DNA from: Butyricimonas virosa
Lineage (GTDB): Bacteria; Bacteroidota; Bacteroidia; Bacteroidales; Marinifilaceae
Length of the DNA stretch: 64,000 nucleotides
Direction: 5' to 3'
NCBI GenBank assembly: GCA_020743075.1
Contig: DYVS01000149.1
Location: 8,159 to 72,158, forward strand
Shown here: positions 1 to 64,000 of the stretch, one piece after another
How positions within the stretch are numbered: the first letter of the stretch is position 1
How the letters are laid out: every line of letters begins with the position of its first letter
The notes under the pieces: model-generated
The model's database searches: none
The model's input: only the letters and a program-made list of their open reading frames with translations
What the model was told of the DNA's origin: nothing
Made by a program: the position numbers and the translations under genes

Positions 1-4
1 GTAG

Positions 5-1069
5 ATGGGCAATCAATTAATAGTCAGAATTATGGGGAATAGTAATTTTATCCCAGCATCGAATGTGTCGGAAAAATTTACAGGCGATGAATATCTTTCT
101 GATTTCTTAACCGAGAATTGTTTTTACCGACAAATGGTCGAGGATCTTAAAAAATGTAACGTGAATTTGGTTTCTGAAGATCCATTGGAAACGATCTATA
201 ATTGTATTTGCCATCTCAATAATCTTTTCCGGGTACTTCGTCGTCCATGGAATATCGAGTGTGGAAAAATACAAAAAGCTTGTACTTATTATGTTGCTAA
301 CGCTAAACAGTCAAAGCAAGAGAATGAGGCTGTTATTGATGCGTCAAATGGCTTTATATCTTCGATCTGTTATTTCACGGAATGGTATGATTTTATTTGT
401 CAGATGCAACAATTCCTTTGTCATCAGGAAAAAGAGCTGAAGCGGGTGTTTAAGAAACAGAAGCAAAAAGTTGTCAATAATGATAAACCTGTCATGGAAA
501 CTACGACTTATTGTATGACTGTGGGGGAAAGTGAAATCTATGGTATGACGTATGGGCAACTCGAAGAACTTTACAAGGCTGTCGGTTTATTCATCAAGCG
601 AGAAAAAGCTCCTTTTGACTGCAATATTAAAGGGTATAATAGATATCCGATTCGTATAGATAAGAGTATAAATTTTGATGTACGCAAGGAAGTGTTTTTT
701 GTAGACTATAGACTTGACTCGTTTGAATCTAGTTTGAATTGCATGTCTGCTGATCAACTGAAAAGGGTGGCGGATATTATTGCTGAATTTTTGAAAACGT
801 ATGGAGAGAATGGAGATCAGAAGGTTTGTTGGGATGTTGCGGATTATTCTCCTGTTCTGTCTGGTCGGGAAATTTATTTTAGAGTGAATGAAGATTTCCG
901 AACCACACATTTCATGACACCACCTTATGTTCGAAAGTGTATTGACAAGGTGGAAGATCGGAAAGTAGAGATCAGTTACAATATTAATGTGAACGAATTG
1001 GAATCAGTAAGTTTGTCTTTTGAGGAATTCATATCGTTGTATCGACAATTGGGGAGTTTTTTGAATTAG
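5..1069 (+). CDS. hypothetical protein (Cys-rich, no recognised domain)
   Basis: 354-aa ORF; ATG at 5 preceded by in-frame TAG; followed by a hairpin terminator. Confidence 0.5.
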   Translation: MGNQLIVRIMGNSNFIPASNVSEKFTGDEYLSDFLTENCFYRQMVEDLKKCNVNLVSEDPLETIYNCICHLNNLFRVLRRPWNIECGKIQKACTYYVANAKQSKQENEAVIDASNGFISSICYFTEWYDFICQMQQFLCHQEKELKRVFKKQKQKVVNNDKPVMETTTYCMTVGESEIYGMTYGQLEELYKAVGLFIKREKAPFDCNIKGYNRYPIRIDKSINFDVRKEVFFVDYRLDSFESSLNCMSADQLKRVADIIAEFLKTYGENGDQKVCWDVADYSPVLSGREIYFRVNEDFRTTHFMTPPYVRKCIDKVEDRKVEISYNINVNELESVSLSFEEFISLYRQLGSFLN

Positions 1070-1078
1070 TGCTTATAA

Positions 1079-1114
1079 AACGAGGGAGTCATTAAATATA
1101 ATCACTCCCTCGTT
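1079..1114. terminator. bidirectional hairpin between convergent genes
   Basis: AACGAGGGAGT-N14-ACTCCCTCGTT 11-bp stem between the stop of the 354-aa ORF and the stop of yidC. Confidence 0.55.
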
Positions 1115-1132
1115 AATGTTATTTGTAGTACC

Positions 1133-2983
1133 TTATTTCTTTTTCGGCATCTGTTTCATCCGTTGTTCTTGCATCCGCTGCATTTCTTCCAGTTTTTGTT
1201 GGAATTTGGATTTTTTCACGGGTTTCGTTTTGGCGAGTTCTATTTGTTTCAATAGTTTCTCGTCGTTCACGAATTTCCGGATAGCCCAAGTTTGAACAAT
1301 CGTGATCAACGTGGCGATGAAGTAGTAGTAACTCAAACCGGATGAATAGCTGTTGAAGATGAACAGGAACATGATCGGCATGATGTACATCATCGTCTGC
1401 ATTCCTTTCATCTGGTCATTCTGCGGTTGGTTCTTGCTATTGTACCACATATACAAGATGTTCGTGATTGTCATTAACAAACAGAACAGACTGACATGGT
1501 TTCCGTAGAACGGAATGGTGAAGGGGAGCGTGGCAATGGAATCGTATGATGCCAAGTCGGTAGCCCACAAGAAACTCTTCTGGCGCAATTCGATGGCTCC
1601 GGGGAAGAAGTAGAAGAGGGCGATCAATATAGGCATCTGCAAAAGCATCGGTAAACATCCTCCCATAGGGTTCACTCCTGCTTTCTTGTACAATTTCATG
1701 ACGGCTTGTTGGCGTTCCATGGCCTTATCAGCAGGGATTTTCTTGTTGATCTCGTCAATTTGCGGTTTCAAAACTCGCATCTTGGCCTGTGACATATACG
1801 ATTTGTAAGTCAGCGGGAAAAGAACAAGTTTAATGATCAGGGTCAATAGTAAAATGATGAGACCGTAGTTCAAGGTCACGTGCGATTCCAGGAAGTTGAA
1901 GATTGGAATTACGACGTAACGGTTAAACCAAGCGATCCATTTCCACCCCAAGTTAATCAACTGGGGAAGTTCAATATCTTTGCCGTATTCTCTTAGGACC
2001 GGATAGGAGTTCGGACCGAAAAAGAAACGCATATCGTATTTTTCAATGGCTTTTCCGGAGTAAGGTAATGAAATTTCGGCATCTGCCGTTTTCAAAAAGC
2101 CCGGGTTTGTGTTGTTGGCCGTGGAGACCAACACGTTCGGGAATGACTCTTTTGCGATAAGTACGGAGGAAAAGAATTGTTGTTTGTAAGCCACCCATTT
2201 CACGCTCGTTGGCAAGTCTACTTTCTCGTCTCCGGTCAGGGAAAGATGTTCTACATCATTATTTGAGAAGTTGTAGTATACCCCGGTATAACGGCTTTCA
2301 AAATCCCTACTTTTTTCAAGCTGAGGCATATCTACTCCCCAGTATAACGTGAGGAAGTTCGTGTTCGAGGCGATAACATCATTTAAATTGTACGTGTTGA
2401 TGTTGAAATCAACCATGTAAGAATCCGGAGCTAATTTGTACTCGAATTCGAGGTATTTATTTTCATCCACGTAAGCTCGCATCGTGAGTACTTGCTCAGC
2501 CCCCTCGGCATTCAGTTCTTTTTGATTCGTGTTGGGGACGAAAATCAAATCTGCCGTGTTGATTTGCTTGTTCCGGGCGTAAAAGTTCAAGCCCATGGAA
2601 CTCTTGTGGTCTTTCCACAGAATCAACGGGAGAGAATCATGTGTGCGGTATCCTTTTAGGTCAACATAGTCAATGCATCCCCCTTTGGTGTTGATGTGTA
2701 ATTTGATTTTGTTATTTTCTAGGGTGTATTGTTCTACCGGGAGTGAGTCCTGTTGGAAGATGGCCTCTGTTTCGGCTTGCTGTGTTTCTGTATTTTGTTG
2801 TTGTGCTGCAAAATCTGCCTGACGTTCTTTCTCCAATGCAGCGGCCCGTTGGGCTTCAACCCGTGCAATGGAGTCCCGGACATGCATGGCTTTCAGTTCC
2901 TCTTTGGAAGGACTCATGAAATAAGAGTAGCCGATTAGTATGAGTGCAATGACTACTAAACCGGTTATTGTATTTCTATCCAT
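1133..2983 (-). CDS. yidC: membrane protein insertase YidC
   Basis: 616 aa; N-terminal TM, long periplasmic domain, C-terminal 60-kDa insertase core (GVNPMGGCLPMLLQMPILIALFYFF), basic tail; adjacent to pyrG as usual in Bacteroidota. Confidence 0.9.
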   Translation of the reverse strand: MDRNTITGLVVIALILIGYSYFMSPSKEELKAMHVRDSIARVEAQRAAALEKERQADFAAQQQNTETQQAETEAIFQQDSLPVEQYTLENNKIKLHINTKGGCIDYVDLKGYRTHDSLPLILWKDHKSSMGLNFYARNKQINTADLIFVPNTNQKELNAEGAEQVLTMRAYVDENKYLEFEYKLAPDSYMVDFNINTYNLNDVIASNTNFLTLYWGVDMPQLEKSRDFESRYTGVYYNFSNNDVEHLSLTGDEKVDLPTSVKWVAYKQQFFSSVLIAKESFPNVLVSTANNTNPGFLKTADAEISLPYSGKAIEKYDMRFFFGPNSYPVLREYGKDIELPQLINLGWKWIAWFNRYVVIPIFNFLESHVTLNYGLIILLLTLIIKLVLFPLTYKSYMSQAKMRVLKPQIDEINKKIPADKAMERQQAVMKLYKKAGVNPMGGCLPMLLQMPILIALFYFFPGAIELRQKSFLWATDLASYDSIATLPFTIPFYGNHVSLFCLLMTITNILYMWYNSKNQPQNDQMKGMQTMMYIMPIMFLFIFNSYSSGLSYYYFIATLITIVQTWAIRKFVNDEKLLKQIELAKTKPVKKSKFQQKLEEMQRMQEQRMKQMPKKK

Positions 2984-3042
2984 ATTTTAATATTAGGTTT
3001 TTAATTTTTAACTGTTATCTTTTAGTTTTTATCTTTTAACTG

Positions 3043-4653
<1,611 letters not shown>

Positions 4654-4785
4654 TTATAGTTATTTCTATATTATACATCCAACGGTTTGAAAATACTTGA
4701 ACTTTTTGTTATTCAATGAATAACAATCAAATGGAACAAGTATGTTGAAACTTAACGACAAAAGTAAGAAAAAATATCATACAAA

Positions 4786-4815
4786 CATAAAAAGAGGCAT
4801 TTTTGAAATGCCTCT
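4786..4815 (-). terminator. rho-independent terminator after the DUF349 gene
   Basis: AGAGGCAT-loop-ATGCCTCT hairpin (4793-4815) followed by a T-run on the minus strand. Confidence 0.55.
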
Positions 4816-4837
4816 TTTTGTGTTTGATGGTCTCGAC

Positions 4838-6697
4838 TTAAATCATGCCATCGATGAGTCTCAGCTTTTCTTGCATTAATGCCAGTTTGTGGCGAGCGCT
4901 CTCGATCTTGTTGGAAAATTCTTTGACCAGGCTCTCGGAATTACTTGATTTGGAGAAGAATCCAATATTGTTTTCCCAAGCGTGAAGGTCTGTTTCCAGT
5001 TGCTTGATCTTGTTGACTAATTTTTCTCTTTCTTGAATGATCTTGCTGTCCTTGTCATCACTGTTGTCGAACGTGTTGATTTTGGACTTAAATCGTTCGA
5101 TATTTTTCTCGAATTCGTCGATGTCAAGCTGATCAAAGTGATCGTTGATTAGTTTACGGAATTCGTTTTGAACGGTTTCTTTTTCTTTGATCGGAACAAA
5201 TCCGATTTCTGCCCAGCGGGTTTGGAAGGCTTTCAAAGCCTCGATGTCATCATCGTTATTGCCGGTCAATTTGAAATTGCGTACTTCTTCAATCAGTTCT
5301 TGTTTCAGTTCAAGATTCTTTTCTTGATCGGAAGAGACGTGTTTGAATTGCGCTGATTTGCGGTCAAAGAAATGATCACAAGCAGACCGGAAACGGTTCC
5401 ATATCTTGTTGGATACTTTTTTGGATACGGGGCCGATTGTTTTCCATTCTTTTTGGTACTCGATGATTTTCTTCGTGGTCGTACCCCAATCCGTGCTATC
5501 CTTTAACGCCTCGACTTTTTCGCAAAGTTCTATTTTCTTGGTCAAGTTTTTATTCTGTAAGGTCTGTATTTCCTGGAAATATTGACGTTTCCTCTCGAAG
5601 AAGGCATCGCAAGCTGCCCGATAACGTTTATACAGGCGATTGCGCTCCTTGATCGGAATTGTTCCGGCATGTTTCCATTCGGTTTGTAGGGCAAGAACGC
5701 TATCCGTGGCCACGTTCCAATCGGAGAGTTTATCAAAAGAAACAGTGGCGTAATTTTCCAGTTTCACGCAAATCTCTTCTTTGATTTTCAAGTTGTTGTC
5801 CTGCTCTTCCCGGAGGTTATCGAAGAAACGATGGTAAGCGCTGTTGATCTTGTCCGTCACTTCTTTGAATCGGTTCCAGGTTTCTTCTTGAACTTCTTTG
5901 GCAACCGGTCCGATCTCTTTCCATTGCGAATGGAGAGATTGTAGTTGTCGAAAGGCATTTCCGATGTTATTGTCTTCGAGTAAAGCGTTGGCTTGTTCAA
6001 TCAAAGCATTTTTGGCATCTAGGTTTTTTTTCAGATCAAGATCCCGCAACTCCTTGTTTATTTTGATATAATTGAAGAAGTTCTCCACGTGATGGTGATA
6101 TGTTTCCAGTAAATCGTTTGCTTGAGCTTGCGGAACCATACCCGTGTTTCTCCATCTGTCTTGCAAATTTCTGAAATCCTGATATGTTTTGTTCAGTGAT
6201 TCCTCGTGTTGAATCAGATCTTTTAACTCCTCGATAATTTGGAGTTTTTCTTTCAAGTTCTGCTCTTTCTCTCCTTCCAGTTTTTTGTAATATTCTGATT
6301 TTTTCTCCCGGTAGGTTCTATACACGCTATAAAAGCGTTCCTTGGAATTGTCCTGATAGTCGAATGTCTCAGCCGGACTCCCGTCTTTGGTAAAATCGGC
6401 TAATGCTTTATCGTATTCTTTTTGGTACTGGGCCTCGAAAACTTGGGGTAGGGAATCCAGCACCTTCAGGCGTTGCACGGGGAAATCGTCAATTAAAGAC
6501 TTCATGTGAGAAATAATTTCGTCCGTGTTAAAACTGGAGAAATCCCATACCGGAACTTCCTTTTCGGGGGCTTTCTCTATCGGTGTAGGTTGACCCTGAA
6601 CTGAAACCTCATTTTGTGTTTCGTCATTTAAAGTATCCGGAGAAATTGGCTCGTTGTTATTCAACTCTTCGGCTTGTTGTAAGTTTTCTTGCTCCAT
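4838..6697 (-). CDS. DUF349 domain-containing protein
   Basis: 619 aa, coiled-coil rich, with repeated W-(K/R/A)-x-(I/T)-G-x-(V/I)-P units (WRNTGMVP, WKEIGPV, WKHAGTIP, WKTIGPV, WAEIGFVP) typical of DUF349. Confidence 0.75.
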   Translation of the reverse strand: MEQENLQQAEELNNNEPISPDTLNDETQNEVSVQGQPTPIEKAPEKEVPVWDFSSFNTDEIISHMKSLIDDFPVQRLKVLDSLPQVFEAQYQKEYDKALADFTKDGSPAETFDYQDNSKERFYSVYRTYREKKSEYYKKLEGEKEQNLKEKLQIIEELKDLIQHEESLNKTYQDFRNLQDRWRNTGMVPQAQANDLLETYHHHVENFFNYIKINKELRDLDLKKNLDAKNALIEQANALLEDNNIGNAFRQLQSLHSQWKEIGPVAKEVQEETWNRFKEVTDKINSAYHRFFDNLREEQDNNLKIKEEICVKLENYATVSFDKLSDWNVATDSVLALQTEWKHAGTIPIKERNRLYKRYRAACDAFFERKRQYFQEIQTLQNKNLTKKIELCEKVEALKDSTDWGTTTKKIIEYQKEWKTIGPVSKKVSNKIWNRFRSACDHFFDRKSAQFKHVSSDQEKNLELKQELIEEVRNFKLTGNNDDDIEALKAFQTRWAEIGFVPIKEKETVQNEFRKLINDHFDQLDIDEFEKNIERFKSKINTFDNSDDKDSKIIQEREKLVNKIKQLETDLHAWENNIGFFSKSSNSESLVKEFSNKIESARHKLALMQEKLRLIDGMI

Positions 6698-6817
6698 AAC
6701 TGTTCGTATTTTTACGCATTCAACTCACGAAATTAATGATTAATTCTGATAATGCCAATTTATAATGAGTAAAAAAAGCGAGAGAGAGTTCTTTTTGGAT
6801 TTCAATTGTAAAGCACG

Positions 6818-6825
6818 TATCTTTG
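6818..6825 (+). promoter_or_regulatory. Bacteroidota -7 promoter box (TAnnTTTG)
   Basis: TATCTTTG 13 nt upstream of the ATG at 6839. Confidence 0.45.
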
Positions 6826-6838
6826 ACATTTATAATTG

Positions 6839-7714
6839 ATGCTTATGTTTTCGTATATTCTATATGGTTTTATATGGTTGATCAGTTTTCTTCCGCTCCG
6901 GATTCTCTATCTGGTGGCGGATTTGAACTATTTGTTGCTTTATTACGTGGTCCATTATCGACGTGGGGTAGTGAGAACAAATTTATGTAATTCTTTCCCG
7001 GAGAAAAGTTTGCGGGAGATCAAGGTGATTGAACGGAAATATTACAAACATTTGGCTGATTTATCTATCGAATTGTATAAGTTGTGGCATATGTCCGAGG
7101 CATCAATCCGAAAACGTTGCGTGTTTAAGAACACGGAATTACCCCAGTCGTATTTTAACGAGGGAAGGAGCGTGATCGGGGTGTTGGGGCATTATGGTAA
7201 CTGGGAGTGGATGTCTTCTTATAGTTTGTGGGAAACGGGGGCGGATTTTCTGGCTTTGTATAAACCGATTCGTGATAAAGTGACGGATCGTATGATGAAA
7301 CAGATTCGTTCAAGGTTCGGGGCGGTACTCGTGGCAAAGGATGACACGTTAAGGGTTATCGCTCGTTACCGTTCGGAAAATCGTTTGTTTCTGGCTGGCT
7401 TTATCGGTGATCAGACTCCTAACGGACGTAATTTGAATTTCTGGATGCGCTTTTTAAATCAAGATACCCCGGTTTTGCTCGGTACGGAGCGGATTGCCCG
7501 GAAGTATAATATTCCGGTAGTTTCGGTGCGAATGCGTAAGGTGAAACGTGGGTATTACGAGGTCGAGTTCGTGGATGTGTGTGCTAACCCATCCGAGTTA
7601 CCCCAGGGGAAATTGACGGAAATGCATACTCGATTGTTGGAATCTTTTATACAAGAAGAGCCGGAGTTTTGGCTGTGGTCGCATAAAAGATGGAAGCATA
7701 AGAAGAAGTTTTGA
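6839..7714 (+). CDS. lipid A / lysophospholipid acyltransferase (LpxL/HtrB family)
   Basis: N-terminal TM, catalytic-type GHYGNWEW motif, about 290 aa, typical of lauroyl/myristoyl acyltransferases; ATG at 6839 preferred over TTG at 6836. Confidence 0.7.
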   Translation: MLMFSYILYGFIWLISFLPLRILYLVADLNYLLLYYVVHYRRGVVRTNLCNSFPEKSLREIKVIERKYYKHLADLSIELYKLWHMSEASIRKRCVFKNTELPQSYFNEGRSVIGVLGHYGNWEWMSSYSLWETGADFLALYKPIRDKVTDRMMKQIRSRFGAVLVAKDDTLRVIARYRSENRLFLAGFIGDQTPNGRNLNFWMRFLNQDTPVLLGTERIARKYNIPVVSVRMRKVKRGYYEVEFVDVCANPSELPQGKLTEMHTRLLESFIQEEPEFWLWSHKRWKHKKKF

Positions 7715-7804
7715 ATTTAAAATTTAGAATTTAGAATGAAATCAAAAAGCGGTGTCCTTGTGCGGCTGGAATTTAAAATCTAAAATCATAAATCTAAAAT
7801 TAGA

Positions 7805-8812
7805 ATGGCGAAGCGGGTAGCTATTATTATATTGAATTGGAACGGGGAGAAGTTGTTACGGGAGTTTTTGCCCTCGGTCGTGAAGAATACGAATGCTGAT
7901 TTGGGGCGTGTTGTTGTTGTGGATAACCATTCTACGGATGGTTCCTGGATATGTTTGGAACAAGAGTTTCCAGACGTGGAACGGGTGCTGTTCGAGGAGA
8001 ATTTCGGATTCGCTGGGGGTTATAACCGGGCGATCGAGATGATCGAGGTAGAATATGTGGTTCTTTTGAATAGTGACGTGGAGGTCGCTCCCGGTTGGTT
8101 GGAACCGTTGGTCGCCGTGTTGGACCGGGACGAGAAGGTTGCGGCCGTGCAGCCGAAGATATTAGCATATCGGGATAAAAACAAGTTTGAGTACGCCGGA
8201 GCGGCTGGGGGATACATTGATTATTTAGGATTTCCGTTTTGCCGTGGGCGTGTGATGGATACCACGGAACAGGATTATGGACAGTACGATGATGAGGTAG
8301 ATGTTTTTTGGGCAACGGGGGCCTCTCTATGTATTCGGCGGGACGTGTACCGTGTAGCCGGAGGGTTGGACGAGGCTTTTTTTGCGCACATGGAAGAGAT
8401 TGATCTTTGTTGGCGATTGAAAAATGGAGGGTATACTTTAAAGGTGGTTCCTTCTTCTGTCGTCTACCATTTGGGGGGAGGCTCATTGCCGATGAATCAT
8501 CCGAGAAAATTGTTTTTGAATTACCGGAATAATTTATTGATGTTGCATAAGAATCTGTGTGCTAAACAGCGTAAGAAAATCTTTTTTGCACGAGTTTTGC
8601 TGGACACGATGGCGGGAGGGCTTTTCCTATTGAAAGGTCAATGGTCCAACACCCGTTCGGTAATCCGGGCATACAAGGCTTTCCGGGAGATGAGAAAAGT
8701 CTATCCGGTTCCAGAACGTTCCGTGAGTCTTTCGGGAATATATCCCCGGAGTATCGTGTTGGATTATTTCTTGCGGGGTAAAAAGAAGTTCTCGGATTTA
8801 AATTTTAAATGA
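7805..8812 (+). CDS. family 2 glycosyltransferase
   Basis: 335 aa; VAIIILNWNG, VVVDNHSTDGS, LLNSDVEV, FWATGASLCIRR and EEIDLCWR motifs of GT2 rhamnosyltransferase-like enzymes. Confidence 0.8.
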   Translation: MAKRVAIIILNWNGEKLLREFLPSVVKNTNADLGRVVVVDNHSTDGSWICLEQEFPDVERVLFEENFGFAGGYNRAIEMIEVEYVVLLNSDVEVAPGWLEPLVAVLDRDEKVAAVQPKILAYRDKNKFEYAGAAGGYIDYLGFPFCRGRVMDTTEQDYGQYDDEVDVFWATGASLCIRRDVYRVAGGLDEAFFAHMEEIDLCWRLKNGGYTLKVVPSSVVYHLGGGSLPMNHPRKLFLNYRNNLLMLHKNLCAKQRKKIFFARVLLDTMAGGLFLLKGQWSNTRSVIRAYKAFREMRKVYPVPERSVSLSGIYPRSIVLDYFLRGKKKFSDLNFK

Positions 8813-8880
8813 TGGTAAATAAACCTTCGACATAAAATGTTGTCATAGGGATGTAGGCTTTAACGATATGATTAGAAAGC

Positions 8881-9450
8881 ATGAACGAGATAAGTGATGA
8901 AGATATTGTAAGAATGTTTCATTCCGGAAATGGAGAGGAAAAAGCTTTTCGGTTACTTGTAGGAAAGTATAGCGAGAGGCTTTACTGGCATATCCGTAAA
9001 ATCGTGATAGGGCATGAAGATAGCGACGATGTGTTGCAGAATACCTTTATCAAGATTTGGAAGGGGTTGAGGGAGTTTCGTTACGAGGCGAAATTATTTA
9101 CATGGATGTATCGGGTGGCGACGAATGAGGCGATTAATTTTTTGAGTGAAAAGCGTCGGAAGACTTATGGAAACTCGCAGGAGATTACTCCCATGTTGGA
9201 AAATCAGTTGGAAAGTGATAGTTTTTTCTGTGGGGATTCGATCCAGCGGGAATTGCAGAAAGCCGTGTTAAAATTGCCGGAGCGTCAACGTCTGGTATTT
9301 AATATGAAGTATTTTGATGACATGAAATATGAGGATATTGCCGAGGTGCTGGATGTCGCCGTGGGAACGCTGAAGGCAACTTATCACAATGCGGTAAAGA
9401 AAATAGAGGAAAGTTTGAAGATTTCGGATACTTTACCCTCGTTCGAATAG
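8881..9450 (+). CDS. ECF-type RNA polymerase sigma-70 factor
   Basis: 189 aa; region 2 (DVLQNTFIKIW...YRVATNEAINFL) and region 4 HTH (LPERQRLVFNMKYFDDMKYEDIAEVL). Confidence 0.85.
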   Translation: MNEISDEDIVRMFHSGNGEEKAFRLLVGKYSERLYWHIRKIVIGHEDSDDVLQNTFIKIWKGLREFRYEAKLFTWMYRVATNEAINFLSEKRRKTYGNSQEITPMLENQLESDSFFCGDSIQRELQKAVLKLPERQRLVFNMKYFDDMKYEDIAEVLDVAVGTLKATYHNAVKKIEESLKISDTLPSFE

Positions 9451-9477
9451 TTATTGGAAAATAGAAAATGGAAGGTT

Positions 9478-9864
9478 ATGGATAATTTGGATGAGAAATA
9501 TAAATCAAAGAACCCGTTCACGGTGCCTGATCGTTATTTTGACACGTTGGGCGATCGGGTGATGGACCGGATAAAGGATGAGGATGGGAAGACTCGGAAA
9601 ACAAGTTTGTTTCAGACGTTAAAACCTTATCTTGGTTTAGCAGGATTATTCGCTTTTGCAATGATCGTCGTGCAGTTGCTGGTTCCTAATCTGGTGGATG
9701 AAAATCGGATGCTGTTAAAGAATGGAGAGCAGGTGAACATGACGGCACAAGCAGAGGATGAGAATATTTTCGATGCGGATTTTAACCCATCTCGTGAAGA
9801 GATCATCGAGTATCTGTCACAAGAGACAGATCCGATTGAGTTTTTATATGCGGAGCGTAGGTAG
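9478..9864 (+). CDS. putative membrane anti-sigma factor
   Basis: Immediately follows the sigma gene; single central TM (LGLAGLFAFAMIVVQLLV); in-frame ATG at 9478 preferred over TTG at 9454. Confidence 0.5.
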   Translation: MDNLDEKYKSKNPFTVPDRYFDTLGDRVMDRIKDEDGKTRKTSLFQTLKPYLGLAGLFAFAMIVVQLLVPNLVDENRMLLKNGEQVNMTAQAEDENIFDADFNPSREEIIEYLSQETDPIEFLYAERR

Positions 9865-9887
9865 AATTGAATGTACAAGCAAGATAT

Positions 9888-10349
9888 ATGAAAAAGGTAA
9901 GTTTGATTATATTGATGGTGGGGTTTGGTTTTTCTTTATTTGCCCAAAGCGGGAAATTGAGTGAAGACAAACGGAAAGAGTTTGAGGCTCAAAAAGTAGC
10001 CTTTTTTACTCAAGAGATGGATTTGACCCCGGAAGAGGCCACTAAGTTCTGGCCTTTATATAACGAGATGCAGCAGAAAATTCGTGTCGAGAATGATAAA
10101 ATACGAGATTTAACCTGTCGGAAAGATAAAAAAGAGGTTCCGGAAGTGACGGAACAACAAGCTTTGAAGAATTTGGAGATCATGTTATCTGCCGAACAGG
10201 CTGTACGGGACATTAAGAAAGAATATATCGAGAAGTTGACCAAGGCTCTGTCCGCCAAGAAAGTGTGGATGATGATTGAGGCCGAGCAGAAATTCCATCA
10301 TCAATTGTGGAAGAAGATGGGGAAATATCCTGCACCCGCGCAGAAATAG
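9888..10349 (+). CDS. periplasmic Spy/CpxP-like protein
   Basis: Signal peptide MKKVSLIILMVGFGFSLFAQ, helical and charged; third gene of the sigma/anti-sigma operon, as in Bacteroidota. Confidence 0.5.
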   Translation: MKKVSLIILMVGFGFSLFAQSGKLSEDKRKEFEAQKVAFFTQEMDLTPEEATKFWPLYNEMQQKIRVENDKIRDLTCRKDKKEVPEVTEQQALKNLEIMLSAEQAVRDIKKEYIEKLTKALSAKKVWMMIEAEQKFHHQLWKKMGKYPAPAQK

Positions 10350-10452
10350 TTGATCGCATGGGGAAATTAGTGGCTGGACGTGAAAAAAAAGAAAAAAATC
10401 ACGTCAAAAGCTTGCAAGAACAATAAAAAGCACTACTTTTGTCAGCGCAATT

Positions 10453-10542
<90 letters not shown>

Positions 10543-10562
10543 CCAAGTTTGAAGCTCATTTT

Positions 10563-10636
10563 CGGGGCGTAGCGCAGTCCGGTAGCGCATCTGCTTTGGG
10601 AGCAGAGGGTCGCAGGTTCGAATCCTGTCACCCCGA
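10563..10636 (+). tRNA. tRNA-Pro (anticodon TGG)
   Basis: Acceptor CGGGGCG/CACCCCG (C1:G72, A73 as in bacterial tRNA-Pro), D-arm GCGC-AGTCCGGTA-GCGC, anticodon arm TCTGC-TTTGGGA-GCAGA, T-arm GCAGG-TTCGAAT-CCTGT; CCA not encoded. Confidence 0.9.
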
Positions 10637-10703
10637 CGGTTGAAAATCAAGGGGTTATCATAGAGAATGACTCCTTTTTTTGTATCCTAGAATATAATAT
10701 ACT

Positions 10704-10733
10704 CCCGTTTTTACCCGTTTTTACCCGTTTTTT
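10704..10733 (+). repeat. 3 x 10-bp tandem direct repeat (CCCGTTTTTA, CCCGTTTTTA, CCCGTTTTTT)
   Basis: Read directly between tRNA-Pro and the integrase start; candidate arm-type recombinase binding sites or part of the int promoter. Confidence 0.6.
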
Positions 10734-10777
10734 CGTACATTTGTTTGCAAATAGTTTGCAAAAAATTGGTGAGAAAT

Positions 10778-18690: not shown

Positions 18691-19333
18691 ATGGTACAGA
18701 GACAGGTTATTCCATTTCACCAGCTCGGAATTGTACAAGCTACTTTCCGAGCCACGTGAAAAGGTAAAGAAAGAAGCTGGAGAGCTTTCCGAAACTTCAA
18801 AATCGTACGTGTACGATAAAATTTCAGAGTACATAACTAATGGAACTTGCCTAGATTACAAGGATATTAACACTAGAGAGGTGGCGTGGGGTAAGGAACT
18901 AGAGATAAGTGCAAGACACGCTTACGAGAAGAAAAAAGGCGTGGAGGTAAACGACTGCGGTTTTTTCGAGTTTAATGATTACTTCGGTGGATCCCCGGAT
19001 GGACTTGTCGGTCAAGACGGTTTTATCGAGATAAAATGCCCGTTTAACACCTCGATTCACGTCAAGCATCTTCGCTTAAAGGACGAGAATGACTTGAAAA
19101 AAGAGCATTACGAGTATTACGTGCAGATACAAGGTAATTTTATCGCAACGGGACGCAAATGGTGTGATTTCATTAGCTATGACCCTAGATGCCAAAGTGA
19201 ACTTTTTGCACTCAAAGTGATACGTGTTTTGCCTGATCAAGAATTTATCGAGAATTGTATCAAAAAACTAGCGAAGGCAAACGAGTACAAGGAAAAGGTG
19301 ATGGATGAGATCATCAAGTTGCAATGTGCTTAA
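18653..19333 (+). CDS. YqaJ-like viral recombinase exonuclease (PD-(D/E)XK)
   Basis: 226 aa; GGSPDGLVGQDGFIEIKCP catalytic D...E-x-K motif. Confidence 0.8.
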   Translation: MERQKNNLQDNPEWYRDRLFHFTSSELYKLLSEPREKVKKEAGELSETSKSYVYDKISEYITNGTCLDYKDINTREVAWGKELEISARHAYEKKKGVEVNDCGFFEFNDYFGGSPDGLVGQDGFIEIKCPFNTSIHVKHLRLKDENDLKKEHYEYYVQIQGNFIATGRKWCDFISYDPRCQSELFALKVIRVLPDQEFIENCIKKLAKANEYKEKVMDEIIKLQCA

Positions 19334-19352
19334 TAATTAAAATTCAGACAAG

Positions 19353-19727
19353 ATGATAAAGGTTATAGCAACAGGAAACATCGGCAAGGATGCCGAGTTG
19401 AAACAGATCGGTGGTAACAACTACGCTTGTTTTTCCATCGCCATAACAGAAAAAGTAAAAGGAGAATCACGAACGACATGGGTTGACGTGGTGAAACATG
19501 ACAAGGAAGGGAAATTAACCCCTTACTTGAAGAAGGGTGTCCGGGTTCAAGTTATAGGTAAACCGACCACATCCGGTTACATGAACAAGAACGGTGACAT
19601 CGTTTCAACCCTGACGATATGGGTGATGAACGAACTCGAATTTCAAGGAGGGATGAAAAAGGAAGAAGGTAACGGTGGAGGGTTGGATAACATCCCGCAG
19701 GATGATATTGATAATTTGCCATTCTGA
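19353..19727 (+). CDS. ssb: single-stranded DNA-binding protein
   Basis: 124 aa OB-fold pattern (VIATGNIGKDAELKQ...TWVDVV), Gly-rich linker and acidic tip DDIDNLPF. Confidence 0.85.
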   Translation: MIKVIATGNIGKDAELKQIGGNNYACFSIAITEKVKGESRTTWVDVVKHDKEGKLTPYLKKGVRVQVIGKPTTSGYMNKNGDIVSTLTIWVMNELEFQGGMKKEEGNGGGLDNIPQDDIDNLPF

Positions 19728-19729
19728 TC

Positions 19730-20164
19730 ATGAAGTTAAAGCTACTCAACACCATTCAAGGGTTAAAACCTCTATACGATGAAGATTTCGATGAAAAGAA
19801 GAAACTAAAAATCGGGGAGATTTACGTGGCGGATATCAAGAAAGCAAGAAATATCGACTTTCACCGGAAGTATTTCGCCTTGATAAATCTTGCTTGGGAG
19901 TATCAACCGGAACGTGTAATCGAGGGGTATCATCATAATGTCGATCATTTCAGAAAGTCCGTGGAAATATGTGCCGGATGGAGCGAAACGATTTACTCGA
20001 TATCTCGAAAGGAATACATAGAGACTCCGAAGTCAATCGCCTTCGACAAGATGGATGAAGCGGAGTTCATGGACTTGTACGATAACGTGAAGAGAGTGTT
20101 ATTCCAAACGTTTCTCCGGCATATAGATGAAGAAGAGTTCGTGAAAAACTTAATTAACTTCTAA
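19730..20164 (+). CDS. DUF1367-like phage protein
   Basis: 144 aa; KKARNIDFHRKYFALINLAWEYQPE resembles the DUF1367 core. Confidence 0.5.
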   Translation: MKLKLLNTIQGLKPLYDEDFDEKKKLKIGEIYVADIKKARNIDFHRKYFALINLAWEYQPERVIEGYHHNVDHFRKSVEICAGWSETIYSISRKEYIETPKSIAFDKMDEAEFMDLYDNVKRVLFQTFLRHIDEEEFVKNLINF

Positions 20165-20167
20165 TTT

Positions 20168-20443
20168 ATGAATTACGACATACCCGAATCAGTAGATGAA
20201 TTATTCGCTAACGGGGAAAGGAGTTACTCGATAATAGATTACACCATTCCCCCGATGGATAACATTCAGAGCATGGAGTTTTTTCTTGATCAAGTAGGTA
20301 TCGAGGACAAGGATATTGTGGAGGCAGATGGCACGCAAGTGTACTTGAAACATGAAAAATACTCGTATCAAATGTGTATCGATGCCGGTGGACTTGGTGA
20401 TTTCTACTCTCATGGCTATGATGTTAGTATTTACAAAGAATAG
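20168..20443 (+). CDS. hypothetical protein
   Basis: 91-aa ORF in operon register. Confidence 0.4.
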   Translation: MNYDIPESVDELFANGERSYSIIDYTIPPMDNIQSMEFFLDQVGIEDKDIVEADGTQVYLKHEKYSYQMCIDAGGLGDFYSHGYDVSIYKE

Positions 20444-20449
20444 ATTCAC

Positions 20450-20596
20450 ATGAAATCAATACCCAACACCCTACACGCCAACCTAATCAAGTTCCTTGAA
20501 TCGTTACCCGATCACGTGACGGGGAGCACGGTTCGGGATCTTGAGTTCAAGAGGAAGGCAACGTTATTAAAAAGGAAAAAAGATGTAAGGATATAA
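20450..20596 (+). CDS. small hypothetical protein (48 aa)
   Basis: ATG-to-TAA ORF that fills the 20444-20599 gap. Confidence 0.3.
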   Translation: MKSIPNTLHANLIKFLESLPDHVTGSTVRDLEFKRKATLLKRKKDVRI

Positions 20597-20599
20597 CAC

Positions 20600-20803
20600 A
20601 TGAAAGTACAGCTAATAAACCTCGGCCGGAACAAGGTGAACGAGATAGTTTACCCGGCTGACATGAAAGTCTTGCAGAGGATAATCAACAAGCACGTGTT
20701 AACCACTTGCTGGGAGTTGTCACCCTCTGGCAAGGAAGATAATGAACACCTTGTCCTTCGGGGCATGGACGTGATTGGAAAGATTAAAATTTTAAAACAA
20801 TAA
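20600..20803 (+). CDS. hypothetical protein
   Basis: 67-aa ORF in operon register. Confidence 0.4.
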   Translation: MKVQLINLGRNKVNEIVYPADMKVLQRIINKHVLTTCWELSPSGKEDNEHLVLRGMDVIGKIKILKQ

Positions 20804-20808
20804 AAATT

Positions 20809-21258
20809 ATGACAGCGAATTGGTTTGAAGTAAAAGTAAAATACGTGAAAGTCGGTGAAGACGGCAAAGAGAAAAAAGTATCCGAGTTATATCTACTGGA
20901 TAGCATGAGTTTCACGGAGGCAGAGGGCCGGATCACGGAGAAGTTAAAAGAAATAATTCAATATGATTTTCACGTAACGAGCATCAAGCCCTCGAATATT
21001 TCCGAGATTGTCGAATCAAAAGACACGAAAGATGACAAGTGGTTTAAAGCGAAAGTGGCTATCATTGACGCTGATACTATCACCGGCAGGGAAAAAAGAT
21101 CAAACGTTTATTTTCTAGTTGCCGGATCGGATGTTAACGTGGCGTTGGAAAACTTGCGCAAGGCATTATCAACTTACCTTGTTCCCACTGACGTTGTACA
21201 GGTTGGCGATTCAAATATAATGGATGTATTCCCTTATTTCGAGGATAGACAAGAATAA
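20809..21258 (+). CDS. DUF4494 domain protein
   Basis: 149 aa; WFEVKVKYVKVGEDGKEKKVSELYLLDSMSFTEAEGRITEKL matches the Bacteroidota DUF4494 N-terminus. Confidence 0.6.
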   Translation: MTANWFEVKVKYVKVGEDGKEKKVSELYLLDSMSFTEAEGRITEKLKEIIQYDFHVTSIKPSNISEIVESKDTKDDKWFKAKVAIIDADTITGREKRSNVYFLVAGSDVNVALENLRKALSTYLVPTDVVQVGDSNIMDVFPYFEDRQE

Positions 21259-21265
21259 AAACACT

Positions 21266-21430
21266 GCCCGGGTATCCGGGCACTTGGAGAAGAGGCAAAA
21301 TAGGAAATGCTGTGAAAGATTGTGTATGGGGATTATGCACCCGGTATTCCTACGCATAAGACTTAGCGATTCAGTATCAAACGGAAAGCACAACAAAATC
21401 GCCATCTCGGTTCGACTCCGGGCTTCTCCG
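21266..21430 (+). ncRNA. candidate tRNA-like structured RNA
   Basis: Hairpin GCCCGG-GTAT-CCGGGC (21266-21281); acceptor-like GGAGAAG (21286-21292) pairs with CTTCTCC (21423-21429) next to the T-arm CTCGG-TTCGACT-CCGGG (21406-21422); internal hairpins TTATGC/GCATAA and GCGATT/AATCGC. Alternative: the 74-aa ORF 21224-21448. Confidence 0.35.
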
Positions 21431-21450
21431 CTAATTAAAAACAACTAAAC

Positions 21451-21804
21451 ATGATACAAGTAATACACGGTAAAGTGCCTAGCAAATCCAACTCGTACAA
21501 GGTTATAACCTTAAACGGACATGGTTCACTGGCAAAGCAAAAGACGCTTAAAGATTACGAGAAATCATTTTACTTGCAATGCGACAAGTACAGGAACAAG
21601 AACATGGACGGTTTATTCGAGATACGGCTGAAAGTTTTTTACGAGAATAAACGCCCCGACCTTGATAACTGCTTGAAAGTGGTACTTGATTGCCTGCAAG
21701 AATGCAAGGCCATCAAAAACGATCGTGATTGCGTGAAGGTAGTTGCCGAGAAATTTATAGATAAAATGAACCCTCGAATTGAATTTGAATTAAACTGGGT
21801 GTAA
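21451..21804 (+). CDS. rusA: RusA-family Holliday junction resolvase
   Basis: 117 aa; PDLDNCLKVVLDCLQ...KNDRDCV catalytic Asp pattern. Confidence 0.8.
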   Translation: MIQVIHGKVPSKSNSYKVITLNGHGSLAKQKTLKDYEKSFYLQCDKYRNKNMDGLFEIRLKVFYENKRPDLDNCLKVVLDCLQECKAIKNDRDCVKVVAEKFIDKMNPRIEFELNWV

Positions 21805-21816
21805 AAATTTGGCGTT

Positions 21817-21851
21817 GGAATTTGAAATTACGGATAATAGTTGTATGTTTG
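21817..21851 (+). promoter_or_regulatory. Bacteroidota promoter, copy 1 of a duplicated promoter
   Basis: TTTG (21821-21824), 19-nt spacer, TATGTTTG (21844-21851); nearly identical to 22741-22776. Confidence 0.6.
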
Positions 21852-21874
21852 AAATGTTGTTAAAACGCAAGATC

Positions 21875-22681
21875 ATGGGACAATGTAATGATAATTCACA
21901 GCTCGCATTGAGAATTCATATCAAGAATTCAGAACCTATCCAAGTGTCTGATTTTACTGCATCAATGAACGCTATCGGATCGTACTTTTCTAGTTTTGCT
22001 CAAAAGAACGGTATGTCCAAGGAATTATCTAACGCCAAGCTATGCGTTAGCAAGATAACCGAAGGTTCTATTGACATTCATCTCGTTGAACTGGTTTCCC
22101 TATCCATGATCCCGTTCGTGGAGAATTTCAACTTAATCATGGAGTTTGCCAAGAACTTGAAAAACGTCTACGATTATTTCACTTCATCTTCTGGCGAAAA
22201 ACCAGAATTGACAGCTAAAGAATTGCAAGATTTGCATGATATTCTGTCAATACCTTCTAAAGATCAATGTGGGCAAATGGACATTCAGGTGATAAAAGGA
22301 GATGTTAATAATGTTGTCTATACTGGTTGCACTTTCAATTATATAGAGAGCAACGGTACCCAAAATTTAATTGATAAAGAGATTGAAATTGTAAAATCCG
22401 TATCTGAACAAGACGAGATACACACGAATCAACTCATGACCATGTATCAAATCAGGGGTATCAATAGCAATTCTGGAAATAAAGGGATAATAGAAGCGTT
22501 AAACAAAAAGGCGTTAAATCTCTTGTTTGAATCTGATGGAATCAAGGATCAGATAATAAATTCAAAGAACAATCCATTAAAGAAAGTGTTTGCCGTTGAT
22601 GTTGTTATACAAAACATGAATAACAAACCGTTTGCTTATAAAATCGTTAAACTACTTGATGTTTTTGATATAGAAGACTAA
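21875..22681 (+). CDS. hypothetical protein (self-contained moron)
   Basis: 268 aa from ATG 21875 (the track ORF starts at 21809 inside the promoter); own promoter and terminator; no recognised domain. Confidence 0.55.
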   Translation: MGQCNDNSQLALRIHIKNSEPIQVSDFTASMNAIGSYFSSFAQKNGMSKELSNAKLCVSKITEGSIDIHLVELVSLSMIPFVENFNLIMEFAKNLKNVYDYFTSSSGEKPELTAKELQDLHDILSIPSKDQCGQMDIQVIKGDVNNVVYTGCTFNYIESNGTQNLIDKEIEIVKSVSEQDEIHTNQLMTMYQIRGINSNSGNKGIIEALNKKALNLLFESDGIKDQIINSKNNPLKKVFAVDVVIQNMNNKPFAYKIVKLLDVFDIED

Positions 22682-22712
22682 CCTTCCACATATTTATATT
22701 TTTAGTATCAAG

Positions 22713-22737
22713 GCGAGTAAATTCTACTCGCTTTTTT
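22713..22737 (+). terminator. rho-independent terminator
   Basis: GCGAGTA-AATTC-TACTCGC followed by TTTTTT. Confidence 0.75.
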
Positions 22738-22740
22738 CGT

Positions 22741-22776
22741 GGAATTTGGAATTTAAAGATAATAGTTGTATGTTTG
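22741..22776 (+). promoter_or_regulatory. Bacteroidota promoter, copy 2
   Basis: TTTG (22745-22748), 20-nt spacer, TATGTTTG (22769-22776). Confidence 0.6.
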
Positions 22777-22781
22777 CCTTT

Positions 22782-22974
22782 GCCAAAGACTTATTGCAAA
22801 CAAACGTGTCAGAGCTATTTTTATGGCTACTGGTAAGCTATTATCTATAACGATATAAGGCTATCACCCCTTGTTGGCTATGACAGTTTGTTGTAGTGGT
22901 CTTTGGCGAGATAAGAGGGGCTGGTAGCCTTTCTTGTATTATTAATTTCAAATTTCATTCAATGCCAAAGACCA
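22782..22974 (+). promoter_or_regulatory. structured 5' leader L1 with alternative helices
   Basis: X GCCAAAGAC (22782-22790), X' TGGTCTTTGGC (22897-22907), X2 GCCAAAGACCA (22964-22974, includes the G of the ATG); helix AAGGCTAT (22857-22864)/GTAGCCTT (22924-22931); CCCC/GGGG inner helix. Confidence 0.5.
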
Positions 22975-23243
22975 ATGAAATTTGTAAAGGTGCGAAGTAT
23001 AGTAACACCCGAACACGTGAATCCCAACGAAAGAGGGAAATCCAAAAGTTGCAACACAAACTTTCCAAGTTGCACGAAGAATTAAGCAAGGAGAAAGAGT
23101 GTAAGGACAAAGCTTATTACTTCATCCTTAGCACGAACAACTTTAATAGATACGCTGAATTCAGTAAAAAATTTGACGGTTTCACGGCATGGCACGAGGC
23201 GTGCGTGGTGAAAATGCAAATGGACGCGTTGGAAAGTAAATAA
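22962..23243 (+). CDS. small coiled-coil protein, paralog A
   Basis: 93 aa from ATG 22962; KDKAYYFILSTNNFNRYAEFSKKF shared with the ORF at 25825 (KNKAYYFIISSGNFNRFAEFCKKH). Confidence 0.55.
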   Translation: MPKTNEICKGAKYSNTRTRESQRKREIQKLQHKLSKLHEELSKEKECKDKAYYFILSTNNFNRYAEFSKKFDGFTAWHEACVVKMQMDALESK

Positions 23244-23260
23244 TCTAAACCAAATAATAC

Positions 23261-23914
23261 ATGAAGACAAATCAAGAAATGATTCGTCCGATGGGTAATT
23301 TTAACGTTATCCAGAGGACGAAGGACGGTATGTTTAACGCCACTGATTTATTGAAACAATGGAATTCATTCAATAGTCAGCAAAAACAGATAGTCCACTA
23401 CACGGAGAATTCTTCCACGTCTGAATTTATAAACGCCTTGATACTAGAGGAAAATTTAAAAGAACGGAATTCCGTTATTATACAATGCAGAGGTAAAAAT
23501 GGTGGAACGTGGATGCATCCTTTACTTTTTATCGACTTTGCCATGTGGTTGAACCCAACCTTTAAGGTAAAGGTTTTAAAATTCGTTTCCGACGAGATGA
23601 TTCGTTACCGCAATGATGCCGGGGACGCTTACTTGAAATTAAGTTCTGCCGTGATGAAAATAGTACCAAGGGATTTCATGCCTAAAGCGATGAAGAAAAT
23701 AGCGGAGGCTTTAAACTGGGTAATATTTAACGAACACGAGAGTGGGATCAGGAACAAGCACGGGGAGGAAAGCAAGCAAAGAGAATTGTTTCACTTGGAA
23801 TCCAAGGTTACAGATCTTATAAACGAGGGATTTATCACGTCGTACGATCAACTTCTTAAATATTTAAGGAAACAATGGAATAATAATTGGCAGCCTAAAG
23901 TATTGCAAGTATAA
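23261..23914 (+). CDS. KilA-N domain protein
   Basis: 217 aa; FNVIQRTKDGMFNATDLLKQW...GGTWMHPLLFIDFAMWLNPTFKVKV. Confidence 0.8.
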   Translation: MKTNQEMIRPMGNFNVIQRTKDGMFNATDLLKQWNSFNSQQKQIVHYTENSSTSEFINALILEENLKERNSVIIQCRGKNGGTWMHPLLFIDFAMWLNPTFKVKVLKFVSDEMIRYRNDAGDAYLKLSSAVMKIVPRDFMPKAMKKIAEALNWVIFNEHESGIRNKHGEESKQRELFHLESKVTDLINEGFITSYDQLLKYLRKQWNNNWQPKVLQV

Positions 23915-24022
23915 ATAACAACGGGACAGGTAAATTGAATGTCACTAAAAACGGCATTTAACCCGAATCTGGACTTTAGCTAATAATAACACCTGTCCCG
24001 TTTTCAATCAAATAATGAAGGT

Positions 24023-24232
24023 ATGATGAAACGCCGAACCAAGCTTGCCAAACAGCCTGACAACCCACCGGATCGTGATATAGTGATCATCGCTACATCC
24101 CCTCCCACGGATTGCCTTACCTGTATTCATCATTCAGTTTGGAAGTACAACTTGATCGAGTGCAAGTACAGGGTTTGCCCGCAGCCTAACTGTAAACACA
24201 ACAACATCACTTGCGTGAATTATGAGAGATAG
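24023..24232 (+). CDS. small Cys-rich protein
   Basis: 69-aa ORF that overlaps the methyltransferase start. Confidence 0.35.
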   Translation: MMKRRTKLAKQPDNPPDRDIVIIATSPPTDCLTCIHHSVWKYNLIECKYRVCPQPNCKHNNITCVNYER

Positions 24233-24236
24233 AATA

Positions 24237-24971
24237 ATGACACACGGTAGTCTTTTTAGCGGTATAGGAGGTTTTGAGCTAGGAGCGGAATGGGCCGGAA
24301 TCCCTACCCTGTGGAACTGCGAGATTGAAGATTATCAACGTGAAGTTTTAAAAAAAAATTTTCCCCATGTTAAACAATACAGAGACATCACGAAAACATC
24401 AGGACTTGGACACGTGGACATCATTAGTGGAGGATTTCCGTGTCAAGACATCAGCGTTGCCGGCAAAGGTGAAGGTATTACCGGGAAGAGATCGGGGTTA
24501 TGGACCGAGATGCACCGAGTTATTCGGGAAGTTAGACCCGCTTACGTCATCATTGAAAACAGCCCAGCTCTCCTTTATAGAGGATTCGAGAGAGTGCTAT
24601 GCGACCTTTCCCAAAGCGGGTATAATGCAGAATGGCAATGTATACGTAACTCGTCTTTTGGATTCCCGCATCACCGTGAAAGGCTGTACGTTATTGCCTA
24701 CACCAACGAAATCAGACCACAAGGCAACGTTCGCGTCGATAGATGCTTTAAACCGGTATTTAAGGAGTGGACACCAAATTCGGATGATGGATATTCTTGC
24801 GCAAAAAGGATTCTCCAAATGCCAACGTGTGGCCATATTCGAAATGGTGATGGGTTTCCCGGCTGGATACACAGGGTTGGATCTATCGGGAACGCCGTGA
24901 ACCCGTGCGTGGCGAAGTATTTATTCGAGTGCATAAAAGAATTTGACAGGAAAGTAGAAACAATAGCTTGA
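24237..24971 (+). CDS. DNA (cytosine-5)-methyltransferase, orphan
   Basis: MTHGSLFSGIGGFELG (motif I), GGFPCQDISVAG (IV), IIENSPAL (VI), FPHHRERLYVIAY (VIII), FPGW...SIGNAVNP (IX/X); no adjacent endonuclease. Confidence 0.8.
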   Translation: MTHGSLFSGIGGFELGAEWAGIPTLWNCEIEDYQREVLKKNFPHVKQYRDITKTSGLGHVDIISGGFPCQDISVAGKGEGITGKRSGLWTEMHRVIREVRPAYVIIENSPALLYRGFERVLCDLSQSGYNAEWQCIRNSSFGFPHHRERLYVIAYTNEIRPQGNVRVDRCFKPVFKEWTPNSDDGYSCAKRILQMPTCGHIRNGDGFPGWIHRVGSIGNAVNPCVAKYLFECIKEFDRKVETIA

Positions 24972-24987
24972 ACTATAAAATTACACG

Positions 24988-25389
24988 ATGAAGAAAATCA
25001 AGAAATCATACATACGATTGGAATATATCAACTGCACGAATGACGCTGATATTATTGAAACTCACGGGGATAGAATGGTACATATTTATTCCCGTGAACA
25101 TGGACTTTACTGGAGTGGGGAAAGCGGGTACACGAGAGACAAGACAAAGGCTCACGCTTTCACTCTGCGACACGCTTACGGGCTCACGAAGCTATGCGGC
25201 CCGGAGAAAGGGATAGAATTTCATTTTATCGAAAAAGTACTACAAATAGACACGATAATTTGCCCTAATTGCGGGGGAACGTGTCAAGCGGAAGTGAAAG
25301 AGTCATTTCCTTTTAATGACTTTACTCACAAGTGCGAGCATTGCGGTTATTGGATCATGGAATCAGAATGGGAAACTATAAAAAAATAA
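24988..25389 (+). CDS. hypothetical protein with C-terminal zinc ribbon
   Basis: 133 aa; CPNCGG...CEHCGYW. Confidence 0.45.
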   Translation: MKKIKKSYIRLEYINCTNDADIIETHGDRMVHIYSREHGLYWSGESGYTRDKTKAHAFTLRHAYGLTKLCGPEKGIEFHFIEKVLQIDTIICPNCGGTCQAEVKESFPFNDFTHKCEHCGYWIMESEWETIKK

Positions 25390-25394
25390 ACTAT

Positions 25395-25592
25395 ATGAGC
25401 AAGAAAAGAAAAAACGACATCCGGAGAATAATCACGATTACCCCGGTAGAGTTCAAGACGGTAAAACGTGAAGAAGAATTCGTCAGCATGACAGCTTACG
25501 AGATGCTGGCTAACGCTTTCGATGCAGCGATGGACGAGATAACGATGTTAAGGGGCAAGCTGGCGAGAATACAGGAATTGATTAAAGAATAA
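25395..25592 (+). CDS. hypothetical protein
   Basis: 65 aa from ATG 25395, in frame with track ORF 25332-25592. Confidence 0.4.
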   Translation: MSKKRKNDIRRIITITPVEFKTVKREEEFVSMTAYEMLANAFDAAMDEITMLRGKLARIQELIKE

Positions 25593-25630
25593 AATATTCG
25601 ATTGATTAATTGGCATTTTGAAATTTGTTG

Positions 25631-25836
25631 TATCTTTGTGGTGTTCAGACCAAGAACACATACATATAATTGCAAATGGTATTTTTATGCCGTTTGATAG
25701 TTTATATCAGCAAAGATATAGGGCTATTCAATACCCGTAGCTGCCGTTTGCAAATATGTAAATGGTGTTCTTGGTCGAACAATCGGGGTTGAGTAGCCCT
25801 TTTTAAATACAAATTTCAAAGCTAATGACCAAGAAC
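25631..25836 (+). promoter_or_regulatory. promoter plus structured 5' leader L2 (paralog of L1)
   Basis: -7 box TATCTTTG (25631-25638); X GACCAAGAACAC (25648-25659), X' GTGTTCTTGGTC (25765-25776), X2 GACCAAGAAC (25827-25836, includes the G of the ATG); helix AGGGCTAT (25720-25727)/GTAGCCCT (25793-25800). Confidence 0.5.
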
Positions 25837-26118
25837 TTGAAATTTGCCGACAACGTACAAGGTACGATTAAACGCACGTCCACCCACGAAACGGGTAAAT
25901 TGCTATCTAAAATCAATTCGTTACAAGGACAGCTTGAATCTTGCAGGAACGCCCTAGAGATAGAGAAGAACGCCAAGAACAAGGCGTACTATTTCATCAT
26001 CAGTTCCGGTAACTTTAACAGGTTCGCCGAGTTCTGCAAGAAACACCCCGCCACTCTCGATTATCACGGGGCGTGCGTGGCCGAGTTGTACCTTCAAGCT
26101 GTTTCAAACGAGAAATAA
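25825..26118 (+). CDS. small coiled-coil protein, paralog B
   Basis: 97 aa; shares the KAYYFI.S..NFNR.AEF.KK core with the ORF at 22962. Confidence 0.55.
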   Translation: MTKNLKFADNVQGTIKRTSTHETGKLLSKINSLQGQLESCRNALEIEKNAKNKAYYFIISSGNFNRFAEFCKKHPATLDYHGACVAELYLQAVSNEK

Positions 26119-26253
26119 AAGATACATGATTAGAAAAATAAAATTCATCATGTGGTACTTGAAACTCCGTGTCAATGGATTTACCCACGGGGTTTCAATC
26201 ATGGCCCTTAAAGGCAAGGGCGGGAGGTTTTACAAACTTAAAAATCGGGAAAC

Positions 26254-26454
26254 ATGAAACGAACATTTTTAAAAATAATAGACGAGAGCAGTCATTTAGA
26301 AGTTGGGTGCGTAGATGGGTACATGGATATTTCAATATCATCCAACGATGATGATTATAATTATTTATCAGTTAAAATTACAGAAGATGAAATTCAAGAA
26401 TTAATAGACTTTTTGACTGAAAAGAGAAAAGAATTAGAAAAGGATAACGAGTAA
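26254..26454 (+). CDS. hypothetical acidic protein
   Basis: 66-aa ORF directly upstream of the replication genes. Confidence 0.4.
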   Translation: MKRTFLKIIDESSHLEVGCVDGYMDISISSNDDDYNYLSVKITEDEIQELIDFLTEKRKELEKDNE

Positions 26455-26456
26455 CA

Positions 26457-27314
26457 ATGGAAAAAGGATATATCAAATTATCTCGCAAATTTTTCGAGAA
26501 CAAGATATGGCAGGCCGCCCGGGCTTTTAATGAAGGAGAAGCGTGGCTGGATTTAATTCAACTGGCACGATTTGAAACTTCTGAGATTACATCTCGCATC
26601 GGGGTTCACGAAATAACTTGGGGAAGGGGACAATATCCGGCTTCTAACAGGTTCCTAATGAGGAAATGGGGACGTTCTGAACAATGGGTGAAAACTTTTT
26701 TGTCAAAGCTGAAAAAAGAGAAAATGATAACAGTAGATGCCAGTCAAGGCGTAAACGTTATAACTCTCTTGAACTATGATGCTTACAATTCGATTGGGGA
26801 TACTCAAAACTCACCAAATAACTCACTAAGTAACTCACTTAACAATATGACAGATATAGAGTTACAAGAGTTTATCACTCAACAAGTAACTCGGCAAGTA
26901 ACTCAAATGTCACTCACGTCCCACTCAAATAAAAAGAAAGATAAAGAATATAATAACAAAAAAGAACTATCTAACGATAGTTCCAAAAAAGCGACAGACG
27001 TCGCCACACGCAAAGATGCTTTTCTTTCCATGTTGAAATCTTTTTCTTCTCGTTACCCGGAGAGCATGTTGACGGACTTTTTCAACTACTGGACGGAACT
27101 CAACCCTTCCGGGAATAAGATGAGATTCGAGATGCAAAGAACTTGGGAAACGTCTAAAAGGCTTGCTACATGGGCGAAGAATGATTGGAATTTCTCCAAA
27201 ACAAAACAAGAATTACCACAAATACCATCTATTTTCGATTCTAAACCACAAAATGGCGACCGAAACGACAAGGGACAAGTGTGGAGCGAGGAGAAAAACA
27301 GGTGGCTAAATTGA
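26457..27314 (+). CDS. putative replisome organiser / replication initiator (winged helix)
   Basis: 285 aa; N-terminus GYIKLSRKFFENKIWQ...EAWLDLIQLA typical of phage replication-organiser N-domains; lies upstream of the primase-helicase. Confidence 0.5.
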   Translation: MEKGYIKLSRKFFENKIWQAARAFNEGEAWLDLIQLARFETSEITSRIGVHEITWGRGQYPASNRFLMRKWGRSEQWVKTFLSKLKKEKMITVDASQGVNVITLLNYDAYNSIGDTQNSPNNSLSNSLNNMTDIELQEFITQQVTRQVTQMSLTSHSNKKKDKEYNNKKELSNDSSKKATDVATRKDAFLSMLKSFSSRYPESMLTDFFNYWTELNPSGNKMRFEMQRTWETSKRLATWAKNDWNFSKTKQELPQIPSIFDSKPQNGDRNDKGQVWSEEKNRWLN

Positions 27315-27341
27315 TGTTAAACGATTAAAATTAACGAGAAC

Positions 27342-29420
27342 ATGGATCGAATTGAAGTGATGAGAGCCTTGGAGGTGTTCTGCCCGGATGATAGGTTGTT
27401 CGAGATTCGAGCCATGCACGTGACGAGGAAACAGGACATCTGGAGCGGGTACTTCAAAGACCATCAGCTAGCGTGCGATGCCATACAGCGTTTCGATGCC
27501 GAGTACAATATCTACTTCGTGTTCAACTCGATAAGCGAGATGTGCTACTCCATGGCGCAGAAAGACAAGATGCTTCTCGGTGCAGAGAGCACGAAGGACA
27601 CGGATGTCGTTTGCCGTGACTGGGTCTTGATTGACCTTGATCCAGTCCGGGGACACAAGAAAATATCGAGTTCAAACGCCGAGTGGCAAGCGGCCAGAAC
27701 GAAGGCCGGGCAAGTGTGGAAGTTCTTGCGGGACAACGGTTTCTCTTTCCCGGTGGTTTGCTCTTCCGGTAACGGTTTACATCTCATGTACAAGGTTGAT
27801 AGCTGGGCGAACACCCCGGAGAACGACAAGATAGTTTCGGATTTCCTGAAAGCGTTAGCGTTACTTTTCACGGATGATAACGTTGATATTGACGTCAAGG
27901 TAGGTAACGCAGCTAGAATCACGAAACTGTACGGCACGGTGGCGAGGAAGGGGGCGAACGATCAAGACAGGCCGCACAGGCTGAGCAAGATTCTAACCGT
28001 GCCGGACGAGATAAAACCGACCGACAAGGAATTGTTTCTCAAGGTGAACAAGATACTGCCCGTGGAAGAAAAACCCACGTACAGCAATCGTTTCAACCAG
28101 GAAACTTTCAACATCGATGATTTTATCAACAAGCACGGGATACAGGTTTACCGGGACACGTCCGTGGCGGGGTTGAGAAAAATTATCTTGAAAGAATGCC
28201 CGTTTGACCCGTCCCACAAGGCCCCGGATTCGGCGATATTCGTGTCCCCTTCCGGGGCGATAGGATTCACCTGTTTTCATAATTCATGTTCAAGTTACAC
28301 GTGGAAGGACTTGCGGTTGAAGTACGAGCCGGACGCTTACGACAAGAAAGATTACCGGGAATTCGTACACAAGCAGCAATATTACGGCCACGTGCAACGG
28401 GAAGAGTTCAAGCCAAGGGAGGAAACGGAGGACAAGGGGAAGAAATGGTTATCCATGAGGGATATTAAATTTTACGACCCCTCTAAAGTGATCTCCATAC
28501 CAACCGGGTTTCTCGATCTAGACAAGGCCATCACCGGGTTAATACTCGGCGAGGTTTCGCTAGTTTCTGGTGTCAACGGTTCCGGTAAATCTAGCTGGTT
28601 GAACGTGGTGATGATGAACGCCGTGCAACGTGGTTTTAACGTGGCGTTGTGGTCGGGAGAGCTGGTCGATTTCAAGCTGAAAGGATGGCTAGATCAAGTG
28701 GCGGCGGGAAAGAATCACGTGGTGAAAAACACGTCGTACGACAACGTTTATTACACCCCTAGAAACATATCCGAGAAGATCAGCGAGTGGATGGAAAACA
28801 AGTTTTTCCTGTACAACAACAACTACGGGTGCAAGTGGGAACAGATCGTTCACGACGTGAAGGACGTGGTGACGAACAAGGGCGTGAAACTGGTCGTTAT
28901 CGATAACCTCATGGCTCTCGACATAGATGGACTTGACGGTGACAAGTACGGGAAACAGAAGAAATTCATCATCGACATTTGCGACATGGCGAAACAGATG
29001 AACATTCACGTGATACTCGTCGCTCACCCGAGGAAAGAAACCACGTTACTGCGCAAGGAATCGATTAGCGGCACGGCAGACTTGACTAACGCTGTTGATA
29101 ATTGTTTTCTTGTTCATCGGGTCGGAGAGGATTTCGTGAGAAGGGCGAGCGAGTTCTTCGGGAAAGAGAAAACGTTAAGGTACGCCGAGTACTCGAACGT
29201 GTTAGAGGTTTGCAAGAACCGGAGCATGGGAGTTGTTGACTATCTCGTCGGGATGTATTACGAGGTGGAAAGCAGGAGGTTTAAAAATTCAAGGGCAGAG
29301 TACATCGTGTACGGGTGGCAAGAACAACCTAAACAAACAGAATTATTCAAGAGAATCGAACCGGACAGGAGTTTTGATATTAACCCGTTCGAGGATGATT
29401 CGGAGAAAGCACCATTTTAA
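27342..29420 (+). CDS. AEP-type primase-polymerase fused to a DnaB/RepA-like helicase
   Basis: 692 aa; WVLIDLDP and SSGNGLHLMYKV (AEP catalytic motifs), Cys/His zinc module CPFDPSH...CFHNSC, Walker A GVNGSGKSS, Walker B LVVIDNLMAL. Confidence 0.75.
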   Translation: MDRIEVMRALEVFCPDDRLFEIRAMHVTRKQDIWSGYFKDHQLACDAIQRFDAEYNIYFVFNSISEMCYSMAQKDKMLLGAESTKDTDVVCRDWVLIDLDPVRGHKKISSSNAEWQAARTKAGQVWKFLRDNGFSFPVVCSSGNGLHLMYKVDSWANTPENDKIVSDFLKALALLFTDDNVDIDVKVGNAARITKLYGTVARKGANDQDRPHRLSKILTVPDEIKPTDKELFLKVNKILPVEEKPTYSNRFNQETFNIDDFINKHGIQVYRDTSVAGLRKIILKECPFDPSHKAPDSAIFVSPSGAIGFTCFHNSCSSYTWKDLRLKYEPDAYDKKDYREFVHKQQYYGHVQREEFKPREETEDKGKKWLSMRDIKFYDPSKVISIPTGFLDLDKAITGLILGEVSLVSGVNGSGKSSWLNVVMMNAVQRGFNVALWSGELVDFKLKGWLDQVAAGKNHVVKNTSYDNVYYTPRNISEKISEWMENKFFLYNNNYGCKWEQIVHDVKDVVTNKGVKLVVIDNLMALDIDGLDGDKYGKQKKFIIDICDMAKQMNIHVILVAHPRKETTLLRKESISGTADLTNAVDNCFLVHRVGEDFVRRASEFFGKEKTLRYAEYSNVLEVCKNRSMGVVDYLVGMYYEVESRRFKNSRAEYIVYGWQEQPKQTELFKRIEPDRSFDINPFEDDSEKAPF

Positions 29421-29434
29421 AATTTAATAATATC

Positions 29435-29659
29435 ATGACAGCAAACGGTATAGAACACCCGGACTTCCAGAATTCAAAGGAACTGGCCCGGCGTGACAGT
29501 GAAACTATAAAACAGAAGAAGATCAAGGCACCGGAACTAGGTGAGTTCCGGGTCAAGGATGGGAACGCCACCTACTTTTTCAAAACGGAAGAGCGGATGA
29601 AGAACTCGATCATCCACACCAAAGAGTTTAAATCAAGGTATTTTAAAAGAATGGATTAA
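29435..29659 (+). CDS. hypothetical protein
   Basis: 74-aa basic ORF. Confidence 0.4.
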   Translation: MTANGIEHPDFQNSKELARRDSETIKQKKIKAPELGEFRVKDGNATYFFKTEERMKNSIIHTKEFKSRYFKRMD

Positions 29660-29660
29660 C

Positions 29661-30362
29661 ATGGGAACAACGATAAATATCAAGCCAGACAAGTTTAGGA
29701 TCCCGGTAGTAGTCCCGAGAAGAAACGGGATTGACGCCATTTCAGTGCTAGATCTTGATGACAGGATGAAGTACATTTATTCCGGCTTGATCGTCGCTGA
29801 CACGATCGACGGGTATATACTAGAGTTGATCAACGACACGAAACGGTCTAACCTGTACCGGCAAGGGTTCAAGGGATCGTTAAACGAGATGAAACGCCGG
29901 ATTGACAAGTACAAGTCAATCATGTATGACTCGGTATGCATAACCGAATCTTCAAAGAGAGAGTTGACAAGTAACCTTGACACGCTTGATGACGAGTTCG
30001 GGAACGACATCAAGATATTATTTCACTCGATCAAGAGATACGTGCAGGGGTTCATCGACAACACCGATCACGTCACTTGTATAGCGAGAGCGTCAATTAT
30101 CAACGTCCTTTCCGGTTACTCGATCATGAATGACGAGAAGGTATCGAGGATCATGAGCAAGGTTATGATGCGTGACGTTTGCCTGGATGATGTTAACATC
30201 AAGGCTATAAACTTCGAATCGAAGAAATTCACCGGTTACTTCGCATCGATCTATGGGGAAGTGGATATAGACTTGAATAACCGCGACGAGATTTTCATGG
30301 CCTTCTCTATCATTGACAAGAAGATGAACAAGATTCACGAGATATTAAAACAAACGGCATGA
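29661..30362 (+). CDS. hypothetical protein
   Basis: 233-aa ORF coupled to the downstream PAPS-reductase-like gene. Confidence 0.45.
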   Translation: MGTTINIKPDKFRIPVVVPRRNGIDAISVLDLDDRMKYIYSGLIVADTIDGYILELINDTKRSNLYRQGFKGSLNEMKRRIDKYKSIMYDSVCITESSKRELTSNLDTLDDEFGNDIKILFHSIKRYVQGFIDNTDHVTCIARASIINVLSGYSIMNDEKVSRIMSKVMMRDVCLDDVNIKAINFESKKFTGYFASIYGEVDIDLNNRDEIFMAFSIIDKKMNKIHEILKQTA

Positions 30363-31270
30363 ATTTATTCGCTGATGAAATAGAACAACAAGCTATCAAG
30401 AGAATACAGAAGTTTGAAAAGATAGCGAAAGCGATGAATTTTGAGATTATTCTCGGCTTCTCGGGCGGGAAAGATAGTCAAGTGGTGTATGACCTGTGTA
30501 AACGTTCCGGGATAACTTTTAAAGCGTGTTTCAACCATTGTTTTGAAAGCCAAACAACGTTAAAGTTTATCAAGGAGAAATACCCCGAAGTTGAATGGAG
30601 AAGGTCAGTTAAAACCGGTTTTATCGAGAATATCTGGGTGAATCATAACGGGATATTCCCTACCGTTCATATGGCTTATTGTTGTGCTGATTACAAGCAT
30701 AACCAGAAAAGCGTGGAGAAATGTTCTATAGTTGGAGTGAGGAGAGCTGAAAGTGCCAGGAGAAAAGCTAGAACATTATTCGAAATCAAGAATAAGACAT
30801 TGTTAAAGAAGAATAAACATTTGATTGATAATTATTTTGAGGAGCGTTGCCAGTCAGTTGGAATAAATGCAATCATCCAGTTAAAACCGATCATAGACTG
30901 GAGCGATAACGATGTTTGGGATTACATCAAGAAATACAAATTACCAATTAATCCAGAGTACAACATGCGTAATAGAATTGGTTGTATCGTGTGTCCGAAG
31001 GCAAGTTTCACGAGTAATTATATTTTTTTGATCAAATATCCTAAATTAATCAGTGCTTTTATACAAGCTAGGGAAAATAGTAAATTTAAAATAAATTGGA
31101 TCATAACAGGTGAAGACAGGGATTATTCTGACGATAAATGTTACTACATATGTCGTTGGCTTAATCACTCTTTTATGCCGTTTACAAAAAAACAGGAGGA
31201 ATTATACCGGAAAGTTAGAGAGAAGTACAACACGACACGAGATAATTTGGATAAGAACAGCGACATATAG
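30359..31270 (+). CDS. PAPS reductase-family (PP-loop ATP pyrophosphatase) protein
   Basis: 303 aa; ILGFSGGKDSQVV PP-loop, GVRRAESARR, Cys-rich C-terminus. Confidence 0.75.
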   Translation: MNLFADEIEQQAIKRIQKFEKIAKAMNFEIILGFSGGKDSQVVYDLCKRSGITFKACFNHCFESQTTLKFIKEKYPEVEWRRSVKTGFIENIWVNHNGIFPTVHMAYCCADYKHNQKSVEKCSIVGVRRAESARRKARTLFEIKNKTLLKKNKHLIDNYFEERCQSVGINAIIQLKPIIDWSDNDVWDYIKKYKLPINPEYNMRNRIGCIVCPKASFTSNYIFLIKYPKLISAFIQARENSKFKINWIITGEDRDYSDDKCYYICRWLNHSFMPFTKKQEELYRKVREKYNTTRDNLDKNSDI

Positions 31271-31278
31271 AGATAATC

Positions 31279-31428
31279 ATGAGCAAGCGCAAGAAAGAGC
31301 GTGTCGTGTACATTCCCAATCAAATCTGGTACACGCAAACAGTTTACAACTCCGGGGAGCAATCAGACAAGCGTAACAAGAAATTAAGTGAAGAATACCA
31401 GCGAAAGCTGGCTAAAAAGAGAAAGTGA
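31279..31428 (+). CDS. small basic protein (49 aa)
   Basis: ATG-to-TGA ORF below the track cutoff that fills a gap. Confidence 0.3.
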   Translation: MSKRKKERVVYIPNQIWYTQTVYNSGEQSDKRNKKLSEEYQRKLAKKRK

Positions 31429-31430
31429 TC

Positions 31431-31904
31431 ATGAAAGCAGAAGATTTAGTAAATAATAATTCTCTGACCAACATAGAGGTTACTGGCAGGAATACGGTAG
31501 TGTACACGGGAATAGCACTAACGGCCATAAACATGGCAAGAATGGAAGAACGGAAAAACGTGTTAAAATGGATTAGCGTTGAAGAACGATTACCGGAATT
31601 AAACGAGAACGTGTTGTTGTTAATAGAAGGCGTTCCCGTGATTGGTTTGGGAGAAAACGTGAATGATAAATGTTTAGGTGTCGAGTACTGGGCGAGAATA
31701 CCCCTATTACCAAAAGATGCTATCATGAATAATAGCAATAATGAACCCGAAACTGTCACCTTCACTGTTCAAAAAGGACAGACCAACTGTGACGATTGCA
31801 AGTTCAAGAGCCTGTGTTACGACGCTAACATAGAGCTGGTACACCTGCTTAAATGCAACGTGTACGATCTGAACTCGATAACGGAAGTTGAACGACAAAA
31901 ATAA
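31431..31904 (+). CDS. DUF551-like phage protein
   Basis: WISVEERLPELNENVLLLIEGVPVIGL resembles the DUF551 core. Confidence 0.45.
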   Translation: MKAEDLVNNNSLTNIEVTGRNTVVYTGIALTAINMARMEERKNVLKWISVEERLPELNENVLLLIEGVPVIGLGENVNDKCLGVEYWARIPLLPKDAIMNNSNNEPETVTFTVQKGQTNCDDCKFKSLCYDANIELVHLLKCNVYDLNSITEVERQK

Positions 31905-31910
31905 ATTCAA

Positions 31911-32168
31911 ATGAAAACATTTAGCGTTTACGATATTGTTCACAAGATGATCGGTAGCGTTCATCCTGTTGGAGATTCAGCTATCGACAAGGAAAGGTTC
32001 ATAAACCTTGTATGTCAATCGGACTTGCTTGAATTGCTGTTTCAAGAGATACACGAGGTGTACGACCAAAACAAGGATAGTCACGAGGAATCGTGCAGGA
32101 GATGTGCCGAGAAAGCCCGTGACACATTGAAAGAGATAATAGATTTTTATTCAGATAAAATAAATTAG
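31911..32168 (+). CDS. hypothetical protein
   Basis: 85-aa ORF. Confidence 0.4.
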   Translation: MKTFSVYDIVHKMIGSVHPVGDSAIDKERFINLVCQSDLLELLFQEIHEVYDQNKDSHEESCRRCAEKARDTLKEIIDFYSDKIN

Positions 32169-32170
32169 CC

Positions 32171-32605
32171 ATGTTCACGACAAAATGCTTTATAAGAATT
32201 AATACCCCAGAACTAAGGAGCAAGTTGAAAAAGATGGGATACCGGGTTTGCCGTTGCACCGAGGAAACAACCGCCGTGTACTTGATGGCGGGACACGGGG
32301 ATATTCACGCCGTTCACGATGAATCGGTAGACATATTCGAGGACGAGGTGAAATCGGGGGCGTGCAAGCTAATTGATTGCGGGGACAACGAGCAACTATT
32401 TCTCGCCCTCGTCGCAATGAGGGATGACACCGATAACGACCAGCTCTTCACGAACGGGATAGACTGGGCGATCAAGAGGGAAGCAGCTAGAGGTTTGGGA
32501 TTACCGGGGTTTGAATACCTAAGTTTCCCACGTGACATGGATACGCCGTTGCACAAGGCAACGAAGGAGGAGATAATAGAACAGTTCAAAAAAGAAAACG
32601 CATGA
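32171..32605 (+). CDS. hypothetical protein
   Basis: 144-aa ORF. Confidence 0.45.
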   Translation: MFTTKCFIRINTPELRSKLKKMGYRVCRCTEETTAVYLMAGHGDIHAVHDESVDIFEDEVKSGACKLIDCGDNEQLFLALVAMRDDTDNDQLFTNGIDWAIKREAARGLGLPGFEYLSFPRDMDTPLHKATKEEIIEQFKKENA

Positions 32606-33012
32606 AAACAATAATAGCGAAAAAAGTGTTCGAGACAAGAACACAGAGGTTTTACGAGCTATCCGAACCTATCACCAAGGGAAGGAGATTGAAGGATGAC
32701 GTGGATATTATCCAGGAAATGACGGATTCAGAAATTAGCAGGATAAAAGAAGAGTATAGAAAATTCATCCCTAGCGACGGGTGTAGATTGGTATGCGTGT
32801 CAGATGCCCACACTCATGTTGAAAGGTTAGTTTTCCCGGCGTTTACATACCTGGATAATGGAGTAGTGAAACACGGTAGGATGTCATTAAATATTGATGG
32901 TAAACACACGTTCTCGATTGACGGGGGCGATCCGGATTCCGTGTACGATGACGAGGTTTACTTGCGTCACCTTGGAATGGTGAATAAAGTTAGAATTATG
33001 TTGGAGAAATAA
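32602..33012 (+). CDS. hypothetical protein
   Basis: 136-aa ORF; ATGA overlap with the upstream gene. Confidence 0.45.
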   Translation: MKTIIAKKVFETRTQRFYELSEPITKGRRLKDDVDIIQEMTDSEISRIKEEYRKFIPSDGCRLVCVSDAHTHVERLVFPAFTYLDNGVVKHGRMSLNIDGKHTFSIDGGDPDSVYDDEVYLRHLGMVNKVRIMLEK

Positions 33013-33023
33013 ATTTCCTTAAC

Positions 33024-33131
33024 ATGAGAGATTTTTTCAACCTTCTCAACGAGTACCCGATCACTGCCCTGTGTATAGCGGTATTCGTGTACTATTGCTT
33101 GAGGGTGATATTTACAAGGAAAGATGATTAA
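33024..33131 (+). CDS. small single-TM protein (35 aa)
   Basis: ORF found by hand; hydrophobic core ITALCIAVFVYYCL. Confidence 0.25.
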   Translation: MRDFFNLLNEYPITALCIAVFVYYCLRVIFTRKDD

Positions 33132-33233
33132 CGTTGCTGACGACATGAATGTCGGGAGCAAAATTTAATAATCTGGTCGCCTTACAAATAAGGTGACCAA
33201 AATAAAAGTAAATTAATTACTAAATCGAAATAT

Positions 33234-33413
33234 ATGAAGAATAAAATTGCAAAAATTATCGTGTCTTTCCTCGTCGTTATGGGGCTTTTTTTCACGGTAG
33301 CATTAATAGGCTATTTGATCAAGATTAGTCAAGTATGGCAAGGTGTGATAATTATTATATCATTGTGCGCCTTAACATGGATATGCTATGATATATTGTT
33401 CGGGAAGAAATAA
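33234..33413 (+). CDS. small two-TM protein (59 aa)
   Basis: ORF found by hand, just below the cutoff; two hydrophobic segments. Confidence 0.35.
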   Translation: MKNKIAKIIVSFLVVMGLFFTVALIGYLIKISQVWQGVIIIISLCALTWICYDILFGKK

Positions 33414-33424
33414 AGCAATTAATT

Positions 33425-33799
33425 ATGAAACCATTTAATTTAGAATTAGCGAAACAGGGTAATCCTGTTTGTACAAGAGATGGGAAACCCGTAAGAATAA
33501 TATGCTATGATAGAAAGAATACTAAATATCCTATAATGGCATTGATAGATAAAGGCGACTCCGAGGATATTGTGTCATATATCCGACAAGGTACATTTTA
33601 TAGCAATGGAAAGGAACATAAGAATGACCTTTTCATGGCTGCCGTGAAAAAAGATGGGTGGGTAAACGTGTTTACAAATTATTTTTCCGGTATAAAAAGT
33701 ACCAACAGGATATATTCTACCAAAGCAGAAGCATTAAAATTTACTGATACCCAAAGTCCACGTTATATCGACACTGTTAAAATTGAATGGGAGGAATGA
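33425..33799 (+). CDS. hypothetical protein
   Basis: 124-aa ORF. Confidence 0.45.
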   Translation: MKPFNLELAKQGNPVCTRDGKPVRIICYDRKNTKYPIMALIDKGDSEDIVSYIRQGTFYSNGKEHKNDLFMAAVKKDGWVNVFTNYFSGIKSTNRIYSTKAEALKFTDTQSPRYIDTVKIEWEE

Positions 33800-34119
33800 T
33801 TATGACAAGAGAAGAATTGAAACAAGAAGTACAGAAATGGGTTAATGGTGCCGATAGGTATCAGATGAACCTCCAACCCAACTTAGATTACGCTACTAAC
33901 GAAATCATGAAACTCGTTGACAAGTACGTCCTTTCGTGTGTCATGAAAGAGAAAGAAATCAAGGTAAACAAGATTGAACCCGGTCAACCGTTGTTCCCTA
34001 CCCCTACGTGTCCTTCTTGCGGGAGTAAAGAGTACACGATAAGTAGTAATTATGCCGGGAACATACGTTGTGGTAAGTGTGGGAAGTATTTTTTCTTTAT
34101 TTTTAGTAGGAGTTTATAG
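33787..34119 (+). CDS. hypothetical protein with C-terminal zinc ribbon
   Basis: 110 aa; CPSCGS...CGKCGK. Confidence 0.4.
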   Translation: MGGMIMTREELKQEVQKWVNGADRYQMNLQPNLDYATNEIMKLVDKYVLSCVMKEKEIKVNKIEPGQPLFPTPTCPSCGSKEYTISSNYAGNIRCGKCGKYFFFIFSRSL

Positions 34120-34120
34120 C

Positions 34121-34303
34121 ATGGAAAAAGGAATTTTATTTTCAATAGGTGGCTTGATAATGGTCATCGGTTTAGTTTTTTTGATTGTAACATCAAAAAA
34201 CAAGTCAAGTATTTTTACTTTAAAATTCGGCTTGTTGATTTGCGTATTTTATATCATGTTAGTATCCATGTGTTTATTAACTGGTAAAATGATCATCAAT
34301 TAA
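34121..34303 (+). CDS. small two-TM membrane protein
   Basis: 60 aa from ATG 34121 within track ORF 34052-34303. Confidence 0.4.
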   Translation: MEKGILFSIGGLIMVIGLVFLIVTSKNKSSIFTLKFGLLICVFYIMLVSMCLLTGKMIIN

Positions 34304-34314
34304 ACTTTTGAAAC

Positions 34315-34869
34315 ATGGAATTAAATGAATTAAGAGACAAGGCTTACAAGATAGCACGTGAACACGGGTTTCACGAAGAAGAGTTTAGTGATGGTCACTA
34401 TCTAATGCTAGTTATATCGGAGTTATCAGAGGCGGTTGAGGCTGACAGGAAAGGGTTGTACGCCAAGGTACCAAAAGACAAAGAGAACACGATATTCAGT
34501 CCCAAAACATTTCACGGGGATAACGTGTTATTCGTTTATAATTTCGAGGAACACGTTAAAGACAGGGTGGAAGACGAGCTTGCCGACGCTTGCATACGGT
34601 TACTAGACTTCGCCGGGCTTCGAAATCTAAACCTTAACAGGTTTGCTCTCGTCAACGTGGTATCGAGTAAGAAGACGTTCACGGAGAACGTTTACGCTAT
34701 AATAAAAGACATCATGAATTACAAGTACTCGCTGGAAGAGCAAGTGAATTACTCCATTACTCAAATTTTCGCCCTGTCAAGGATACTTGACATAGACCTC
34801 TTATGGTTCATCGAGCATAAAATGATATATAACGAGAAAAGAGAGTATAAACATGGTAAAAAGTATTGA
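34315..34869 (+). CDS. MazG-like nucleotide pyrophosphohydrolase
   Basis: 184 aa; LVISELSEAVEA and EDELADACIRLLDFAG acidic metal-binding helices. Confidence 0.6.
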   Translation: MELNELRDKAYKIAREHGFHEEEFSDGHYLMLVISELSEAVEADRKGLYAKVPKDKENTIFSPKTFHGDNVLFVYNFEEHVKDRVEDELADACIRLLDFAGLRNLNLNRFALVNVVSSKKTFTENVYAIIKDIMNYKYSLEEQVNYSITQIFALSRILDIDLLWFIEHKMIYNEKREYKHGKKY

Positions 34870-35090
34870 TCATGGACACGAAACTAACGATTGACGAGAT
34901 AGAGCTTGATAGCACGGATAAAGCGATTGACTGGGAGCAACGCAGGTACGAGATAGCGAAAGATGCTCTAGCCGGAATCATATCAGAGGAAAGTATTCCC
35001 GGTACTGATCCATTTCATTATATTGACAAAGATGTAAGTCGAGCGATAGAATATGCTGACGAGTTAATTAAGCATCTTAAATCTAAATAA
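34866..35090 (+). CDS. hypothetical protein
   Basis: 74-aa ORF with ATGA-type overlap. Confidence 0.4.
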   Translation: MIMDTKLTIDEIELDSTDKAIDWEQRRYEIAKDALAGIISEESIPGTDPFHYIDKDVSRAIEYADELIKHLKSK

Positions 35091-35199
35091 TTATGCAAGA
35101 ATACATTTGGGCGCAGGTAGTCAAAATGACTACAAACAAAATAGATGAAGGTCAGATTATTACAGTATCTGATTGGTGTTTACTTAATACAAAATAATC

Positions 35200-35475
35200 A
35201 TGGAAGAATATAAAGTAGGCGAAGTGTTCCAATTCGGGAAAAAGAAACTGAAATGCGTCGAAGGATGCAAATGTTCGAATTGTGTCATGAGTGATCTTTG
35301 CTTTGAGGGGTGTGAGTTTATATCAATGTATGTCGGTGCGTGCGCAGCGAAAGGTAGAAAAGATCACACGGAAGTTATATTTATTGAAGTAAAAGAAGAG
35401 AACAATGGCAGTATCTCAAATCGAGGCAGACAAGAGAGGCTTGAAGAAACTTCTCAAGGATGCCACACGGCTTAA
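35200..35475 (+). CDS. small Cys-rich protein
   Basis: 91-aa ORF. Confidence 0.35.
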   Translation: MEEYKVGEVFQFGKKKLKCVEGCKCSNCVMSDLCFEGCEFISMYVGACAAKGRKDHTEVIFIEVKEENNGSISNRGRQERLEETSQGCHTA

Positions 35476-35818
35476 AGTCTACGAGGGAGAACCACGTGAT
35501 TTCATGGGGAAAATGTACATTTCTATCACGAACGAATACAAGGACAAGAACCCGCATATCGTGTTCACTCAAGGTAGATGGAATGCTAATGAAGGTGGAG
35601 AATACGAGATAAGAATATATGTTCCGATGTTTAAAATAGATAATCATGATGTGATAAATAGACGTTATCTTAATAAAGTGTATATAGCCATTTACAACGC
35701 TATTAAAGATAGATTTGGAGATAATTTCCATTTTTGCAACCATCATTTAGACACGTGGACCCCGATGGCTAAGTTTAAATTTTATATTCAAATACCTAAT
35801 TTTAAAGATGAGACTTAG
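35405..35818 (+). CDS. hypothetical protein
   Basis: 137-aa ORF; overlaps the upstream ORF by 71 nt, so the start is uncertain. Confidence 0.4.
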   Translation: MAVSQIEADKRGLKKLLKDATRLKVYEGEPRDFMGKMYISITNEYKDKNPHIVFTQGRWNANEGGEYEIRIYVPMFKIDNHDVINRRYLNKVYIAIYNAIKDRFGDNFHFCNHHLDTWTPMAKFKFYIQIPNFKDET

Positions 35819-36029
35819 AATAGCGAAGAAAGTATTAAACACGCACGGTAAAAATTACTTGAAAAGATACAGGGAATTGAGACAGCCTTTCAAGAAGGTA
35901 ATAAATGGTTCAGAACGGTTAGTTTACCCGTCATGGCACGATTTACCGCTCATTAAAAAGGCTACTCGAAGGATAATAAGACAACATAACAAGTATAAAT
36001 ATAAAAACAATAACGATGAAGATGACTAG
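35808..36029 (+). CDS. small basic protein
   Basis: 73-aa ORF. Confidence 0.4.
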   Translation: MRLRIAKKVLNTHGKNYLKRYRELRQPFKKVINGSERLVYPSWHDLPLIKKATRRIIRQHNKYKYKNNNDEDD

Positions 36030-36207
36030 AGTATACAAGATAGAAACAAGGGGCAGCGTGATAACCCTGTACCGGAGAAGACTGGGTTTCCTGTGGTTTT
36101 CCGTCGAATCACGCACTTTTGGCTATTCTCAACATAGAATTAAAATCATGAAGGAATGGTTCGCAAAGTACGGGAAGGAGAATTTCATATCCGACAAGTG
36201 TTATTAA
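36016..36207 (+). CDS. hypothetical protein
   Basis: 63-aa ORF, last gene of the packed early block. Confidence 0.4.
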   Translation: MKMTRVYKIETRGSVITLYRRRLGFLWFSVESRTFGYSQHRIKIMKEWFAKYGKENFISDKCY

Positions 36208-36229
36208 AATATTTTATATCTTTGCACCA

Positions 36230-36637
36230 CGGCACGTGAAGGTGTGCCACGAAAATATTACGAACTAGTTCATTGTTCAGCAGAAATCGCCAGTTTCAAA
36301 TTTGAATAATCAAATGAGCTAGTTGGGCTTCCTATACGGTGGCTTGGCTAGTAGTTTGATTGTTAGGTCTCTGGCGATTCCTTGCTGACAGCGAACGTTA
36401 AGCCACTTTTTTATGGATAACGAAACAAAACAAGTTATAATCGACATCTCGCCCCTCGTGATCAGCGAGAGGTTCGATATATGGTACTTGTTAGAAGTGC
36501 CTGTTGATCCCGCTCTGGTTTTAGAGAAATACCCCGTGTGTGATAATTGACGTACTATGCTAGATGTGCCGCATGGCGAGTGATGCAAGTTAGAGTGGCA
36601 ACGTAGCGGCTTCTGGAAACGGGGGCCGCTTTTTTTA
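36230..36637 (+). ncRNA. candidate large structured ncRNA (about 400 nt)
   Basis: -7 box TATCTTTG at 36217-36224; terminator AGCGGC-N14-GCCGCT plus T7 at 36605-36637; helices 36278-36293/36371-36387 and 36309-36322/36348-36360, crossing helix GTGGCTT 36339-36345/AAGCCAC 36400-36406, ATCGA-CTCGC...GCGAG-TCGAT around 36440-36477; no credible ORF. Confidence 0.5.
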
Positions 36638-36739
36638 TATAGACTAATTTTAAATTTATAATCAAATAAACTTTTGTTATTTGCTATCGTATAATATACC
36701 ACTATGTGAAAGTAGCATTGGATAATAAAATAAATTTGC

Positions 36740-36766
36740 TATATTTGATAAATGATTATACATTTG
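36740..36766 (+). promoter_or_regulatory. tandem -7 boxes for the 36790 unit
   Basis: TATATTTG (36740-36747) and TACATTTG (36759-36766) upstream of ATG 36790. Confidence 0.45.
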
Positions 36767-36789
36767 CGCACCAATTTTAATAATATATT

Positions 36790-37389
36790 ATGGAAAGCGT
36801 TGCATTACAATATATTGTAGATAATTGGCCAACATTTGCCATCATCTTCATCGTTAGCATCACGTGTTATCGTATAGCAAGAAAATTCACGAAATGGGAA
36901 GATAAGCACAATAACATGCATAATGACAACGACAAGGAACACGACAAACTTATTGAATTGGTTAATAAAGCTCTATTTAAAATTGACACCCTTGAAAGAT
37001 TTCTTATAAAAAGAGGTGGGGCTGACTATGATGAGTTCACCAGAATGAATAGCCCTAGACAACTAAATGAAAAGGGACGTAAATTATTTAACGAGAGTGG
37101 AGCAAACGATTTCTTTGAAAACAACAAGCAACCTCTACTTCGTTTGTTAAATTCTGAAATATCAGAAATGAGAAACAAAACAGCATTAGATGTTGATTCT
37201 TGTGCGGCAAGGATATGTTTCAGTGTATCTAACAATAAAGATTTCAAAAAAATCAAAGATTTCGTGTACACTCATCCAGTATTTGAAGGCACGAATATAA
37301 CCATTAACACTATTACTATGTTAATGGGTATCGAGTTAAGAAATGAATACTTGAAATTGCATCCAGAGATAGATCCGATGTCTGAATAA
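36790..37389 (+). CDS. membrane-anchored hypothetical protein
   Basis: 199 aa; N-terminal TM (WPTFAIIFIVSITCY) then a soluble helical domain. Confidence 0.5.
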   Translation: MESVALQYIVDNWPTFAIIFIVSITCYRIARKFTKWEDKHNNMHNDNDKEHDKLIELVNKALFKIDTLERFLIKRGGADYDEFTRMNSPRQLNEKGRKLFNESGANDFFENNKQPLLRLLNSEISEMRNKTALDVDSCAARICFSVSNNKDFKKIKDFVYTHPVFEGTNITINTITMLMGIELRNEYLKLHPEIDPMSE

Positions 37390-37455
37390 AATATTTTAGC
37401 ATCAAAGTGATACATGAACTTTTAAAATACTGCCAATAACCTAAAATTAAAATTT

Positions 37456-37728
37456 ATGGAAGAAGAATATATCGAGGATGATAGTATTGACTCTGGAATC
37501 TCTATTAAACTTGGGAAAAGAACGGATAGTTTTGAGATGCTAGAAAGATTGTGCAAAGAAGAAGCTGAAAAATTACGGGCAACCATCGAGGTTCCTGATC
37601 ACGGGAAGGTTTCGGTTCCTTTTTGGACTGCTTACCAGTTCTCTGAACTTATCGGGGTAGCTTATTTTAGCAAGGACAAAAATGGAGAGGTTGTATACGA
37701 GCTAGATTTCTCTGAAACGACGTTATAA
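37456..37728 (+). CDS. hypothetical acidic protein
   Basis: 90-aa ORF followed by a strong terminator. Confidence 0.45.
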   Translation: MEEEYIEDDSIDSGISIKLGKRTDSFEMLERLCKEEAEKLRATIEVPDHGKVSVPFWTAYQFSELIGVAYFSKDKNGEVVYELDFSETTL

Positions 37729-37753
37729 ACTATTTTTATTAGATAATAGTCTA

Positions 37754-37800
37754 AAAGAAAGTGAATCAGGATTGCCGTCTTTAATTCACTTTCTTTTTTT
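37754..37800 (+). terminator. rho-independent terminator ending plus-strand transcription
   Basis: AAAGAAAGTGAAT...ATTCACTTTCTTT stem followed by a T-run. Confidence 0.7.
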
Positions 37801-37802
37801 AT

Positions 37803-37832
37803 ATACCAAAAATAAAGGGGCATCCCGCCCCT
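37803..37832 (-). terminator. rho-independent terminator ending the late operon
   Basis: AGGGGC-N5-GCCCCT hairpin followed on the minus strand by TTTATTTTT. Confidence 0.65.
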
Positions 37833-37982
37833 CTAACACGCCGCCAATCGTGCCACACTTCAAGTAACTGTTTAACCGCTTTCAAACGATAGCGAGCATC
37901 TCCGCTATGATTATAGCAGCGACCCCGGCGATACACTCGTTATCCAGCAAGTCCATTAAATACACTAAATTAGCATCGTTTT

Positions 37983-38429
37983 TCATGTGGCGTGTTTTTC
38001 AAGTTTCACATCTATATCTTTATCGTGACAATCACATATCAATCTCTTGATGGTCGGGAACATCATTTGCGCTATATCCCCGTTAATATAACAAGTCTCT
38101 TCTCCTTCAAGGTCTAGCCCGTTCGCCACGGCAACGTGCACCGACAAGTGATGTAACTCGTGAACGATCAGGTTAAAATACTGTTCCGGGCTTGTTGACA
38201 TGGCGAACACCACCACGGATTCCCGGGAAAAGAAATTACTAAAAGTCAAACCGTTATTCACCTGACCCGTGGATAGATTCATGTACGCCCGCTTCAAGCT
38301 ATAACCATCACACCCGAGATCCCTCAAGGTGTGCATGATCTCGTTCACGTGATACCTGGTGACGGGGTAAAAAGCGGTGACGTGCCACTTTTTACCTTTA
38401 ACGGTGATATTTAACTCCTGCCGGATCAT
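37983..38429 (-). CDS. putative zincin-like metallopeptidase (HExxH)
   Basis: 148 aa from ATG 38429 (ATGA overlap with the upstream stop); LIVHELHHLSVH motif. Confidence 0.45.
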   Translation of the reverse strand: MIRQELNITVKGKKWHVTAFYPVTRYHVNEIMHTLRDLGCDGYSLKRAYMNLSTGQVNNGLTFSNFFSRESVVVFAMSTSPEQYFNLIVHELHHLSVHVAVANGLDLEGEETCYINGDIAQMMFPTIKRLICDCHDKDIDVKLEKHAT

Positions 38430-38848
38430 ATCATGTCTTCCCAGGGTATAGGAATACCCTTGTCTTCTTGTTTGGTTATCCAGCAACGGAACACGCTTTC
38501 CGGTACCCCGTCAACGTCATCAATCTCGTCTTTCACCGCTTTACACAAGTGCAGCTCGTCCTCCACGCTAGACTTCCACCGGTCAGCGAGAATCATGTTC
38601 ATCACGTACACGAAGTTGTAACCAACGTTGTTCTCCAGTGTTACCCCGTTCTTGGATAGCAACTCTTCCGCCTTGTCTTTAGAATACGGCTCTATGTTTT
38701 CCAGTTTTCCGGTGGCGTTGTTCTTTCGCTTCATCTGGCTCACGGCGTACTCGCACGCTCTCTTCGAGAACGAGTACCCGTAATTCCTGAGGTACGCTCT
38801 CATCTCTTGCGGTATGTAGTTAAAACTACTTAATGCCTGTTTACACAT
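38426..38848 (-). CDS. hypothetical protein
   Basis: 140-aa ORF coupled to the HExxH gene. Confidence 0.45.
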   Translation of the reverse strand: MCKQALSSFNYIPQEMRAYLRNYGYSFSKRACEYAVSQMKRKNNATGKLENIEPYSKDKAEELLSKNGVTLENNVGYNFVYVMNMILADRWKSSVEDELHLCKAVKDEIDDVDGVPESVFRCWITKQEDKGIPIPWEDMI

Positions 38849-38899
38849 GATGGTATAATTTTAAGAGGGGCGGTTTCCCGTCCCCCGTTCTACATTTGA

Positions 38900-39139
38900 T
38901 TACATGAAACGTGGGTCGTACCCCGGGAAAAACGGATCAACACGCTCGTTCATGCCCCCGTTCATTCCACCGTTCCATTGTCCCCCGTTCTCACGGTAGC
39001 CCATTTGACCGCCACGTTGCCCGTAACCTTGGCTACCGCCACGTTGTCCCATGCTTTGCCCGATCTTGTTCAGCAACTTGTTGCATCTCTTTATATGATC
39101 TTGCAATTCTTCTCTAAGTTCGATGATTTCTTCATTCAT
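38900..39139 (-). CDS. Gly/Gln-rich small protein
   Basis: 79 aa; coiled-coil N-terminus then GQRGGSQGYGQRGGQMGY low-complexity tail. Confidence 0.4.
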   Translation of the reverse strand: MNEEIIELREELQDHIKRCNKLLNKIGQSMGQRGGSQGYGQRGGQMGYRENGGQWNGGMNGGMNERVDPFFPGYDPRFM

Positions 39140-39150
39140 AACTTGTTGTT

Positions 39151-39582
39151 TTAATCGTTAAAAAACTCTTTTAATTCTTGTATGTCAGCAACAGTGAATT
39201 TCAAGCTGCCCAAATCTCCCACGAGCATATCAAGCATGAAGTTTTGCTGGAGGCTTATCACGGCTTCTCCCTTACCGACAACCATTTTAATCATGCCATG
39301 CTTGTATTCTTTAACGTCCATCTCTTGGAACAACCCGGCTAGAGTGTCAATCATGACATCACTATCAACGGTTCCATCCTCGTTCGCGATAAACAAGAAG
39401 GCGGTGTCCAACCACTTGTTCACCCTGGAATCTTCCCTTGATAACAAGTTGTTGAAGCCGTTCTTGAAAAACGTCCTCGCTTGAGCTTTTTTAGGAAAAA
39501 TAGAATCAATCTTGCTTTCTCCCCACGAGCGAATGGCGTCTTTCACCTCGCCCTTGAACTGGTTAAGGTCTTCTTTTTTCAT
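39151..39582 (-). CDS. hypothetical protein
   Basis: 143-aa ORF. Confidence 0.45.
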   Translation of the reverse strand: MKKEDLNQFKGEVKDAIRSWGESKIDSIFPKKAQARTFFKNGFNNLLSREDSRVNKWLDTAFLFIANEDGTVDSDVMIDTLAGLFQEMDVKEYKHGMIKMVVGKGEAVISLQQNFMLDMLVGDLGSLKFTVADIQELKEFFND

Positions 39583-40103
39583 TTTTTACCTCCCTTGCTT
39601 GAACGTTTCATCTTCTGGTACTCCGAATACGGTATGTCCGGATACTTTTCCTTGTACTCTTGGAAATCACTTATTTCCTTGTCAACCTCCGAGGCTGCCG
39701 ACTTGCGCAACCTTTTTACAAGCGTTAGATGCTTGTCAAGGGCGTCTTTCCCCTCCGGGGAACCCTCCACGACTGGACGCATCATTTGCATGTATTTCGC
39801 TTGCAAGATAGACGTGATGACGTTCTGGCTCTCGACGAATTCCTCGTTACCCGTCACGATCTCGAATTCCTTGTCCGTCATCCCGGACACGATACTATCG
39901 ATCTCGTCCCAAACCGGGGTTTGACTTTGACTCGGGCGTTGCTCTTGTCTCGACATCTGCTCCTTGGCTTGAAGCATCGCCTTCTTCTTTTGCTCGATGG
40001 CCGCCTGCATCCTCTCTAGTTCTTGGAATTGAGATTCCATGTAGCCGGGAGATTGACCCAGTAACGGATCCCCTCCCGTGAAGAAAAAGTTATTTCCTTG
40101 CAT
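39579..40103 (-). CDS. hypothetical protein
   Basis: 174 aa from ATG 40103 (MQGNNFFFTGG...); the longer track ORF would overlap the upstream gene. Confidence 0.45.
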   Translation of the reverse strand: MQGNNFFFTGGDPLLGQSPGYMESQFQELERMQAAIEQKKKAMLQAKEQMSRQEQRPSQSQTPVWDEIDSIVSGMTDKEFEIVTGNEEFVESQNVITSILQAKYMQMMRPVVEGSPEGKDALDKHLTLVKRLRKSAASEVDKEISDFQEYKEKYPDIPYSEYQKMKRSSKGGKK

Positions 40104-40159
40104 GATTTGATAATTTCGTTTTACTTGAACGCTTGCGAGTTCTTCTCTTGCTTGATTGT

Positions 40160-40921
40160 TTAAGCTGGAGTGTTGCCTCCCGTCGTGTTGTTGCGAAAAC
40201 AACAGTAGCTCCCGATACCGGTGATGGTCGGTTCGGTGGGAACCACGACAACACCTTCTACCATCTTGCACGTTTTGCGATCGGTGTAATTGATGCCGGC
40301 GGTGAACGCTTTCTCGATCTCGCACTGGATCAACTTGTCTTGATACGGTCTAACGGCGTTGCTGATGGCAACTTGTGCTTTAAGGTCACACAGCTCCTTG
40401 CGGGTTTCATCGTCCTTGTCACGGGTGTACTTGTACAAGCTAAACAACTCGGCGTTAATCCGGTTGTTAACGGCGTCAATGTTATCCCGGTTTGACTTGT
40501 ACAACCCGAAATCGGCGTCAACCATCGTTTTGTACAGCCCGAATTTCTCCGCCACGTCAACCTCTCTCGAATCAGAGATAGCTTGCATGGATCCAACTTT
40601 CAATCGCCACATCTCGTTCGTGAGAGCGAGAGCGTCCTCGCATCCCTTTTCCCAAGCTTGAAAAGGCGTGGGTGCAACACAACCGGTAGCCCCGCCACCG
40701 TAAGAGTTAATGTTCACGTTACTTGGCACGCTTCCACCCCCGGCCAAGGATGTCCCTCCCCCAAGGATAGAACCGATCCCGCCGTTGTTGCGTCCCCACA
40801 AAGCGGCGGCACCTAAAACCGTACCGATGATTCCCAAGGTGAGCCCGGCATTCGCCCTTTCACGAGTTGAACGACGGTTTTCCCCGCCTTCCTCGTAGAC
40901 TTTCTTCTCGATAATTTCCAT
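40160..40921 (-). CDS. membrane-associated Gly-rich protein
   Basis: 253 aa; TM GLTLGIIGTVLGAAALW then a Gly-rich linker and helical domain. Confidence 0.45.
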   Translation of the reverse strand: MEIIEKKVYEEGGENRRSTRERANAGLTLGIIGTVLGAAALWGRNNGGIGSILGGGTSLAGGGSVPSNVNINSYGGGATGCVAPTPFQAWEKGCEDALALTNEMWRLKVGSMQAISDSREVDVAEKFGLYKTMVDADFGLYKSNRDNIDAVNNRINAELFSLYKYTRDKDDETRKELCDLKAQVAISNAVRPYQDKLIQCEIEKAFTAGINYTDRKTCKMVEGVVVVPTEPTITGIGSYCCFRNNTTGGNTPA

Positions 40922-40973
40922 GATATATTATTTTTATTTCTCCCACTATCGGGATTGAAACAAATTTCGGGAA

Positions 40974-41276
40974 TCACTCGTTGCTAATTAAATTATTGGT
41001 TGCTACATCGTTGCTACATTGTTGATAACAAGTTGACAGGATGAAGGAATGCTTCTTGCGATCGTGCAACGTGTTCTTCAACTTGTTCACCCCTTGACGG
41101 GTCATATTAAGGTACCTCGCCGTCAACGTGTCGGAAAATCCAAGATTGAACAACAAGTTTATCAATATGCTCCTCGCGTCAACGTGTTCTTGCTTCTTGC
41201 TGTAAATTAACTCGTTGTATTCTATCCCGGTCCTGCTCTCTACTATTTTTACCACCTCTCGAAAAATTTTTTCCAT
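40974..41276 (-). CDS. DnaA C-terminal-domain-like HTH protein
   Basis: 100 aa; ...KKQEHVDARSILINLLFNLGFSDTLTARYLNMTRQGV resembles the DnaA domain IV HTH. Confidence 0.45.
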   Translation of the reverse strand: MEKIFREVVKIVESRTGIEYNELIYSKKQEHVDARSILINLLFNLGFSDTLTARYLNMTRQGVNKLKNTLHDRKKHSFILSTCYQQCSNDVATNNLISNE

Positions 41277-41392
41277 TTTTCCTGTTTTTAATGTAACAAA
41301 ATAAAAATCCCGCCGTAAGATTAACCGGAAGAAGTCTTACAGCAGGATTTAATGGGTGGTACTATTACATCAGGGAAGTGAGCTTCTTCCTT

Positions 41393-41773
41393 TTATATTT
41401 TTATCAGCTTGAGTTTACGTAGTATTTTAAGGATGGACGGCACGCTTAACCCGGCTAGCAGGATAACGAGCCACCATAACGACCTCGGGACACGGTATTT
41501 CTCCTTGATCACTTCAACCGGGTAAGGAACACGTATCGTGTCTTGACGGTAAAACGTATCTCTAGCGTACACTTCCTTGTAAACGGTACGCCACCTGTCT
41601 TTAAATATTGTATCCCCCTTCACGATCATGAACACGCTATCCCGAACGTGAACGCTGTCAGTCTTGAAACGGTCAACGTATTCAGTCCTCGTTTCAGTCG
41701 TTTTAACGGGGATGTACTTCACGCTCTTACAACCCGACATCAACAAGATCATTAAAAGTATCGTTGTTTTCAT
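41393..41773 (-). CDS. candidate unimolecular spanin
   Basis: 126 aa; lipoprotein signal LLMILLMSGC plus C-terminal TM LWWLVILLAGLSVPSIL. Confidence 0.45.
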   Translation of the reverse strand: MKTTILLMILLMSGCKSVKYIPVKTTETRTEYVDRFKTDSVHVRDSVFMIVKGDTIFKDRWRTVYKEVYARDTFYRQDTIRVPYPVEVIKEKYRVPRSLWWLVILLAGLSVPSILKILRKLKLIKI

Positions 41774-42083
41774 GCTTTCTATTTTTTACTTCCACTTTAC
41801 AATACTCGGCGTACTCGTTGTAAGCCGCGAACTCGTCCGGCTTTGAATCCCTTTGTCGGAGGATGGCTAACTCTTCAGAAAGAGAGTATCTTTCCCGGAT
41901 CATGCTATTCACCTCTTCATTGTAGTTAATTTTGGTTTCTTCCGGTATTTCATCGACTTCCTCGAAATTACCGGCTGTATCACCCGGTAACAAGGTAGAC
42001 CGTTTGAAATAAGATTCCGTGCCAAGTCGATGAACGAACTTGCCGGAATCGCTATACACTTCTTTGCTCGTGATCTGTATCAT
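41727..42083 (-). CDS. hypothetical protein downstream of the tail fibre gene
   Basis: 118-aa acidic ORF; possible fibre assembly factor judged by position only. Confidence 0.4.
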   Translation of the reverse strand: MIQITSKEVYSDSGKFVHRLGTESYFKRSTLLPGDTAGNFEEVDEIPEETKINYNEEVNSMIRERYSLSEELAILRQRDSKPDEFAAYNEYAEYCKVEVKNRKHENNDTFNDLVDVGL

Positions 42084-42094
42084 GGTTTCTAAAT

Positions 42095-43942
42095 TTAAGC
42101 GGTTGCGAATGTTATCTGTTTAGCGGTTGCGGCCTCGATCAAGGCGTGCCAATCTACCTGCCCCTCGTCTTGAATCTTGTCGTAGACATCTGCATGAACG
42201 GTAACCGTGATTGGTGATGTGTTGGCGGCGTTGGTGATCAGGTATTGCAATGATTCAAGAGAAAGTAATGGAGAATCAGGGAATGAAATACTAGCAGATA
42301 ATTTATATAATAAAGCAGTTTCAAGTAAAATACATTGACTAAACGTATGATCAAAATATGATTTATCTTTTATACTATATACATATATCTGATTTATAAT
42401 TCGTTTTAATTTTTTACAACCATGAAACGCATAAAACATATCATCAGTCCTAATCATTCTAGTTTCATTAATATTATTACCAAAAGATAATCTAAGAACT
42501 TCCAATTTTTGATTAAAAAAGAATGATTCTCTAAAACTAACTATTCTACCATTTGTTTGTGTAATACCCATATTAAATCCAAGATTGGTTCTAAAAGTAG
42601 AACTAGCAAAAATATTATAATAAGATGAAAGCTTATCCATCACATGAGTTTGGAGGTAAATAGTTTTCATCTCCTCCTCCGTTATATCCGTCAACCCGTT
42701 CAGCTCGTAGAATCCAGTTTGCTCGTTATACACGGCCCCGGCGGCAACGTACAAGGCACGGTTTCCTTGCTGGGTGTTGAGAACGGTGGTGAGGTCGTTT
42801 ATACTTGTCGTTAATTCATCTTGCGCTGTCTTGATCTCTTCCACGGTTCCCGCGACGTTGTCCCCCTGCTCCTTGGCGTAATTCGCTTGTGTCGTGGCGT
42901 TTAAAGTGGCCGTCTCGGATTCTGATTTCAACCTGTTGAACTCGGTAACACGTCCTTCTTCTGCTTTTACACGGTTCGTCTCGGATTCTTTTCGTGATTG
43001 CTCGTTCGTGTCACGGGTGTTTTCAGCCGTTTGACGCTCGTTCTCTTTCTCGACACGGGTGTTTTCCGCTGTCACCCTGTTGTTTTCAGTTTCAACCCTC
43101 GATTGCTCGGCTTTCACCCTGTTATCCTCGGCGCTCGCCCTGCCAGTCTCTGCCGTTTCTCTAGCTTCCTCGTTGCTGGCACGGGTATTCTCGGCCTCTC
43201 GTCTCAGGTTCTCGGATTCCTTCCGGGCATTCTCGCTGGAAACACGTGTATTCTCGTTATTGATTCGCTGTTGCTCGTTTGCAGTCACCGCTTTATCAAG
43301 GGTATCCAAGGCATCGATCATGGCTCTAGCCGGCTCCTGTAACTCCTTGATTTGCTCTTCCGTGAAATCGGAATACTCGAAAGCCTTACCACGGGAAGGT
43401 TTGCCCGTGTCAACGTCACCGATCCACCAGTTGCCGTTCTCGCCGATAAACGGGGTTAAGCCGTCCTTGCCCTCTGCAACAACTCCCGTGTCCTCGATAC
43501 CGATCATCCAGCGTTTCGTATCCGGGTCTATTCTCGGTGTCACCCCGTCTTTCCAGTCCCTGTTACGCTCGATAATCCCTTTCAAGTTGATGGACGGTGA
43601 TTCACTCTCGAAACCGGCGTCTTCCTTGCAAGTCAAGTCAACGAGAATGAAAGCGTTGCAGAAGTCAAGGTAGAACTTGTCAATACCGGTCACGCTAGCC
43701 TCGTTCAGCTTCTCGTAATACAGGTGAACCTCGTATTGCCCAGAGGTAGCGTTACCGCCACCAACGAACTCGAATTCAATAATGTTGTCGTGTATCGTTA
43801 AAGGGGGAGATACTTGATAACTGCTGTACTTCCGGTTTATCGTCAACCTCACGTTTCTAGCGTCCGTGAAGTCCTCCGGCTCGTCGTTCAGCCGGTTCAC
43901 CGTTAACTTGAAAAATATGTTTTTGCCTACCCTTATTCTCAT
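42095..43942 (-). CDS. tail fibre / receptor-binding protein with BspA-type LRR C-terminus
   Basis: 615 aa; GVTPRIDP...GENGNWWIGDVDTGKPSRG fibre motif, 15 ExxRxxx heptads, C-terminal LRR-like segment (FHGCKKLKRI, FSQCILLETALLY). Confidence 0.65.
   Translation of the reverse strand: MRIRVGKNIFFKLTVNRLNDEPEDFTDARNVRLTINRKYSSYQVSPPLTIHDNIIEFEFVGGGNATSGQYEVHLYYEKLNEASVTGIDKFYLDFCNAFILVDLTCKEDAGFESESPSINLKGIIERNRDWKDGVTPRIDPDTKRWMIGIEDTGVVAEGKDGLTPFIGENGNWWIGDVDTGKPSRGKAFEYSDFTEEQIKELQEPARAMIDALDTLDKAVTANEQQRINNENTRVSSENARKESENLRREAENTRASNEEARETAETGRASAEDNRVKAEQSRVETENNRVTAENTRVEKENERQTAENTRDTNEQSRKESETNRVKAEEGRVTEFNRLKSESETATLNATTQANYAKEQGDNVAGTVEEIKTAQDELTTSINDLTTVLNTQQGNRALYVAAGAVYNEQTGFYELNGLTDITEEEMKTIYLQTHVMDKLSSYYNIFASSTFRTNLGFNMGITQTNGRIVSFRESFFFNQKLEVLRLSFGNNINETRMIRTDDMFYAFHGCKKLKRIINQIYVYSIKDKSYFDHTFSQCILLETALLYKLSASISFPDSPLLSLESLQYLITNAANTSPITVTVHADVYDKIQDEGQVDWHALIEAATAKQITFATA
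42941..43255 (-). repeat. 15 tandem heptads (E-x-x-R-x-x-x) in the fibre shaft
   Basis: ENTRVSS ENARKES ENLRREA ENTRASN EEARETA ETGRASA EDNRVKA EQSRVET ENNRVTA ENTRVEK ENERQTA ENTRDTN EQSRKES ETNRVKA EEGRVTE. Confidence 0.85.
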
Positions 43943-43943
43943 G

Positions 43944-45401
43944 TCACATCTTTATTATAACGTTACTTCTTTGCACCCCGTCAAGCTTTAACGACACGTG
44001 AAGGAAATTCTGCCTCCGGTAAAGTATTGCTTGGTCGAAGGGGATATTGTTATTCTCTAACGCCTCTAGAATGTCATTCGCCTTCCCGTCAATACTCAAA
44101 TCTGCCGCCTCGCCCTTGCAATTCCCCTGAATACTAATCTTGTCTTTCCTTCGGATAACAAGTGTTGTGTTTCGGTTATTTACACACCAGACAATTCCGT
44201 CATAATCAACTAAAGAAAAGCTGTCTTCTTTTACTTTCGTTTCATATTTGTTCGGATTGATGGTGATATGGTAAATTTCTTTGCTATTCCCCGTCATGCC
44301 TTTTATGTTGTATCTTCCAGCCTCTTTTTTGATATATTGATTTCGCATTCCGCTAAGGCAACACATGGCTTGGAGTATATCGACATTTTCCTTCACAGAA
44401 GAAATTATACTGAAGCTCTCGCAGTTCTCCCGTTTATCACAACTACCGTCGTAAAAGGAATAGTATCTAACCAGTTAGCGCAAATTATCGCTGCCTATAT
44501 TCAGAATCCATTTGGGTATTATCTTGTTTGGGCCTATAATATCGTATATTTGCCTGGCATAGAAACTTCGTAAATAGTAATTATATACGCCATGCCTATC
44601 TAATGTCTTCGTGTATAACCAGTCCAGTTCGTGAAGCAAACGTTCCAATTGTCTGCATTTGCGTTCCTTTTTGAATCTGAACCCAAGAGCAACGGAGCGT
44701 TTCTTATAGCAAAAAAATCCGTCAGAGATAGCCGCCATGCACATTTTCAAGAGGAGCATATCCGCTTCGAAATGACCTTTCATTACTCCAGCGCACAAGA
44801 AATGCCTTCGCCTCCCGTATACGTCTTCGATAAGTTCTATATGATACTTGTCGTTGTCCGTCTTCAGCGAATCGAAATAAGCCTGCCCTTTGGGGGTAAT
44901 ATTTAAACTGCCTTTTCTAACATACTTATGGCTGTCGTATCGGACAAGCATCCGGTGTTGGTCTGTTACCATCATATCGGTATGCAATGATTGTATGTGT
45001 ACCATTTTCCCCGAATGATGTCGTTTGATTATGCGCTCAATCGGCACAAGCTCGATGAATCCCGTATCCATATTATAGCTATACACGTTGTCACATTCAT
45101 TGATCGTATTAGGCGTAGTCCAACCTCTCTCCGTCAATATCTCAGTTTCAGAATCAAAACAATGCTGGCTCGTTGGTACACCGCCCACCGCCTTGTTCAG
45201 CTCCGGACACCTGTATCCCGAATTAACATGGATTGGAACACCTAGCTTGTCCCGCAAGGGCTGTATCGTCCGGCTAACCAGTACACGTAACGCCGCCAGT
45301 TCTTTCTCTCCCGGCTCGTTAATTATTCCCAGCCTGCTAGCGGTATCACTTCTGGTGAACTCCTCTAGGGTAAAATTCTCGCTTAATTTCTCGTTATTCA
45401 T
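43944..45401 (-). pseudogene. M15-family peptidase endolysin carrying an intein, interrupted by one in-frame TAA
   Basis: ORFs 44475-45401 and 43944-44396 share one frame and are separated only by TAA at 44475-44477; exteins give NFTLEEFTRSDTA...SGYRCPELNKAVGGVPTSQH + CKGEAADL...FDQAILY...HVS. Confidence 0.75.
44121..45161 (-). other. class-1 intein with LAGLIDADG homing endonuclease domain
   Basis: Cys1 CFDSETEILTERGW (block A), MVTDQHRMLV (block B), AAISDGFF and YYSFYDGS (LAGLIDADG 1 and 2), VDYDGIVWCVNNRNTTLVIRR...IQGN then +1 Cys. Confidence 0.75.
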
Positions 45402-45819
45402 CTTTAACCTCTATTATGTCCGCCTTCTTGGCGAATAATTTGAAAATGTTGATCTTGACCTTCTTCCCGTGAGCCTCGAAGTAGTTCCCGTAACAACTGT
45501 TTATCTCGCAACCGTACACCACCAGCAAAACGATAGAGGGCAAGATCGGCACGTCAAAAGGTATCCCGAAGGCTTTCCCCATCGCCCCGGCCACGAGTAT
45601 CCAGCACAGGTAATCGATGATCTTGTTAGCAGTGCGGCGTATCGCCCTAGACGGGCGTATTACCTCCCCACGTGCTTTAGCCGCCAGTATACCGAAACGA
45701 AGGTCAACGATAATCAGTATGAGACCCAGCAACAAGAACCACTTCAACGGCTCCATGAAGTCAAGAAGGTTGCTCATGATCGCCGCCATGAACCCGCCTA
45801 TCACGTTTCTCTCGTCCAT
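45394..45819 (-). CDS. phage holin family protein
   Basis: 141 aa from ATG 45819; 3-4 TM segments; IIVDLRFGILAAKARGEVIRPSR pattern of the holin_4 family; overlaps the endolysin start. Confidence 0.6.
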   Translation of the reverse strand: MDERNVIGGFMAAIMSNLLDFMEPLKWFLLLGLILIIVDLRFGILAAKARGEVIRPSRAIRRTANKIIDYLCWILVAGAMGKAFGIPFDVPILPSIVLLVVYGCEINSCYGNYFEAHGKKVKINIFKLFAKKADIIEVKDE

Positions 45820-45830
45820 GTTATAACCTT

Positions 45831-46007
45831 TTACTCGTTCTTGATATACTTCCCGTGCAACACCTTCCCCCACCAGCCAGCAAACACGCCGCAACCGAAT
45901 GAAATAACACTCGTCAACGACACCCAAGCCGGGACTACCTTCACGAAAACGATCAACGTCACCGCCGCTAGGGCAACGATCAACCAAAAAATTTGCTTCT
46001 TCTTCAT
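45831..46007 (-). CDS. small two-TM protein upstream of the holin (58 aa)
   Basis: ORF found by hand: MKKKQIFWLIVALAAVTLIVFVKVVPAWVSLTSVISFGCGVFAGWWGKVL... Confidence 0.4.
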   Translation of the reverse strand: MKKKQIFWLIVALAAVTLIVFVKVVPAWVSLTSVISFGCGVFAGWWGKVLHGKYIKNE

Positions 46008-46098
46008 GATATTTAAATTTAAGTTATACCTTTGTCTCGGGGTTACAAGGTAGCCTCTTGCATAAGCGGGGTCTGTTCCGAGACGGAACGCCCCTTTT

Positions 46099-46368
46099 TT
46101 ATTTCATGCAATCACGTATAGCGTCCGTTAGCTTGTTCGTGAAAAAATCGCTGTCAAGCAGCCGGACAAACAATTTCCCCTCGTTCTCGTCTAGCTCTAC
46201 CTCGCCATCTGACTTGTAAATTTTCTCCGCCAGCAACTTGTAACCGATACCGTTCGCCCCGGAGTAAATTAATTCCCCTACAGCTTCTCTTGTATCCATC
46301 TCTTTCACCTCGCCGGAAAGGCTCGTGAGTTTCAGTTTCTTGAAATTGATTTTGATTGTTTTTTCCAT
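46099..46368 (-). CDS. hypothetical protein
   Basis: 89-aa ORF between the Tal-like gene and the lysis genes. Confidence 0.45.
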   Translation of the reverse strand: MEKTIKINFKKLKLTSLSGEVKEMDTREAVGELIYSGANGIGYKLLAEKIYKSDGEVELDENEGKLFVRLLDSDFFTNKLTDAIRDCMK

Positions 46369-46398
46369 GTTTTGTATTTTGAATTATTTGTTTAAATA

Positions 46399-49300
46399 TT
46401 AATATGCCCTACCTGCTATGTTAGCAACAAAATTTCCCCCTCCAGACCATAAAACAATGTCCACGGCGTCACCTTTTTCTAGTGATAAATACGTGATTGC
46501 GGACCCGTTTTCGTTGTAAAGCGTGCATCCGTCACTTGGGTATAGTCTTGCAGAAGCATTATAAGTAAAAATCGATATTTTAATCATGAAAGCTTGTGAT
46601 GCCGATGAATCTAAAAATAAAACTTTCCTGATATGAGCTAAAGTTGGTAAATACACGTTAGTCAAAGAAGATAAATTGAGCATCACAATTTTACCACGAT
46701 CTATACGAATCGGACCGGAATTTGATAGTTCATAATACCTGTAATCAATTATAGCGTCACGAGAAACTATCAAACCATTATTAGCATAAATGGCATAATT
46801 GCGCCCGGCATCCGTGTACGTGTTAGGATGTCCAGTAGAATCTAATTTTAGAGCCACGTTGCATTGTGGCGCAGAACTAGCCCACACGGTACTAACTTCA
46901 AAACGAGCGGCTACGACCCCAAATCCCGTAGAAGAAGGAATGGTATTCACGCCTATCATGGCTAAAACATCATCATCTTTAAATTTAATAAAACTATCAT
47001 ATAGAGACATGCCTTTCGTTGGATTATTGATCGAACTAATAGTTCCTATTCTCCCGTTAGCTAAAGAGAATCCACCTATCTCGCTAGATTTTCCTAGTTT
47101 TAACAATTCTGAACCATCAACTTTCCCTATCAACCCCCAATCGCTATCATTGTTATAAAACAGGCTGATGTAATTATTCTCATCCTTGTAAGCCTTGAAA
47201 GACCTTTCCTCGTCTTTTGAAGTGATCTTGACACCCGGCCCAGTCCCGAAATCGCTACCACCGTAAATCTGCCCGTTTTGAAACTCGAACCCGCCGACAG
47301 AAATCATGTTAGCTGTGATAGACCCGGCTTTTAGAATGTTCGTTGATAACTTGTCAACCAGAGCGGTATCCGCCACCAGCGTCTCCACGTCAATCAACTT
47401 GGTGTTAATGTACGCCCCCTTGATTATCGTTTCACCTTTCGAGGCGTTCTCTACCATCTTGTCAAAATTACTATACCCAAGTTGTTGGGCGAGGTCATCC
47501 TTGGCGCTAAATTCTATATCCCCGTACCCGTCGGCGGTCAGGTCGAACGCCGTCATGTAAGCGATATACCATTCTAACGGGTCGGATTCGGTAGGAGCGG
47601 GTCCACCACTTATGTACACGTGTCCACCCACGCTAAAAGTTCCGGTTGCCCCGCAGACAACCTTACGAAGGTACGTCGTGTATTTCCCTGTACCCTCCGT
47701 GGGAGTTAGCCACGTGTCAGAATAGCCCGCTCCCATGCTATTGGAAGCTGTATTTATTTTATAACCAACAGGTATTTTGGCGATAATTTTTTGCACAAAC
47801 ACGGCATTCGCCCGGGAGGTTATATACTGGTATACCCCGCCATGCCCGGGTGCTTGAGCTGCTTTACACGTGACTTTCAGGCAGTACCCGGATTGTGTCG
47901 GGGCATCCGATGGCTTGGTAACTCTCTCTACCGTTAGTTTCGAAGCGATGTAATCAGGGGAGACGTTGCTTGAATTAGTGTATTTTGCCACCCCGTTTAA
48001 TCCCTTCTTGAACTCCGGGTCAGCGTACAGCATCTTTCCCCCGTCCATGCCGATCGCCCCGGTTGCCTTGTCAGCTTGCGCTTTCGCCGCTGCCGCAATC
48101 GAGTTGAGGATAGTTTGACGGGCGGGGTAATATGCCGCTATGTTATTGTAATCTGACCCCACCGCTATGTTTTCCGGTGATGTCGCGGTGTACTTGTCTA
48201 AAGCTGCTATGGCGGCATCGTAGGCTGACATGTAAGACGCCAACGAGATACTGAACCTGTTAGCGTTCGCCTCGATCTCGTTCTTTTCCGCTTGTATATC
48301 GCTCTTCTGCTGCCTCAATGCCGTTTTCTCCTGCGGGGAGATATAACCGTCGCTGGCCCATTCCCCGAGGCGGTTGTTTATCTCGTCAAATTCTTTTTGC
48401 ACGTCCCCAGCCGAAGGGCTCCATGAAGCGGGAGGGGTGAAGCCCTCGACGAGCATGATTTCGGTGAATTTTACACTTCGTAATAGTCCTTCCGACTGTA
48501 TGCCCGGGTAAAATAATAACCTGCCCTCTCTAGCAGTAAAATTGTTATTTGTTATCAACAATCCCGAGTTCATGCCCGCCTTGATAGTCCCTCTTGCGTA
48601 TCTTTGGGATTCAGCCAAGCTTGTGTCGTACAATCGAAATTCATACCCAGAAGGAATATCTCCAGAAATGACTTCTGCATTTGTAAATCTAAGCGAGTAA
48701 ACCGTGTTAGGTTTAATCACGGGAACTTTTAACGTTTTATAAGTTTGACTTGCTACCGTCACCTCTTTCCCCCCGTCCACCAGGTTCACGTTACTCTGCC
48801 CGGTTAGGTCTTCCGTCGCAACAGGAGGTTCGGCCAAGACCTTGTTTCCCTCGTAGAGGGCGAGGGAGTAGATAAAATTCGAGTAGGTTTGTCCCGGGTT
48901 CGCCACGTTCCAGTATAATCGAGCGATTGTCTTTCCTTGTTTAGAAATATAGTCATAACGCTTGTAGACAGAATCTTTTATCAGAAACGCTGCTTCTTTT
49001 GTGCTATCCGTGTATTCAACAATTAAATAAGGTCTCCATGATGAACCACCACTTGGATTCCCCTTGCAATTTACAGAGATAACGTATTGCGTACCATTCT
49101 TAAAATTGCTATACAATGTTGTATTATCCTTCGGGGCTACAGAAATATATATACCATCAGAATCTTGTCCCCATATTGCAGAACCATTAGCCGTGTTGTT
49201 CATGTCCAAAAGTATCTTCCTGCTCACTAGGTTTACGGAGCCGATTTGCAAGTTATTAACGGCATCCTGTCCCCCGATAATCCCTTGTTCCGTGGCGTAC

Positions 49301-52300
49301 CTGTTTTGATCCGCTATTGACGGGCTCCAGTCTGTTGCCTTGTTACCCTTCTCGTATTTCCAATCGGTTATATATATCGTGTTTTTTGTCCCGAAATGAA
49401 TAATATCTGACCCTGCTTTAGCCGTGAAAGTTATCACCTTTCTTTCCCATGATGTCGTCACGTGAACGGTAGTTGCCCCGTAGTTTGAACCATTATAGTG
49501 ATTCACTTGAGCGTCATATTCCTCGCTTCCCTTGACCCATAGCGAGAAAGTGTACTCGCCATCTTCTACCATCACGTGTGCGAATCTACAATTCGCAGAA
49601 TTCCGGTTAAATTGCAGGCAAGTTTTCCCCTCAATCTTTGTTTTTGAAGCGTATGAACTGTCATAAAGCCCGAGTACATCCAGGAAATTCCCCCCGCTAT
49701 AATCCGCCAAGTTGATTCCCCCAATTTGAAGGTTACCGACCGACTCGTCCGCCACCTTTTGCGCTATGACGTTGGCGAAGGCGGTACGCTCGGAGTAGTA
49801 GTTGGCGAAGTCTTGGTTGTACTCGGTCTTCTGCGCCACGGACAGGTTGCTGTCAATATCCTGCGCTATTTTAACCGTGTTCGTCAAGAACGTGTTCAGC
49901 GTGTTGTAGGCGTTTTGAAGGGCAGTTATAGAGACCCCGTACTTTGTCGCTTGCGCTTGGTAGGCAGTGAATTCTTTCTGTATTTGATTCCACGTGTCCC
50001 GTAGGGTGGCTTTCTCTTCCTTCGTGATAACGTTATCATCCGCCATCTTCGCCAGCCGGAGCATGGTGTCATTGAAAAGCTGCCAGTCGGACTGGGAACC
50101 GGTCTCGCCGTCTAACCTTTGATGGTTGCAGATGTACATCGAACCGTCAAGTTTTATCCACATGTCGTTGATGTTGTACGGTGCCTCCGGTAGCGTGTTT
50201 CCCCACGTGATGGTTGCTTTCGTCCCGGCTAGACCGAGGGCTTCTCTCGCCACGCTGGCGGCCAATGCCGAGCCGGAATCGGCGACACGTACCCATTGAT
50301 ATTCCCCGTTTAACTTCGAGAACTTGTACCTCTCCGTCACATTCTGCCCGTCAACGGTCAAGAAGTAATCGTAGTAATCACCGATATGTCGATTCTTCTC
50401 TTCTTCCGAGGTCCATTTCACCGCCGGCTCGTTCGTCAACGTCGGGGGGACCGTCCCTTCATGAGACATTATACTACCGTCTATCTGCCCCTGCAAGTCG
50501 GGAATAATTACGGAAGTGAGGTCGTTCACCACGTATTGAACCGAATCCGCCAAGTCTTTAGCGTCCTGTATCCTCTTGTCAACGTCCTCGTACTCGTCAA
50601 ATTGCTCGAGACCTGATGACCCGGCCGTTATGTGAACCTCTCCCCGGATAACCGCACCTTTCTTCCCCCCGTGTTTCCCTAGCCACGATCCCTCCTTGTT
50701 GGAAAGGTCGAAACTGTTTATACCGTAATACGTGAATATACCCACCTCCCCGTTAACGGCAGATAACAACACTGCATCCTGTCGATCCGGGTTCGTCCTG
50801 TTGCCGAGTTGCACTATCTCGTCCCCCTCGGCAGGCACGCCGTCACCGTCCTTGTCGACCCGGGAGATGTCGATGTAATCGTCACCCCTTGATAGAACTA
50901 GCGACCACAGGTACTTTATGTTGTTACCCGTGAAGTTCTGTATCCTCGCTTGATCGTTCACCTCGAACTCGTTGAAGTCCTCCGGCCTGCAATAAACACG
51001 GTAGTAAGTGTCGAAGGTCTCGACACGGTCAATCTTGAACCCCGTTGCCGGGCTTAACACCATTATCCCTCCTTGAAACCTCATTCGCTGGATCATCATT
51101 TCAAGGACGTACATGATCTTGCGAACGAGTAACTTGTCCGTCTGCAACTCGTCATCGTTCACCATCCCGACACCGGCACCGAGAGGCCCGGCGGCGAAGT
51201 TCCAGCTCTTGAAAGAACGTAACAACACGTCACGAAACTCGGCGTTACCGAGGGCGTCTATTACCCATCCCTTTAACTTGCTCTCGAAGTCTGTGGAGGT
51301 AACGCTATTGAACTTTACGGGGTCATAAGTGTGGAGTTTTTGATCCATCCATAACGGTCTCCATTGATTGATGAGAACGTTGAATAATCTCCGCACGTCT
51401 TCTAGGCTTATAAGTTGCTTTAGAGTGACTTGTATTTGCTCGATTTGATTATTCACGTTATCCTCGTAAGAATACAGTATCTCATCGCCAAGCTCGTAGT
51501 TTATTTCATCGCTACTTGAAGATTGATTTATCGCTAATATGCGTGTATTTATACTATGCTCACCTACTTTTACTGTTATGCTGTCTCCAATATCTAAAGA
51601 ATATCCCTTTTTGGTGAGAAATCTTTTACTAACTTTTACACTTGGAGCGTATTGTGGTTCACTCCTTTTATTTAATTCTTCTTGTGTCGCTTTTCTTAAT
51701 TCTTCTTCAGCCTCGTCAATGTAGGATTGAGGCATATTTATATTTAGCAAGACAAAAACGTCCCCAATTCTAGGTTGCCTACTTGTGTTAGGCAGCCTGT
51801 AACCATCCTCTTCTTCTTGAACGATGATTTGTAACGTTTTATCAGTGTTATTCCAGCTATTATCAACAATTTCAAATTCACTTCCGGTTAGATCTCCTGT
51901 TTGGAACTTGACAATTGGCACTTTATCATCTGCGTATTGTTGGGATAAATCAAACGGGATGTCGAGTTTTAACTTCCATGCAACAGCTTTTTCAATATCT
52001 TCTGGTATGGTAACATCTAAAACGGTCTTGTTTATTAGCCTAGGGAATATATTATCATTCGTGTAAACACCCGTGATTTTACCGTATTTATCAGTATTTT
52101 TTTCTAATATATCATTTCCTAAATTTAAACGTTTAGGAGTGTCAGGAGAGACGTAATCTTTAGGTAGATTAACTGTTCCACCTTTCCCAATCAGTCTGGT
52201 GGCAATAAAAGTATTTTGCACTTTGTCAAGTCTAACTGAATATCCTCCTTTCTCCTTGCCGTATTCGAACACTACATCCACGTCTTTCCCGATACGGTAT

Positions 52301-52830
52301 TTCACGTTAATACTAGTGCCTATAAGGTTCCATTCCATGTTTGCCGCCTCGCATATATCATCGAGAGCTTGGAAACAAGAGCTATTGTCAAATTCGAGAT
52401 CGATAATATTACCCTCGTCAATATCCCCTGCAGTGTATTCTTGTTGATCCTCGTTCAAGGATAATATTACAAGATCAACGAATTCTTTTATTCCCCCGTG
52501 ATAAGGGAATGTGGTCGCTCCCTCGTCTTTCACAATGGAAAATTTCAACTTATAGTCAGGAGAACGAAAGACAAGAGGGTAGGAGAAGACCCCATTACTT
52601 TCTTCCACGTCAATAGGGTCATAAATAGTGTAATGGCTACCGTCTTCTATGATGTAATCCCCTATTTTGATGTCAAGACTATCCTTTGATTCAACATTAA
52701 ATGACACGTTATTATCGTGAGACATCGAACGTCTTATGTCATCATCTTCTATTACGAAATCGTGCTTCTTTACGCCTAGCCTGTATATGCTATATGTCTT
52801 CATTTGCATGGATAATTTTGCTTGTTTCAA
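46399..52830 (-). CDS. giant tail tip / host-specificity protein (Tal-like N-terminus)
   Basis: 2143 aa, follows Dit; N-terminal region resembles the phage minor structural protein N-terminal domain; long beta-rich C-terminal extensions. Confidence 0.7.
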   Translation of the reverse strand: MKQAKLSMQMKTYSIYRLGVKKHDFVIEDDDIRRSMSHDNNVSFNVESKDSLDIKIGDYIIEDGSHYTIYDPIDVEESNGVFSYPLVFRSPDYKLKFSIVKDEGATTFPYHGGIKEFVDLVILSLNEDQQEYTAGDIDEGNIIDLEFDNSSCFQALDDICEAANMEWNLIGTSINVKYRIGKDVDVVFEYGKEKGGYSVRLDKVQNTFIATRLIGKGGTVNLPKDYVSPDTPKRLNLGNDILEKNTDKYGKITGVYTNDNIFPRLINKTVLDVTIPEDIEKAVAWKLKLDIPFDLSQQYADDKVPIVKFQTGDLTGSEFEIVDNSWNNTDKTLQIIVQEEEDGYRLPNTSRQPRIGDVFVLLNINMPQSYIDEAEEELRKATQEELNKRSEPQYAPSVKVSKRFLTKKGYSLDIGDSITVKVGEHSINTRILAINQSSSSDEINYELGDEILYSYEDNVNNQIEQIQVTLKQLISLEDVRRLFNVLINQWRPLWMDQKLHTYDPVKFNSVTSTDFESKLKGWVIDALGNAEFRDVLLRSFKSWNFAAGPLGAGVGMVNDDELQTDKLLVRKIMYVLEMMIQRMRFQGGIMVLSPATGFKIDRVETFDTYYRVYCRPEDFNEFEVNDQARIQNFTGNNIKYLWSLVLSRGDDYIDISRVDKDGDGVPAEGDEIVQLGNRTNPDRQDAVLLSAVNGEVGIFTYYGINSFDLSNKEGSWLGKHGGKKGAVIRGEVHITAGSSGLEQFDEYEDVDKRIQDAKDLADSVQYVVNDLTSVIIPDLQGQIDGSIMSHEGTVPPTLTNEPAVKWTSEEEKNRHIGDYYDYFLTVDGQNVTERYKFSKLNGEYQWVRVADSGSALAASVAREALGLAGTKATITWGNTLPEAPYNINDMWIKLDGSMYICNHQRLDGETGSQSDWQLFNDTMLRLAKMADDNVITKEEKATLRDTWNQIQKEFTAYQAQATKYGVSITALQNAYNTLNTFLTNTVKIAQDIDSNLSVAQKTEYNQDFANYYSERTAFANVIAQKVADESVGNLQIGGINLADYSGGNFLDVLGLYDSSYASKTKIEGKTCLQFNRNSANCRFAHVMVEDGEYTFSLWVKGSEEYDAQVNHYNGSNYGATTVHVTTSWERKVITFTAKAGSDIIHFGTKNTIYITDWKYEKGNKATDWSPSIADQNRYATEQGIIGGQDAVNNLQIGSVNLVSRKILLDMNNTANGSAIWGQDSDGIYISVAPKDNTTLYSNFKNGTQYVISVNCKGNPSGGSSWRPYLIVEYTDSTKEAAFLIKDSVYKRYDYISKQGKTIARLYWNVANPGQTYSNFIYSLALYEGNKVLAEPPVATEDLTGQSNVNLVDGGKEVTVASQTYKTLKVPVIKPNTVYSLRFTNAEVISGDIPSGYEFRLYDTSLAESQRYARGTIKAGMNSGLLITNNNFTAREGRLLFYPGIQSEGLLRSVKFTEIMLVEGFTPPASWSPSAGDVQKEFDEINNRLGEWASDGYISPQEKTALRQQKSDIQAEKNEIEANANRFSISLASYMSAYDAAIAALDKYTATSPENIAVGSDYNNIAAYYPARQTILNSIAAAAKAQADKATGAIGMDGGKMLYADPEFKKGLNGVAKYTNSSNVSPDYIASKLTVERVTKPSDAPTQSGYCLKVTCKAAQAPGHGGVYQYITSRANAVFVQKIIAKIPVGYKINTASNSMGAGYSDTWLTPTEGTGKYTTYLRKVVCGATGTFSVGGHVYISGGPAPTESDPLEWYIAYMTAFDLTADGYGDIEFSAKDDLAQQLGYSNFDKMVENASKGETIIKGAYINTKLIDVETLVADTALVDKLSTNILKAGSITANMISVGGFEFQNGQIYGGSDFGTGPGVKITSKDEERSFKAYKDENNYISLFYNNDSDWGLIGKVDGSELLKLGKSSEIGGFSLANGRIGTISSINNPTKGMSLYDSFIKFKDDDVLAMIGVNTIPSSTGFGVVAARFEVSTVWASSAPQCNVALKLDSTGHPNTYTDAGRNYAIYANNGLIVSRDAIIDYRYYELSNSGPIRIDRGKIVMLNLSSLTNVYLPTLAHIRKVLFLDSSASQAFMIKISIFTYNASARLYPSDGCTLYNENGSAITYLSLEKGDAVDIVLWSGGGNFVANIAGRAY

Positions 52831-53665
52831 TTAGCTCGCACGTGAATTTTGCCACGATAATATCTTTCATGATAACATTCGTGATGGTAAATCCATTAAT
52901 AGCAAAACAATAAATAGATCTGCCTCGATAATTTATTGTTCTTAGTCCAGCACTTCCGAATAATCTGTATAGCGATTTTATTCTTGATTTGAAATCTTCA
53001 AAAGAAGTTGCTACAACGTGCGCCGAAATAGTAACCTTGCCCTTGTCTTCTCCTCCTGTTGATCGAATTGTTCTATCCGGGTTTTGAGTCACGTCAAGGG
53101 ATTTGAGAGGTTTAATATTAAAACTCCCATTAATTTTTTCAATGTATAAACCTAAAGATTTCCAAGAATAATCATCAATATCCTTGATCGTTGATATAGG
53201 TGGCAATGTTCCGGATAAATCTGGAGTTGGTTCAACGAATGAAATGCTTATTCTTGCGTTATTTTTGTCAATAGGGGTGATGTCTATGCTCTTGTTGACT
53301 TTAACATTCCATGACCCCCATTTACAGGATAGCATGGATAATTCAGGTAGTGCTAAAACGTAATTTTGTAAAGACCGAACATTTAATTCAAGATTCCCGA
53401 TAATGTACCCGGTGAATCTAATGCTTCTTGAGTCAAATTGAATATCGCTTTCGTCTACATAAGGATCTACACCGTTTTCACGAGGCCAGTCAAAATAAGT
53501 GTCACCAATTCTTTTAGGAAGGTCAAAGCATCCCGACAAAGCTATATGCTTGTTGCTACGAGATGGTACGATACCAAAATCAGAAAGAGGTTTATTATTA
53601 AGATAATATTCAGCCATTCCGTCCGTAGATATTTGGGTGGCATGTAACATCACATGCTTCAACAA
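52790..53665 (-). CDS. distal tail protein (Dit, siphovirus tail component)
   Basis: 291 aa; YLNNKPLSDFGIVPSR...IRFTGYIIG...AKFTCELIE pattern; immediately upstream of the Tal-like gene. Confidence 0.6.
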   Translation of the reverse strand: MLKHVMLHATQISTDGMAEYYLNNKPLSDFGIVPSRSNKHIALSGCFDLPKRIGDTYFDWPRENGVDPYVDESDIQFDSRSIRFTGYIIGNLELNVRSLQNYVLALPELSMLSCKWGSWNVKVNKSIDITPIDKNNARISISFVEPTPDLSGTLPPISTIKDIDDYSWKSLGLYIEKINGSFNIKPLKSLDVTQNPDRTIRSTGGEDKGKVTISAHVVATSFEDFKSRIKSLYRLFGSAGLRTINYRGRSIYCFAINGFTITNVIMKDIIVAKFTCELIETSKIIHANEDI

Positions 53666-53724
53666 AGATATAAAATTATAGTTTCTTTCAAAAGAATAAT
53701 ATCAAAATTTTATACAGTATAAAA

Positions 53725-54828
53725 TCATGAATCTTTCTTAAATACATCCTTGTACGTGAAATATTTTTCAGCGTAAGCTTTATTATCAAGAATGTAATCT
53801 GGTTTTGAGTCCCAACCAGATATTTGTTTTTTGTGCTTTTGCGACCAATCAATGAATTTCTTCGGGATGGATGATACTTGTTTCACCTGAATATCTTCTG
53901 CGTTACCTCCTGCCAGAATAGCGTCTTCCATCTTTTCCAAGTCAATCCTTGGAGCGAATACAGGTTCCATGACGCAACGACATTGAACGTGCCAACCATG
54001 CCACTTGAAATCCTTTGGATACACGCCTTGTGCATAATCACATATATCAACGAATGGTTTCCCGTTTAGCGTGTGATTATTGGATAACCTAATCCTGAAT
54101 CCAACAATGGCGGGATTATCTTGATAGCTTTCCCATTCTGCACGTCTATATGATTTGTTTATCTCGTTACGGCATAATCTCATTGCGTTTTTATAACTTG
54201 ACCTGTAAACGCCCTGCCCCGGATGGTACTCTTTTGCCGCTTTGCTTAATTTTAACTCTCCAGTTTCTGCGTCACGGACTCTCCTATAAAGTCGGTCAGG
54301 TTCTTGCAAGCACTTGCGAATATCACGTGATAACTCGTTTGCGCTCTTTCCATCTACAAATGCAAGTTGTAAGGAATCTTCGATTTGTCCTTTTATTCCC
54401 TCTTTCCATACACGTGAAGATATTCTGAAATCCTTTTTACTCATGGTAAAACTATCGAGGGATTTCTTCCTATGTTCAAATATGCCGTTTGCCCGTAATT
54501 TTTCAAATAGACCTTCAGGAATGATGGATTTAATCTCTTTCTCTGCAATTTTTTCTCCAATTTTCCATGAGATATTCGATGATGTAGTATTTATCACGTG
54601 TATATCATCAACAAGGCTATCAATGTGATTGCTTATAGCATTTGATAGCCTTTTCATCTCGCTTAAAAATTTTTGCTCCTTAGAAGACAGGTAAGACTTG
54701 ATAAGCCCCATGTTAGAAATATCATCCACGAATTTATTGAAGGCGTCATCAATTCGTGTTGATGTCTCTATCTGCAACTGATCTAGCATTTTTTTTAGTT
54801 CCTCGATGGTGAGTTTATCTAGGTTCAT
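53725..54828 (-). CDS. head morphogenesis protein (SPP1 gp7 / Mu F family)
   Basis: 367 aa; follows the portal gene; C-terminal ...CDYAQGVYPKDFKWHGWHVQCRCVMEPV. Confidence 0.7.
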   Translation of the reverse strand: MNLDKLTIEELKKMLDQLQIETSTRIDDAFNKFVDDISNMGLIKSYLSSKEQKFLSEMKRLSNAISNHIDSLVDDIHVINTTSSNISWKIGEKIAEKEIKSIIPEGLFEKLRANGIFEHRKKSLDSFTMSKKDFRISSRVWKEGIKGQIEDSLQLAFVDGKSANELSRDIRKCLQEPDRLYRRVRDAETGELKLSKAAKEYHPGQGVYRSSYKNAMRLCRNEINKSYRRAEWESYQDNPAIVGFRIRLSNNHTLNGKPFVDICDYAQGVYPKDFKWHGWHVQCRCVMEPVFAPRIDLEKMEDAILAGGNAEDIQVKQVSSIPKKFIDWSQKHKKQISGWDSKPDYILDNKAYAEKYFTYKDVFKKDS

Positions 54829-56312
54829 TCTTCTTCTGTGTTATTCCTGAATTGCCCGAATAAAGATCCTGCACCCATTTGCTCGGATAACATTTGTTGT
54901 TTTTCCTCTAGCTCTGTCTTTATTTTATCTATTTCAGATTGAACATCTTTAATGTAATCGATCAAAGACATAGCCGTTTCTTGACTTAGGAGACCTGCAT
55001 CTCTCAGTTTGATAATATCGCTTATTTTCTCGCTAATGTCATCTTGGAATGGTTCTCCAAATTCCGAATGGACTATTAATTTTTCCATCTCTGATTTTAG
55101 AGAAATGTCAAGAACATTGCCGATTATAGCTTTAATCAAATTTGCTTCCCTGTCTTGAGCTATCGAGTATATTTCTATATTTTTAGCTCGTTTCATGTAG
55201 CCTAATGCCATAGCTCTCCTTAACGCTCTTCCAGTAGGTGCCCCTGCGGATATTAACGCTTCAAAAGTAAGGTCTGGTGTCATTGACATTACCTTGATTA
55301 CCTTGTCTAAATCTTCAATTTCATTCTTTTTTAGGTCAACGGCAGTATCTACTGTGAGGTATTCCATGATACTATCTTTCGTTGGCAATCCGACAGCTTT
55401 ACCTCCTCCACTCGTGTCTGGATCAGGAAGGCCACTTTTAATGCTATTATTTATTTTTGCTTCATTTCGAGCAATCATAATATCTGTTGACATTTTCAAG
55501 ATAGGATCCGCCACGTAGTCATTAACATCAGATACACGTGATCGTAACTCTTCAAGCCTGTCTATTAATGCTTGCACACCATCCCATGCTTTGGGTTGTT
55601 GCACATATATAACTGGTATTTTGCCAATATCGTTTTTCTCTGTTATAACATCCCAGCCAATATTCTTTTGAGTGCATCTGAAAACGTAATCTGGGCAGTA
55701 AATATCAAAATGCCGAACGATTGTATTACCTTCTTTCAAGTAATACCCATGCCCGAATGCAAGCATATTTCCATATTGATCAAATAAAGGTCTAATTTCG
55801 TCTCCTTTCGTCTTGGCAAGGACTTTTACCCCAACTTTTTTCTTTTGTGTTTCTGTGTCCATGTACACGTAATACAATTTTGCGGATTCAGTTTCACCAC
55901 CAGCAGTTCTTTTAAATTCTCGCTGTGTCGTTCCCCAGCGAGTGTTTTTTAAAAAATTGCCGAACGCCTCAAACGCCCTATCCGTATTTATTGATGTTTG
56001 ATTCCAAGTTGGCATCGTGCCATATAAAAACGCTAACTCGACCTCGTTTATGTGTCGCTGACAGGGGATTGCAAGTTTTGCCGTTATCTTGTCTGGTTTG
56101 CCGATTCTTTTCTTGTTTGGCCTTCGATTAACCTTGTGCGATGCTGGATCTAATTCAGATATTGCGATTTCAACATCCGTATCCCTACATTGGAAAGATT
56201 GTATGGCCTTGTTTATATCCTTATCCTTGATAAGTTCTAACAAATCTCTTTTTGCACCAAAAGTATTAAGGAACCAATTTACTGAAGAATTGAAAAAGTC
56301 TATTATTATCAT
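54825..56312 (-). CDS. portal protein
   Basis: 495 aa, directly downstream of terL with a coupled stop/start to the MuF-like gene. Confidence 0.7.
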   Translation of the reverse strand: MIIIDFFNSSVNWFLNTFGAKRDLLELIKDKDINKAIQSFQCRDTDVEIAISELDPASHKVNRRPNKKRIGKPDKITAKLAIPCQRHINEVELAFLYGTMPTWNQTSINTDRAFEAFGNFLKNTRWGTTQREFKRTAGGETESAKLYYVYMDTETQKKKVGVKVLAKTKGDEIRPLFDQYGNMLAFGHGYYLKEGNTIVRHFDIYCPDYVFRCTQKNIGWDVITEKNDIGKIPVIYVQQPKAWDGVQALIDRLEELRSRVSDVNDYVADPILKMSTDIMIARNEAKINNSIKSGLPDPDTSGGGKAVGLPTKDSIMEYLTVDTAVDLKKNEIEDLDKVIKVMSMTPDLTFEALISAGAPTGRALRRAMALGYMKRAKNIEIYSIAQDREANLIKAIIGNVLDISLKSEMEKLIVHSEFGEPFQDDISEKISDIIKLRDAGLLSQETAMSLIDYIKDVQSEIDKIKTELEEKQQMLSEQMGAGSLFGQFRNNTEEE

Positions 56313-56374
56313 GCCTGCCGTTGATTTTAGTAGCTTGCAACATCACAAGCTTGTTTCACAAAAATATCTACAAT

Positions 56375-57799
56375 TTACAACAAATCAAAGTATTCATCCG
56401 CATTATTAGGTAATGGGGTGATGTCTTTATAATCAAAATACGCTCTCATCATTATAACATCTCTCCAGTCCGGAGAGCGACCAATATCTTTCTTTATTTC
56501 TTCTTTAGGTTTAATTTTCAATTTCCCGTCAGAGTCAACATCCCATGATTGCATTTGTTCAAGCTCGATGATTATGCATTCTTTATCATCTTCGCTTATT
56601 TCAGCCTCAAAACCCACGTCATTACCATTGACGTGTTCCGCTAACTTGTACACGCATTGAGATTGTAGATTCTGGTAATTCTCCCCATCAAAAGGTTTTC
56701 CGCCATTATAGAAACCGAGTATACGACAAGAATCAACTACACCACCGCCAACACCATCCTCGTCAGCAATACACCTGTACGTTGGGATTTGGTATTTTTG
56801 TCTAAGATGCATGATTGCTGATTGGATTTGTGTTGTACTACTAATATCAAACACCATGTAATCAATAATCACGTAGCCATCCCATACAAGTATAATAGCT
56901 TTATCTGACCCATACCTTGCTATATCGGCGGTCAAGTATCTTTTTCCAGTTTTCTTGGCTATAGCGTTGTTGAATATTTCTGTGATTGCATCGTAGGAGC
57001 AAAGCATGTTGGGGTTATCATCGTAATCCCAATTTCCCTTCCTCAGCCTCTCGTATTTTACCTTGTCTTTTGTAGATTCAAGAGCCTCCACGTAACCTTT
57101 ATCCATAAACGGGTTGTCATCAACTAGACATGACAAATATCTCATGTATGAGGGAAGTTCATCGTTTTTTGCTGGCTTGTAAAATGTTGTGTACATCCAG
57201 TTTTTTTTCGGGTTACAAGAAATGAATATTTTACGCAAAAGTCCATATTGAGAATTCAAGTGCCGCCCGACACGGGTTTTAAGAGTATCGTAAGCACCGA
57301 AATCAATCTCTCCACCTTCCTCGATCCATCCCCCTGTATACTCAGATGAACCGTATCTTTCATACATGGGGTCTGAAGGTAAATACCGGAGGTCTAGCAA
57401 GTCAATCCTAGATCCGTTTTTGAATTCGATAAAATGATCTTGCCCGTTATAAGTAAAGTCAACACCTCTTTTAATATTATACATCGAACATACCTTGTAA
57501 AAAGTAATCAACGTGGTTTCTCTTAGGCTTTTTAATTCTTTACGCCCTATAAACCATTTTGTGCCGGGATAAGCCAAGCATGAAAAAGCAAGCCAAGTAC
57601 ATCCAGTCCATGATTTCGCTCCTCCTGCGGCACCCCCGTAAAGCAATTCAACTACATCGTTCCCAGTCAACACTTGTAAGGCTTGTTCTTGTTTTAAATG
57701 CTTTAACCCGGCACAAATCGTGACAAAATCAAACATACCACGTTTGAACATTTCAATCTCTGCAGATAAGAGCGGGTGATATGTTATCTTTTCAGCCAT
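56375..57799 (-). CDS. terL: terminase large subunit
   Basis: 474 aa; Walker A LYGGAAGGAKS, ATPase and C-terminal nuclease layout; overlaps the terS stop. Confidence 0.85.
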   Translation of the reverse strand: MAEKITYHPLLSAEIEMFKRGMFDFVTICAGLKHLKQEQALQVLTGNDVVELLYGGAAGGAKSWTGCTWLAFSCLAYPGTKWFIGRKELKSLRETTLITFYKVCSMYNIKRGVDFTYNGQDHFIEFKNGSRIDLLDLRYLPSDPMYERYGSSEYTGGWIEEGGEIDFGAYDTLKTRVGRHLNSQYGLLRKIFISCNPKKNWMYTTFYKPAKNDELPSYMRYLSCLVDDNPFMDKGYVEALESTKDKVKYERLRKGNWDYDDNPNMLCSYDAITEIFNNAIAKKTGKRYLTADIARYGSDKAIILVWDGYVIIDYMVFDISSTTQIQSAIMHLRQKYQIPTYRCIADEDGVGGGVVDSCRILGFYNGGKPFDGENYQNLQSQCVYKLAEHVNGNDVGFEAEISEDDKECIIIELEQMQSWDVDSDGKLKIKPKEEIKKDIGRSPDWRDVIMMRAYFDYKDITPLPNNADEYFDLL

Positions 57800-58397
57800 T
57801 AGCCTTTTTTAAAAGATTATAGTATAGGGTTAATTCTTCTTGAGATAGTTTACTTAGGTCGATACCCTCGAAAAGATTCTTCCCATCTTTCCCAGTGATT
57901 TCTTGCTTTACAGGTGCGTCAAAGCCTAACATCTTGCTAATGCTATCCAAGCTTTTCTGCTTGTCATATAACTTTATTTTGACGAATTCTTCTTCTACTG
58001 GCTCGTCACCAATTGTTCTTTTGATTGTTTTTGTTGACACTTCTTGTATACAAGCCTTATCATCGTCAGATAAAGATTCAAATTCTTTCAAGGTTATCCA
58101 CCCGCTCCTGAATCTAGCGGCATTAGAGAAAGCAAGTTTCTCGTGTTCTTTCAGTACACGCAATGCTGAAATACCCGATGTTCTAGCGAGATTAGCTTGC
58201 ATTTCTTCAATTCGCTTTTTAATTTGAGGTTTTTTGAGGTTTTCATATCCAGTTGCGTAAGCGGCAGTTGGATTATATCCAGCTCTAATAGCTGCTTGGG
58301 TTGCGTTGAAGTCAATACAATATTCGTAACAGAAACGCTCCTGTTTGTTGGTTAATTTAATCTCGTTGTTATCCTTCATCTTCCCCAATGTGCTCAT
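57792..58397 (-). CDS. terS: terminase small subunit
   Basis: 201 aa; LTNKQERFCYEYCIDFNATQAAIRAGY (Terminase_2 HTH signature). Confidence 0.8.
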   Translation of the reverse strand: MSTLGKMKDNNEIKLTNKQERFCYEYCIDFNATQAAIRAGYNPTAAYATGYENLKKPQIKKRIEEMQANLARTSGISALRVLKEHEKLAFSNAARFRSGWITLKEFESLSDDDKACIQEVSTKTIKRTIGDEPVEEEFVKIKLYDKQKSLDSISKMLGFDAPVKQEITGKDGKNLFEGIDLSKLSQEELTLYYNLLKKANG

Positions 58398-58398
58398 G

Positions 58399-61300
58399 CT
58401 ACTTCGTGTATTTCTTGTTCGAGTTAGTTTCTAGTGTTTTTAGTCTGTTGTCTATGCTCTTGAGGGTTGTCCCGATGCCATCCGTGTTGTCGGCAGTTCT
58501 TCCAGTATTTGAAGCTATCATGTCAAGAATGTCGTTAGATTTTGAAATAGCAGCTTTATAGTCCGAGTGTAACGAGATTAGTTCCGTGTGAATATTCTTC
58601 GTCACGTCATACTGTCCCCTCCATATACCCATCATAACAGATGCTGTTTCTTCTGTTATGGTCTCTGAAATCGCCCCCGCTTGACTATTAGGAACTGCTC
58701 CTTCCAAGTTCACCCCGGCGGCGTTTAATAGTTCATCAATTCTATTTTGAGCTTCATTATAAATGGTTTCGTATTTCTCCCTAAGAGTTTCAACATCAGA
58801 CGCTGATAACGCACCATCTTTAGACATCTTGTCAAACTGATCGTACCATTCTTTCATTTCTTTATTTAGGTAATCTGATTTGACAACGTTTAATATAGAT
58901 TGTCTCATGTAGTCCTCGAAGTTATCAGAAATGTCTTTAAATGTCGTGTCTGCACTTAAAAGGAAATCATCTAAACCGTCTCGAGCTTCATCAAAATTAA
59001 TCCCGGTGTTAATCTCGCTAACGGTTTCTTTTAATTGATCCGCTTGCTCGTTTAATTTATCCCACTCCTCGACGATACTTTTCCACTTGTCCGCATCAGT
59101 TAAACTGTATCCCTGTTTCTCTAGCTCAATTAAAGTGGTGAATCCATCTTTAAATGCTATTTGTCCCCCGCTTAAAAAATCTTTTAATTGTTCTACCGTT
59201 GCCAACCCAAGATCTCTAACGTCAAGGTCGTTATTTTTTCCTTTTTTCCCTAGAATTTCATTCTTCCATAGCTTGCTATATTGTACTTGGATTAAATCTT
59301 GCTGAGCTTTTATAGCTTCTTCTGTTGTTAGTTTTAACCCGTTTCTTTCAGCGGTAGTTGCAGCTTTGATTAGATCAATACGTTTTTCAATGAGGTTATT
59401 TATAATCTCGTTCGTTTCCGCTATTTTGTTCGTGACCTTGGATAGTCTCTCGGAATCTTTTTCTGCTTTGCTTTTCCCCTTGAACATACTGAAGATCTTG
59501 GTGACAACTTGAAGAGCTGCGGATACTATTGCTAGGATCACGGAGGCGGTCTCAACCGCTTTAATTGCTTTGGCAGCGGCGTCACTCATCCCTTCAACTG
59601 ATTTAATTGATCCAGTGGTTAGCGTGATGATACCATCAATCATTGATAATATCGCGGTGCTTATACTACCCGCAGAAGACAATAACTCTCCGGCAGTTCC
59701 CCCAATACTATCACCTATCTCTTTGAATTGTTCATCTACTTTAGATAACGTCTTGTAAAGTTCTTGCCAATCTTTTACACTTCTTTTGTCTGGCGAAGTG
59801 CTTGTCTTCTTTTTTTGATTGGCTATTTCTTTTTCTAAAGTCACTACTTTAGCTATAGCTTCTGCGAGTTTATCACCGCCCACGCCTGCGATTTGTAAAG
59901 ATCCTAGTAATGCTCTAGCTTCACGTAATCTTTTTTGAAGTTCTTCCATTGAAAATGTGGCAATTTGATTCATCCAAATCTCGAATTCTTCATTTCGAGA
60001 TGCGAATTCCATTGCTATTTCCTTTAAAGCTTCTTCTTTCTGGTAATTCAATTCATTGATGGCACTATCTATCTCGCTAGCGTTTGAAGTTGTTCGTCTA
60101 GATTCTAAAGTTTGCTTATCTTTAGCGTACTTGTCATCGATACTTCTCCTTTTGGCATCAAAATCTTGATATTGTTTTAGGAGATCGTCAAGTTCCTTTT
60201 TGTATACCTCTGCGGTATCTTTGTTTTTAATGTTTTCGGCAGAAGTGAAAGCTGTCGATACTTGAATGTTTTGTTCGGTCGTTAATTTCCCGCCTTGCTC
60301 TTTAGCCCATTTATCGGCAAGTTTTTTTATCTCGGTAATTCTTCTTTGATAGTCAAGATTGATTTGAGCGATCTCTTTTTCCGTACCTTCTTTCATGAGT
60401 TCGATACGGGAATTTTGGTTTTGTTCCTCCAGGGAAAGGAGTTCTTCGTTGATTTTTTTTACAGTTTCTAGCCTTCTCTTTTCCGCATCTTTTGTGGCTT
60501 TTGAAGCACCTGTTATCGCTTCTTTTTCTTTATTTAACTGATCAATTCGTTTTTGATAATCATTAAACTCATTGCTTGTGGTTGATGTTTCTTGAAGATC
60601 TTTTAATGCTTTAATTTCATCTTCGTACCATTTAACTGTTTTCTTTACTTCTTCACCACGTTTAGCTGCTTCTTCTTTAGCTCTTTTTTCTGCTTCTTCT
60701 TGGGATTTGATGTCAGAATTTATTTTGTTTAAGATGGAATTTTGTTCTCCTAATTCTTGATTTAATTCTTTGAGACGTTTGTTGGCTTTGTTTAATCGTT
60801 CCCCTCTATTTTTAACTGCAGTTTTATTTAGAAAATCGATCTCTTTCTTTATTGCGGATATAGCATTTTGAGTCTCTTTTATTTTAGTTTCGGCATCAGC
60901 CTTGTTTTTTTCACGTATAGCTTTGGCTAGACGATCATTTAATTCTATTAGATTTACGGTCTTCAAGGATTCAAGATCCATATCTTTAAAATATTGTGGA
61001 TCTATTTTTCTCAGACTTTCTAATGCAAGTTGACGTGAGTATGTTGCATTCGTCTCGTCGCTCGCAATTCCAATTAATGTTTTAATCTCTTCTGCTTGTT
61101 TTTCTGCCTCTTTGTTAAATTTTTCAAGGGCTATTCTTGCTGTATCAGTTTTCTTTGTGAACTGGTATAGGGCTGTCCCCACCCCGACTAAAACAGTTGC
61201 GAGTAGTACGTAAGGATTTGCTTTAGTGGCAAGATTAAAAGCTATTTGCGCATCTTTGGCGGTTCGTATTGTTTTGGCAAGTGATAACCATGTAGATATA

Positions 61301-62217
61301 GTTTGAATTGATACAGATATTTTTTGTGCGGCAGCAACAGCAATTAGAGCCGCTTTGTATGTCCCGTATGTAGCTACAAGAACTTTTAAAATATTGATGA
61401 CTGATTGATAATTTTCAACAATATATGCGGCACCAGAGATAACATCAGAGATAATCCCTTCATTGGCCTGACCTATGTTGTTAAACATCATGTCTAGAGC
61501 ATCGCTGAGGTTAGATATTTGTCCAGTAATTGTTTTACTTTGATTCTCCATCAAATTGTAGAACTTACCTCCTTCGTTTGTCATTTGCTCGATGACTTTT
61601 CTCACGTCCTCGAATCCAATTTTGCCGGCGGTAACCATATCGTTTATTTCCGAGGTCGTTTTACCGTACATGTCGGCCAAACCTTGTAAAACGGGGATAC
61701 CAGAAGATTGGAATTGCAGCATATCACGCGCGTATAATCTCCCTTGCACGGCTGTTGTTCCATACAAGAAAGTAAGACGTTCCAAAGGAAGCCCTAATCC
61801 TGCAGCCACGTTTCCTAACCGGATCAAAGTTTCGTTCACGTCTTCAGCCGCAAAACCGTAGGCAAGTAATTGTCTAGCTCCATCAGCTACACCTTTTAAA
61901 TCAAATGGCGTTTTAGCTGCTGTTTCGACAAGTTGACTCATGAGTGCGGCTGATTTTTCCTGACTACCTAATAACGTTGTGAAAGCTACTTCTAGTTGTT
62001 GGAATTGTCCCCTTGTCTCGGCTATCTTCCTTGCTAAATCTATCGACAAGTATGCCGTGGCGGCTTGTTTCATACGGGTCCATGCTGTACTCATTACATT
62101 ACCTTGTTGATCCGTGACAACTCCCATGCGTGTCACTTCTTGGCGGTATCTTGCTGCCGTTTTGACCAAATCGTTAATGTCTAATTTTGCCTGTATATTT
62201 AATTGCCCGTCTGCCAT
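58399..62217 (-). CDS. tail tape measure protein
   Basis: 1272 aa; TP901-type core (FTTLLGSQEKSAALMSQLVETAAKTPFDLKGVADGARQLLAYGF...), TM segments, long coiled coil. Confidence 0.9.
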   Translation of the reverse strand: MADGQLNIQAKLDINDLVKTAARYRQEVTRMGVVTDQQGNVMSTAWTRMKQAATAYLSIDLARKIAETRGQFQQLEVAFTTLLGSQEKSAALMSQLVETAAKTPFDLKGVADGARQLLAYGFAAEDVNETLIRLGNVAAGLGLPLERLTFLYGTTAVQGRLYARDMLQFQSSGIPVLQGLADMYGKTTSEINDMVTAGKIGFEDVRKVIEQMTNEGGKFYNLMENQSKTITGQISNLSDALDMMFNNIGQANEGIISDVISGAAYIVENYQSVINILKVLVATYGTYKAALIAVAAAQKISVSIQTISTWLSLAKTIRTAKDAQIAFNLATKANPYVLLATVLVGVGTALYQFTKKTDTARIALEKFNKEAEKQAEEIKTLIGIASDETNATYSRQLALESLRKIDPQYFKDMDLESLKTVNLIELNDRLAKAIREKNKADAETKIKETQNAISAIKKEIDFLNKTAVKNRGERLNKANKRLKELNQELGEQNSILNKINSDIKSQEEAEKRAKEEAAKRGEEVKKTVKWYEDEIKALKDLQETSTTSNEFNDYQKRIDQLNKEKEAITGASKATKDAEKRRLETVKKINEELLSLEEQNQNSRIELMKEGTEKEIAQINLDYQRRITEIKKLADKWAKEQGGKLTTEQNIQVSTAFTSAENIKNKDTAEVYKKELDDLLKQYQDFDAKRRSIDDKYAKDKQTLESRRTTSNASEIDSAINELNYQKEEALKEIAMEFASRNEEFEIWMNQIATFSMEELQKRLREARALLGSLQIAGVGGDKLAEAIAKVVTLEKEIANQKKKTSTSPDKRSVKDWQELYKTLSKVDEQFKEIGDSIGGTAGELLSSAGSISTAILSMIDGIITLTTGSIKSVEGMSDAAAKAIKAVETASVILAIVSAALQVVTKIFSMFKGKSKAEKDSERLSKVTNKIAETNEIINNLIEKRIDLIKAATTAERNGLKLTTEEAIKAQQDLIQVQYSKLWKNEILGKKGKNNDLDVRDLGLATVEQLKDFLSGGQIAFKDGFTTLIELEKQGYSLTDADKWKSIVEEWDKLNEQADQLKETVSEINTGINFDEARDGLDDFLLSADTTFKDISDNFEDYMRQSILNVVKSDYLNKEMKEWYDQFDKMSKDGALSASDVETLREKYETIYNEAQNRIDELLNAAGVNLEGAVPNSQAGAISETITEETASVMMGIWRGQYDVTKNIHTELISLHSDYKAAISKSNDILDMIASNTGRTADNTDGIGTTLKSIDNRLKTLETNSNKKYTK

Positions 62218-62221
62218 GATA

Positions 62222-62850
62222 TTATCCGAATATGTTTTCTCCTGTTATGATATTATTTTTTTTACTCTTTCTCTTGCCTCTTCCGTGCTTACCATAGTCT
62301 TCTTCATCATGATCGTAAGAGGGAATGCATCCTAACAACATTTGCAGGTTCACCCAGCTTATGCCGGACATCGCTGTTCTAACATCCATGTGTAACCCCT
62401 CTATTGCAGCGTACCATATTGCCCACGGGGAGTCACTTTTGTTGGAGTCGCTATCCTTAGATTTCTTTTTAGGAAAATTATATTGGTCAAAAAAAAACTG
62501 GTATTCAAGCGATCAACGTACAACTCTTGTAAAGAGGTAAATTCTTTCTCTCCAAGATGCATCGTGATATATTCCCTGTTTTTCTCCCGGTCTTGTGGAT
62601 TCCTGAACATGATAACTAACGACATATCTAGCATATGTTGAACGTCTTGCATGTGATTTAAAGTCGCTCCAAGTAAATCATATTTTGTATCTTCCTCCGT
62701 GATGTCATTCATCCGTGAAACTAGAGCGTCAATATCCAGTAATTGCCCGAACGTGAGAGGCAACACTTTAAAATTTTTTTGCCCTATTTTAATCACTGTA
62801 GGGGATTCATTCGCTTCTTCTGAAACTCTTTGTTGTACGGTTTTACTCAT
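62222..62850 (-). CDS. tail assembly chaperone, -1 frameshift-extended form (gpGT analogue)
   Basis: Checked codon by codon: the -1 frame is open from the slippery run (62489-62497) to TAA at 62222-62224, 4 nt before the tape measure ATG. Confidence 0.6.
62401..62850 (-). CDS. tail assembly chaperone (gpG analogue)
   Basis: 149 aa between the tail tube and tape measure genes; contains a T9 slippery run near its 3' end. Confidence 0.6.
   Translation of the reverse strand: MSKTVQQRVSEEANESPTVIKIGQKNFKVLPLTFGQLLDIDALVSRMNDITEEDTKYDLLGATLNHMQDVQHMLDMSLVIMFRNPQDREKNREYITMHLGEKEFTSLQELYVDRLNTSFFLTNIIFLKRNLRIATPTKVTPRGQYGTLQ
62489..62497 (-). promoter_or_regulatory. programmed -1 frameshift slippery site (T9 on the coding strand)
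   Basis: A9 on the plus strand; coding-strand reading AGT TTT TTT TTG. Confidence 0.6.
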
Positions 62851-62910
62851 CTTTATTTTATTTGAAACGGGAAGTTTGCACCTCCCGTTTTGATCATTCG
62901 TGTTGTTAAA

Positions 62911-63489
62911 TTACTCGGAAATCACCTTGTGACGATAATTACCAATAACATTACCGTTCTTGTCTTTATTGCCTAACAATGTACCGCTTAATGACAGCGT
63001 GAGCAAGCCGGATTTTCCTCTCGTACCGGTTACTTTAGCGATAACCTTGACGGGCATGTATTCCCATTGCCTTTGCGCATACCCGGCAACTTTTTTGTCC
63101 ACGATTTTTATTGCCTGTAACGGCAGTTCAAAGGATGGATTGTTGACGTAATAACCGTTATTGGGGTCCTCGGCGGTTTCGTTCAGCTTGTCACCAAGCC
63201 AGTATTTTAAAGATTCAGGGGAAAGGTCGTATGATACGAGGTTGAACGTTTTGCGGCCTTTTTCTGTCGTTAATTGAAGCAATGGATCGTCCATGTCTTC
63301 TACCATGATGTCTTCAACGGTATCATCATCCTTGTCTTCTGTCACGGAATCAATTTGGATTAACTTGAAATCCCGTGTCGTGACACCGGATGCGAAATCT
63401 GGGAACTGTCCGGCGGTTTCTCCTGACGTGTTCGCGGTTTGGAAAGTGATACTTTCTATACCATGTGAAATATCTGCTGCATCAGCCAT
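62911..63489 (-). CDS. putative major tail (tube) protein
   Basis: 192 aa; position immediately upstream of chaperone and tape measure; family not recognised. Confidence 0.5.
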   Translation of the reverse strand: MADAADISHGIESITFQTANTSGETAGQFPDFASGVTTRDFKLIQIDSVTEDKDDDTVEDIMVEDMDDPLLQLTTEKGRKTFNLVSYDLSPESLKYWLGDKLNETAEDPNNGYYVNNPSFELPLQAIKIVDKKVAGYAQRQWEYMPVKVIAKVTGTRGKSGLLTLSLSGTLLGNKDKNGNVIGNYRHKVISE

Positions 63490-63492
63490 AAT

Positions 63493-63894
63493 TTATAAAT
63501 TTAAATAGGTTACTTTAATTTTAAAATTTCTGTAATAAGTTTTATTGTCATCCTTGAAATCCTCGTGATCAATCACGGAGAATGTGAATTTACCGAACGT
63601 GGTGAAATACTGGCTAAAGACATCTTTTTCTTGTCTGAATAATTGATAAACGTTATCACTTATCTCTTCGATTCGGTCAACATTTTTAATTCCCTTGTCT
63701 CGTTCTGGTACGTGAACGTTGACATTAATCTCTCCGTTGGCAATAACACTTTCGTGATCATTGTCAAGCGGTATTATCTCGATATAATCACCAATGTAAT
63801 CAGGGTCACGGGTGTCTTTCCTGAACACGGGGACGCCATTAGTTTTTCCATTTAAAACCTTGTACACCGATAATTCAACGTCGTAATCTATCAT
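63493..63894 (-). CDS. putative tail terminator / tail completion protein
   Basis: 133 aa; position upstream of the tube protein. Confidence 0.4.
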   Translation of the reverse strand: MIDYDVELSVYKVLNGKTNGVPVFRKDTRDPDYIGDYIEIIPLDNDHESVIANGEINVNVHVPERDKGIKNVDRIEEISDNVYQLFRQEKDVFSQYFTTFGKFTFSVIDHEDFKDDNKTYYRNFKIKVTYLNL

Positions 63895-64000
63895 TTGAAT
63901 CCAGCTTTTTTTAGTACTCGTTCGATCATATCATTGACTTCTTTTTGCAAGTATTTTCCTGATCTTGATAAAACGTTAAATCCCTTGCTCTCCACTGGTC
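63891..64000 (-). CDS. partial CDS (C-terminus only), head-tail joining region
   Basis: Frame open to the window edge (...PVESKGFNVLSRSGKYLQKEVNDMIERVLKKAGFK*); its TGA overlaps the next ATG. Confidence 0.4.
   Translation of the reverse strand, partial: PVESKGFNVLSRSGKYLQKEVNDMIERVLKKAGFK

Follow-up and report, generated by a model that had tools for sequence, protein, structure and literature searches.

A widespread two-state leader RNA with three matching words, probably an antisense control of antirepressor operons in temperate Bacteroidales phages

Ahead of a 93-aa ORF in the window (the whole 64-kb stretch of DNA that was analysed) the same short word occurs three times, twice on one strand and once as its complement, and the complementary copy can pair with either of the other two. 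Is this leader a regulatory RNA, and if so, what sets its state? The first-pass annotation had proposed that pairing at the start codon blocks translation, that the competing pairing frees it, and that the logic is that of a riboswitch, thermosensor or protein-operated switch. As a whole this interpretation is partly supported. The two-state leader RNA with three matching words is real, widespread and apparently undescribed; a riboswitch or thermosensor is unlikely.

Three matching words and the parts of the leader

The words X (22782-22790), X' (22897-22907) and X2 (22964-22974) were all found where the first-pass annotation had placed them, and X2 does begin with the G of the ATG (22962-22964) of the 93-aa ORF. 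There are exactly three copies of GCCAAAGAC in the 64-kb window, at 22782 (+), 22899 (-) and 22964 (+); the mean number in shuffled sequences was 0.34, and three copies were reached in 0 of 100 shuffles. The repeat finder returned both of the pairings claimed, 9 bp for X:X' and 11 bp for X':X2, as well as TGCCAAAGAC as a direct repeat (22781, 22963) and a closing helix, 22857-22875 / 22913-22931. The X':X2 duplex has 11-12 contiguous perfect base pairs (-20.4 kcal/mol) and spans the U and G of AUG and then codons 2-4 (9-10 nt). The region folds far better than shuffled sequences (z = -5.8).

The features of the locus are as follows.

22710-22740, + strand: intrinsic-terminator-like hairpin followed by T6, at the end of the upstream 290-aa gene (GGCGAGTA/TACTCGC, then TTTTTT; inverted repeat I6)
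22745-22776, + strand: Bacteroides-type promoter as read from the sequence (-33 box TTTG 22745-22748, 20-nt spacer, -7 box TATGTTTG 22769-22776)
22780-22818, + strand: 5' 'mask' strand of the long rod P1, including X (MFE structures, X:X' covariation, upper-rod duplex energies)
22810-22832, + strand: P2 hairpin with conserved loop UAUUUUUA (alignments, RNAalifold, folds of the 5' half)
22842-22855, + strand: P3 hairpin, UAUC/GAUA in this copy (alignment read by eye, folds)
22857-22870, + strand: 5' arm of helix I1, AAGGCUAU 22857-22864 and CCCC 22867-22870 (inverted repeat I1, RNAalifold consensus, pair counts)
22876-22909, + strand: 3' strand of rod P1, which self-folds as hairpin Hm (22877-22897) without the 5' strand
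22897-22908, + strand: X', the antisense word; when unmasked it lies in hairpin Hx' (22899-22912), loop UGGC/UUGGCG
22911-22949, + strand: 3' arm of I1, alternative local T hairpin (22911-22937) and U-rich tract (GGGG 22917-22920, GUAGCCUU 22924-22931)
22946-22987, + strand: Pstart hairpin (CAAAUUUCAUU / AAUGAAAUUUG, inverted repeat I2), with AUG 22962-22964 and X2 22963-22974 in its 14-nt loop
22962-23243, + strand: 93-aa ORF, no known domain; RNA structure constrains roughly the first 25 codons, as far as ~23038
22989-23009, + strand: H5 hairpin inside the ORF, GGUG/CACC, conserved loop CGAAGUAUAGUAA (RNAalifold, duplex test)
23022-23038, + strand: H6 hairpin inside the ORF, UCCC/GGGA, loop AACGAAAGA (frame comparison, duplex test)
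23261-23914, + strand: antirepressor-type protein with a KilA-N domain, encoded second in the unit (Pfam KilA-N, E = 2e-22)
25631-25925, + strand: second copy of the whole element, heading a 97-aa paralogue (25825-26118)
25631-25638, 25648-25659 and 25765-25776, + strand: -7 box TATCTTTG, X and X' of the second copy
25785-25800, 25810-25846, 25825 and 25827-36, + strand: T hairpin, Pstart, AUG and X2 of the second copy

The terminator-like hairpin with its T6 at the end of the upstream gene indicates that the leader is a separate transcription unit. As claimed, a consensus promoter stands ahead of X, of the Bacteroides type (TTTG / 20-nt spacer / TATGTTTG). The motif TAnnTTTG was found in all homologues, always 11-12 nt 5' of the CCA of X, and among 56 distinct upstream regions 47 have a TTTG 17-23 nt upstream; judging from these motifs, transcription would start near X. 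Reading of the sequence gave no promoter motif between the U-tract and the ATG, and no convincing internal or antisense promoter within the leader from which the 3' module or an antisense transcript could arise. A likeness to the -7 box is seen in the P2 loop (TATTTTTA/G) and, on the opposite strand, in the P3 loop, whose reverse complement reads TATCTTTG in roughly half of the members, but no -33 TTTG lies at the right spacing from either; the TAnnTTTG motifs read on the antisense strand likewise have no properly spaced -33 box.

Four elements had gone unnoticed in the first-pass annotation. X:X' is only the base of a rod of 35-45 bp. The scan for terminator-like structures calls the T hairpin at 22911-22937. 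The start codon lies in the loop of Pstart, which has a stem of 11 bp (22949-22959 / 22975-22985). Finally, conserved structure reaches ~75 nt into the ORF, to about 23038.

nhmmer found exactly two copies of the element in the window. In the second (fold z = -7.8) all three word relations are kept with different words, GACCAAGAACAC, GUGUUCUUGGUC and AUGACCAAGAAC; its 97-aa product has 41% identity to that of the 93-aa ORF. The terminator-like hairpin was called in both copies, and the Pstart pattern occurs at these two places only. Between the two copies, the words GCCAAAGACCA and GACCAAGAAC do not complement each other (8 of 12 pairs, the longest run being 5, counted by hand from the alignment rows), nor do those of the two copies in contig 3300007853_000178.

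Several other readings of the locus were rejected. A 26-aa leader peptide ORF from 22770 overlaps the -7 box and is missing in homologues with TATCTTTG, and an in-frame ORF from the GTG at 22896 is not conserved. A transposon or MITE with TGCCAAAGAC as target-site duplication lacks terminal inverted repeats and leaves X' and the covariation of the words unexplained. UGGC/GCCA, which we take to resemble the tRNA 3'-end pairing of T-boxes, could mimic a tRNA 3' end; this does not explain the covarying extension. A fourth target site was considered in ACGCCAAGAACAAGGCGT inside the second ORF (25970-25987, motif EKNAKNKAY); it varies synonymously and does not track X'.

Homologues and covariation

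The leader was found in at least 120 viral contigs, and the homologue set has 73 distinct members from gut phage contigs and Bacteroidales genomes. The pattern GGCTRTCAN{40,70}GGCGRYAGCCTTT, run against genome contigs, gave mostly chance matches in unrelated phyla, and nhmmer recovered at least 10 true loci. The first-pass annotation had recognised no known RNA family, and we did not either: Rfam returned nothing relevant for the whole window at the gathering threshold, nothing for 22600-23100 at E<=10 and nothing for nine other members at E<=1. We found no description of the leader element in the literature.

Since the middle of the rod is not alignable, a whole-leader MAFFT alignment with RNAalifold recovered only the rod base and the T hairpin. 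Anchored windows and alignment-free tests of cognate versus non-cognate duplexes were used instead, with 38 distinct X|X'|X2 triples from homologues for the covariation counts. X':X2 was 96.7% paired over 12 positions, with compensatory changes at 8 of 12; its covariation was 0.49 against 0.14 in shuffles, and slid controls were only 30-47% paired. X:X' was 77.5% paired, with compensatory changes in 11 of 16 pairs. The covariation of the triples exceeded that of all 500 shuffles and all slid controls. Thus the claim that the two pairings are mutually exclusive alternatives holds, and both are under selection. Among 23 distinct word pairs, cognate words matched at 11.74 of 12 positions and non-cognate words at 9.13, while 83 of 506 non-cognate pairs still reached at least 11 of 12. 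In 55 of the 77 cells where X differs from X2, X' still pairs with each of them, by G.U wobble in the examples read by eye. Such accommodation is an RNA-level signature.

The other helices gave similar results. Helix I1 was 96.3% paired, with 7 of 12 pairs compensatory, and Hx' 98% paired, with compensatory changes in 4 of 4 pairs; the local hairpins Hx and Hx' covary (0.88 versus 0.24). The upper rod has no sequence conservation, and its cognate strands paired at -15.4 kcal/mol compared with -7.4 for non-cognate strands. The 5' arm of P2 has an alternative partner in the top of the rod 3' strand. The P3 stem covaries among homologues when read by eye, without a formal pair count (CUGUAU/AUACAG, CUUGUA/UACAAG). 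The Pstart duplex had -8.2 kcal/mol in cognate and -4.4 in non-cognate combinations, the H6 duplex -6.6 and -2.3, and RNAalifold reported compensatory changes in 9 of 9 pairs of H5. A T hairpin can form in every member and gave no covariation signal. The apical junction carries strongly conserved unpaired UAUUUUUAUG, GCAAAG and AAGGCUAUCA.

The ORF is open from the matching ATG in all homologues, and at least eight unrelated protein bodies follow. The conserved CGAAA motif of H6 is read in all three frames among homologues; in this family some 25 codons (~75 nt) at the start of many unrelated proteins are dictated by RNA structure. The KilA-N gene starts 17 nt past the stop of the 93-aa ORF, and in 42 of the 73 members an ANT/KilAC, Bro-N, Rha, AntA, P22_AR_N or KilA-N gene lies downstream; in 23 members, including the second copy of the window, there was no recognisable antirepressor within 2.5 kb. 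Genes downstream among the members are small unknown ORFs, antirepressors and HNH endonucleases. The product of the 93-aa ORF is hydrophilic, and only some members have small membrane-like ORFs. A type I toxin-antitoxin system of the hok/sok kind was rejected on the hydrophilic ORF and on the antisense-strand motifs without a properly spaced -33 box.

The repeats could also act as DNA, with a role as operators, recombinase sites or cruciforms. Many members conserve the sequence of the Pstart palindrome, CAAATTTC...GAAATTTG, and many copies have GAAATTTG again in the promoter spacer, so that a repressor operator overlapping Pstart is conceivable. Nevertheless, the G.U pairs are pervasive and strand-specific, e.g. 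to the U of AUG in 33 of 38 triples and in the wobble that lets X' accommodate X as well as X2, and the Pstart stems covary (e.g. AAUACUUGUCC/AGGAAGUAUU). Also, the rod 3' strand alone is structured in homologues (z = -2.4) while its complement is not (z = +0.4; p = 3e-8), the distance to the promoter is fixed, and the words vary between copies and phages in a way that protein-binding sites do not. We regard a DNA-level role of the repeats as highly improbable.

Two incompatible folds and what may set the state

The leader has two incompatible folds, each supported by covariation. In fold A the rod is the MFE structure in every homologue; the full leader favours it by 16.8 kcal/mol on average, and in this copy, with X present, the state with X' on X is 8.4 kcal/mol more favourable than the one with X' on X2. 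In the RNA of this copy without the 5' strand, X':X2 is part of the MFE structure. The 3' sub-RNA folds alike in 26 of the 27 homologues folded (the exception, L254, has no Hx') into fold B, in which the 3' half is a Y-shaped module with X' in a hairpin loop and the U-tract after it. The 5' mask strand alone is unstructured in homologues. When the halves are folded separately, X' lies in a hairpin loop in most homologues and X in nearly all, this copy excepted. According to the folding models the rod is the thermodynamic product when the 5' strand is present; it is probably the co-transcriptional product as well.

The first-pass annotation had placed X' in a loop closed by two further helices. 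Both helices, which make up I1, covary; they belong, however, to the fold that is incompatible with the full rod, and fit poorly beside X:X'. On steric grounds, by our own argument, the full rod would exclude I1, and I1 together with X':X2 forms a pseudoknot. A hairpin with a U-tract is present in all members. I1, with its 12 covarying pairs, and T both abut UUUCUU, and the T hairpin lies before the U-tract in fold A too.

These energies bear on the proposal of a cis-acting riboswitch, RNA thermometer or protein-operated switch, in which an effector bound to the multi-helix junction would move X' from one partner to the other. In its favour, the two pairings do exist as exclusive alternatives, the apical junction has strongly conserved unpaired sequence, and proteins could bind at the H5 and H6 loops, which are conserved; more generally, the true switch could be a protein that recognises the conserved loops of P2, P3, H5 and H6. 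However, the switching helix is a rod of 35-45 bp and far from marginal, with energy gaps of 8-17 kcal/mol, well beyond what ligand binding is expected to shift. The X':X2 helix, at -20 kcal/mol and with 11-12 perfect pairs, is not thermolabile, whereas a thermometer would have a weak, mismatched helix melting near 37-42 C. The regulated genes are antirepressors and accessory genes, with no metabolism or transport association, and there is no Rfam match. A metabolite riboswitch and an RNA thermometer are therefore unlikely, and so is an effector-operated cis switch in general, although a protein-operated form is conceivable.

The prophage in the window carries two copies of a leader family that stands at the head of operons made up of a small ORF and an antirepressor in temperate Bacteroidales phages; we propose that in this family X' is probably an antisense and X its anti-antisense. 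X' is masked by X or else covers X2, which would make it a built-in antisense repressor. The most economical reading is that X' on X2 blocks translation and that X on X' frees it. In fold A, the 5' strand starting with X would pair over 35-45 bp with the strand ending in X' and mask it; the start codon would be displayed in the Pstart loop, only a weak hairpin would precede the U-tract, and the operon would be read through and translated. Fold B would arise if the 5' strand were missing, cleaved off or occupied. The 3' half would then collapse into a compact Y of the closing helix I1, Hm and Hx' presenting UUGGCG, and I1 with the U-tract would resemble a strong intrinsic terminator. X' on the UGCCAA... 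of X2 would cover AUG and codons 2-4 and switch the small ORF off, and the shut-off could extend to the antirepressor behind it through coupling or polarity. The evidence points to a state set by the presence, removal or occupation of the 5' strand. We infer that fold A is the ON state, that the hairpin and U-tract act as a terminator in fold B, and that the change is triggered by one of two candidates for removing or occupying X, namely processing of the RNA or a free 3' module acting in trans.

If the second candidate were the main one, the leader would be chiefly an immunity RNA acting in trans, like P1/P7 c4 or P4 CI. Termination and processing would release the 3' module (I1, Hm and Hx', ~85-95 nt, ending at the U-tract), which would accumulate; its UUGGCG loop would pair with the X loop and the X2 start-codon loop of cognate transcripts, turn translation off and force termination, and the variable part of the word would set immunity specificity. 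Consistent with this, the 3' half is conserved and folds on its own as a unit ending in a terminator-like stem and U-tract; X', X and X2 mostly lie in hairpin loops of the separate-half folds (X not in this copy); and the X' loop has a YUNR-like UUGG, of the type typical of antisense recognition. The words diversify and yet stay matched, as the 23 word pairs indicate, neighbouring copies within the window and within contig 3300007853_000178 do not complement each other, and in one contig (L025) the leader runs up to the U-tract and is followed by unrelated DNA. There are also precedents in c4, CI and IsrK (PMC4825925, PMC8198154, PMC12197685). On the other hand, neither a promoter of its own nor a processing site was seen where the module begins on its 5' side, the rod of the primary transcript hides X', and free-standing modules were not found save for one decayed copy (L210). 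Word differences of 1-3 nt may not be orthogonal either, given the many non-cognate pairs that still match. An action mainly in trans thus seems possible, if on the doubtful side.

A bolder form of this reading, which we hold to be unlikely, makes the 3' module a free-standing and self-propagating immunity RNA. On meeting a cognate leader during its synthesis, a released module would pair with the 5' mask, which is unstructured, and prevent the rod; in the rod-less leader the 3' half would then become a further module, transcription would end at the U-tract and the start codon would be blocked. Once begun, the OFF state would convert new transcripts into further repressor. If true, this would be an RNA-only bistable memory that silences antirepressors in Bacteroidales lysogens, with the variable word as the address setting heteroimmunity between gut phages.

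If processing were the main event, the rod would be cut by RNase III or another nuclease, and the new 5' end, carrying X', would pair with X2; the 5'-terminal hairpin would mainly protect or time the mRNA rather than act as a regulated repressor. Long imperfect double-stranded rods, such as the one present here, are classical RNase III substrates (T7 early mRNA, lambda N leader). The rod is kept through compensation only, and the 5'-truncated RNA forms X':X2 spontaneously when folded. Still, a cut through both strands would separate the arms of I1 onto different molecules, yet I1 covaries; Hm and Hx', as self-structures of the 3' strand, are left unexplained, and there is no reason for the pairing to cover the AUG itself. 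A pure processing or stability element is improbable to us.

Significance and comparison with known systems

Temperate phages of Bacteroides, Phocaeicola, Paraprevotella and their relatives are among the commonest human gut viruses. Bacteroidota make little use of Shine-Dalgarno pairing; masking the start codon is an obvious lever in such a phylum. What has been published on the choice of these phages between lysogeny and lysis is limited to their antirepressor genes, which are nearly silent in lysogens (PMC8354205) and are turned on early after DNA damage (bioRxiv 10.64898/2026.06.25.734096; this preprint cites public total RNA-seq of an induced Bacteroides lysogen, PRJEB110793). The leader is a concrete, sequence-readable control point for them and may place the lysis-lysogeny switch under RNA-level control, which would be the first RNA-based antirepressor control outside Proteobacteria among the literature found. 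Matched words would let cross-regulating phages be predicted, and the module would offer a natural, compact, re-addressable translational switch for Bacteroides engineering.

In the hok/sok mRNA fold-back and in the leader of the MS2 maturation gene, the 5' end of the mRNA competes for the partner that decides start accessibility, and the state is set by RNA processing or by folding kinetics. Here too the 5' end competes with a downstream segment for one partner; unlike in hok/sok, the antisense has no gene of its own, few of the ORFs look like small hydrophobic toxins, and the operons are those of antirepressors. The leader also shares with translational riboswitches such as the add adenine riboswitch the use of the 3' strand of a closing helix P1 as alternative partner of the translation start. 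Unlike the add type, its P1 is a rod of 35-45 bp, and we found no recognisable aptamer and no metabolic gene association.

The CI RNA of P4 pairs with seqA upstream and seqC downstream of itself and causes premature shut-off of its operon (PMC4825925). Like CI, X' is an antisense segment inside the leader of its own operon, complementary to one upstream and one downstream site on the same leader, and both X:X' and X':X2 are conserved and covary. Unlike CI, to which there is no sequence or structure homology (Rfam negative), the upstream site here is the very 5' end, extended into the long rod, and the downstream site is the start codon itself.

The layout here, in which the leader is followed by a small ORF and then a KilA-N, ANT, Bro-N, Rha or AntA gene, is like immI of P1/P7, where the c4 RNA, similar to the CA RNA of N15, is co-transcribed with and lies upstream of a small first ORF and then the antirepressor. 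The c4 RNA targets the ribosome-binding region of the icd-ant operon, and differences in its words give heteroimmunity (PMC8198154, PMC12197685). X' is similarly complementary to the translation-start region of the first ORF, from the same transcript and ahead of small ORF and antirepressor. The C4 family of Rfam does not match the leader and its fold differs; there is one word here versus two (a' and b') in c4, and the host phylum is Bacteroidota. A long cis mask is, to our knowledge, not a feature of c4.

In Gifsy-1, a single promoter gives both the short terminated IsrK RNA and, by read-through, an mRNA that can adopt folds A and B ahead of orf45-anrP; one mRNA structure is translationally inactive, and the small ORF is coupled to the antirepressor (PMC4825925). 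The present leader likewise has two alternative full-length structures before a small ORF and an antirepressor, with an effect on translation that is predicted here. There is no homology between the two, and the default differs: the full-length fold of IsrK is inactive and the short RNA activates in trans, whereas here the start codon is exposed in the default rod and repression is predicted to come from the embedded antisense. In the best reading the leader is akin to P4 CI, P1 c4 and Gifsy-1 IsrK, and not to a thermosensor or a metabolite riboswitch.

The leader and its second copy

The first-pass annotation had described three words in the structured leader at 22741-22975: X, at the predicted transcript 5′-end, its complement X′, and X2, a repeat of X at the start codon of a 93-aa ORF. 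All three are present with the sequences and at the positions it gave, and their common 9-mer has three sites only in the 64 kb, versus 0.34 expected.

Parts of the leader and its surroundings (window coordinates)
22710-22740: terminator of the preceding gene, a hairpin followed by T6
22745-22776: promoter of canonical Bacteroides type, TTTG-N20-TATGTTTG
22780-22909: long imperfect helix (the rod), of which X:X′ is the base only
22782-22790: X, GCCAAAGAC
22897-22907: X′, TGGTCTTTGGC
22911-22949: terminator-like hairpin with G.U pairs, then a U-rich tract
22949-22957/22976-22984: arms GAAATTTG/CAAATTTC in the start-codon hairpin Pstart (11 bp, full arms CAAAUUUCAUU/AAUGAAAUUUG), with ATG and X2 inside the 14-nt loop
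22964-22974: X2, GCCAAAGACCA, its first base being the G of the ATG
22989-23009: hairpin H5, inside the 93-aa ORF
23022-23038: hairpin H6, inside the 93-aa ORF

The leader region folds at −69.7 kcal/mol (z = −5.8). The pairings of the first-pass picture hold; the rod, the terminator-like hairpin, the start-codon hairpin and the ORF hairpins H5 and H6 were missing from it. A 26-aa ORF (MFAFAKDLLQTNVSELFLWLLVSYYL, 22770-22850) was rejected as a leader peptide: it begins within the −7 box and is not conserved in homologues.

A second complete leader of the same architecture (25631-25925; fold z = −7.8) lies ahead of a 97-aa paralogue (25825-26118; 41% identity), and nhmmer detected these two copies and no more in the window. 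The words of the second copy (X GACCAAGAACAC, X′ GUGUUCUUGGUC, X2 AUGACCAAGAAC) differ from those of the first and do not cross-pair with them. The start-codon hairpin has the same GAAATTTG/CAAATTTC arms here (25810-25818/25838-25846), and this motif recurs in the spacer of the second copy's promoter (25619-25627), as it does in that of many homologues (TTTTGAAATTTGAG, for example); the RNA hairpin could be overlaid by a repressor operator. The sequence ACGCCAAGAACAAGGCGU, coding for the conserved protein motif EKNAKNKAY (25970-25987), holds the consensus X word and makes a small hairpin, probably by coincidence, since its changes are synonymous and do not follow those of X′.

The conserved loop of the leader hairpin P2 (22816-22823, TATTTTTA; TATTTTTG in some members) resembles a Bacteroides −7 box, as does the reverse complement of the loop of hairpin P3 (TATCTTTG; 25711-25718, minus strand). 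For both motifs a −33 TTTG at the correct spacing is absent; an internal or antisense promoter at these loops is conceivable.

A family of leaders in Bacteroidales phages and prophages

We collected 73 distinct instances of the leader, one of them in Bacteroides phage BF1-TP2. Members occur in cellular genomes of Bacteroides mediterraneensis and Paraprevotella xylaniphila, as well as in MAGs of Bacteroides, Tannerellaceae, Tannerella, Dysgonomonadaceae and Capnocytophaga; the conserved-arm pattern matched at least 120 IMG/VR stretches. The first-pass annotation had not recognised the leader as a known RNA family, and Rfam 15 gave no match for the window at the gathering threshold, for 22600-23100 at E ≤ 10 or for nine other members at E ≤ 1; our literature search found no description of such an element. 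The consensus promoter called from the sequence is in place, with its TAnnTTTG box present in all members at a constant distance of 11-12 nt to the CCA of X; in 47 of 56 a TTTG precedes the box by 17-23 nt. The leader represents a genuine RNA family, widespread and, it appears, not described before.

In BF1-TP2 gp11 (L001 3036-3392; PQ571263.1 5898-6254) the annotated CDS start lies 42 codons upstream, within the leader RNA; the true start is likely the conserved hairpin-loop ATG (L001 3162, record 6024), from which the product has 76 aa with a hydrophobic C-terminal half. One leader (L025; IMGVR_UViG_3300029361_000336, minus strand, ∼8638-8710) is identical to the BF1-TP2 type as far as the U-tract and continues into unrelated sequence with neither start-codon hairpin nor X2; in this contig the U-tract acts like the edge of a module.

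Pairings under selection and two incompatible folds

Windows of fixed extent, positioned by the invariant CCA/UGG cores, gave 38 distinct gapless X, X′, X2 triples. For X′:X2 (12 pairs, among them a conserved G.U with the U of AUG) 96.7% of cells are paired, with compensatory changes at 8 pairs and covariation of 0.49 (shuffled 0.14); for X:X′ (16 pairs) the values are 77.5%, 11 pairs and 0.39 (shuffled 0.14). Both alternative pairings of the first-pass annotation thus covary beyond shuffled controls, with 0 of 500 shuffles reaching either value; as the sequences are related, these counts are not probabilities, and the weight rests on the many independent words and on the slid registers, in which X′:X2 is only 30-47% paired. 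Among 23 distinct word pairs, cognate words pair at 11.74 of 12 positions versus 9.13 for non-cognate ones. Of the 77 cells at which X and X2 differ, X′ still pairs with both in 55, by wobble in the cases read by eye (e.g. X GCCAAGUUC, X2 GCCAAGUCC, X′ GGACUUGGC). The covarying words and this dual pairing indicate that X′ follows X2 more faithfully than X. An origin at DNA level or as a simple direct repeat is excluded by the diversity of matched words and by X′ pairing with both X and X2.

The element extends into the ORF. The frame from the conserved ATG is open in all members, leading into at least eight unrelated protein bodies that have only the first ∼30 codons in common. H5 shows compensatory changes at all 9 pairs, and in Pstart, H5 and H6 each arm pairs better with its own partner than with foreign ones. 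The CGAAA of the H6 loop is read in three frames (CAA CGA AAG here, CAC GAA ACG in the second copy, GCG AAA ACU in others), so conservation lies in the RNA rather than the peptide. The loops of both ORF hairpins (∼25852-25905 in the second copy) are conserved, as CGAAnnAUAGUAA and as ACGAAAC/GCGAAAA, respectively; one frame of the former reads UAA UAG UAA.

Fold A, in which the rod masks X′, is the MFE structure of all 28 representatives (−56 to −76 kcal/mol). The middle of the rod has no sequence conservation; still, its strands pair at −15.4 kcal/mol with cognate versus −7.4 with non-cognate partners, the own partner being best in 19 of 26 tests (anchoring errors account for three of the seven misses). 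For the 3′ sub-RNA, RNAalifold gave as consensus the two closing helices that had been noted around X′ (I1), 96.3% paired, with compensatory changes in 7 of 12 pairs, e.g. GGCUAUC/GAUAGCC to GGCUGUC/GACAGCC, and CUCCC/GGGAG to CUCAC/GUGAG or CUCCU/AGGAG. As I1 links the apical region of the rod to sequence 0-7 nt past its base, we argue on steric grounds that I1 and the full rod cannot coexist.

Folded alone, the 3′ sub-RNA takes one shape (fold B) in 26 of 27 homologues (L254 lacks the X′ hairpin Hx′): I1 closes a junction holding Hm, the rod 3′ strand folded back on itself, and Hx′, which displays UUGGCG, followed by UUUCUU. The rod 3′ strand alone folds at −7.0 kcal/mol on average (z = −2.4) versus −1.0 (z = +0.4) for its complement (p = 3e-8), an asymmetry pointing to a 3′ module independently selected at RNA level on the plus strand. 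For the local hairpins Hx and Hx′ covariation is 0.88 versus 0.24; hairpin T, before the U-tract, can form in all homologues and gave no covariation signal.

The mean energy of fold A over 27 leaders is −63.8 kcal/mol, versus a total of −47.0 for the two halves folded separately. Duplex energies are −20.4 kcal/mol for X′:X2 and −19.1 for X:X′; exchanging X for X2 on X′ with the upper rod kept costs this copy 8.4 kcal/mol (−81.3 versus −72.9), while an RNA beginning at 22855 has X′:X2 in its MFE structure. In these folding models X′ is masked when the 5′ strand is present, and the start codon is closed by X′ when it is absent.

A proposed antisense/anti-antisense leader before antirepressor genes

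The window contains a prophage adjoining two tRNA genes (10453-10636), with an integrase (10745-11977), rightward early genes (16551-37400; including NinB-like, DUF4494, RusA and C5 methyltransferase genes) and leftward structural genes (37983-63894; including a 2143-aa tape-measure-like ORF). Next to the small ORF, downstream, comes a gene of antirepressor type: a KilA-N protein in this copy, elsewhere ANT/KilAC fused to Bro-N, Rha or KilA-N, or AntA, or P22_AR_N. Similarity places such a gene within 2.5 kb in 42 of the 73 members, and an HNH/NUMOD4 endonuclease comes first in 8 further members. The gap between the small ORF and the next is often −4 to +19 nt, compatible with translational coupling. 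In L063, L112, L013, L093, L125, L164 and L055 a NUMOD4/HNH homing-endonuclease gene directly follows the small ORF; such insertions replace the antirepressor gene or precede it.

The best-supported reading is an antisense/anti-antisense leader, in which X′ would repress the start codon from within the transcript and the 5′ strand, headed by X at the presumed transcription start, would be its mask. In the rod state AUG would be exposed in its hairpin loop, with the weak T hairpin alone before the U-tract. Were the 5′ strand lost or occupied, the 3′ half would fold into the I1 module, which resembles a strong terminator and may act as one, and X′ would pair with X2. The trigger is the most conjectural step; processing of the 5′ strand and trans action by a separate, free module are both plausible candidates. 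A word in a hairpin loop is the usual design for antisense recognition, and in the separately folded halves hairpin loops hold X′ (in most homologues), X (in nearly all, not in this copy) and X2. The switch logic proposed at first is right in part: the exclusive pairings stand, and the effectors it suggested are its least probable element; membership tests placed the leader with neither metabolite riboswitches nor RNA thermometers.

A decayed copy (L210 193-282; Tannerella sp. MAG JAIROL010000051.1) lacks promoter, X and 5′ half, and retains I1, Hm and X′ with a mutated X2 (AUGCAAGAAACAAUG); the same MAG has a full copy (L188). This fits the model's expectation for a gene that has to escape permanent repression, as a single anecdote.

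RNA control of phage antirepressor operons is already known. The P4 CI antisense RNA has pairing partners on both its sides, seqA upstream and seqC downstream (PMC4825925); in P1/P7 c4 (c4-icd-ant) pairing occurs at the ribosome-binding region and underlies heteroimmunity (PMC8198154, PMC12197685); Gifsy-1 IsrK has short and read-through isoforms and two structures, A and B, while orf45 is coupled there to anrP, an antirepressor gene (PMC4825925). The X-X′-X2 leader follows the same logic as all three and shares sequence or structure membership with none. It differs from them in its long cis mask, in having the start codon itself as target and in the host phylum; what is new is this leader family as a variant of that idea.

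Follow-up and report, generated by a model that had tools for sequence, protein, structure and literature searches.

Leader L2 of a gut Bacteroidales prophage belongs to a widespread structured RNA family whose antisense word matches both its own 5′ end and the next start codon

The 64-kb window (the whole stretch of DNA analysed) is a prophage that contains tRNA genes and a gene for an integrase. Upstream of a 97-aa ORF in it lies a leader, L2, in which one short word is written three times. What does this repetition serve, and does it act at the level of DNA, transcription or translation? The first-pass annotation had described L2 as a second copy of the RNA architecture seen in leader L1, with three switch segments and a closing helix that change in concert. 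The positions that it assigned to the L2 words and all the blocks that it named proved correct, and their order is present in both leaders. L2 represents a structured leader RNA that is widespread among gut Bacteroidales phages and apparently undescribed; no published account of the leader family was found in the searchable literature. The central segment (anti-word) is complementary to the 5′ end of its own transcript and to the next start codon. It is therefore probable that L2 controls the expression of early genes, those for anti-repressors and replication among them. The features of L2 are the following.

25609..25638, + strand: Bacteroidetes-type promoter (-33-like ATTG at 25609-25612, 18-nt spacer, -7 box TATCTTTG at 25631-25638)
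~25643-25646, + strand: inferred transcription start
25641..25659, + strand: H0, a possible 5′-terminal hairpin around W5 (GTGTTC 25641-25646, loop AGACCAA, GAACAC 25654-25659)
25648-25659, + strand: 5′ word W5, GACCAAGAACAC, which pairs with the anti-word in homologs
25661..25679, + strand: 5′ strand of P2; its Fold A partner is the P6 region, 25743-25764 (MFE)
25678..25691, + strand: P3 hairpin GGUA-UUUUUA-UGCC with a conserved U-rich loop; the extended form, 25673-25696, is listed by the terminator scan
25703..25720, + strand: P4 hairpin UAUAUC-AGCAAA-GAUAUA (helix 1, 87% of cells paired)
25720..25800, + strand: cloverleaf-like domain of Fold B, in which helix J/K (25720-25737 with 25784-25800) encloses P6 and P7
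25743-25766, + strand: P6 hairpin inside J/K
25767-25770 with 25777-25780, + strand: P7 hairpin inside J/K, loop UUGGUC
25765..25777, + strand: anti-word GUGUUCUUGGUCG (first annotated as GTGTTCTTGGTC at 25765-25776), complementary to W5 and to the start word
25785..25805, + strand: T hairpin GGGGUU-GAGU-AGCCCU followed by UUUUU, terminator-like, part of Fold A and incompatible with J/K
25811..25845, + strand: P5 hairpin, AAAUUUCAA 25811-25819 with UUGAAAUUU 25837-25845 (MFE)
25825-25827 and 25826-25836, + strand: content of the P5 loop, namely AUG and the start word
25827-25836, + strand: start word GACCAAGAAC, beginning at the G of the ATG at 25825
25825..26118, + strand: first ORF of the L2 unit, 97 aa

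Related loci (~170) from human-gut viromes, metagenomes and Bacteroidales MAGs supplied ~75 distinct leaders, whose words are of at least 23 kinds. A first set comprised 37-38 unique leaders and a second set 43 complete ones; a DNA-pattern scan of the sequence collection retrieved 87 stretches with the leader. Word pairing was counted formally on 29 distinct sequences with slid partners as the control. RNAalifold on plain MAFFT alignments retained either helix J alone or T alone, because indels shift the other helices out of register; we therefore relied on anchored gapless alignments and on a covariance-model alignment. Covariance model R1 of the Fold B domain scores L2 at 74.5 bits and L1 at 88.4 bits. 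Helix J anchored on its outermost MFE pair gave inconsistent registers and was left out of the counts. At the gathering threshold, Rfam recognized two tRNAs and nothing else in the whole 64-kb window, and cmscan of 22500-26300 at E≤10 returned four chance-level matches only, C4 not among them. A large RNA family appears to have been uncatalogued so far.

The word GACCAAGAAC occurs exactly three times in the window, always within L2 (0.12 occurrences expected from shuffles), in direct, inverted and again direct orientation, the last copy starting from the G of ATG. Likewise, the three occurrences of the L1 word GCCAAAGAC (0.34 expected) all fall in L1. Every leader examined (38 + 43 unique) carries an anti-word that pairs with the U of AUG and the next 10 to 13 nt. 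Pairing of the 5′ word with the anti-word extends over 10 to 17 nt in all leaders except L022 and L089: L022 has its 5′ word inverted over 12 bp, flanked by inverted repeats of 7 bp, and in L089 neither a 5′ word nor a -7 box was found. Anti-words are 11 to 14 nt long: the core, UUGGC, is conserved, and the specificity part varies. The anti-word:start-word helix has 90% of its cells paired, and 29/29 distinct sequences keep a fully paired 11-bp core, with many compensatory changes. The covariation score of this helix was 0.61, compared with 0.07 to 0.14 for slid partners, and that of the 5′ word:anti-word helix was 0.56, compared with 0.11 to 0.20. The concerted change of three segments, noticed originally between L1 and L2, is thus a family-wide property. 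Cognate word duplexes average -19 to -21 kcal/mol and non-cognate ones approximately -10 kcal/mol, and about 1% of non-cognate partners are as good as the cognate ones. A search for a fourth, internal copy of the word, GCCAAGAACAAG (encoding NAKNK, 25972-25983), found the best internal sites scattered and without covariation, and this candidate was dropped.

Leaders whose scaffolds are 92-93% identical can bear different, fully compensated words. At scaffold distances of 0.10 to 0.20, words differ in every pair, with a word p-distance of 0.26 and an invariant 5-nt core. Word divergence broadly follows scaffold divergence, however, and a word evolving faster than its scaffold under diversifying selection is therefore only suggested by these sequences.

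The leader carries its own Bacteroidetes-type promoter, placed directly 5′ of the 5′ word in every leader. In both leader sets (37/37 of the first, 43/43 complete ones of the second), a -7 box, TAnnTTTG, lies 191 to 215 nt 5′ of the ATG, and 29/37 leaders have a -33 TTTG with a 19- to 20-nt spacer. These calls follow the known -33/-7 consensus of Bacteroides promoters. Extension of the two word helices by G-U pairs was observed in 29/37 and 25/37 leaders, and by A-C in 8 and 3; this bias indicates that the + strand RNA is the pairing molecule. A conserved promoter for an opposite-strand countertranscript was looked for in the leaders, and none was found.

Two alternative folds compete for the anti-word. 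In Fold A, the 5′ word joins the anti-word in a long hairpin, which is the MFE structure of all 36 full leaders (z-scores of -7 for L2 and -6 for L1). Its P2 strand co-evolves with its partner: cognate duplexes have a mean of -13.1 kcal/mol versus -6.7 kcal/mol for non-cognate ones, 3% of which match the cognate value. In Fold B, a cloverleaf-like domain displays the anti-word core UUGGC in a loop, and the MFE of the isolated domain has this architecture in nearly all homologs. The Fold B helices are paired in 80.8% of cells, versus 41-52% with slid partners; both sides vary in 28/32 pairs, and the covariation score is 0.417, versus 0.09 to 0.14 for the controls. The two folds are mutually exclusive and both covary. 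The closing helix J/K belongs to one and the 5′ word:anti-word helix to the other. The compensatory change described earlier in the closing helix (AAGGCTAT/GTAGCCTT in L1 versus AGGGCTAT/GTAGCCCT in L2) is genuine, and homologs contain at least 10 versions of J/K. Together, the covarying word segments and closing helix bear out the initial claim of a structured RNA under selection.

Additional elements flank this core. H0 was recognized by eye in most homologs, and the P3 stem persists through sequence variants (AGCUA/UGGCU, GUAGAU/AUCUAC, CAGCAU/AUGCUG, and GGUAU/AUACC). The arms of P5 match each other better within a leader (mean of -10.1 kcal/mol) than between leaders (-5.9 kcal/mol). The terminator scan picked out the T hairpin in L1 and L2, and the MFE of all homologs contains it; J/K and T compete for the arms of T and exclude each other by construction. 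The potential to form T is universal (93% of cells), but slid and shuffled controls score as high on covariation, which makes this measure uninformative for T, and the U tracts that follow T are interrupted in many homologs. A riboswitch-like ligand-binding core with invariant junction nucleotides, joined to a variable expression platform, was not seen: Rfam gave no match, the J/K multiloop lacks conservation in A5/A7, and the conserved unpaired bases are those of the hairpin loops (UUUUUAU and UUGGC) and of the CCUUUCUU tail. At equilibrium, full-length leaders have a mean energy of -73 kcal/mol, versus -63 kcal/mol with the anti-word:start pairing forced. The 5′ word thus wins by approximately 10 kcal/mol, so occlusion of the start codon needs a trigger. 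With J/K formed, pairing of the anti-word with the start word is a pseudoknot, which we argue to be feasible.

The companion leader L1 repeats this arrangement.

22745..22974, + strand: L1, same block order as L2
22745-22748 and 22769-22776, + strand: L1 promoter, -33 TTTG and -7 box TATGTTTG
22779-22791, 22897-22910 and 22963-22974, + strand: L1 W5, anti-word and start word
22857-22871 and 22916-22931, + strand: L1 J5/K5 and K3/J3
22962, + strand: L1 ATG

Within the window, cognate duplexes reach -17 to -22 kcal/mol, and cross pairs between L1 and L2 only -7.6 to -9.5 kcal/mol. By this reckoning L1 and L2 are predicted to be orthogonal, and so are leaders L037 and L042 in a second genome. Two leaders on one stretch were found in 2 of the ~170 stretches, the window and one IMG/VR contig, with no further genome of this kind among them.

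Each leader heads a unit of phage genes.

22962-23243, + strand: first ORF of the L1 unit, 93 aa
23261-23914, + strand: KilA-N gene, next in the L1 unit
26457-27314, + strand: DnaD-like loader gene, behind the 97-aa ORF of the L2 unit
27342-29420, + strand: primase/helicase gene of the L2 unit

As first proposed, the 93- and 97-aa proteins are paralogs (41% identity, E=5e-19). AlphaFold2 models the 97-aa protein (pLDDT 79) as three helices with residues 1-19 disordered. Searches of Pfam, PHROGs, and, with Foldseek, of PDB and BFVD assigned it to no family or fold; a role as a Rop-like binder of kissing complexes, also considered, found no structural support. The N-terminal codons are hypervariable among homologs, and the motif of the P5 3′ arm, UGAAAUUUG, is read in different frames, as NEIC in L1 and LKFA in L2. 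Since they are disordered, hypervariable and share one motif in two frames, these codons likely act as RNA rather than as protein. The leader and the first 20 to 25 codons form a portable cassette that stands ahead of different genes, often those of anti-repressors. The proteins that it heads are unrelated; they include a Rha-family protein (7.8e-28), a weakly matching AntA-like protein and a small membrane protein. In homologs, Ant-type anti-repressor genes come next (E values of 1e-32 to 7e-59).

Control of translation at the start codon, the output favored from the outset, is the most natural one, since the stretch matched by the anti-word runs, in every homolog, from the U of AUG through codons 2 to 4 or 5. 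We consider it somewhat more probable than its negation that L2 and L1 are cis-encoded, same-strand antisense switches acting on the start codon of the first ORF. An early operon would be headed by a leader of ~190 nt with its own promoter, whose anti-word would choose between two partners, the 5′-end word or the start word. In Fold B, the cloverleaf loop would offer the anti-word core and the loop of a second hairpin would offer the start word; their pairing would hide the start codon, on an mRNA devoid of a Shine-Dalgarno anchor. To our knowledge, Bacteroidetes mRNAs generally do without Shine-Dalgarno-led initiation. With the start codon hidden, the first ORF would be silent, and polarity would extend the silencing to the anti-repressor or replication genes that follow. 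In Fold A, the first 55 nt (5′ word plus P2 strand) would sequester the anti-word as a built-in anti-antisense, leaving the start codon free. The block of translation by pairing and the assignment of Fold A as the ON state are both inferred. P5 by itself might modulate initiation, and the main output could be termination at the T hairpin with its U tract, rather than translation.

This last reading is elaborated in a transcription attenuator, in which Fold A would let T and its U tract (25785-25805) terminate transcription and Fold B, by engaging the arms of T in J/K, would allow read-through, the start word being secondary. Terminator-like hairpins with U-rich tracts in both leaders and in the MFE of all homologs, together with the nearly universal potential of T to pair and its exclusion by J/K, argue for it. 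We nevertheless regard it as improbable, since T covaries no better than shuffled or slid controls, many U tracts are broken, and the match of the anti-word to the start-codon region in every homolog is left unexplained. Processive antitermination, which the first-pass annotation had raised by analogy with putL/putR of phage HK022, would have the RNA modify RNA polymerase in cis. The location directly 3′ of early promoters and the two copies in this prophage recall put sites, but two copies per genome are the exception in this family, and a bistable RNA of ~190 nt is not a pair of adjacent stem-loops. Complementarity to the start codon and 5′ end is needless for put action and, with the two folds, goes unaccounted for; the analogy is not supported, and we deem this reading very unlikely. 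Least credible of all is a DNA-level element (operators or recombination sites) or a recent duplication that drifted randomly. The words are indeed direct and inverted DNA repeats, and L022 carries the inversion of the 5′ word between inverted repeats. Pairing is strand specific, however, tolerating G-U and not A-C; the copies of the word at the 5′ end and at the start are not identical at sites where G-U maintains the pairing, as in L006, and several other helices covary. Drift after duplication, named at the outset as what would undo the structural interpretation, cannot alter at least 23 words in three places together.

The alternative that comes closest to the cis-acting switch overlaps it largely and differs in taking action in trans as the selected function. 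The cloverleaf, terminated or processed from the leader, would accumulate in lysogens as a c4/CI-like immunity RNA and pair with the 5′ word and start word of the prophage's own and superinfecting word-matched transcripts, turning their anti-repressor and replication operons off, with the word as heteroimmunity group. This is a reading that we entertain as possible, though doubtful. It draws on the target-antisense-target order on one strand, as in P4 seqA-CI-seqC and P1 c4, on the synteny of leader, small ORF and Ant/KilA-N/Rha or replication genes, on near-identical scaffolds with different compensated words, on the predicted orthogonality of L1/L2 and of L037/L042, and on the placement of word cores in hairpin loops. 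The UUGG of the anti-word loop fits the YUNR U-turn motif of antisense RNAs. On the other side, homology to Rfam C4 was absent from 22500-26300 at E≤10, intramolecular pairing should beat pairing in trans, and word divergence broadly tracks that of the scaffold. In its most developed form, which we offer tentatively and hold to be rather unlikely, the leader would be an RNA-only programmable immunity switch: a released cloverleaf would act in trans on any 5′ word or start word of the same kind, its binding to the 5′ word would shift that transcript to the anti-word-exposing fold in a positive feedback, and a variable word of 6 to 8 nt would define heteroimmunity groups. Anti-repressor and replication operons would thereby stay silent with no protein repressor acting at these promoters.

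The logic of the cis-acting switch resembles most closely, by analogy, that of P1/P7 c4 and of P4 CI with seqA/seqC. P1 c4 represses Ant synthesis (PMC8546580). As in P1/P7 c4-icd-ant, the antisense segment shares its strand with the operon that it would control and is part of that operon's leader, the target overlaps the start of a small first ORF, anti-repressors are encoded downstream, and antisense and target show matched changes between related phages, here at the sequence level with at least 23 words. The other c4-icd-ant details in this comparison are those reportedly described by Citron & Schuster (1990/1992) and Biere et al. (1992). Unlike c4, the leader has no Rfam C4 match at E≤10 and resides in a Bacteroidales host whose initiation is not Shine-Dalgarno-led; c4 has two short boxes, whereas here a single word is used and a 55-nt 5′ segment can sequester the antisense region. 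In P4, seqA-CI-seqC places target, antisense and target on one transcript and controls the replication operon in the prophage state (PMC4825925). L2 similarly precedes DnaD-like loader and primase/helicase genes, as in the P4 primase/helicase operon, and the 5′ word provides a second target (except in L022 and L089). The P4 output, however, is premature transcription termination with a processed CI, whereas the downstream target here is a start codon, and there is no homology. In the window, a prophage, and in homologs, the leader precedes genes with anti-repressor or replication functions.

More distant parallels exist. The tac/fbi and ucb/dcb elements of hok mRNA are reportedly linked by the "coupled covariations" of Gultyaev, Franch & Gerdes. 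There, as here, one segment has two alternative partners and all covary, the 5′ end is involved, and a metastable versus a stable fold sets access to the start. Differently, hok relies on opposite-strand Sok and on 3′ processing and is a toxin mRNA rather than a phage early leader, with no homology to L2. The Gifsy-1 IsrK leader, also of a prophage, exists in two forms, a short RNA that ends by termination and an mRNA made by read-through; the former acts on the latter, whose alternative helices around the first ORF it opens or closes (PMC4825925). IsrK, however, activates translation, belongs to a P4 SeqA-like structural family, and shares neither sequence nor architecture with the L2 family. 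HK022 putL/putR are likewise cis RNAs just 3′ of early promoters, sometimes in two copies per genome, but they act on RNA polymerase and not on an mRNA start, so that word complementarity and two folds are irrelevant there.

The specificity determinant, one short word in three copies, is unusually clear, and it is directly testable by word swaps. The leader might also be reused in Bacteroides, for which such tools are scarce, as an orthogonal, programmable gate on translation. Its position ahead of anti-repressor and replication genes makes it likely that the leader belongs to the circuitry by which abundant temperate phages of the gut choose between lysis and lysogeny, and the family would extend RNA-based immunity of the c4/CI type beyond enterobacterial phages.

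The window contains an integrated temperate phage that has only distant matches among known phages (Bacteroides phages, ~70% identity across single genes). Its two paralogous leader RNAs, L1 and L2, share the ordered conserved blocks recognized in the first-pass annotation and carry a short word at the leader 5′ end (5′ word) and again at the start codon (start word), together with an internal inverted copy (anti-word). The features concerned are the following:

10453-10636, two tRNA genes
10745-11977, tyrosine integrase gene, followed by rightward early genes for YqaJ exonuclease, SSB and RusA
22745-22748 and 22769-22776, + strand, -33 and -7 boxes of the L1 promoter
22782, 22899 (inverted) and 22964, the three occurrences of the L1 word GCCAAAGAC
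L1 unit, + strand, in order: L1, 93-aa ORF, KilA-N protein gene, C5 methylase gene
25631-25638, + strand, -7 box of the L2 promoter
25648-25659, + strand, L2 5′ word GACCAAGAACAC
25765-25776, + strand, L2 anti-word GTGTTCTTGGTC, the reverse complement of GACCAAGAACAC
25827-25836, + strand, L2 start word GACCAAGAAC, whose first base is the G of ATG 25825
L2 unit, + strand, in order: L2, 97-aa ORF, DnaD-like loader gene, primase/helicase gene

All three L2 segments were verified in the sequence where the first-pass annotation had placed them. The L2 10-mer word has three copies in the 64-kb window, each within L2 (0.12 expected), and the L1 word likewise three, only in L1 (0.34 expected). The two words are orthogonal, with cognate duplexes of -17 to -22 kcal/mol and L1 × L2 crosses of -7.6 to -9.5 kcal/mol, and the downstream genes are paralogs (93 and 97 aa, 41% identity). 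Both leaders fold far more stably than shuffled sequence (L1, -71.8 kcal/mol, z=-6.0; L2, -72 kcal/mol, z=-7.0), and neither matched an Rfam family at the gathering threshold or at E<=10. The word-like GCCAAGAACAAG at 25972-25983, inside the 97-aa gene, is apparently coincidental, as homologs show no covariation between the anti-word and any internal site; it sits in NAKNKAYY, the best-conserved motif of that protein, and within a small palindrome (25970-25987).

Bacteroidetes-type promoters have the consensus TTTG at -33 and TAnnTTTG at -7. One such promoter begins each leader, and the box positions therefore put the 5′ word at, or a few nucleotides from, the RNA 5′ end. The L1-type promoter module occurs a third time (GGAATTTGAAATTACGGATAATAGTTGTATGTTTG, 21808-21851), heading a PHROG 9226 protein gene (ATG 21876) with a short, plain 5′ UTR in place of the leader, so the two elements are separable modules. 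No conserved promoter was found across leaders on the opposite strand. Elsewhere in the window, the leftward accessory genes include one for a SocA/Panacea antitoxin-domain protein (12476-12964, - strand; Pfam 2.7e-20) that adjoins the integrase gene, and a Pfam scan of eight leftward ORFs (11991-16502) gave no match to CI-like HTH repressors. A 27-nt sequence is repeated three times in tandem (TCATCGGGT.ATG.CGCA.AGATCGGG; 16947-17038) within the DUF7666 ORF (16551-17243), where the rightward early region begins, and could represent iteron-like sites, operator-like sites or a protein repeat.

Searching with the protein family of the window ORFs yielded 96 loci from IMG/VR, human-gut metagenomes and two MAGs (one Butyricimonas, one Bacteroidales). 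A leader profile gave 92 matches, nearly all loci with sufficient upstream DNA, and within the window matched L1 and L2 but nothing else; 38 distinct complete leaders resulted, every one with its -7 box 191 to 215 nt 5′ of the ATG, and 29 of 37 leaders had a -33 TTTG at 19- to 20-nt spacing. A DNA pattern from the leader 3′ part retrieved a second set of 87 further IMG/VR stretches, 84 of which were confirmed by a covariance model, providing 43 complete unique leaders, a few of them identical to those of the first set. The sole other genome with two leaders (loci L037 and L042) also carries two different words.

The covariation of the three switch segments proposed from L1 and L2 holds across these homologs. 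In every leader the anti-word forms 10 to 14 contiguous pairs with the start region, the first always at the U of AUG, and 10 to 17 pairs with the 5′ word, which begins 2 to 12 nt past the -7 box. At least 23 different words occur, among them GCCAAACTTC, GCCAAGAAAC, GCCAAAGTCCC, GGCAAAGCGAA, GCCAAGACGAA, GACCAAGAATC, GCAAGAGACAA, GCCAAACCTGA, GCCAAGTCCAA and GCCAACGAACC. Pairs were counted in a gapless alignment (A6) anchored on AUG, with 29 distinct rows.

Pairing and covariation of the word helices (alignment A6)
Anti-word:start word: 90% of cells paired; covariation 0.61; slid controls 0.07-0.14; shuffles reaching observed 0/500
5′ word:anti-word: 79% of cells paired; covariation 0.56; slid controls 0.11-0.20; shuffles reaching observed 0/500

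In 29/29 rows the 11-bp core of the anti-word:start word helix is paired; individual positions show as many as four pair types, and both sides change in 12 of the helix's 14 pairs. Cognate duplexes averaged -21.1 and -19.4 kcal/mol, whereas non-cognate ones averaged -10.5 and -9.5 kcal/mol, and only ~1% of non-cognate partners equalled them. Allowing G-U lengthened the helices in 29/37 and 25/37 leaders, whereas allowing A-C did so in just 8 and 3, so the pairing is that of + strand RNA and not of DNA repeats.

The leaders have two conserved, mutually exclusive folds. Fold A, the minimum free energy structure of 36/36 full-length leaders tested (mean, -73 kcal/mol), is a single long hairpin with the 5′ word and the adjoining P2 strand on one side and the P6 region and the anti-word on the other. 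P2 pairing co-evolves (cognate mean, -13.1 versus -6.7 kcal/mol non-cognate; 3% of non-cognate partners equal it). Hairpin T and a U-rich tract follow 3′ (L2, 25785-25805), and hairpin P5 (25811-25819 with 25837-25845) holds the start word, unpaired, in its loop. Forced anti-word:start pairing costs ~10 kcal/mol relative to Fold A. Fold B, a cloverleaf-like domain, appeared in nearly all homologs when the leader 3′ part was folded alone. Its helix J/K, comprising the CCCC/GGGG blocks and the closing helix for which a compensatory pair had been noted, encloses hairpins P6 and P7; the P7 stem holds the variable anti-word part and its loop is the conserved core UUGGC. This domain likewise covaries: in a covariance-model alignment of 39 distinct sequences, 80.8% of cells were paired (41-52% with slid partners), both sides changed in 28/32 pairs, and the score of 0.417 (controls, 0.09-0.14) was reached by 0/500 shuffles. 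T and J/K exclude each other because J/K uses both T arms, and on steric grounds J/K would be incompatible with the long hairpin. T has pairing potential in all leaders, its covariation being uninformative. The 16S rRNA 3′ end is CCUCCUUUCU. All homologs have a purine block (GGGAGG/GGGGU; K3), then J3 and a near-invariant pyrimidine tail, CCUUUCUU (25784-25808 and 22916-22937 in the window); paired, K3 and the tail look like a Shine-Dalgarno/anti-Shine-Dalgarno duplex, but may be no more than a terminator-like hairpin.

Scaffolds 92-93% identical carry different, fully compensated words; the word differs in all leader pairs at scaffold distances of 0.10-0.20 and is shared below 0.10, a sequence pattern that suggests selection for new specificities. 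Two variants of the leader at locus L008 were observed. At L022:2735-2790 (IMGVR_UViG_3300045988_177419), 7-bp inverted repeats flank an exact inversion of the 12-nt loop of the 5′-word hairpin (GGTGCTC[AATTGGCAAAGC]GAGCACC -> GGTGCTC[GCTTTGCCAATT]GAGCACC), thereby making the 5′ word a second anti-word; hairpin-templated mutation, DNA inversion or an assembly artefact could be the origin. In the natural variant at L024:2744-2947, a 9-nt deletion removes the helix J 5′ strand (AGTCGTCGA) from an otherwise identical leader, lowering the covariance-model score from 63 to 42 bits.

Leader and first codons form a portable cassette. Protein N-termini are hypervariable, changing along with the word (MTKN, MPKT, MPRN, MAKR, MPNF and others), the AlphaFold2 model (overall pLDDT 79) shows disorder over residues 1-19, and L1 and L2 read the P5 3′ arm UGAAAUUUG in different frames (N-E-I-C and L-K-F-A, respectively). 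In the second set, the leader and first 20-25 codons stand before unrelated proteins:

78- to 105-aa relatives of the window proteins
a different family of 97-aa proteins
a 60-aa hydrophobic protein
a 206-aa protein weakly similar to AntA/Ant
a 233-aa Rha-family regulator (Pfam 7.8e-28)

At loci L110 (E 1e-32 to 6e-35) and L145 (7e-59), a gene for an Ant-type anti-repressor comes next, and RusA precedes the L110 cassette, as in the window. The recombinant gene at L076:1006-1650 is a fusion between a KilA-N domain and the C-terminal half of a small L2-type protein (…NAKNKAYYFIISSGNF…), the stretch between two cassettes apparently having been deleted; its junction is at GCCAAGAACAAG, similar to that locus's word.

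These observations fit a same-strand antisense switch, in which the anti-word could bury the start codon of the early operon's first ORF and the 5′ word copy would act as a built-in competitor. Either fold could be the ON state; processing, a trans-acting copy, a protein or co-transcriptional kinetics might shift the balance between them, and T may act as a terminator. DNA-level explanations, and the duplication with random drift that the first-pass annotation named among its refuting cases, are excluded by the variety of words (at least 23), the G-U versus A-C comparison and the covariation of both word helices and Fold B. The put-like processive antitermination raised there as an alternative accounts for none of the leader's defining features. 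The proposed switch shares its logic with two known systems. Phages P1 and P7 carry a c4-icd-ant operon. Their c4 RNA represses Ant synthesis (PMC8546580), and in P4 the CI RNA, lying between complementary seqA and seqC, controls the replication operon (PMC4825925). The leader RNA is not in the Rfam C4 family of P1 c4/P4 CI relatives and differs from them by its single word, its long sequestering hairpin and its SD-less host. It most likely works like these systems, without homology to them. The first-pass observation holds, and its scope is broader than that reading could show: L1 and L2 belong to an apparently new leader RNA family that is widespread in temperate phages of Bacteroidales. The family is characterized by a specificity word present in three copies and by two alternative folds that both covary, and its most likely role is to gate the translation of operons with anti-repressor and replication genes.

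What the first reader, a model, noticed from the sequence alone, without database searches (positions are those of the whole stretch)
36208..36790. Candidate 400-nt structured ncRNA with its own promoter and terminator at the end of the early operon
About 580 nt carry no credible coding potential. The only ORF, on the minus strand at 36319-36702, translates to a low-complexity, unprotein-like sequence. A -7 box TATCTTTG (36217-36224) precedes the region. A terminator AGCGGC-N14-GCCGCT-TTTTTTT (36605-36637) closes it. In between are long-range nested helices: CAGCAGAAATCGCCAG (36278-36293) pairs with CTGGCGATTCCTTGCTG (36371-36387), enclosing ATCAAATGAGCTAG (36309-36322) paired with CTAGTAGTTTGAT (36348-36360). 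A helix GTGGCTT (36339-36345)/AAGCCAC (36400-36406) crosses both, giving pseudoknot topology. A second domain (ATCGA-CAT-CTCGC...GCGAG-AGG-TTCGAT, ATGGTAC/GTACTAT) follows. Size and complexity are in the range of the ornate large phage-associated RNAs, but I cannot match it to any named family.
Basis: partly seen in the sequence, partly recalled or inferred. Interest (0 to 1): 0.65.

Follow-up and report, generated by a model that had tools for sequence, protein, structure and literature searches.

The report
Structured leader plus small phage gene
The supposed 400-nt non-coding RNA of this gut Bacteroidales prophage is a small self-contained gene cassette: a promoter, a conserved ~185-nt RNA leader that can fold in two competing ways, a real 45-codon gene for an unknown acidic protein, and a terminator.

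Summary
The sequence features are real. The TAnnTTTG -7 box, the nested long helices, the GTGGCTT/AAGCCAC complementarity and the terminator all sit at the stated coordinates. About 40 related phage and metagenome loci carry them as one ~430-bp cassette, followed by at least 9 different downstream sequences.

The claim of "no coding potential" is wrong. A + strand ORF (36413-36550, 45 aa) is intact in every relative and evolves like a protein gene. Codon-position diversity is 0.106/0.053/0.225. Alternative codons are 29 synonymous to 22 non-synonymous, against 8:44 and 5:48 in the other two frames. One lineage has an in-frame 3-nt deletion, and peptide homologues reach down to 49% identity.

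The 5' leader is a genuine + strand RNA structure, a ~130-nt hairpin. It is 96% paired, 29 of 52 pairs carry compensatory changes, and 6-14 pairs per lineage are G.U.

A second, mutually exclusive fold is also conserved. In it the 5' arm folds on itself. The 3' arm pairs with AAGCCAC to form a hairpin followed by U5-8 that abuts the AUG.

Best reading: an mRNA whose bistable leader gates a small protein by attenuation or by occluding the start region. The trigger and the protein's function are unknown. There is no Rfam, Pfam, PHROG, PADLOC or PDB match. The RNA-seq evidence is inconclusive.

The parts
36195..36224 (+). Promoter region with the sigma-ABfr-type -7 box TATCTTTG (36217-36224). The predicted transcription start is about 36229-36231. 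This is also the 5' boundary of the mobile cassette.
   Evidence: Searches give the motif. It is conserved as TAnnTTTG in all relatives, in the L059 group and in the chromosomal subfamily. Upstream sequence diverges from about 36195-36205 in L043, L056 and L058. The consensus is taken from PMC7366714. The transcription start has not been mapped.
36231..36248 (+). Small 5' hairpin H0 (GGCACG-UGAAGG-UGUGCC).
   Evidence: Seen in the folds. It is 100% paired in 31 sequences, with one-sided changes only: C>U, A>G, G>A, U>C (helix 1).
36262..36400 (+). Long leader hairpin (paired 36268-36396). It has 52 pairs, 12 of them G.U, and serves as the 'antiterminator / open' state.
   Evidence: MFE folds of six lineages give the same shape, -51 to -62 kcal/mol. 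The covariance model scores 164.6 bits on + and 18 bits on -. 96.1% of cells are paired, 29 of 52 pairs have changes on both sides, 0 of 500 shuffles reach this, and slid controls are at most 46.5% paired. The + strand is 9-23 kcal/mol more stable than the - strand in every lineage.
36261..36325 (+). Alternative hairpin H1: the 5' arm folded on itself (closing stem 36261-36273 with 36314-36325).
   Evidence: RNAalifold found it on the structure-naive MAFFT alignment. 98.4% of cells are paired and 4 of 12 pairs changed on both sides. It is the MFE structure of the nascent chain ending at 36324-36354.
36339..36412 (+). Alternative hairpin H2: GUGGCUUGGC (36339-48) pairs with GUUAAGCCAC (36397-06), followed directly by a U-run (36407-12) and then the AUG. 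This is the terminator-like, start-region-occluding state.
   Evidence: It folds alone at -24.5 to -33.2 kcal/mol in all 8 lineages tested, and the U-run is 5-8 nt in all of them. The closing stem is 98.4% paired. Positions 8-9 vary as G.U, A-U or G-C and are never A.C.
36413..36550 (+). Small ORF of 45 codons, MDNETKQVIIDISPLVISERFDIWYLLEVPVDPALVLEKYPVCDN. By my residue count it has 9 acidic and 3 basic residues.
   Evidence: It is intact in all homologues. Nucleotide diversity by codon position 1/2/3 is 0.106/0.053/0.225. Variable columns number 14/8/27, and alternative codons are 29 synonymous to 22 non-synonymous, against 8:44 and 5:48 in the other frames. L056-58 carry an in-frame 3-nt deletion. 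Homologues exist at 55% and 49% identity.
36566..36601 (+). 3'UTR hairpin with a conserved loop (GCGAGUGAUGCAAGUUAGAG).
   Evidence: Folds. Pair 36570:36597 appears as C-G, U-A or U.G and never C.A. The hairpin is deleted in L001 and L018 and trimmed in L057 and L058, so it is dispensable. It is replaced entirely in the L059 group.
36605..36637 (+). Intrinsic terminator (an 11-bp stem, GGAA loop, T7) and the 3' boundary of the cassette.
   Evidence: Found by the scan. The pairs are kept with one-sided changes. At least 9 unrelated sequences begin immediately after the T-run in relatives.

Best explanation
The region 36195-36637 is a compact, independently transcribed, moron-like cassette of a temperate Bacteroidales (Butyricimonas-type) siphophage.

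It specifies a ~410-nt mRNA made of four parts:
- a ~185-nt structured leader;
- a 45-codon ORF for a small acidic protein of unknown function;
- a 3'UTR hairpin;
- an intrinsic terminator.

The leader has two conserved, mutually exclusive folds.
- State A is one ~130-nt hairpin, with the 5' arm paired to the 3' arm. It leaves AAGCCAC-U6-AUG single-stranded.
- State B has the 5' arm folded on itself (H1). The 3' arm pairs with AAGCCAC (H2) to give a 10-bp-closed hairpin followed at once by U5-8 and the start codon.

I infer that the leader gates the small ORF. State B would stop transcription at the U-run, leaving a ~185-nt leader RNA, and/or bury the translation-initiation region. State A would allow read-through and translation.

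H1 forms first on the nascent chain. The outcome would therefore depend on whether something (a protein, an RNA, transcription speed, or RNase III cleavage of the long hairpin) holds H1 or releases it.

Shown: the cassette boundaries, the coding ORF, the + strand RNA hairpin with covariation, and the conservation of the alternative helices.
Inferred: actual transcription from the -7 box, termination or occlusion by H2, and the existence of a trigger.
Unknown: what the protein does.
For: - Cassette: 12 IMG/VR, 23 metagenome and 1 genome locus carry it. There are at least 9 different downstream contexts and several upstream ones. The promoter motif is conserved.
- Coding ORF.
- Long hairpin.
- Alternative fold: RNAalifold on the unfitted alignment picks H1 and H2. 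These are 98.9% paired, with 7 pairs changed on both sides, and slid controls reach at most 45%. H2 is -24.5 to -33.2 kcal/mol and always followed by U5-8. The alternative fold lies 9-24 kcal/mol above the MFE. H1 is the MFE of the nascent chain up to 36354.
- One-sided conservation: the GUGGCUU 3' strand is invariant while its apical partner differs between lineages A, B, C and D.
- A distant chromosomal subfamily of the same peptide also has a TAnnTTTG promoter and a long leader with a 134-nt hairpin, z = -7.4.
- Long 5'UTRs are uncommon in Bacteroides, where the median is 32 nt (PMC7366714).
Against: - No transcript ends have been mapped. Only low-depth assembled contigs from RNA libraries were available, and they cover neighbouring phage DNA at similar depth.
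- RNA-library contigs cross the internal U-run (X7, X8 and X6). If these are RNA, at least some read-through occurs.
- State A is 9-24 kcal/mol more stable, so state B needs a factor or a kinetic trap.
- The H2 closing stem is almost invariant, so it has little true covariation (1 pair). Part of the H1/H2 support comes from one divergent lineage, and the structure tested was derived from the same alignment.
- H2 spans about 68 nt, which is long for an intrinsic terminator.
- No sensor was found. The only candidate leader peptide (GUG at 36236) changes length and frame between lineages.
- The covariation alignment for the long hairpin was fitted by the covariance model, which leans towards that structure.
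Confidence: 0.55

Rival explanations
1. Dual-function or mainly non-coding RNA. The functional product would be the leader RNA itself: a ~185-nt sRNA ending at the internal U-run, or processed from the mRNA. It would act in trans on phage or host transcripts, for example as a co-transcribed immunity RNA of the P4 CI or P1 c4 kind. The small ORF would be secondary.
For: - The leader is conserved more tightly than the ORF in some comparisons. The L059 group has a nearly identical type-A hairpin by my reading, with covariance model scores of 165.7 vs 164.6 bits. Its peptide is only 55% identical and its 3'UTR is different.
- Leader lineages and ORF types assort independently.
- H2 plus the U-run could release a discrete leader RNA.
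- The 3'UTR loop sequence is invariant.
Against: - The ORF is under clear purifying selection everywhere.
- No complementary target longer than 13 nt exists in the 64-kb window, which is what chance gives.
- No short transcript has been observed.
- The element lies at the end of the early operon, not at its start as immunity RNAs do.
Confidence: 0.2
2. The long hairpin is chiefly an RNase III processing and stability element, as in the lambda N leader or the T7 early mRNAs. After cleavage, the 3' product would refold into H2, which would then act as a protective 5' stem-loop or a translation modulator. This would not be a co-transcriptional attenuator.
For: - The hairpin is a ~50-bp, near-continuous dsRNA kept in shape across lineages while its sequence drifts. 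That is typical of a structure-read substrate.
- The 3' arm can refold on its own into H2.
- Knowledge of lambda N-leader RNase III control comes from my own memory and was not checked here.
Against: - It does not explain why H1, the self-pairing of the 5' arm, is conserved.
- It does not explain why a U-run always follows H2.
- No cleavage data exist.
- It is compatible with the main explanation rather than exclusive of it.
Confidence: 0.15
3. A purely non-coding, ornate ~400-nt structured RNA.
For: The whole unit folds better than shuffles, z = -4.1. It has its own promoter and terminator. The ORF has no protein-family hit.
Against: The ORF has a coding signature. The proposed second-domain helices lack covariation and are broken by synonymous changes. 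There is no Rfam match.
Confidence: 0.04
4. A DNA-level element (replication origin, pac/cos site, attachment or recombination site), or a type I toxin-antitoxin locus.
For: It lies in the intergenic position at the junction of convergent operons. Recombination breakpoints fall at its 3' end. Highly structured small-ORF mRNAs are typical of type I toxins.
Against: - The hairpin is strongly strand-asymmetric. It has 6-14 G.U pairs per lineage, the + strand is 9-23 kcal/mol more stable, and the model scores 164.6 vs 18 bits.
- There are no iterons or repeats.
- No TAnnTTTG box lies on the minus strand within 36208-36640, so no antisense RNA promoter is evident.
- The peptide is acidic and has no hydrophobic helix.
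Confidence: 0.04

Closest known systems
Terminator/antiterminator transcription attenuators (trp-type 1:2 / 2:3 / 3:4 leaders; protein- or RNA-dependent attenuators)
   Same: There are four interacting segments. Segment 1 is 36261-73. Segment 2 is 36309-33. Segment 3 is 36339-60. Segment 4 is 36397-06 plus the U-run. The 1:2 pairing (H1) and the 3:4 pairing (H2 plus U5-8) exclude 2:3, the core of the long hairpin. The regulated ORF starts right after the U-run.
   Different: No conserved leader peptide, ligand pocket or protein-binding repeats were found. The antiterminator is an unusually long ~50-bp hairpin that is thermodynamically dominant. The terminator hairpin spans ~68 nt. Termination has not been demonstrated.
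Co-transcribed antisense immunity RNAs of phages P4 (CI RNA, seqA/B/C) and P1/P7 (c4 RNA upstream of icd-ant); recalled from my own knowledge
   Same: A segment inside a phage leader RNA (GUGGCUUGGC) is complementary to a site further down the same transcript, just before a small ORF's start and a U-run. Sequence lineages diversify while pairing is kept, which recalls heteroimmune variants.
   Different: The element lies at the end of the early operon, not in an immunity region. The complementary motif itself is invariant, so it cannot encode specificity. No processing evidence exists and no trans target was found. It is not homologous to either RNA and has no Rfam hit.
RNase III-sensitive leader hairpin upstream of lambda N; recalled from my own knowledge
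   Same: A long hairpin in a phage 5' leader lies close to the start codon of a small regulatory gene, and the structure could control access to the start region.
   Different: The phylum is different and has no Shine-Dalgarno mechanism (PMC7366714). There is no nut site, and the gene product is unrelated and unknown.
Large 'ornate' phage-associated RNAs (GOLLD, ROOL, HEARO/omega RNA) and Bacteroidales Rfam motifs
   Same: It is phage-borne, conserved, structured and of unknown function.
   Different: No covariance-model match was found. It is far simpler, with one long hairpin and no multi-stem junctions. One third of it is protein-coding.

Membership tests
Any Rfam 15 family (including 6S, tmRNA, GOLLD, ROOL, HEARO, T-box, riboswitches) | A covariance-model score at or above the family's gathering threshold | tested here: not met
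   The window had only two tRNAs at gathering threshold. Region 35900-37000 at E<=10 gave only noise of 11.6-17.6 bits against gathering scores of 40-80. Related loci gave none. ARAGORN found no tmRNA.
Terminator/antiterminator attenuator | A hairpin followed by a U-tract lies between the promoter and the regulated ORF | tested here: met
   H2 (36339-36406) is followed by U6 at 36407-12 and then the AUG at 36413. It is present in 8 of 8 lineages with U5-8.
Terminator/antiterminator attenuator | A mutually exclusive alternative structure shares one strand of the terminator, and both are conserved | tested here: met
   The long hairpin uses 36339-48. H1 and H2 are conserved. The energy gap is 9-24 kcal/mol.
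Terminator/antiterminator attenuator | An identifiable sensor (leader peptide, ligand aptamer, protein- or tRNA-binding site) | tested here: not met
   There is no riboswitch or T-box hit. By my reading of the alignment, the candidate uORF from GUG at 36236 has 10 codons in lineages A and B and 5 in C and D, and it is frame-shifted in L041 and L047.
Terminator/antiterminator attenuator | Terminated and read-through transcripts are observed | not testable with these tools
   Only low-depth assembled contigs of RNA libraries were available. No read ends could be examined.
Protein-coding small ORF (bona fide gene) | The reading frame is kept, substitutions concentrate at the third position with a synonymous excess, and indels come in multiples of 3 | tested here: met
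   L056-58 carry an in-frame 3-nt deletion. Distant peptide homologues exist.
Type I toxin-antitoxin | A small hydrophobic or membrane toxin plus an antisense or divergent sRNA with its own promoter | tested here: not met
   The peptide has 9 acidic and 3 basic residues by my count and no transmembrane segment. No minus-strand -7 box lies in 36208-36640.
P4 CI / P1 c4-type immunity RNA | It is located in the immunity region at the head of the early or antirepressor operon, is processed to a small stable RNA, and acts in trans on the same sites of a superinfecting phage | tested here: inconclusive
   Internal complementarity is present. The location is the end of the early operon. In the L059 group the ANT-like gene lies upstream, not downstream. 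Processing and trans action cannot be tested here.
Replication origin / packaging site | Iterons, AT-rich unwinding element or strand-symmetric DNA repeats | tested here: not met
   No repeat families beyond chance two-copy matches of 11-15 nt were found. The hairpin is strand-asymmetric.

The most novel reading that the evidence does not exclude
The leader would be a new class of phage riboregulator: a bistable RNA in which a ~130-nt antiterminator hairpin competes with a terminator that abuts a small ORF. Its rapidly diversifying but always-complementary arms, which fall into at least 5 lineages that reassort freely with the ORF, would act as specificity determinants. These could serve a trans-acting leader RNA that lets a resident prophage shut off the same cassette in a superinfecting relative, or an unknown sensor. 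The 45-aa acidic protein would be a new phage effector, such as an anti-defence or regulatory protein, shared with a chromosomal Bacteroidota locus.
Probability: 0.15. Interest if true: 0.75.

Novelty: new variant of a known kind. Interest (0 to 1): 0.5.

Why it matters
RNA-based regulation in Bacteroidota and their phages is poorly charted. These organisms lack Shine-Dalgarno-led initiation and have few described attenuators or sRNAs (PMC7366714).

This work defines three things:
- a new, widespread RNA structure family with strong covariation, found in human gut, bovine, chicken and wastewater samples;
- a testable two-state leader;
- a new small-protein family with no annotation in any library searched.

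The cassette also marks a cargo-insertion hotspot, directly after its terminator, in a group of gut Bacteroidales temperate phages. That is useful for finding phage accessory and defence genes.

There is a practical lesson too. An 'intergenic structured RNA' call made from sequence alone can hide a real sORF.

Tried and rejected
- Rfam cmscan of the window, of the region at E<=10 and of four related loci gave nothing.
- ARAGORN found no tmRNA.
- BLASTN (distant mode) and TBLASTN against 50,697 GenBank phages gave no match.
- Pfam, PHROGs, PADLOC and PDB-sequence searches of the peptide and its neighbours gave no informative hit.
- The AlphaFold2 model of the peptide has pLDDT 63, a beta-hairpin plus a short helix. 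It is too weak for a fold search, so none was run.
- The leader-peptide (uORF) idea was rejected because the frame and length are not conserved, by my reading of the alignment.
- Trans-target search in the window: the longest complement is 13 nt, as expected by chance.
- Antisense promoter search found none.
- Iteron and repeat search found none.
- 5'-3' closure of the mRNA (GCCACUUU with AGAGUGGC), seen in the MFE, was rejected. By my reading, the G>A change at 36597 breaks it, while it covaries with 36570 inside the local 3'UTR hairpin.
- RNA-seq: only Logan contigs at depth 2-6 were available, with phage neighbours at similar depth, so there is no transcript-end information.
- The literature search found no description of this element.
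- Similarity of the peptide core to 'DVWY..VP' repeats of large secreted proteins was judged to be motif-level only.
Full report
WHAT IS THERE

The window is a temperate siphovirus-like prophage of a Bacteroidales host. Its landmarks are:
- tRNA-Ser and tRNA-Pro next to a tyrosine integrase;
- a long + strand early block with a primase-helicase;
- a convergent - strand late block with portal, terminase and tape-measure genes.

The only species-level genome holding the same peptide is a Butyricimonas sp. MAG.

The finding lies at the 3' end of the + strand block. At the stated coordinates I find:
- the -7 box TATCTTTG at 36217-36224, which fits the sigma-ABfr consensus TAnnTTTG (PMC7366714);
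- a strong intrinsic terminator at 36605-36630 plus T7;
- between them, sequence that folds far better than shuffles on the + strand (-139 kcal/mol, z = -4.1) and less well on the - strand (-111 kcal/mol).

No Rfam family matches at gathering threshold, and only noise appears at E<=10. There is no tmRNA.

RELATIVES AND BOUNDARIES

Searches with neighbouring proteins, with DNA patterns and with the peptide gave about 40 loci from IMG/VR, metagenomes, one MAG and ENA/Logan contigs.

All share one block, from about 36195-36205 to the end of the terminator T-run. Immediately after the T-run at least 9 unrelated sequences follow. Upstream there are at least 4 contexts. The unit is therefore a ~430-bp cassette with its own promoter and terminator. 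Its 3' end is a cargo or recombination hotspot. In the window the cargo is a 199-aa protein with an N-terminal membrane segment, which has its own promoter (TACATTTG at 36759), plus a 90-aa ORF.

THE MISSED GENE

On the + strand, 36413-36550 encodes 45 aa: MDNETKQVIIDISPLVISERFDIWYLLEVPVDPALVLEKYPVCDN.

The evidence that it is a real gene:
- It is intact in every relative.
- In the first alignment, the seven single substitutions in its first 23 codons are all third-position and synonymous.
- Over 31 distinct sequences, diversity by codon position 1/2/3 is 0.106/0.053/0.225.
- Variable columns number 14/8/27. Alternative codons are 29 synonymous to 22 non-synonymous, against 8:44 and 5:48 in the two other frames.
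- One lineage carries an exact 3-nt deletion.

Exhaustive HMMER and profile searches find two more distant groups:
- a phage group at 55% identity (P0005, on at least 24 contigs);
- a chromosomal group at about 41-49% identity (P0008, P0010-P0013).

The family consensus is M-[DE]-x-x-T-[KR]-Q-[IV]-...-P-x-V-x-E-[KR]-x-D-[IV]-W-[YC]-L-x-E-x-P-x-[DE]-P-...-P-[VI]-[CG]-x-N.

The peptide has no Pfam, PHROG, PADLOC or PDB-sequence match. The AlphaFold2 model is of low confidence (pLDDT 63). The ORF is real, but its function is unknown.

THE LEADER HAIRPIN IS A REAL + STRAND RNA STRUCTURE

The stretch 36268-36396 forms one ~130-nt hairpin with 52 pairs.

At least five sequence lineages exist:
- A: the window;
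- D: L035 and L037;
- an A/D chimera: L042;
- B and B': L016, L036, L056, L058, L041, L047;
- C: L054, L055, L057.

Each lineage, folded alone, gives the same shape at -51 to -62 kcal/mol.

I built a covariance model from lineage A only. It recovers all lineages on the + strand at 39-167 bits. The window's own hairpin scores 164.6 bits on + and 18 bits on -.

On the resulting alignment:
- 96.1% of cells are paired;
- 29 of 52 pairs show changes on both sides;
- no shuffle out of 500 reaches this;
- sliding the partners by 1-3 columns drops pairing to 28-46.5%.

That alignment is fitted to the model. The independent single-sequence folds are the control for this.

Every lineage has 6-14 G.U pairs and is 9-23 kcal/mol more stable as + strand RNA than as its complement. 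That argues against a DNA-level element. No iterons are present, the hairpin occurs once in the window, and there is no minus-strand promoter box.

A SECOND, COMPETING FOLD IS ALSO CONSERVED

RNAalifold on the plain MAFFT alignment does not pick the long hairpin. It picks two local hairpins instead.
- H1 is the 5' arm folded on itself, with closing stem 36261-73 paired to 36314-25.
- H2 pairs GUGGCUUGGC (36339-48) with GUUAAGCCAC (36397-06).

Counted on that unfitted alignment together with H0, these helices are 98.9% paired. Seven pairs changed on both sides, four of them in H1. Slid controls are at most 45% paired. The caveat is that the structure was derived from the same alignment.

In all eight lineages tested, the 3' half alone folds into H2 (-24.5 to -33.2 kcal/mol), and H2 is always followed at once by 5-8 U and then the AUG. 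Forcing H2 gives a global fold only 9-24 kcal/mol above the MFE, and in it the 5' arm forms H1.

GUGGCUU is invariant, while its partner in the apical stem of the long hairpin differs between lineages: UUGGGCUUCC, GGUCAC, CGAGUC and AAGUCGCAU. That one-sided constraint is what a strand with two alternative partners would show. Positions 8-9 of H2 vary as G.U, A-U or G-C and are never A.C.

On a growing chain, H1 is the MFE structure from 36324 to 36354. It is replaced by the long hairpin only once 36360 is reached.

A true pseudoknot is sterically implausible, because AAGCCAC lies about 4 nt from the base of a ~50-bp stem. This point is my inference.

Together the layout is the classical 1:2 / 2:3 / 3:4 attenuator logic.

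THE REST OF THE TRANSCRIPT

- The 5' hairpin H0 (36231-48) is 100% paired, with one-sided changes only.
- The 3'UTR holds one hairpin (36566-36601). Its pair 36570:36597 appears as C-G, U-A or U.G, and its loop is invariant.
- That hairpin is deleted in L001 and L018, trimmed in L057 and L058, and replaced in the L059 group along with the terminator. It is therefore dispensable.
They have no compensatory change and are broken in 9-19 of 31 sequences by codon-driven substitutions.

MOSAICISM

Leader lineage and ORF type assort independently.
- L036 has leader B with the window's peptide.
- The L059 group has a nearly identical type-A hairpin by my reading, with covariance model scores of 165.7 vs 164.6 bits. 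It combines this with a 55%-identical peptide, a different promoter context (downstream of a Bro-N/ANT gene) and a different terminator.

The position is kept across these phages. The cassette is the last + strand unit before the convergent late genes, and a DUF7841 gene lies nearby in both groups.

The chromosomal subfamily (L065-L072) again has a TAnnTTTG promoter and a ~430-nt leader with a small 5' hairpin and a 134-nt hairpin (z = -7.4). There the sORF's stop overlaps the start of a 103-aa three-TM protein. A long structured leader thus travels with this sORF family even where the sequence is unrelated.

TRANSCRIPTION EVIDENCE

The cassette sequence is present in RNA-type libraries from faeces, wastewater, bovine and chicken gut. 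Only assembled contigs at depth 2-6 were available, and other parts of the phage appear at similar depth.
- One chicken-gut metatranscriptome contig runs from early genes into the cassette and stops near 36608. In that sample late genes are at depth 50-137, so the phage appears to be active.
- Contigs of three libraries cross the internal U-run.

This is compatible with transcription and read-through. It proves neither the start, nor the ends, nor a short species.

MECHANISM

I commit to the following reading. The cassette makes an mRNA for a small acidic protein, and its leader is a two-state gate.
- With the long hairpin formed, the start region is open and transcription runs through the U-run.
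- With H1 and H2 formed, the transcript ends at the U-run and/or the start region is buried. That region includes the only A residues at -12/-13, which matter for Shine-Dalgarno-less initiation in this phylum (PMC7366714).

My confidences are:
- coding ORF and + strand structured leader: about 0.9 each;
- the two-state gating function: about 0.4-0.5;
- the trigger: unknown.

The rivals are detailed in the rival-explanations section. They are a trans-acting or dual-function leader RNA, an RNase III processing element, a purely non-coding RNA, a DNA-level element, and a type I toxin-antitoxin locus.

COMPARISON AND NOVELTY

The cassette works most like a terminator/antiterminator attenuator. It has a flavour of the co-transcribed antisense RNAs of P4 and P1 and of the lambda N-leader hairpin; those three comparisons are from my own knowledge. 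It is not a member of any curated RNA or protein family searched.

I rate it a new variant of a known kind: a new RNA structure family plus a new sORF family, with a familiar regulatory logic whose sensor is missing.

Noticed in passing
window 36638-37728: A variable cargo slot lies directly after the cassette's terminator. In the window it holds a 199-aa protein with an N-terminal membrane segment (36790-37389), with its own -7 box TACATTTG at 36759, plus a 90-aa ORF (37456-37728). Neither has a family hit. Relatives carry at least 9 unrelated sequences at this point. In L016 these include a weak HEPN-like 85-aa ORF and a SecB-like ORF.
   Followed up: partly
L065-L072 (e.g. L066:4620-5520): A chromosomal, non-phage-looking subfamily of the same small protein exists at 41-49% identity. 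It lies upstream of a Na/Ala symporter and a DEAD-box helicase where the contigs reach that far. It has a TAnnTTTG promoter and a ~430-nt leader with a 134-nt hairpin (z = -7.4). The sORF stop overlaps the start of a 103-aa three-TM protein. L071 and L072 carry a ~100-nt deletion in the leader.
   Followed up: partly
L059-L064 (e.g. L059:4795-5215): A second phage group has a nearly identical type-A leader hairpin joined to a 55%-identical peptide. It has a different 3'UTR and terminator and sits downstream of a Bro-N/ANT antirepressor-like gene. This shows modular exchange at the start codon.
   Followed up: partly
window 10453-11977: tRNA-Ser(gct) and tRNA-Pro(tgg) lie immediately upstream of a tyrosine integrase with Arm-DNA-binding and SAM-like domains. 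This is probably the prophage attachment end.
   Followed up: no
window 12000-16000: A low-GC island (GC 0.27-0.32, against ~0.40-0.48 around it) carries minus-strand ORFs. One of them (13320-14168) has a weak RHS-repeat hit.
   Followed up: no
window 46399-52830 (-): A 2143-aa ORF in the late block has no Pfam match at all. The 615-aa ORF at 42095-43942 likewise has none.
   Followed up: no
window 36576-36605 vs L001 and L018: Two relatives carry a clean ~30-nt deletion that removes the 3'UTR hairpin and leaves the terminator intact. L057 and L058 have smaller deletions in the same hairpin.
   Followed up: yes
P0006, P0007, P0009 (not in the window): The peptide core FDIWYLxEVP matches the repeated 'DVWYxxxVP' motif of 950-1600-aa secreted repeat proteins at E = 1e-6 to 4e-4. 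This is probably motif-level resemblance only.
   Followed up: no
window 38426-38848 (-): A DUF7841 / phrog_38431 protein lies at the start of the convergent late block. The same family sits in the equivalent position in the L060-L064 phages, which helps to anchor the synteny of the junction.
   Followed up: no

Follow-up and report, generated by a model that had tools for sequence, protein, structure and literature searches.

An intein within the zinc site of an endolysin

The window, that is, the whole 64,000-nucleotide stretch of DNA that was analysed, contains on the minus strand (45401..43944) a gene for a Peptidase_M15_3 endolysin, 138 aa long without its insert, into which 347 codons (45161..44121) are inserted. 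This endolysin gene belongs to a prophage in the Butyricimonas virosa genome, and immediately upstream of it is a holin-like gene. The product of the latter matches Phage_holin_4_1 with an E-value of 2e-4 and 21.8 bits, slightly below the 22.2-bit cut-off; the 3' end of the holin-like gene reaches 8 nt into the lysin gene, and a 141-aa gene is found at the equivalent position in related prophages. The original prediction that two ORFs in one frame are parted only by a stop was confirmed on the sequence: ORFs 45401..44475 (308 aa) and 44396..43944 (150 aa), both on the minus strand, share a frame, and the sole interruption between them is the TAA at 44477..44475. Read without the stop, the precursor is 485 aa long, with the insert as residues 81–427 (Cys81 to Asn427). 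The features are collected in Table 1.

Table 1 Features of the interrupted endolysin gene and the neighbouring holin-like gene, in window coordinates
Feature	Position	Strand	Support
N-extein, M15 endolysin residues 1–80, ends SQH	45162..45401	-	Peptidase_M15_3 profile 2–68
Intein: Hint splicing domain with inserted LAGLIDADG homing endonuclease; 347 codons; includes in-frame TAA	44121..45161	-	
Intein block A (CFDSETEILTERG), Cys1 nucleophile	45123..45161	-	Cys81 in 91/91 homologues
Intein block B (TDMMVTDQHRML), TxxH motif (VTDQH)	44946..44981	-	Thr146 and His149 in 91/91 homologues
LAGLIDADG motif 1 (LKMCMAAISDGFF)	44712..44750	-	Asp227 and Gly228 in 91/91 homologues
In-frame TAA, codon 309	44475..44477	-	GAA (Glu) in independent assembly
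LAGLIDADG motif 2 (LVRYYSFYDGS), directly after stop	44442..44474	-	Asp318 in 90/91, Gly319 in 91/91
Intein blocks F and G (YDGIVWCVNNRNTTLVIRRKDKISIQGN), terminal Asn427	44121..44204	-	Trp405, Cys406, Thr413, Gly426 and Asn427 each in 91/91
C-extein residues 428–485 (CKGEAAD...HVS) and stop codon; Cys+1, Asp434, His468	43944..44120	-	
Putative holin, 141 aa from internal ATG	45394..45819	-	Pfam Phage_holin_4_1

When residues 81–427 were removed in silico, the resulting 138-aa protein matched the Peptidase_M15_3 profile end to end (positions 2–108 of 108, 78.4 bits), whereas the interrupted form reached 58.9 bits over positions 2–68 only. The spliced form also matched PHROG 894 'endolysin' (5.5e-40) and aligned with the zinc D-Ala-D-Ala carboxypeptidase 1LBU across SxH..GxAAD, which reads SRHMYGHAAD in 1LBU. 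In this alignment the first zinc ligand, His80, falls on His154 of 1LBU and the second, Asp434, on Asp161; both residues are found in 91/91 homologues, and His468 in 90/91. Judged from its sequence, the host enzyme is a small LAS-type zinc peptidase endolysin (Peptidase_M15_3). The insert parts His80 from Asp434, ligands that are seven residues apart in the spliced enzyme, and the zinc signature SxHxxGxAxD...H, together with the full profile match, is present only after in-silico splicing. Excision of 44121–45161 (347 codons) does restore this signature, as had been proposed. Because the intein lies between two zinc ligands, no active lysin would be expected before splicing.

The motifs proposed for the insert were all found at their places: CFDSETEILT, of which Cys1 is the first residue, MVTDQHRM, AAISDGFF, LVRYYSFYDGS, and QGN followed by CKGEAAD. 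The three residues predicted to carry out splicing, Cys1, the terminal Asn and Cys+1, are present in 91/91, 91/91 and 90/91 homologues, respectively, the remaining homologue having Ser at the +1 position (residue 428). The C-terminal blocks depart from the canonical form. The penultimate His is replaced by Gly426, and in block F Cys406 stands where Asp is usual and Thr413 occupies the other position; all three residues are invariant among the 91 homologues. The same non-canonical C-terminal pattern recurs in Staphylococcus phage RNR and NAMPT inteins, and a penultimate Gly has been recorded in other inteins (PMC3556154). Since the block-F Asp/His and the canonical penultimate His are absent, the course of splicing may differ from that of a textbook class 1 intein. 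Assignment to class 3, considered for the invariant block-F Cys, was rejected, as position B:12 is Met/Val/Leu and not Trp, position G:5 is Gln and not Thr, and Cys1 is invariant; the block F/G and class 3 positions were assigned by eye.

Generic intein HMMs gave low scores for the window insert. Hint_2 scored below its curated threshold, with an E-value of 0.11, and TIGR01445 intein_Nterm aligned from residue 1 with an E-value of 0.012 and 16.6 bits against a 24.5-bit cut-off. Because the TAA separates the two LAGLIDADG motifs, the window chain as written holds motif 1 only. Among the insert homologues, found at E-values down to 1e-235, Pfam Intein_splicing matched 22/91 (E<=0.01) and Pfam LAGLIDADG_3 matched 31/91. 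PHROG 12229 (intein-containing RNR) matched insert residues 1–341 at 4.6e-10. A phmmer search of the insert against PDB sequences returned noise-level matches only; a profile built from the homologue alignment gave weak matches to 1LBU and to two mini-inteins and a spurious one to ribosomal uL13. It was fold comparison, not the PDB sequence search, that settled the identity of the insert. For the AF2 model of an intact, 99%-identical allele (pLDDT 90.3), the best Foldseek matches in the PDB were the TliVMA, PI-SceI and PI-PfuI inteins (6e-15 to 3e-12), the top 16 were inteins throughout (E 6e-15 to 3.5e-8), and the predicted fold also matched I-SceI and I-DmoI. This resemblance to inteins is far beyond chance. 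The Hint fold expected of the insert thus found its counterpart in solved inteins and, together with the motif conservation and the 1LBU alignment, bore out the original prediction of a LAGLIDADG intein in an M15 lysin right after the zinc-ligand His. These results indicate that the insert is a genuine LAGLIDADG-endonuclease intein, which in its intact form is predicted to splice and to act as an endonuclease.

Mobility and spread of the lysin intein

Intein-free lysin alleles, whose existence had been anticipated, were found in related prophages. They are exactly 138 aa long, 93–98% identical, lie in the same gene order and align exactly across the junction. At the DNA level, the alignment of these alleles with the window runs to 45171–45175 and resumes at 44117, with 93–97% identity; they lack exactly the intein stretch, and the junction reads SQH-Q/R-KGEAAD. 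On the two sides of the junction, the intein-free allele has CCCACGTCGCAACAC and CAGAAAGGC, and the restored empty site CCAACGAGCCAGCAT and TGCAAGGGC. Between the window and another intein-bearing allele, the intein differs at 5/1041 nt and the exteins at 46/417 nt (N-extein 28/240, C-extein 18/177), so that conservation is much stronger in the intein DNA than in the host gene, a signature of homing. In addition, the intein-bearing alleles share ten substitutions within 19 nt of the junction, including the Gln-to-Cys change at +1, and the flanking tracts common to them span 13–36 nt and 6–23 nt. From these comparisons of alleles, the lysin intein is evidently mobile, with a presence/absence polymorphism in one gene order. 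Cys+1 was also considered as a mark restricted to intein-bearing alleles, which it is not: 119 IMG/VR contigs carry an uninterrupted TSQHCKGEAAD, and most of these lysins are on ORFs of 125–200 codons, consistent with their being intein-free.

The weak generic HMM scores of the window sequence and the non-canonical C-terminal blocks (penultimate Gly, Cys at block F position 4) could also be accounted for by a non-splicing Hint/LAGLIDADG domain, degenerate or bacterial-intein-like, in a 485-aa protein that works as such or is processed otherwise. We consider this very unlikely, in view of the separation of the zinc ligands by the insert, the invariance or near-invariance of Cys1, the terminal Asn and Cys+1, the exact colinearity of the intein-free alleles, and the fact that propagated phages have, in RNR, NAMPT, thymidylate synthase and DNA polymerase, related elements whose blocks deviate in the same way.

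The lysin intein proved to be a widespread family and not a one-off, which lowers its rarity and raises the confidence that it works. It is carried by about 100 protein clusters and also by the cultured Bacteroides phage BF766P4 and a crAss-like phage, and is common in gut Bacteroidota phages. Among the carriers there was no annotation as an intein; in genomes of gut phages and prophages, the interrupted lysins now bear the label 'hypothetical' or simply 'carboxypeptidase'. BF766P4, isolated on B. fragilis, has the same interrupted-lysin arrangement (gp4; precursor 472 aa, predicted product 131 aa), and from this propagated phage we infer that the interrupted lysin functions in vivo. The lysin inteins form a clade of their own, with 31–99% identity within it, and their nearest relatives outside lysins are phage inteins, with 21–28% identity over all 347 residues. 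A relative also sits in a second type of cell-wall enzyme. A scan of GTDB representative genomes revealed one lysin-intein locus (Tannerellaceae) and three unrelated inteins, and thus told little about how the element is distributed among taxa. Megablast of window positions 43000–47000 against GenBank phages gave no match, and the relatives were found at the protein level. As the original prediction had suspected, the literature searched yielded no description of an intein in a lysin; in mycobacteriophage Lysin A, 0/224 genes are interrupted by an intein (PMC3314691).

The in-frame TAA codon

The TAA is a single G-to-T change at a Glu codon (GAA to TAA) that is private to this assembly. Codon 309 is GAA in 13/13 homologues of one alignment, and among the 91 homologues, each of them a single ORF, 52 have E and 22 have Q in the corresponding column. 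The ENA scaffold MUNK18-1_SAMEA104467198_124 equals window positions 17342..64000 (46.7 kb) except at 44477 and 62550. At 44477 it has G, giving an intact 485-aa gene, and the TAA is the only difference within ~10 kb from this independent assembly of the same prophage. The exact intact 485-aa protein is encoded on an ENA contig and on a Logan contig, and the two truncated proteins were found on one NCBI MAG contig only. Since the independent assembly has GAA and the intact protein is encoded elsewhere, the TAA is either a consensus error of the assembly or a very recent or minor null variant. At 62550 the independent assembly has a private G-to-T nonsense change of its own (Glu to stop) in another late gene, which could point to real segregating null alleles and not to errors.

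The original prediction had left three meanings open for the stop, namely a dead endolysin, a sequencing error and a nascent split intein. With GAA in all close relatives, what stood was an error or a very recent null variant; the split intein, in favour of which there are only the downstream GTG and ATG, did not. The weight placed on the TAA was likewise too great for a base of one assembly that is one of two differences in 46.7 kb.

A real, fixed mutation would mean that endolysin and homing endonuclease are dead and that the prophage is lysis-defective, in early decay or domestication. The T is present in the deposited MAG, where NCBI annotates two proteins, and the different private Glu-to-stop change of the sister assembly fits null alleles segregating in lysogens. 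Moreover, among the prophage genes with precomputed Pfam matches no lysin other than the M15 gene can be recognised, and the loss of this gene would therefore matter. However, the allele occurs only once, against two other assemblies with the intact protein, the gene has no second lesion and the surrounding ~10 kb no other difference, and a MAG consensus is unable to show fixation; fixation is thus possible but doubtful. If the TAA is real, the precursor would be truncated after the first endonuclease half, and lysin and endonuclease would be dead in that genome. In itself the TAA matters little, and it is a reminder that a feature resting on one base of a MAG consensus should be read with caution.

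Natural split inteins are divided in the endonuclease region. The break in the window falls in that domain, leaves blocks A and B on one fragment and F and G on the other, and is followed, 26 and 36 codons downstream of the stop, by an in-frame GTG and ATG. Translation could restart at GTG 44396 or ATG 44366, and the two halves of a nascent split intein would then trans-splice to an active lysin. Against this, the allele is present in no other assembly, 91/91 homologues are unsplit, and the sequence has no mark of a restart site beyond the GTG and ATG codons themselves. A C-fragment starting at the GTG would be without the second LAGLIDADG helix, leaving halves without an intact interface, and engineered intein splits at endonuclease-type positions often need assisted association. 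A split intein is thus highly improbable.

Decoding of the TAA, by stop-codon recoding or programmed read-through as in recoded gut phages, has a parallel in the crAss-like relative cr53_1, which reads its copy of the gene through six in-frame stops. All six are TAG, however, and the cr53_1 gene itself ends in TAA. The window holds no suppressor tRNA, its tRNAs being tRNA-Ser and tRNA-Pro only; neither a TAA-reading tRNA nor many in-frame TAA codons in other late prophage genes were seen, the gene has a single in-frame stop, and the sister assembly has GAA at this codon. We therefore give recoding practically no credence.

Proposed function and comparison with known systems

Taken together, the locus is very probably an M15 endolysin gene with a mobile intein, spliced to an active 138-aa lysin, in which the TAA is a private error or recent null and no split intein is involved. 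The endolysin gene would be translated as a single 485-aa precursor unable to form the zinc site. The intein would then excise itself by means of Cys1, the TxxH motif, the terminal Asn and Cys+1, and splicing would join SQH to CKGEAAD to give the active 138-aa lysin. The freed intein may cut intein-free lysin alleles of co-resident phages and copy itself in, and homing would carry along a few flanking codons, including that of Cys+1. A further step, in which slow or conditional splicing (for example, redox- or zinc-sensitive through the invariant Cys1, block-F Cys and Cys+1 beside the metal site) serves Bacteroidota phages, including crAss-like ones, as a post-translational lysis timer or safety catch, appears improbable at present; if true, a selfish element would have been co-opted into lysis control. 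The lysin intein offers a tractable system for asking if protein splicing gates lysis timing.

Nearly all descriptions of inteins concern proteins of replication, repair, nucleotide metabolism and packaging. The large, conserved lysin clade extends the hosts of inteins to the lysis machinery, and the relative in a second cell-wall enzyme type widens the host range further. The annotation of proteins labelled 'hypothetical' or 'carboxypeptidase', including those of a cultured Bacteroides phage and a crAss-like phage, is corrected. For the expression of antimicrobial lysins, or the prediction of lysis genes by length or domain, the active enzyme to be considered would be the 138-aa spliced product.

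Like the PI-SceI, VMA and PI-PfuI inteins (1VDE, 7QSU, 1DQ3), the lysin intein combines, in architecture and predicted fold, a Hint domain with an inserted two-motif LAGLIDADG endonuclease, and it shares with them Cys1, TxxH, the terminal Asn, insertion at a conserved active site and homing behaviour. In contrast, identity to them is only 9–16%, Gly and Cys take the places of the penultimate His and the block-F Asp, and the host, which for those inteins is an ATPase, polymerase or RNR, is a phage endolysin. The nearest non-lysin relatives are the inteins in RNR, NAMPT, thymidylate synthase, DNA polymerase and primase-helicase of Staphylococcus Twort-like, Escherichia, Pseudomonas and Vibrio phages. 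Those of Staphylococcus phages have the block-F Cys and the ...GN end as well, whereas the exteins of these phage inteins are nucleotide-metabolism or replication proteins. DnaE-type split inteins and 'fractured genes' resemble the window in a break within the endonuclease insertion region. Split inteins are two separate genes conserved in independent genomes; here both fragments lie on one contig, the break is one nonsense base in one assembly with endonuclease remnants on both sides, the sister assemblies are intact, and nothing points to separate translation.

Hedgehog consists of an M15-like zinc domain and a Hint domain (PMC6027127), and the interrupted lysin likewise combines a LAS/M15-type zinc domain with a Hint autoprocessing domain. 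The Hint domain of Hedgehog comes after the zinc domain and transfers cholesterol upon cleavage, whereas that of the lysin is nested in the zinc site and predicted to splice; nothing indicates common descent. Staphylococcus phage K-like phages have group I introns with homing endonucleases in their endolysin genes. These introns, like the lysin intein, are selfish homing elements in a lysis gene that have to be removed for the enzyme to form. The introns are removed as RNA, whereas the intein would be removed as protein, so that an inactive full-length precursor of the lysin would exist.

Architecture of the interrupted lysin

The window derives from a Butyricimonas virosa MAG contig of 75,952 bp, on which the lysin is deposited as two fragments (HJF70890.1 and HJF70889.1). 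The tRNA pair and the tyrosine integrase (10453..11977) mark one end of a prophage, and the remainder of the window is siphovirus-like, with capsid, tape-measure, terminase and portal genes. Translated straight through, 45401..43944 is 485 codons long and is broken by one internal stop, the TAA at 44477..44475. When residues 81-427 (45161..44121) were cut out in silico, the remaining 138 residues matched the whole Pfam Peptidase_M15_3 profile (2-108 of 108, 78.4 bits) and PHROG 894 'endolysin' (5.5e-40); the interrupted protein covered no more than profile positions 2-68 and reached 58.9 bits. These two matches bear out the M15-lysin identity proposed in the original prediction, whose quoted motifs were all found in place when the window was translated. 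The spliced lysin aligns with the zinc D-Ala-D-Ala carboxypeptidase 1LBU (SQHCKGEAADL here, SRHMYGHAADL in 1LBU). This alignment and the spliced-profile match place the insert right behind the His of SxH and seven residues ahead of the Asp of GxAxD, which we take to be two of the three zinc ligands, as established for LAS/M15 enzymes. The G+C content of the intein (44121..45161) is 40.2%, like that of the whole prophage (40.7%), and that of the lysin exteins (43947..44120 and 45162..45401) is 48.7%. The lysin is preceded by a 141-aa membrane protein scoring 21.8 bits against Phage_holin_4_1, just under the cut-off of 22.2, and no second muralytic Pfam domain is on record for the other genes between 17.3 and 64 kb.

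Coordinates of prophage and lysin features in the window
Feature	Position	Strand	Remarks
Cellular genes, including glycosyltransferase and ECF-type sigma factor	1 to about 10,400		left of prophage
tRNA-Ser(gct) and tRNA-Pro(tgg)	10453-10637		directly upstream of integrase
Tyrosine integrase	10745..11977		domains Arm-DNA-bind_5, Phage_int_SAM_5, Phage_integrase
Lysin ORF, N-terminal fragment	45401..44475	-	308 aa, same frame as 44396..43944
Lysin ORF, C-terminal fragment	44396..43944	-	150 aa, same frame as 45401..44475
149-aa gene with second assembly difference	62401..62850	-	intact in window, upstream of tape-measure gene; cut to 100 aa in ENA scaffold

Identity of the intein and its splice centre

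Generic HMMs were weak on the insert itself (Hint_2, E 0.11; TIGR01445, E 0.012), but every other line of evidence is strong. An intein-containing RNR PHROG aligned with residues 1-341 of the insert (4.6e-10). Searched against 5.8 billion proteins, the insert retrieved about 100 clusters of 470-510-aa proteins, in which the same M15 exteins surround the same insert at 31-99% identity. AlphaFold, given 91 homologues, modelled an intact allele (99% identical) with a mean pLDDT of 90.3; the model's 16 best PDB matches were all endonuclease-bearing inteins (TliVMA, PI-SceI, PI-PfuI and PhoVMA; E 6e-15 to 3.5e-8), and stand-alone LAGLIDADG enzymes, I-SceI and I-DmoI among them, came next. Pfam detects LAGLIDADG_3 in 31 and Intein_splicing in 22 of the 91 homologues. 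His80, Cys1, the block-B Thr and His, the Asp of LAGLIDADG motif 1, the terminal Asn and Asp434 are each present in 91/91, the Asp of motif 2 in 90/91, and Cys+1 in 90/91 with Ser in one, a conservation that would be expected from selection on both splicing and endonuclease activity. The fold matches, the PHROG match and the conserved residues agree with the predicted LAGLIDADG-bearing intein in the zinc site of an M15 lysin; judged from sequence and model, the insert is very probably a real, functional-looking intein.

Three departures from a textbook intein were observed: Gly for the penultimate His (QGN/C, the slash marking the junction) and, as placed by by-eye alignment, Cys for the block-F Asp (VWCV) and Thr for the block-F His. 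Each is invariant in the clade (91/91; blocks F/G, 44121..44204), and the block-F Cys and penultimate Gly are common to the RNR and NAMPT inteins of Staphylococcus phages (blocks compared at loci L027 and L028, outside the window). Assignment to class 3 was set aside because the signature Trp and Thr are missing and Cys1 is retained. Three cysteines, Cys1, the block-F Cys and Cys+1, surround the splice centre beside the zinc site, and all are invariant.

Origin of the in-frame stop

The stop column holds Glu in 13/13 homologues of alignment A1, and E in 52/91 and Q in 22/91 of the wider set; the DNA change is GAA to TAA. We compared the window with ENA scaffold MUNK18-1_SAMEA104467198_124 (95,939 bp), which encodes an identical 615-aa neighbouring protein. 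Across 9,848 bp around the lysin only one base differs, 44477, where G in the ENA scaffold leaves an intact gene of 485 aa. Extending the comparison to 17342..64000 (46.7 kb) adds just one more difference, for a total of two: a G/T at 62550, in position one of a Glu codon (TAG in ENA, GAG in the window). Each assembly has one private Glu-to-stop change on the same strand (window 44477, ENA 62550), a pair that may stem from G-to-T damage in sequencing or from null alleles that segregate within a lysogen population. In the protein collection, the repaired protein has one ENA contig and one Logan contig (104,601 bp) as its sources, and the 308-aa and 150-aa fragments occur on the NCBI MAG contig only. 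The ENA and Logan copies are intact, so that the TAA is a single-base state confined to one assembly; we consider an assembly error and a true variant, minor or of very recent date, about equally probable.

The suggestion that the stop might be the birth of a split intein fails against these independent assemblies. No sign of an evolved split intein was found: the lysin gene has no second lesion, the break was seen in no other assembly, and a C-terminal fragment from GTG 44396 would be without the second LAGLIDADG helix. Stop recoding was also considered. The crAss-like homologue cr53_1 gp75 contains six in-frame TAG codons and terminates in TAA, making it a TAG-recoded late gene that would also need protein splicing. 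Recoding of the TAA is excluded by this use of codons and by the lack of a suppressor tRNA in the window.

Intein-free alleles, mobility and spread

With the spliced lysin as query, many proteins of exactly 138 aa were retrieved, 93-98% identical, with the junction SQH-Q-KGEAAD, or R for Q. The gene order around them is kept (tail fibre of ~2000 aa, proteins of 89, 58 and 141 aa, lysin), and intein-free allele DNA is 93-97% identical to the window as far as 45171-45175 and again from 44117 onward. Intein-free relatives had been proposed as a check on the insertion point, and these alleles are indeed collinear across it, with DNA aligned on both sides; the intein is a clean 1041-bp presence/absence polymorphism. 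Compared with P0104, another intein-bearing lysin allele found on >50 contigs, the window differs at 5/1041 nt in the intein, 28/240 nt in the N-extein and 18/177 nt in the C-extein. The closest relative of the window's exteins is the intein-free allele P0116, and nearly all differences from it are ten substitutions <=19 nt from the junction (CCAACGAGCCAGCAT before and TGCAAGGGC after it in the window; CCCACGTCGCAACAC and CAGAAAGGC in P0116). This block, including Gln to Cys at +1, is common to both intein-bearing alleles, and the tract carried along with the intein measures 13-36 nt on the 5' side and 6-23 nt on the 3' side. The pattern indicates that the intein moved between diverged lysin alleles with a short flanking tract, a mobility signature such as homing with co-conversion would produce. 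An uninterrupted TSQHCKGEAAD motif occurs on 119 IMG/VR contigs, mostly in ORFs 125-200 codons long, as fits lysins that lack an intein; the Cys there is therefore a natural family variant, one that supplies an insertion site ready for use. Free-standing homing-endonuclease genes of the HNH/NUMOD4 type are found in related prophages (L011 12116-12417; L019 13930-14520), and this group of phage genomes thus harbours homing elements of several types.

In the proposed working, the 485-aa precursor would have no enzymatic activity, its metal site being split. Cytoplasmic splicing would join His80 to Cys428, and the resulting 138-aa lysin would pass through the holin to the wall. The freed intein would cut alleles that lack it in co-infecting or co-resident phages, and repair would copy the intein in. 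That splicing gates lysis timing is quite improbable.

Matching loci numbered 118 in IMG/VR, and the lysin intein was found in two of 50,697 GenBank phage records. Bacteroides phage BF766P4, isolated on B. fragilis DA766, encodes it in CDS 4947-6365 (SDH/CFDEKTE...QGN/CKGFAAD), labelled 'hypothetical protein', and cr53_1 (NC_055889.1) carries it in gp75 (L026 2237-3742), labelled 'VOG2995 / phosphoesterase'. That a phage with an interrupted lysin was isolated and propagated suggests that splicing works in vivo. The spliced extein of the divergent cr53_1 type, tested on its relative P0023, had no Pfam hit and kept the H...D...H pattern. The other 116 matching phage records are distant relatives (full-length matches 21-28% identity), and those inspected lie in RNR, NAMPT, thymidylate synthase, DNA polymerase, primase/helicase, portal and methyltransferase genes. 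A 32%-identical relative outside the window, in the 485-aa ENA protein P0097, again sits behind a conserved His (VLIH/CITPDTEILT...IIGN/CGNTAYDSDGC). P0097 is a different enzyme of cell-wall type: it belongs to DUF5675 and weakly resembles YkuD/Tlde1 (L,D-transpeptidase fold). M15 may thus not be the only family of lysis or cell-wall enzymes that hosts inteins.

The lysin intein is common in lysins of Bacteroidota phages and prophages, where it is unannotated as such, and apparently it is undescribed so far. We found no description of an intein in a lysin in the open-access literature, matching the original prediction, which was aware of none; among 224 Lysin A genes surveyed in mycobacteriophages, 0 were interrupted by an intein (PMC3314691). 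The intein in a phage lysin is a known kind of element in an unusual host protein.
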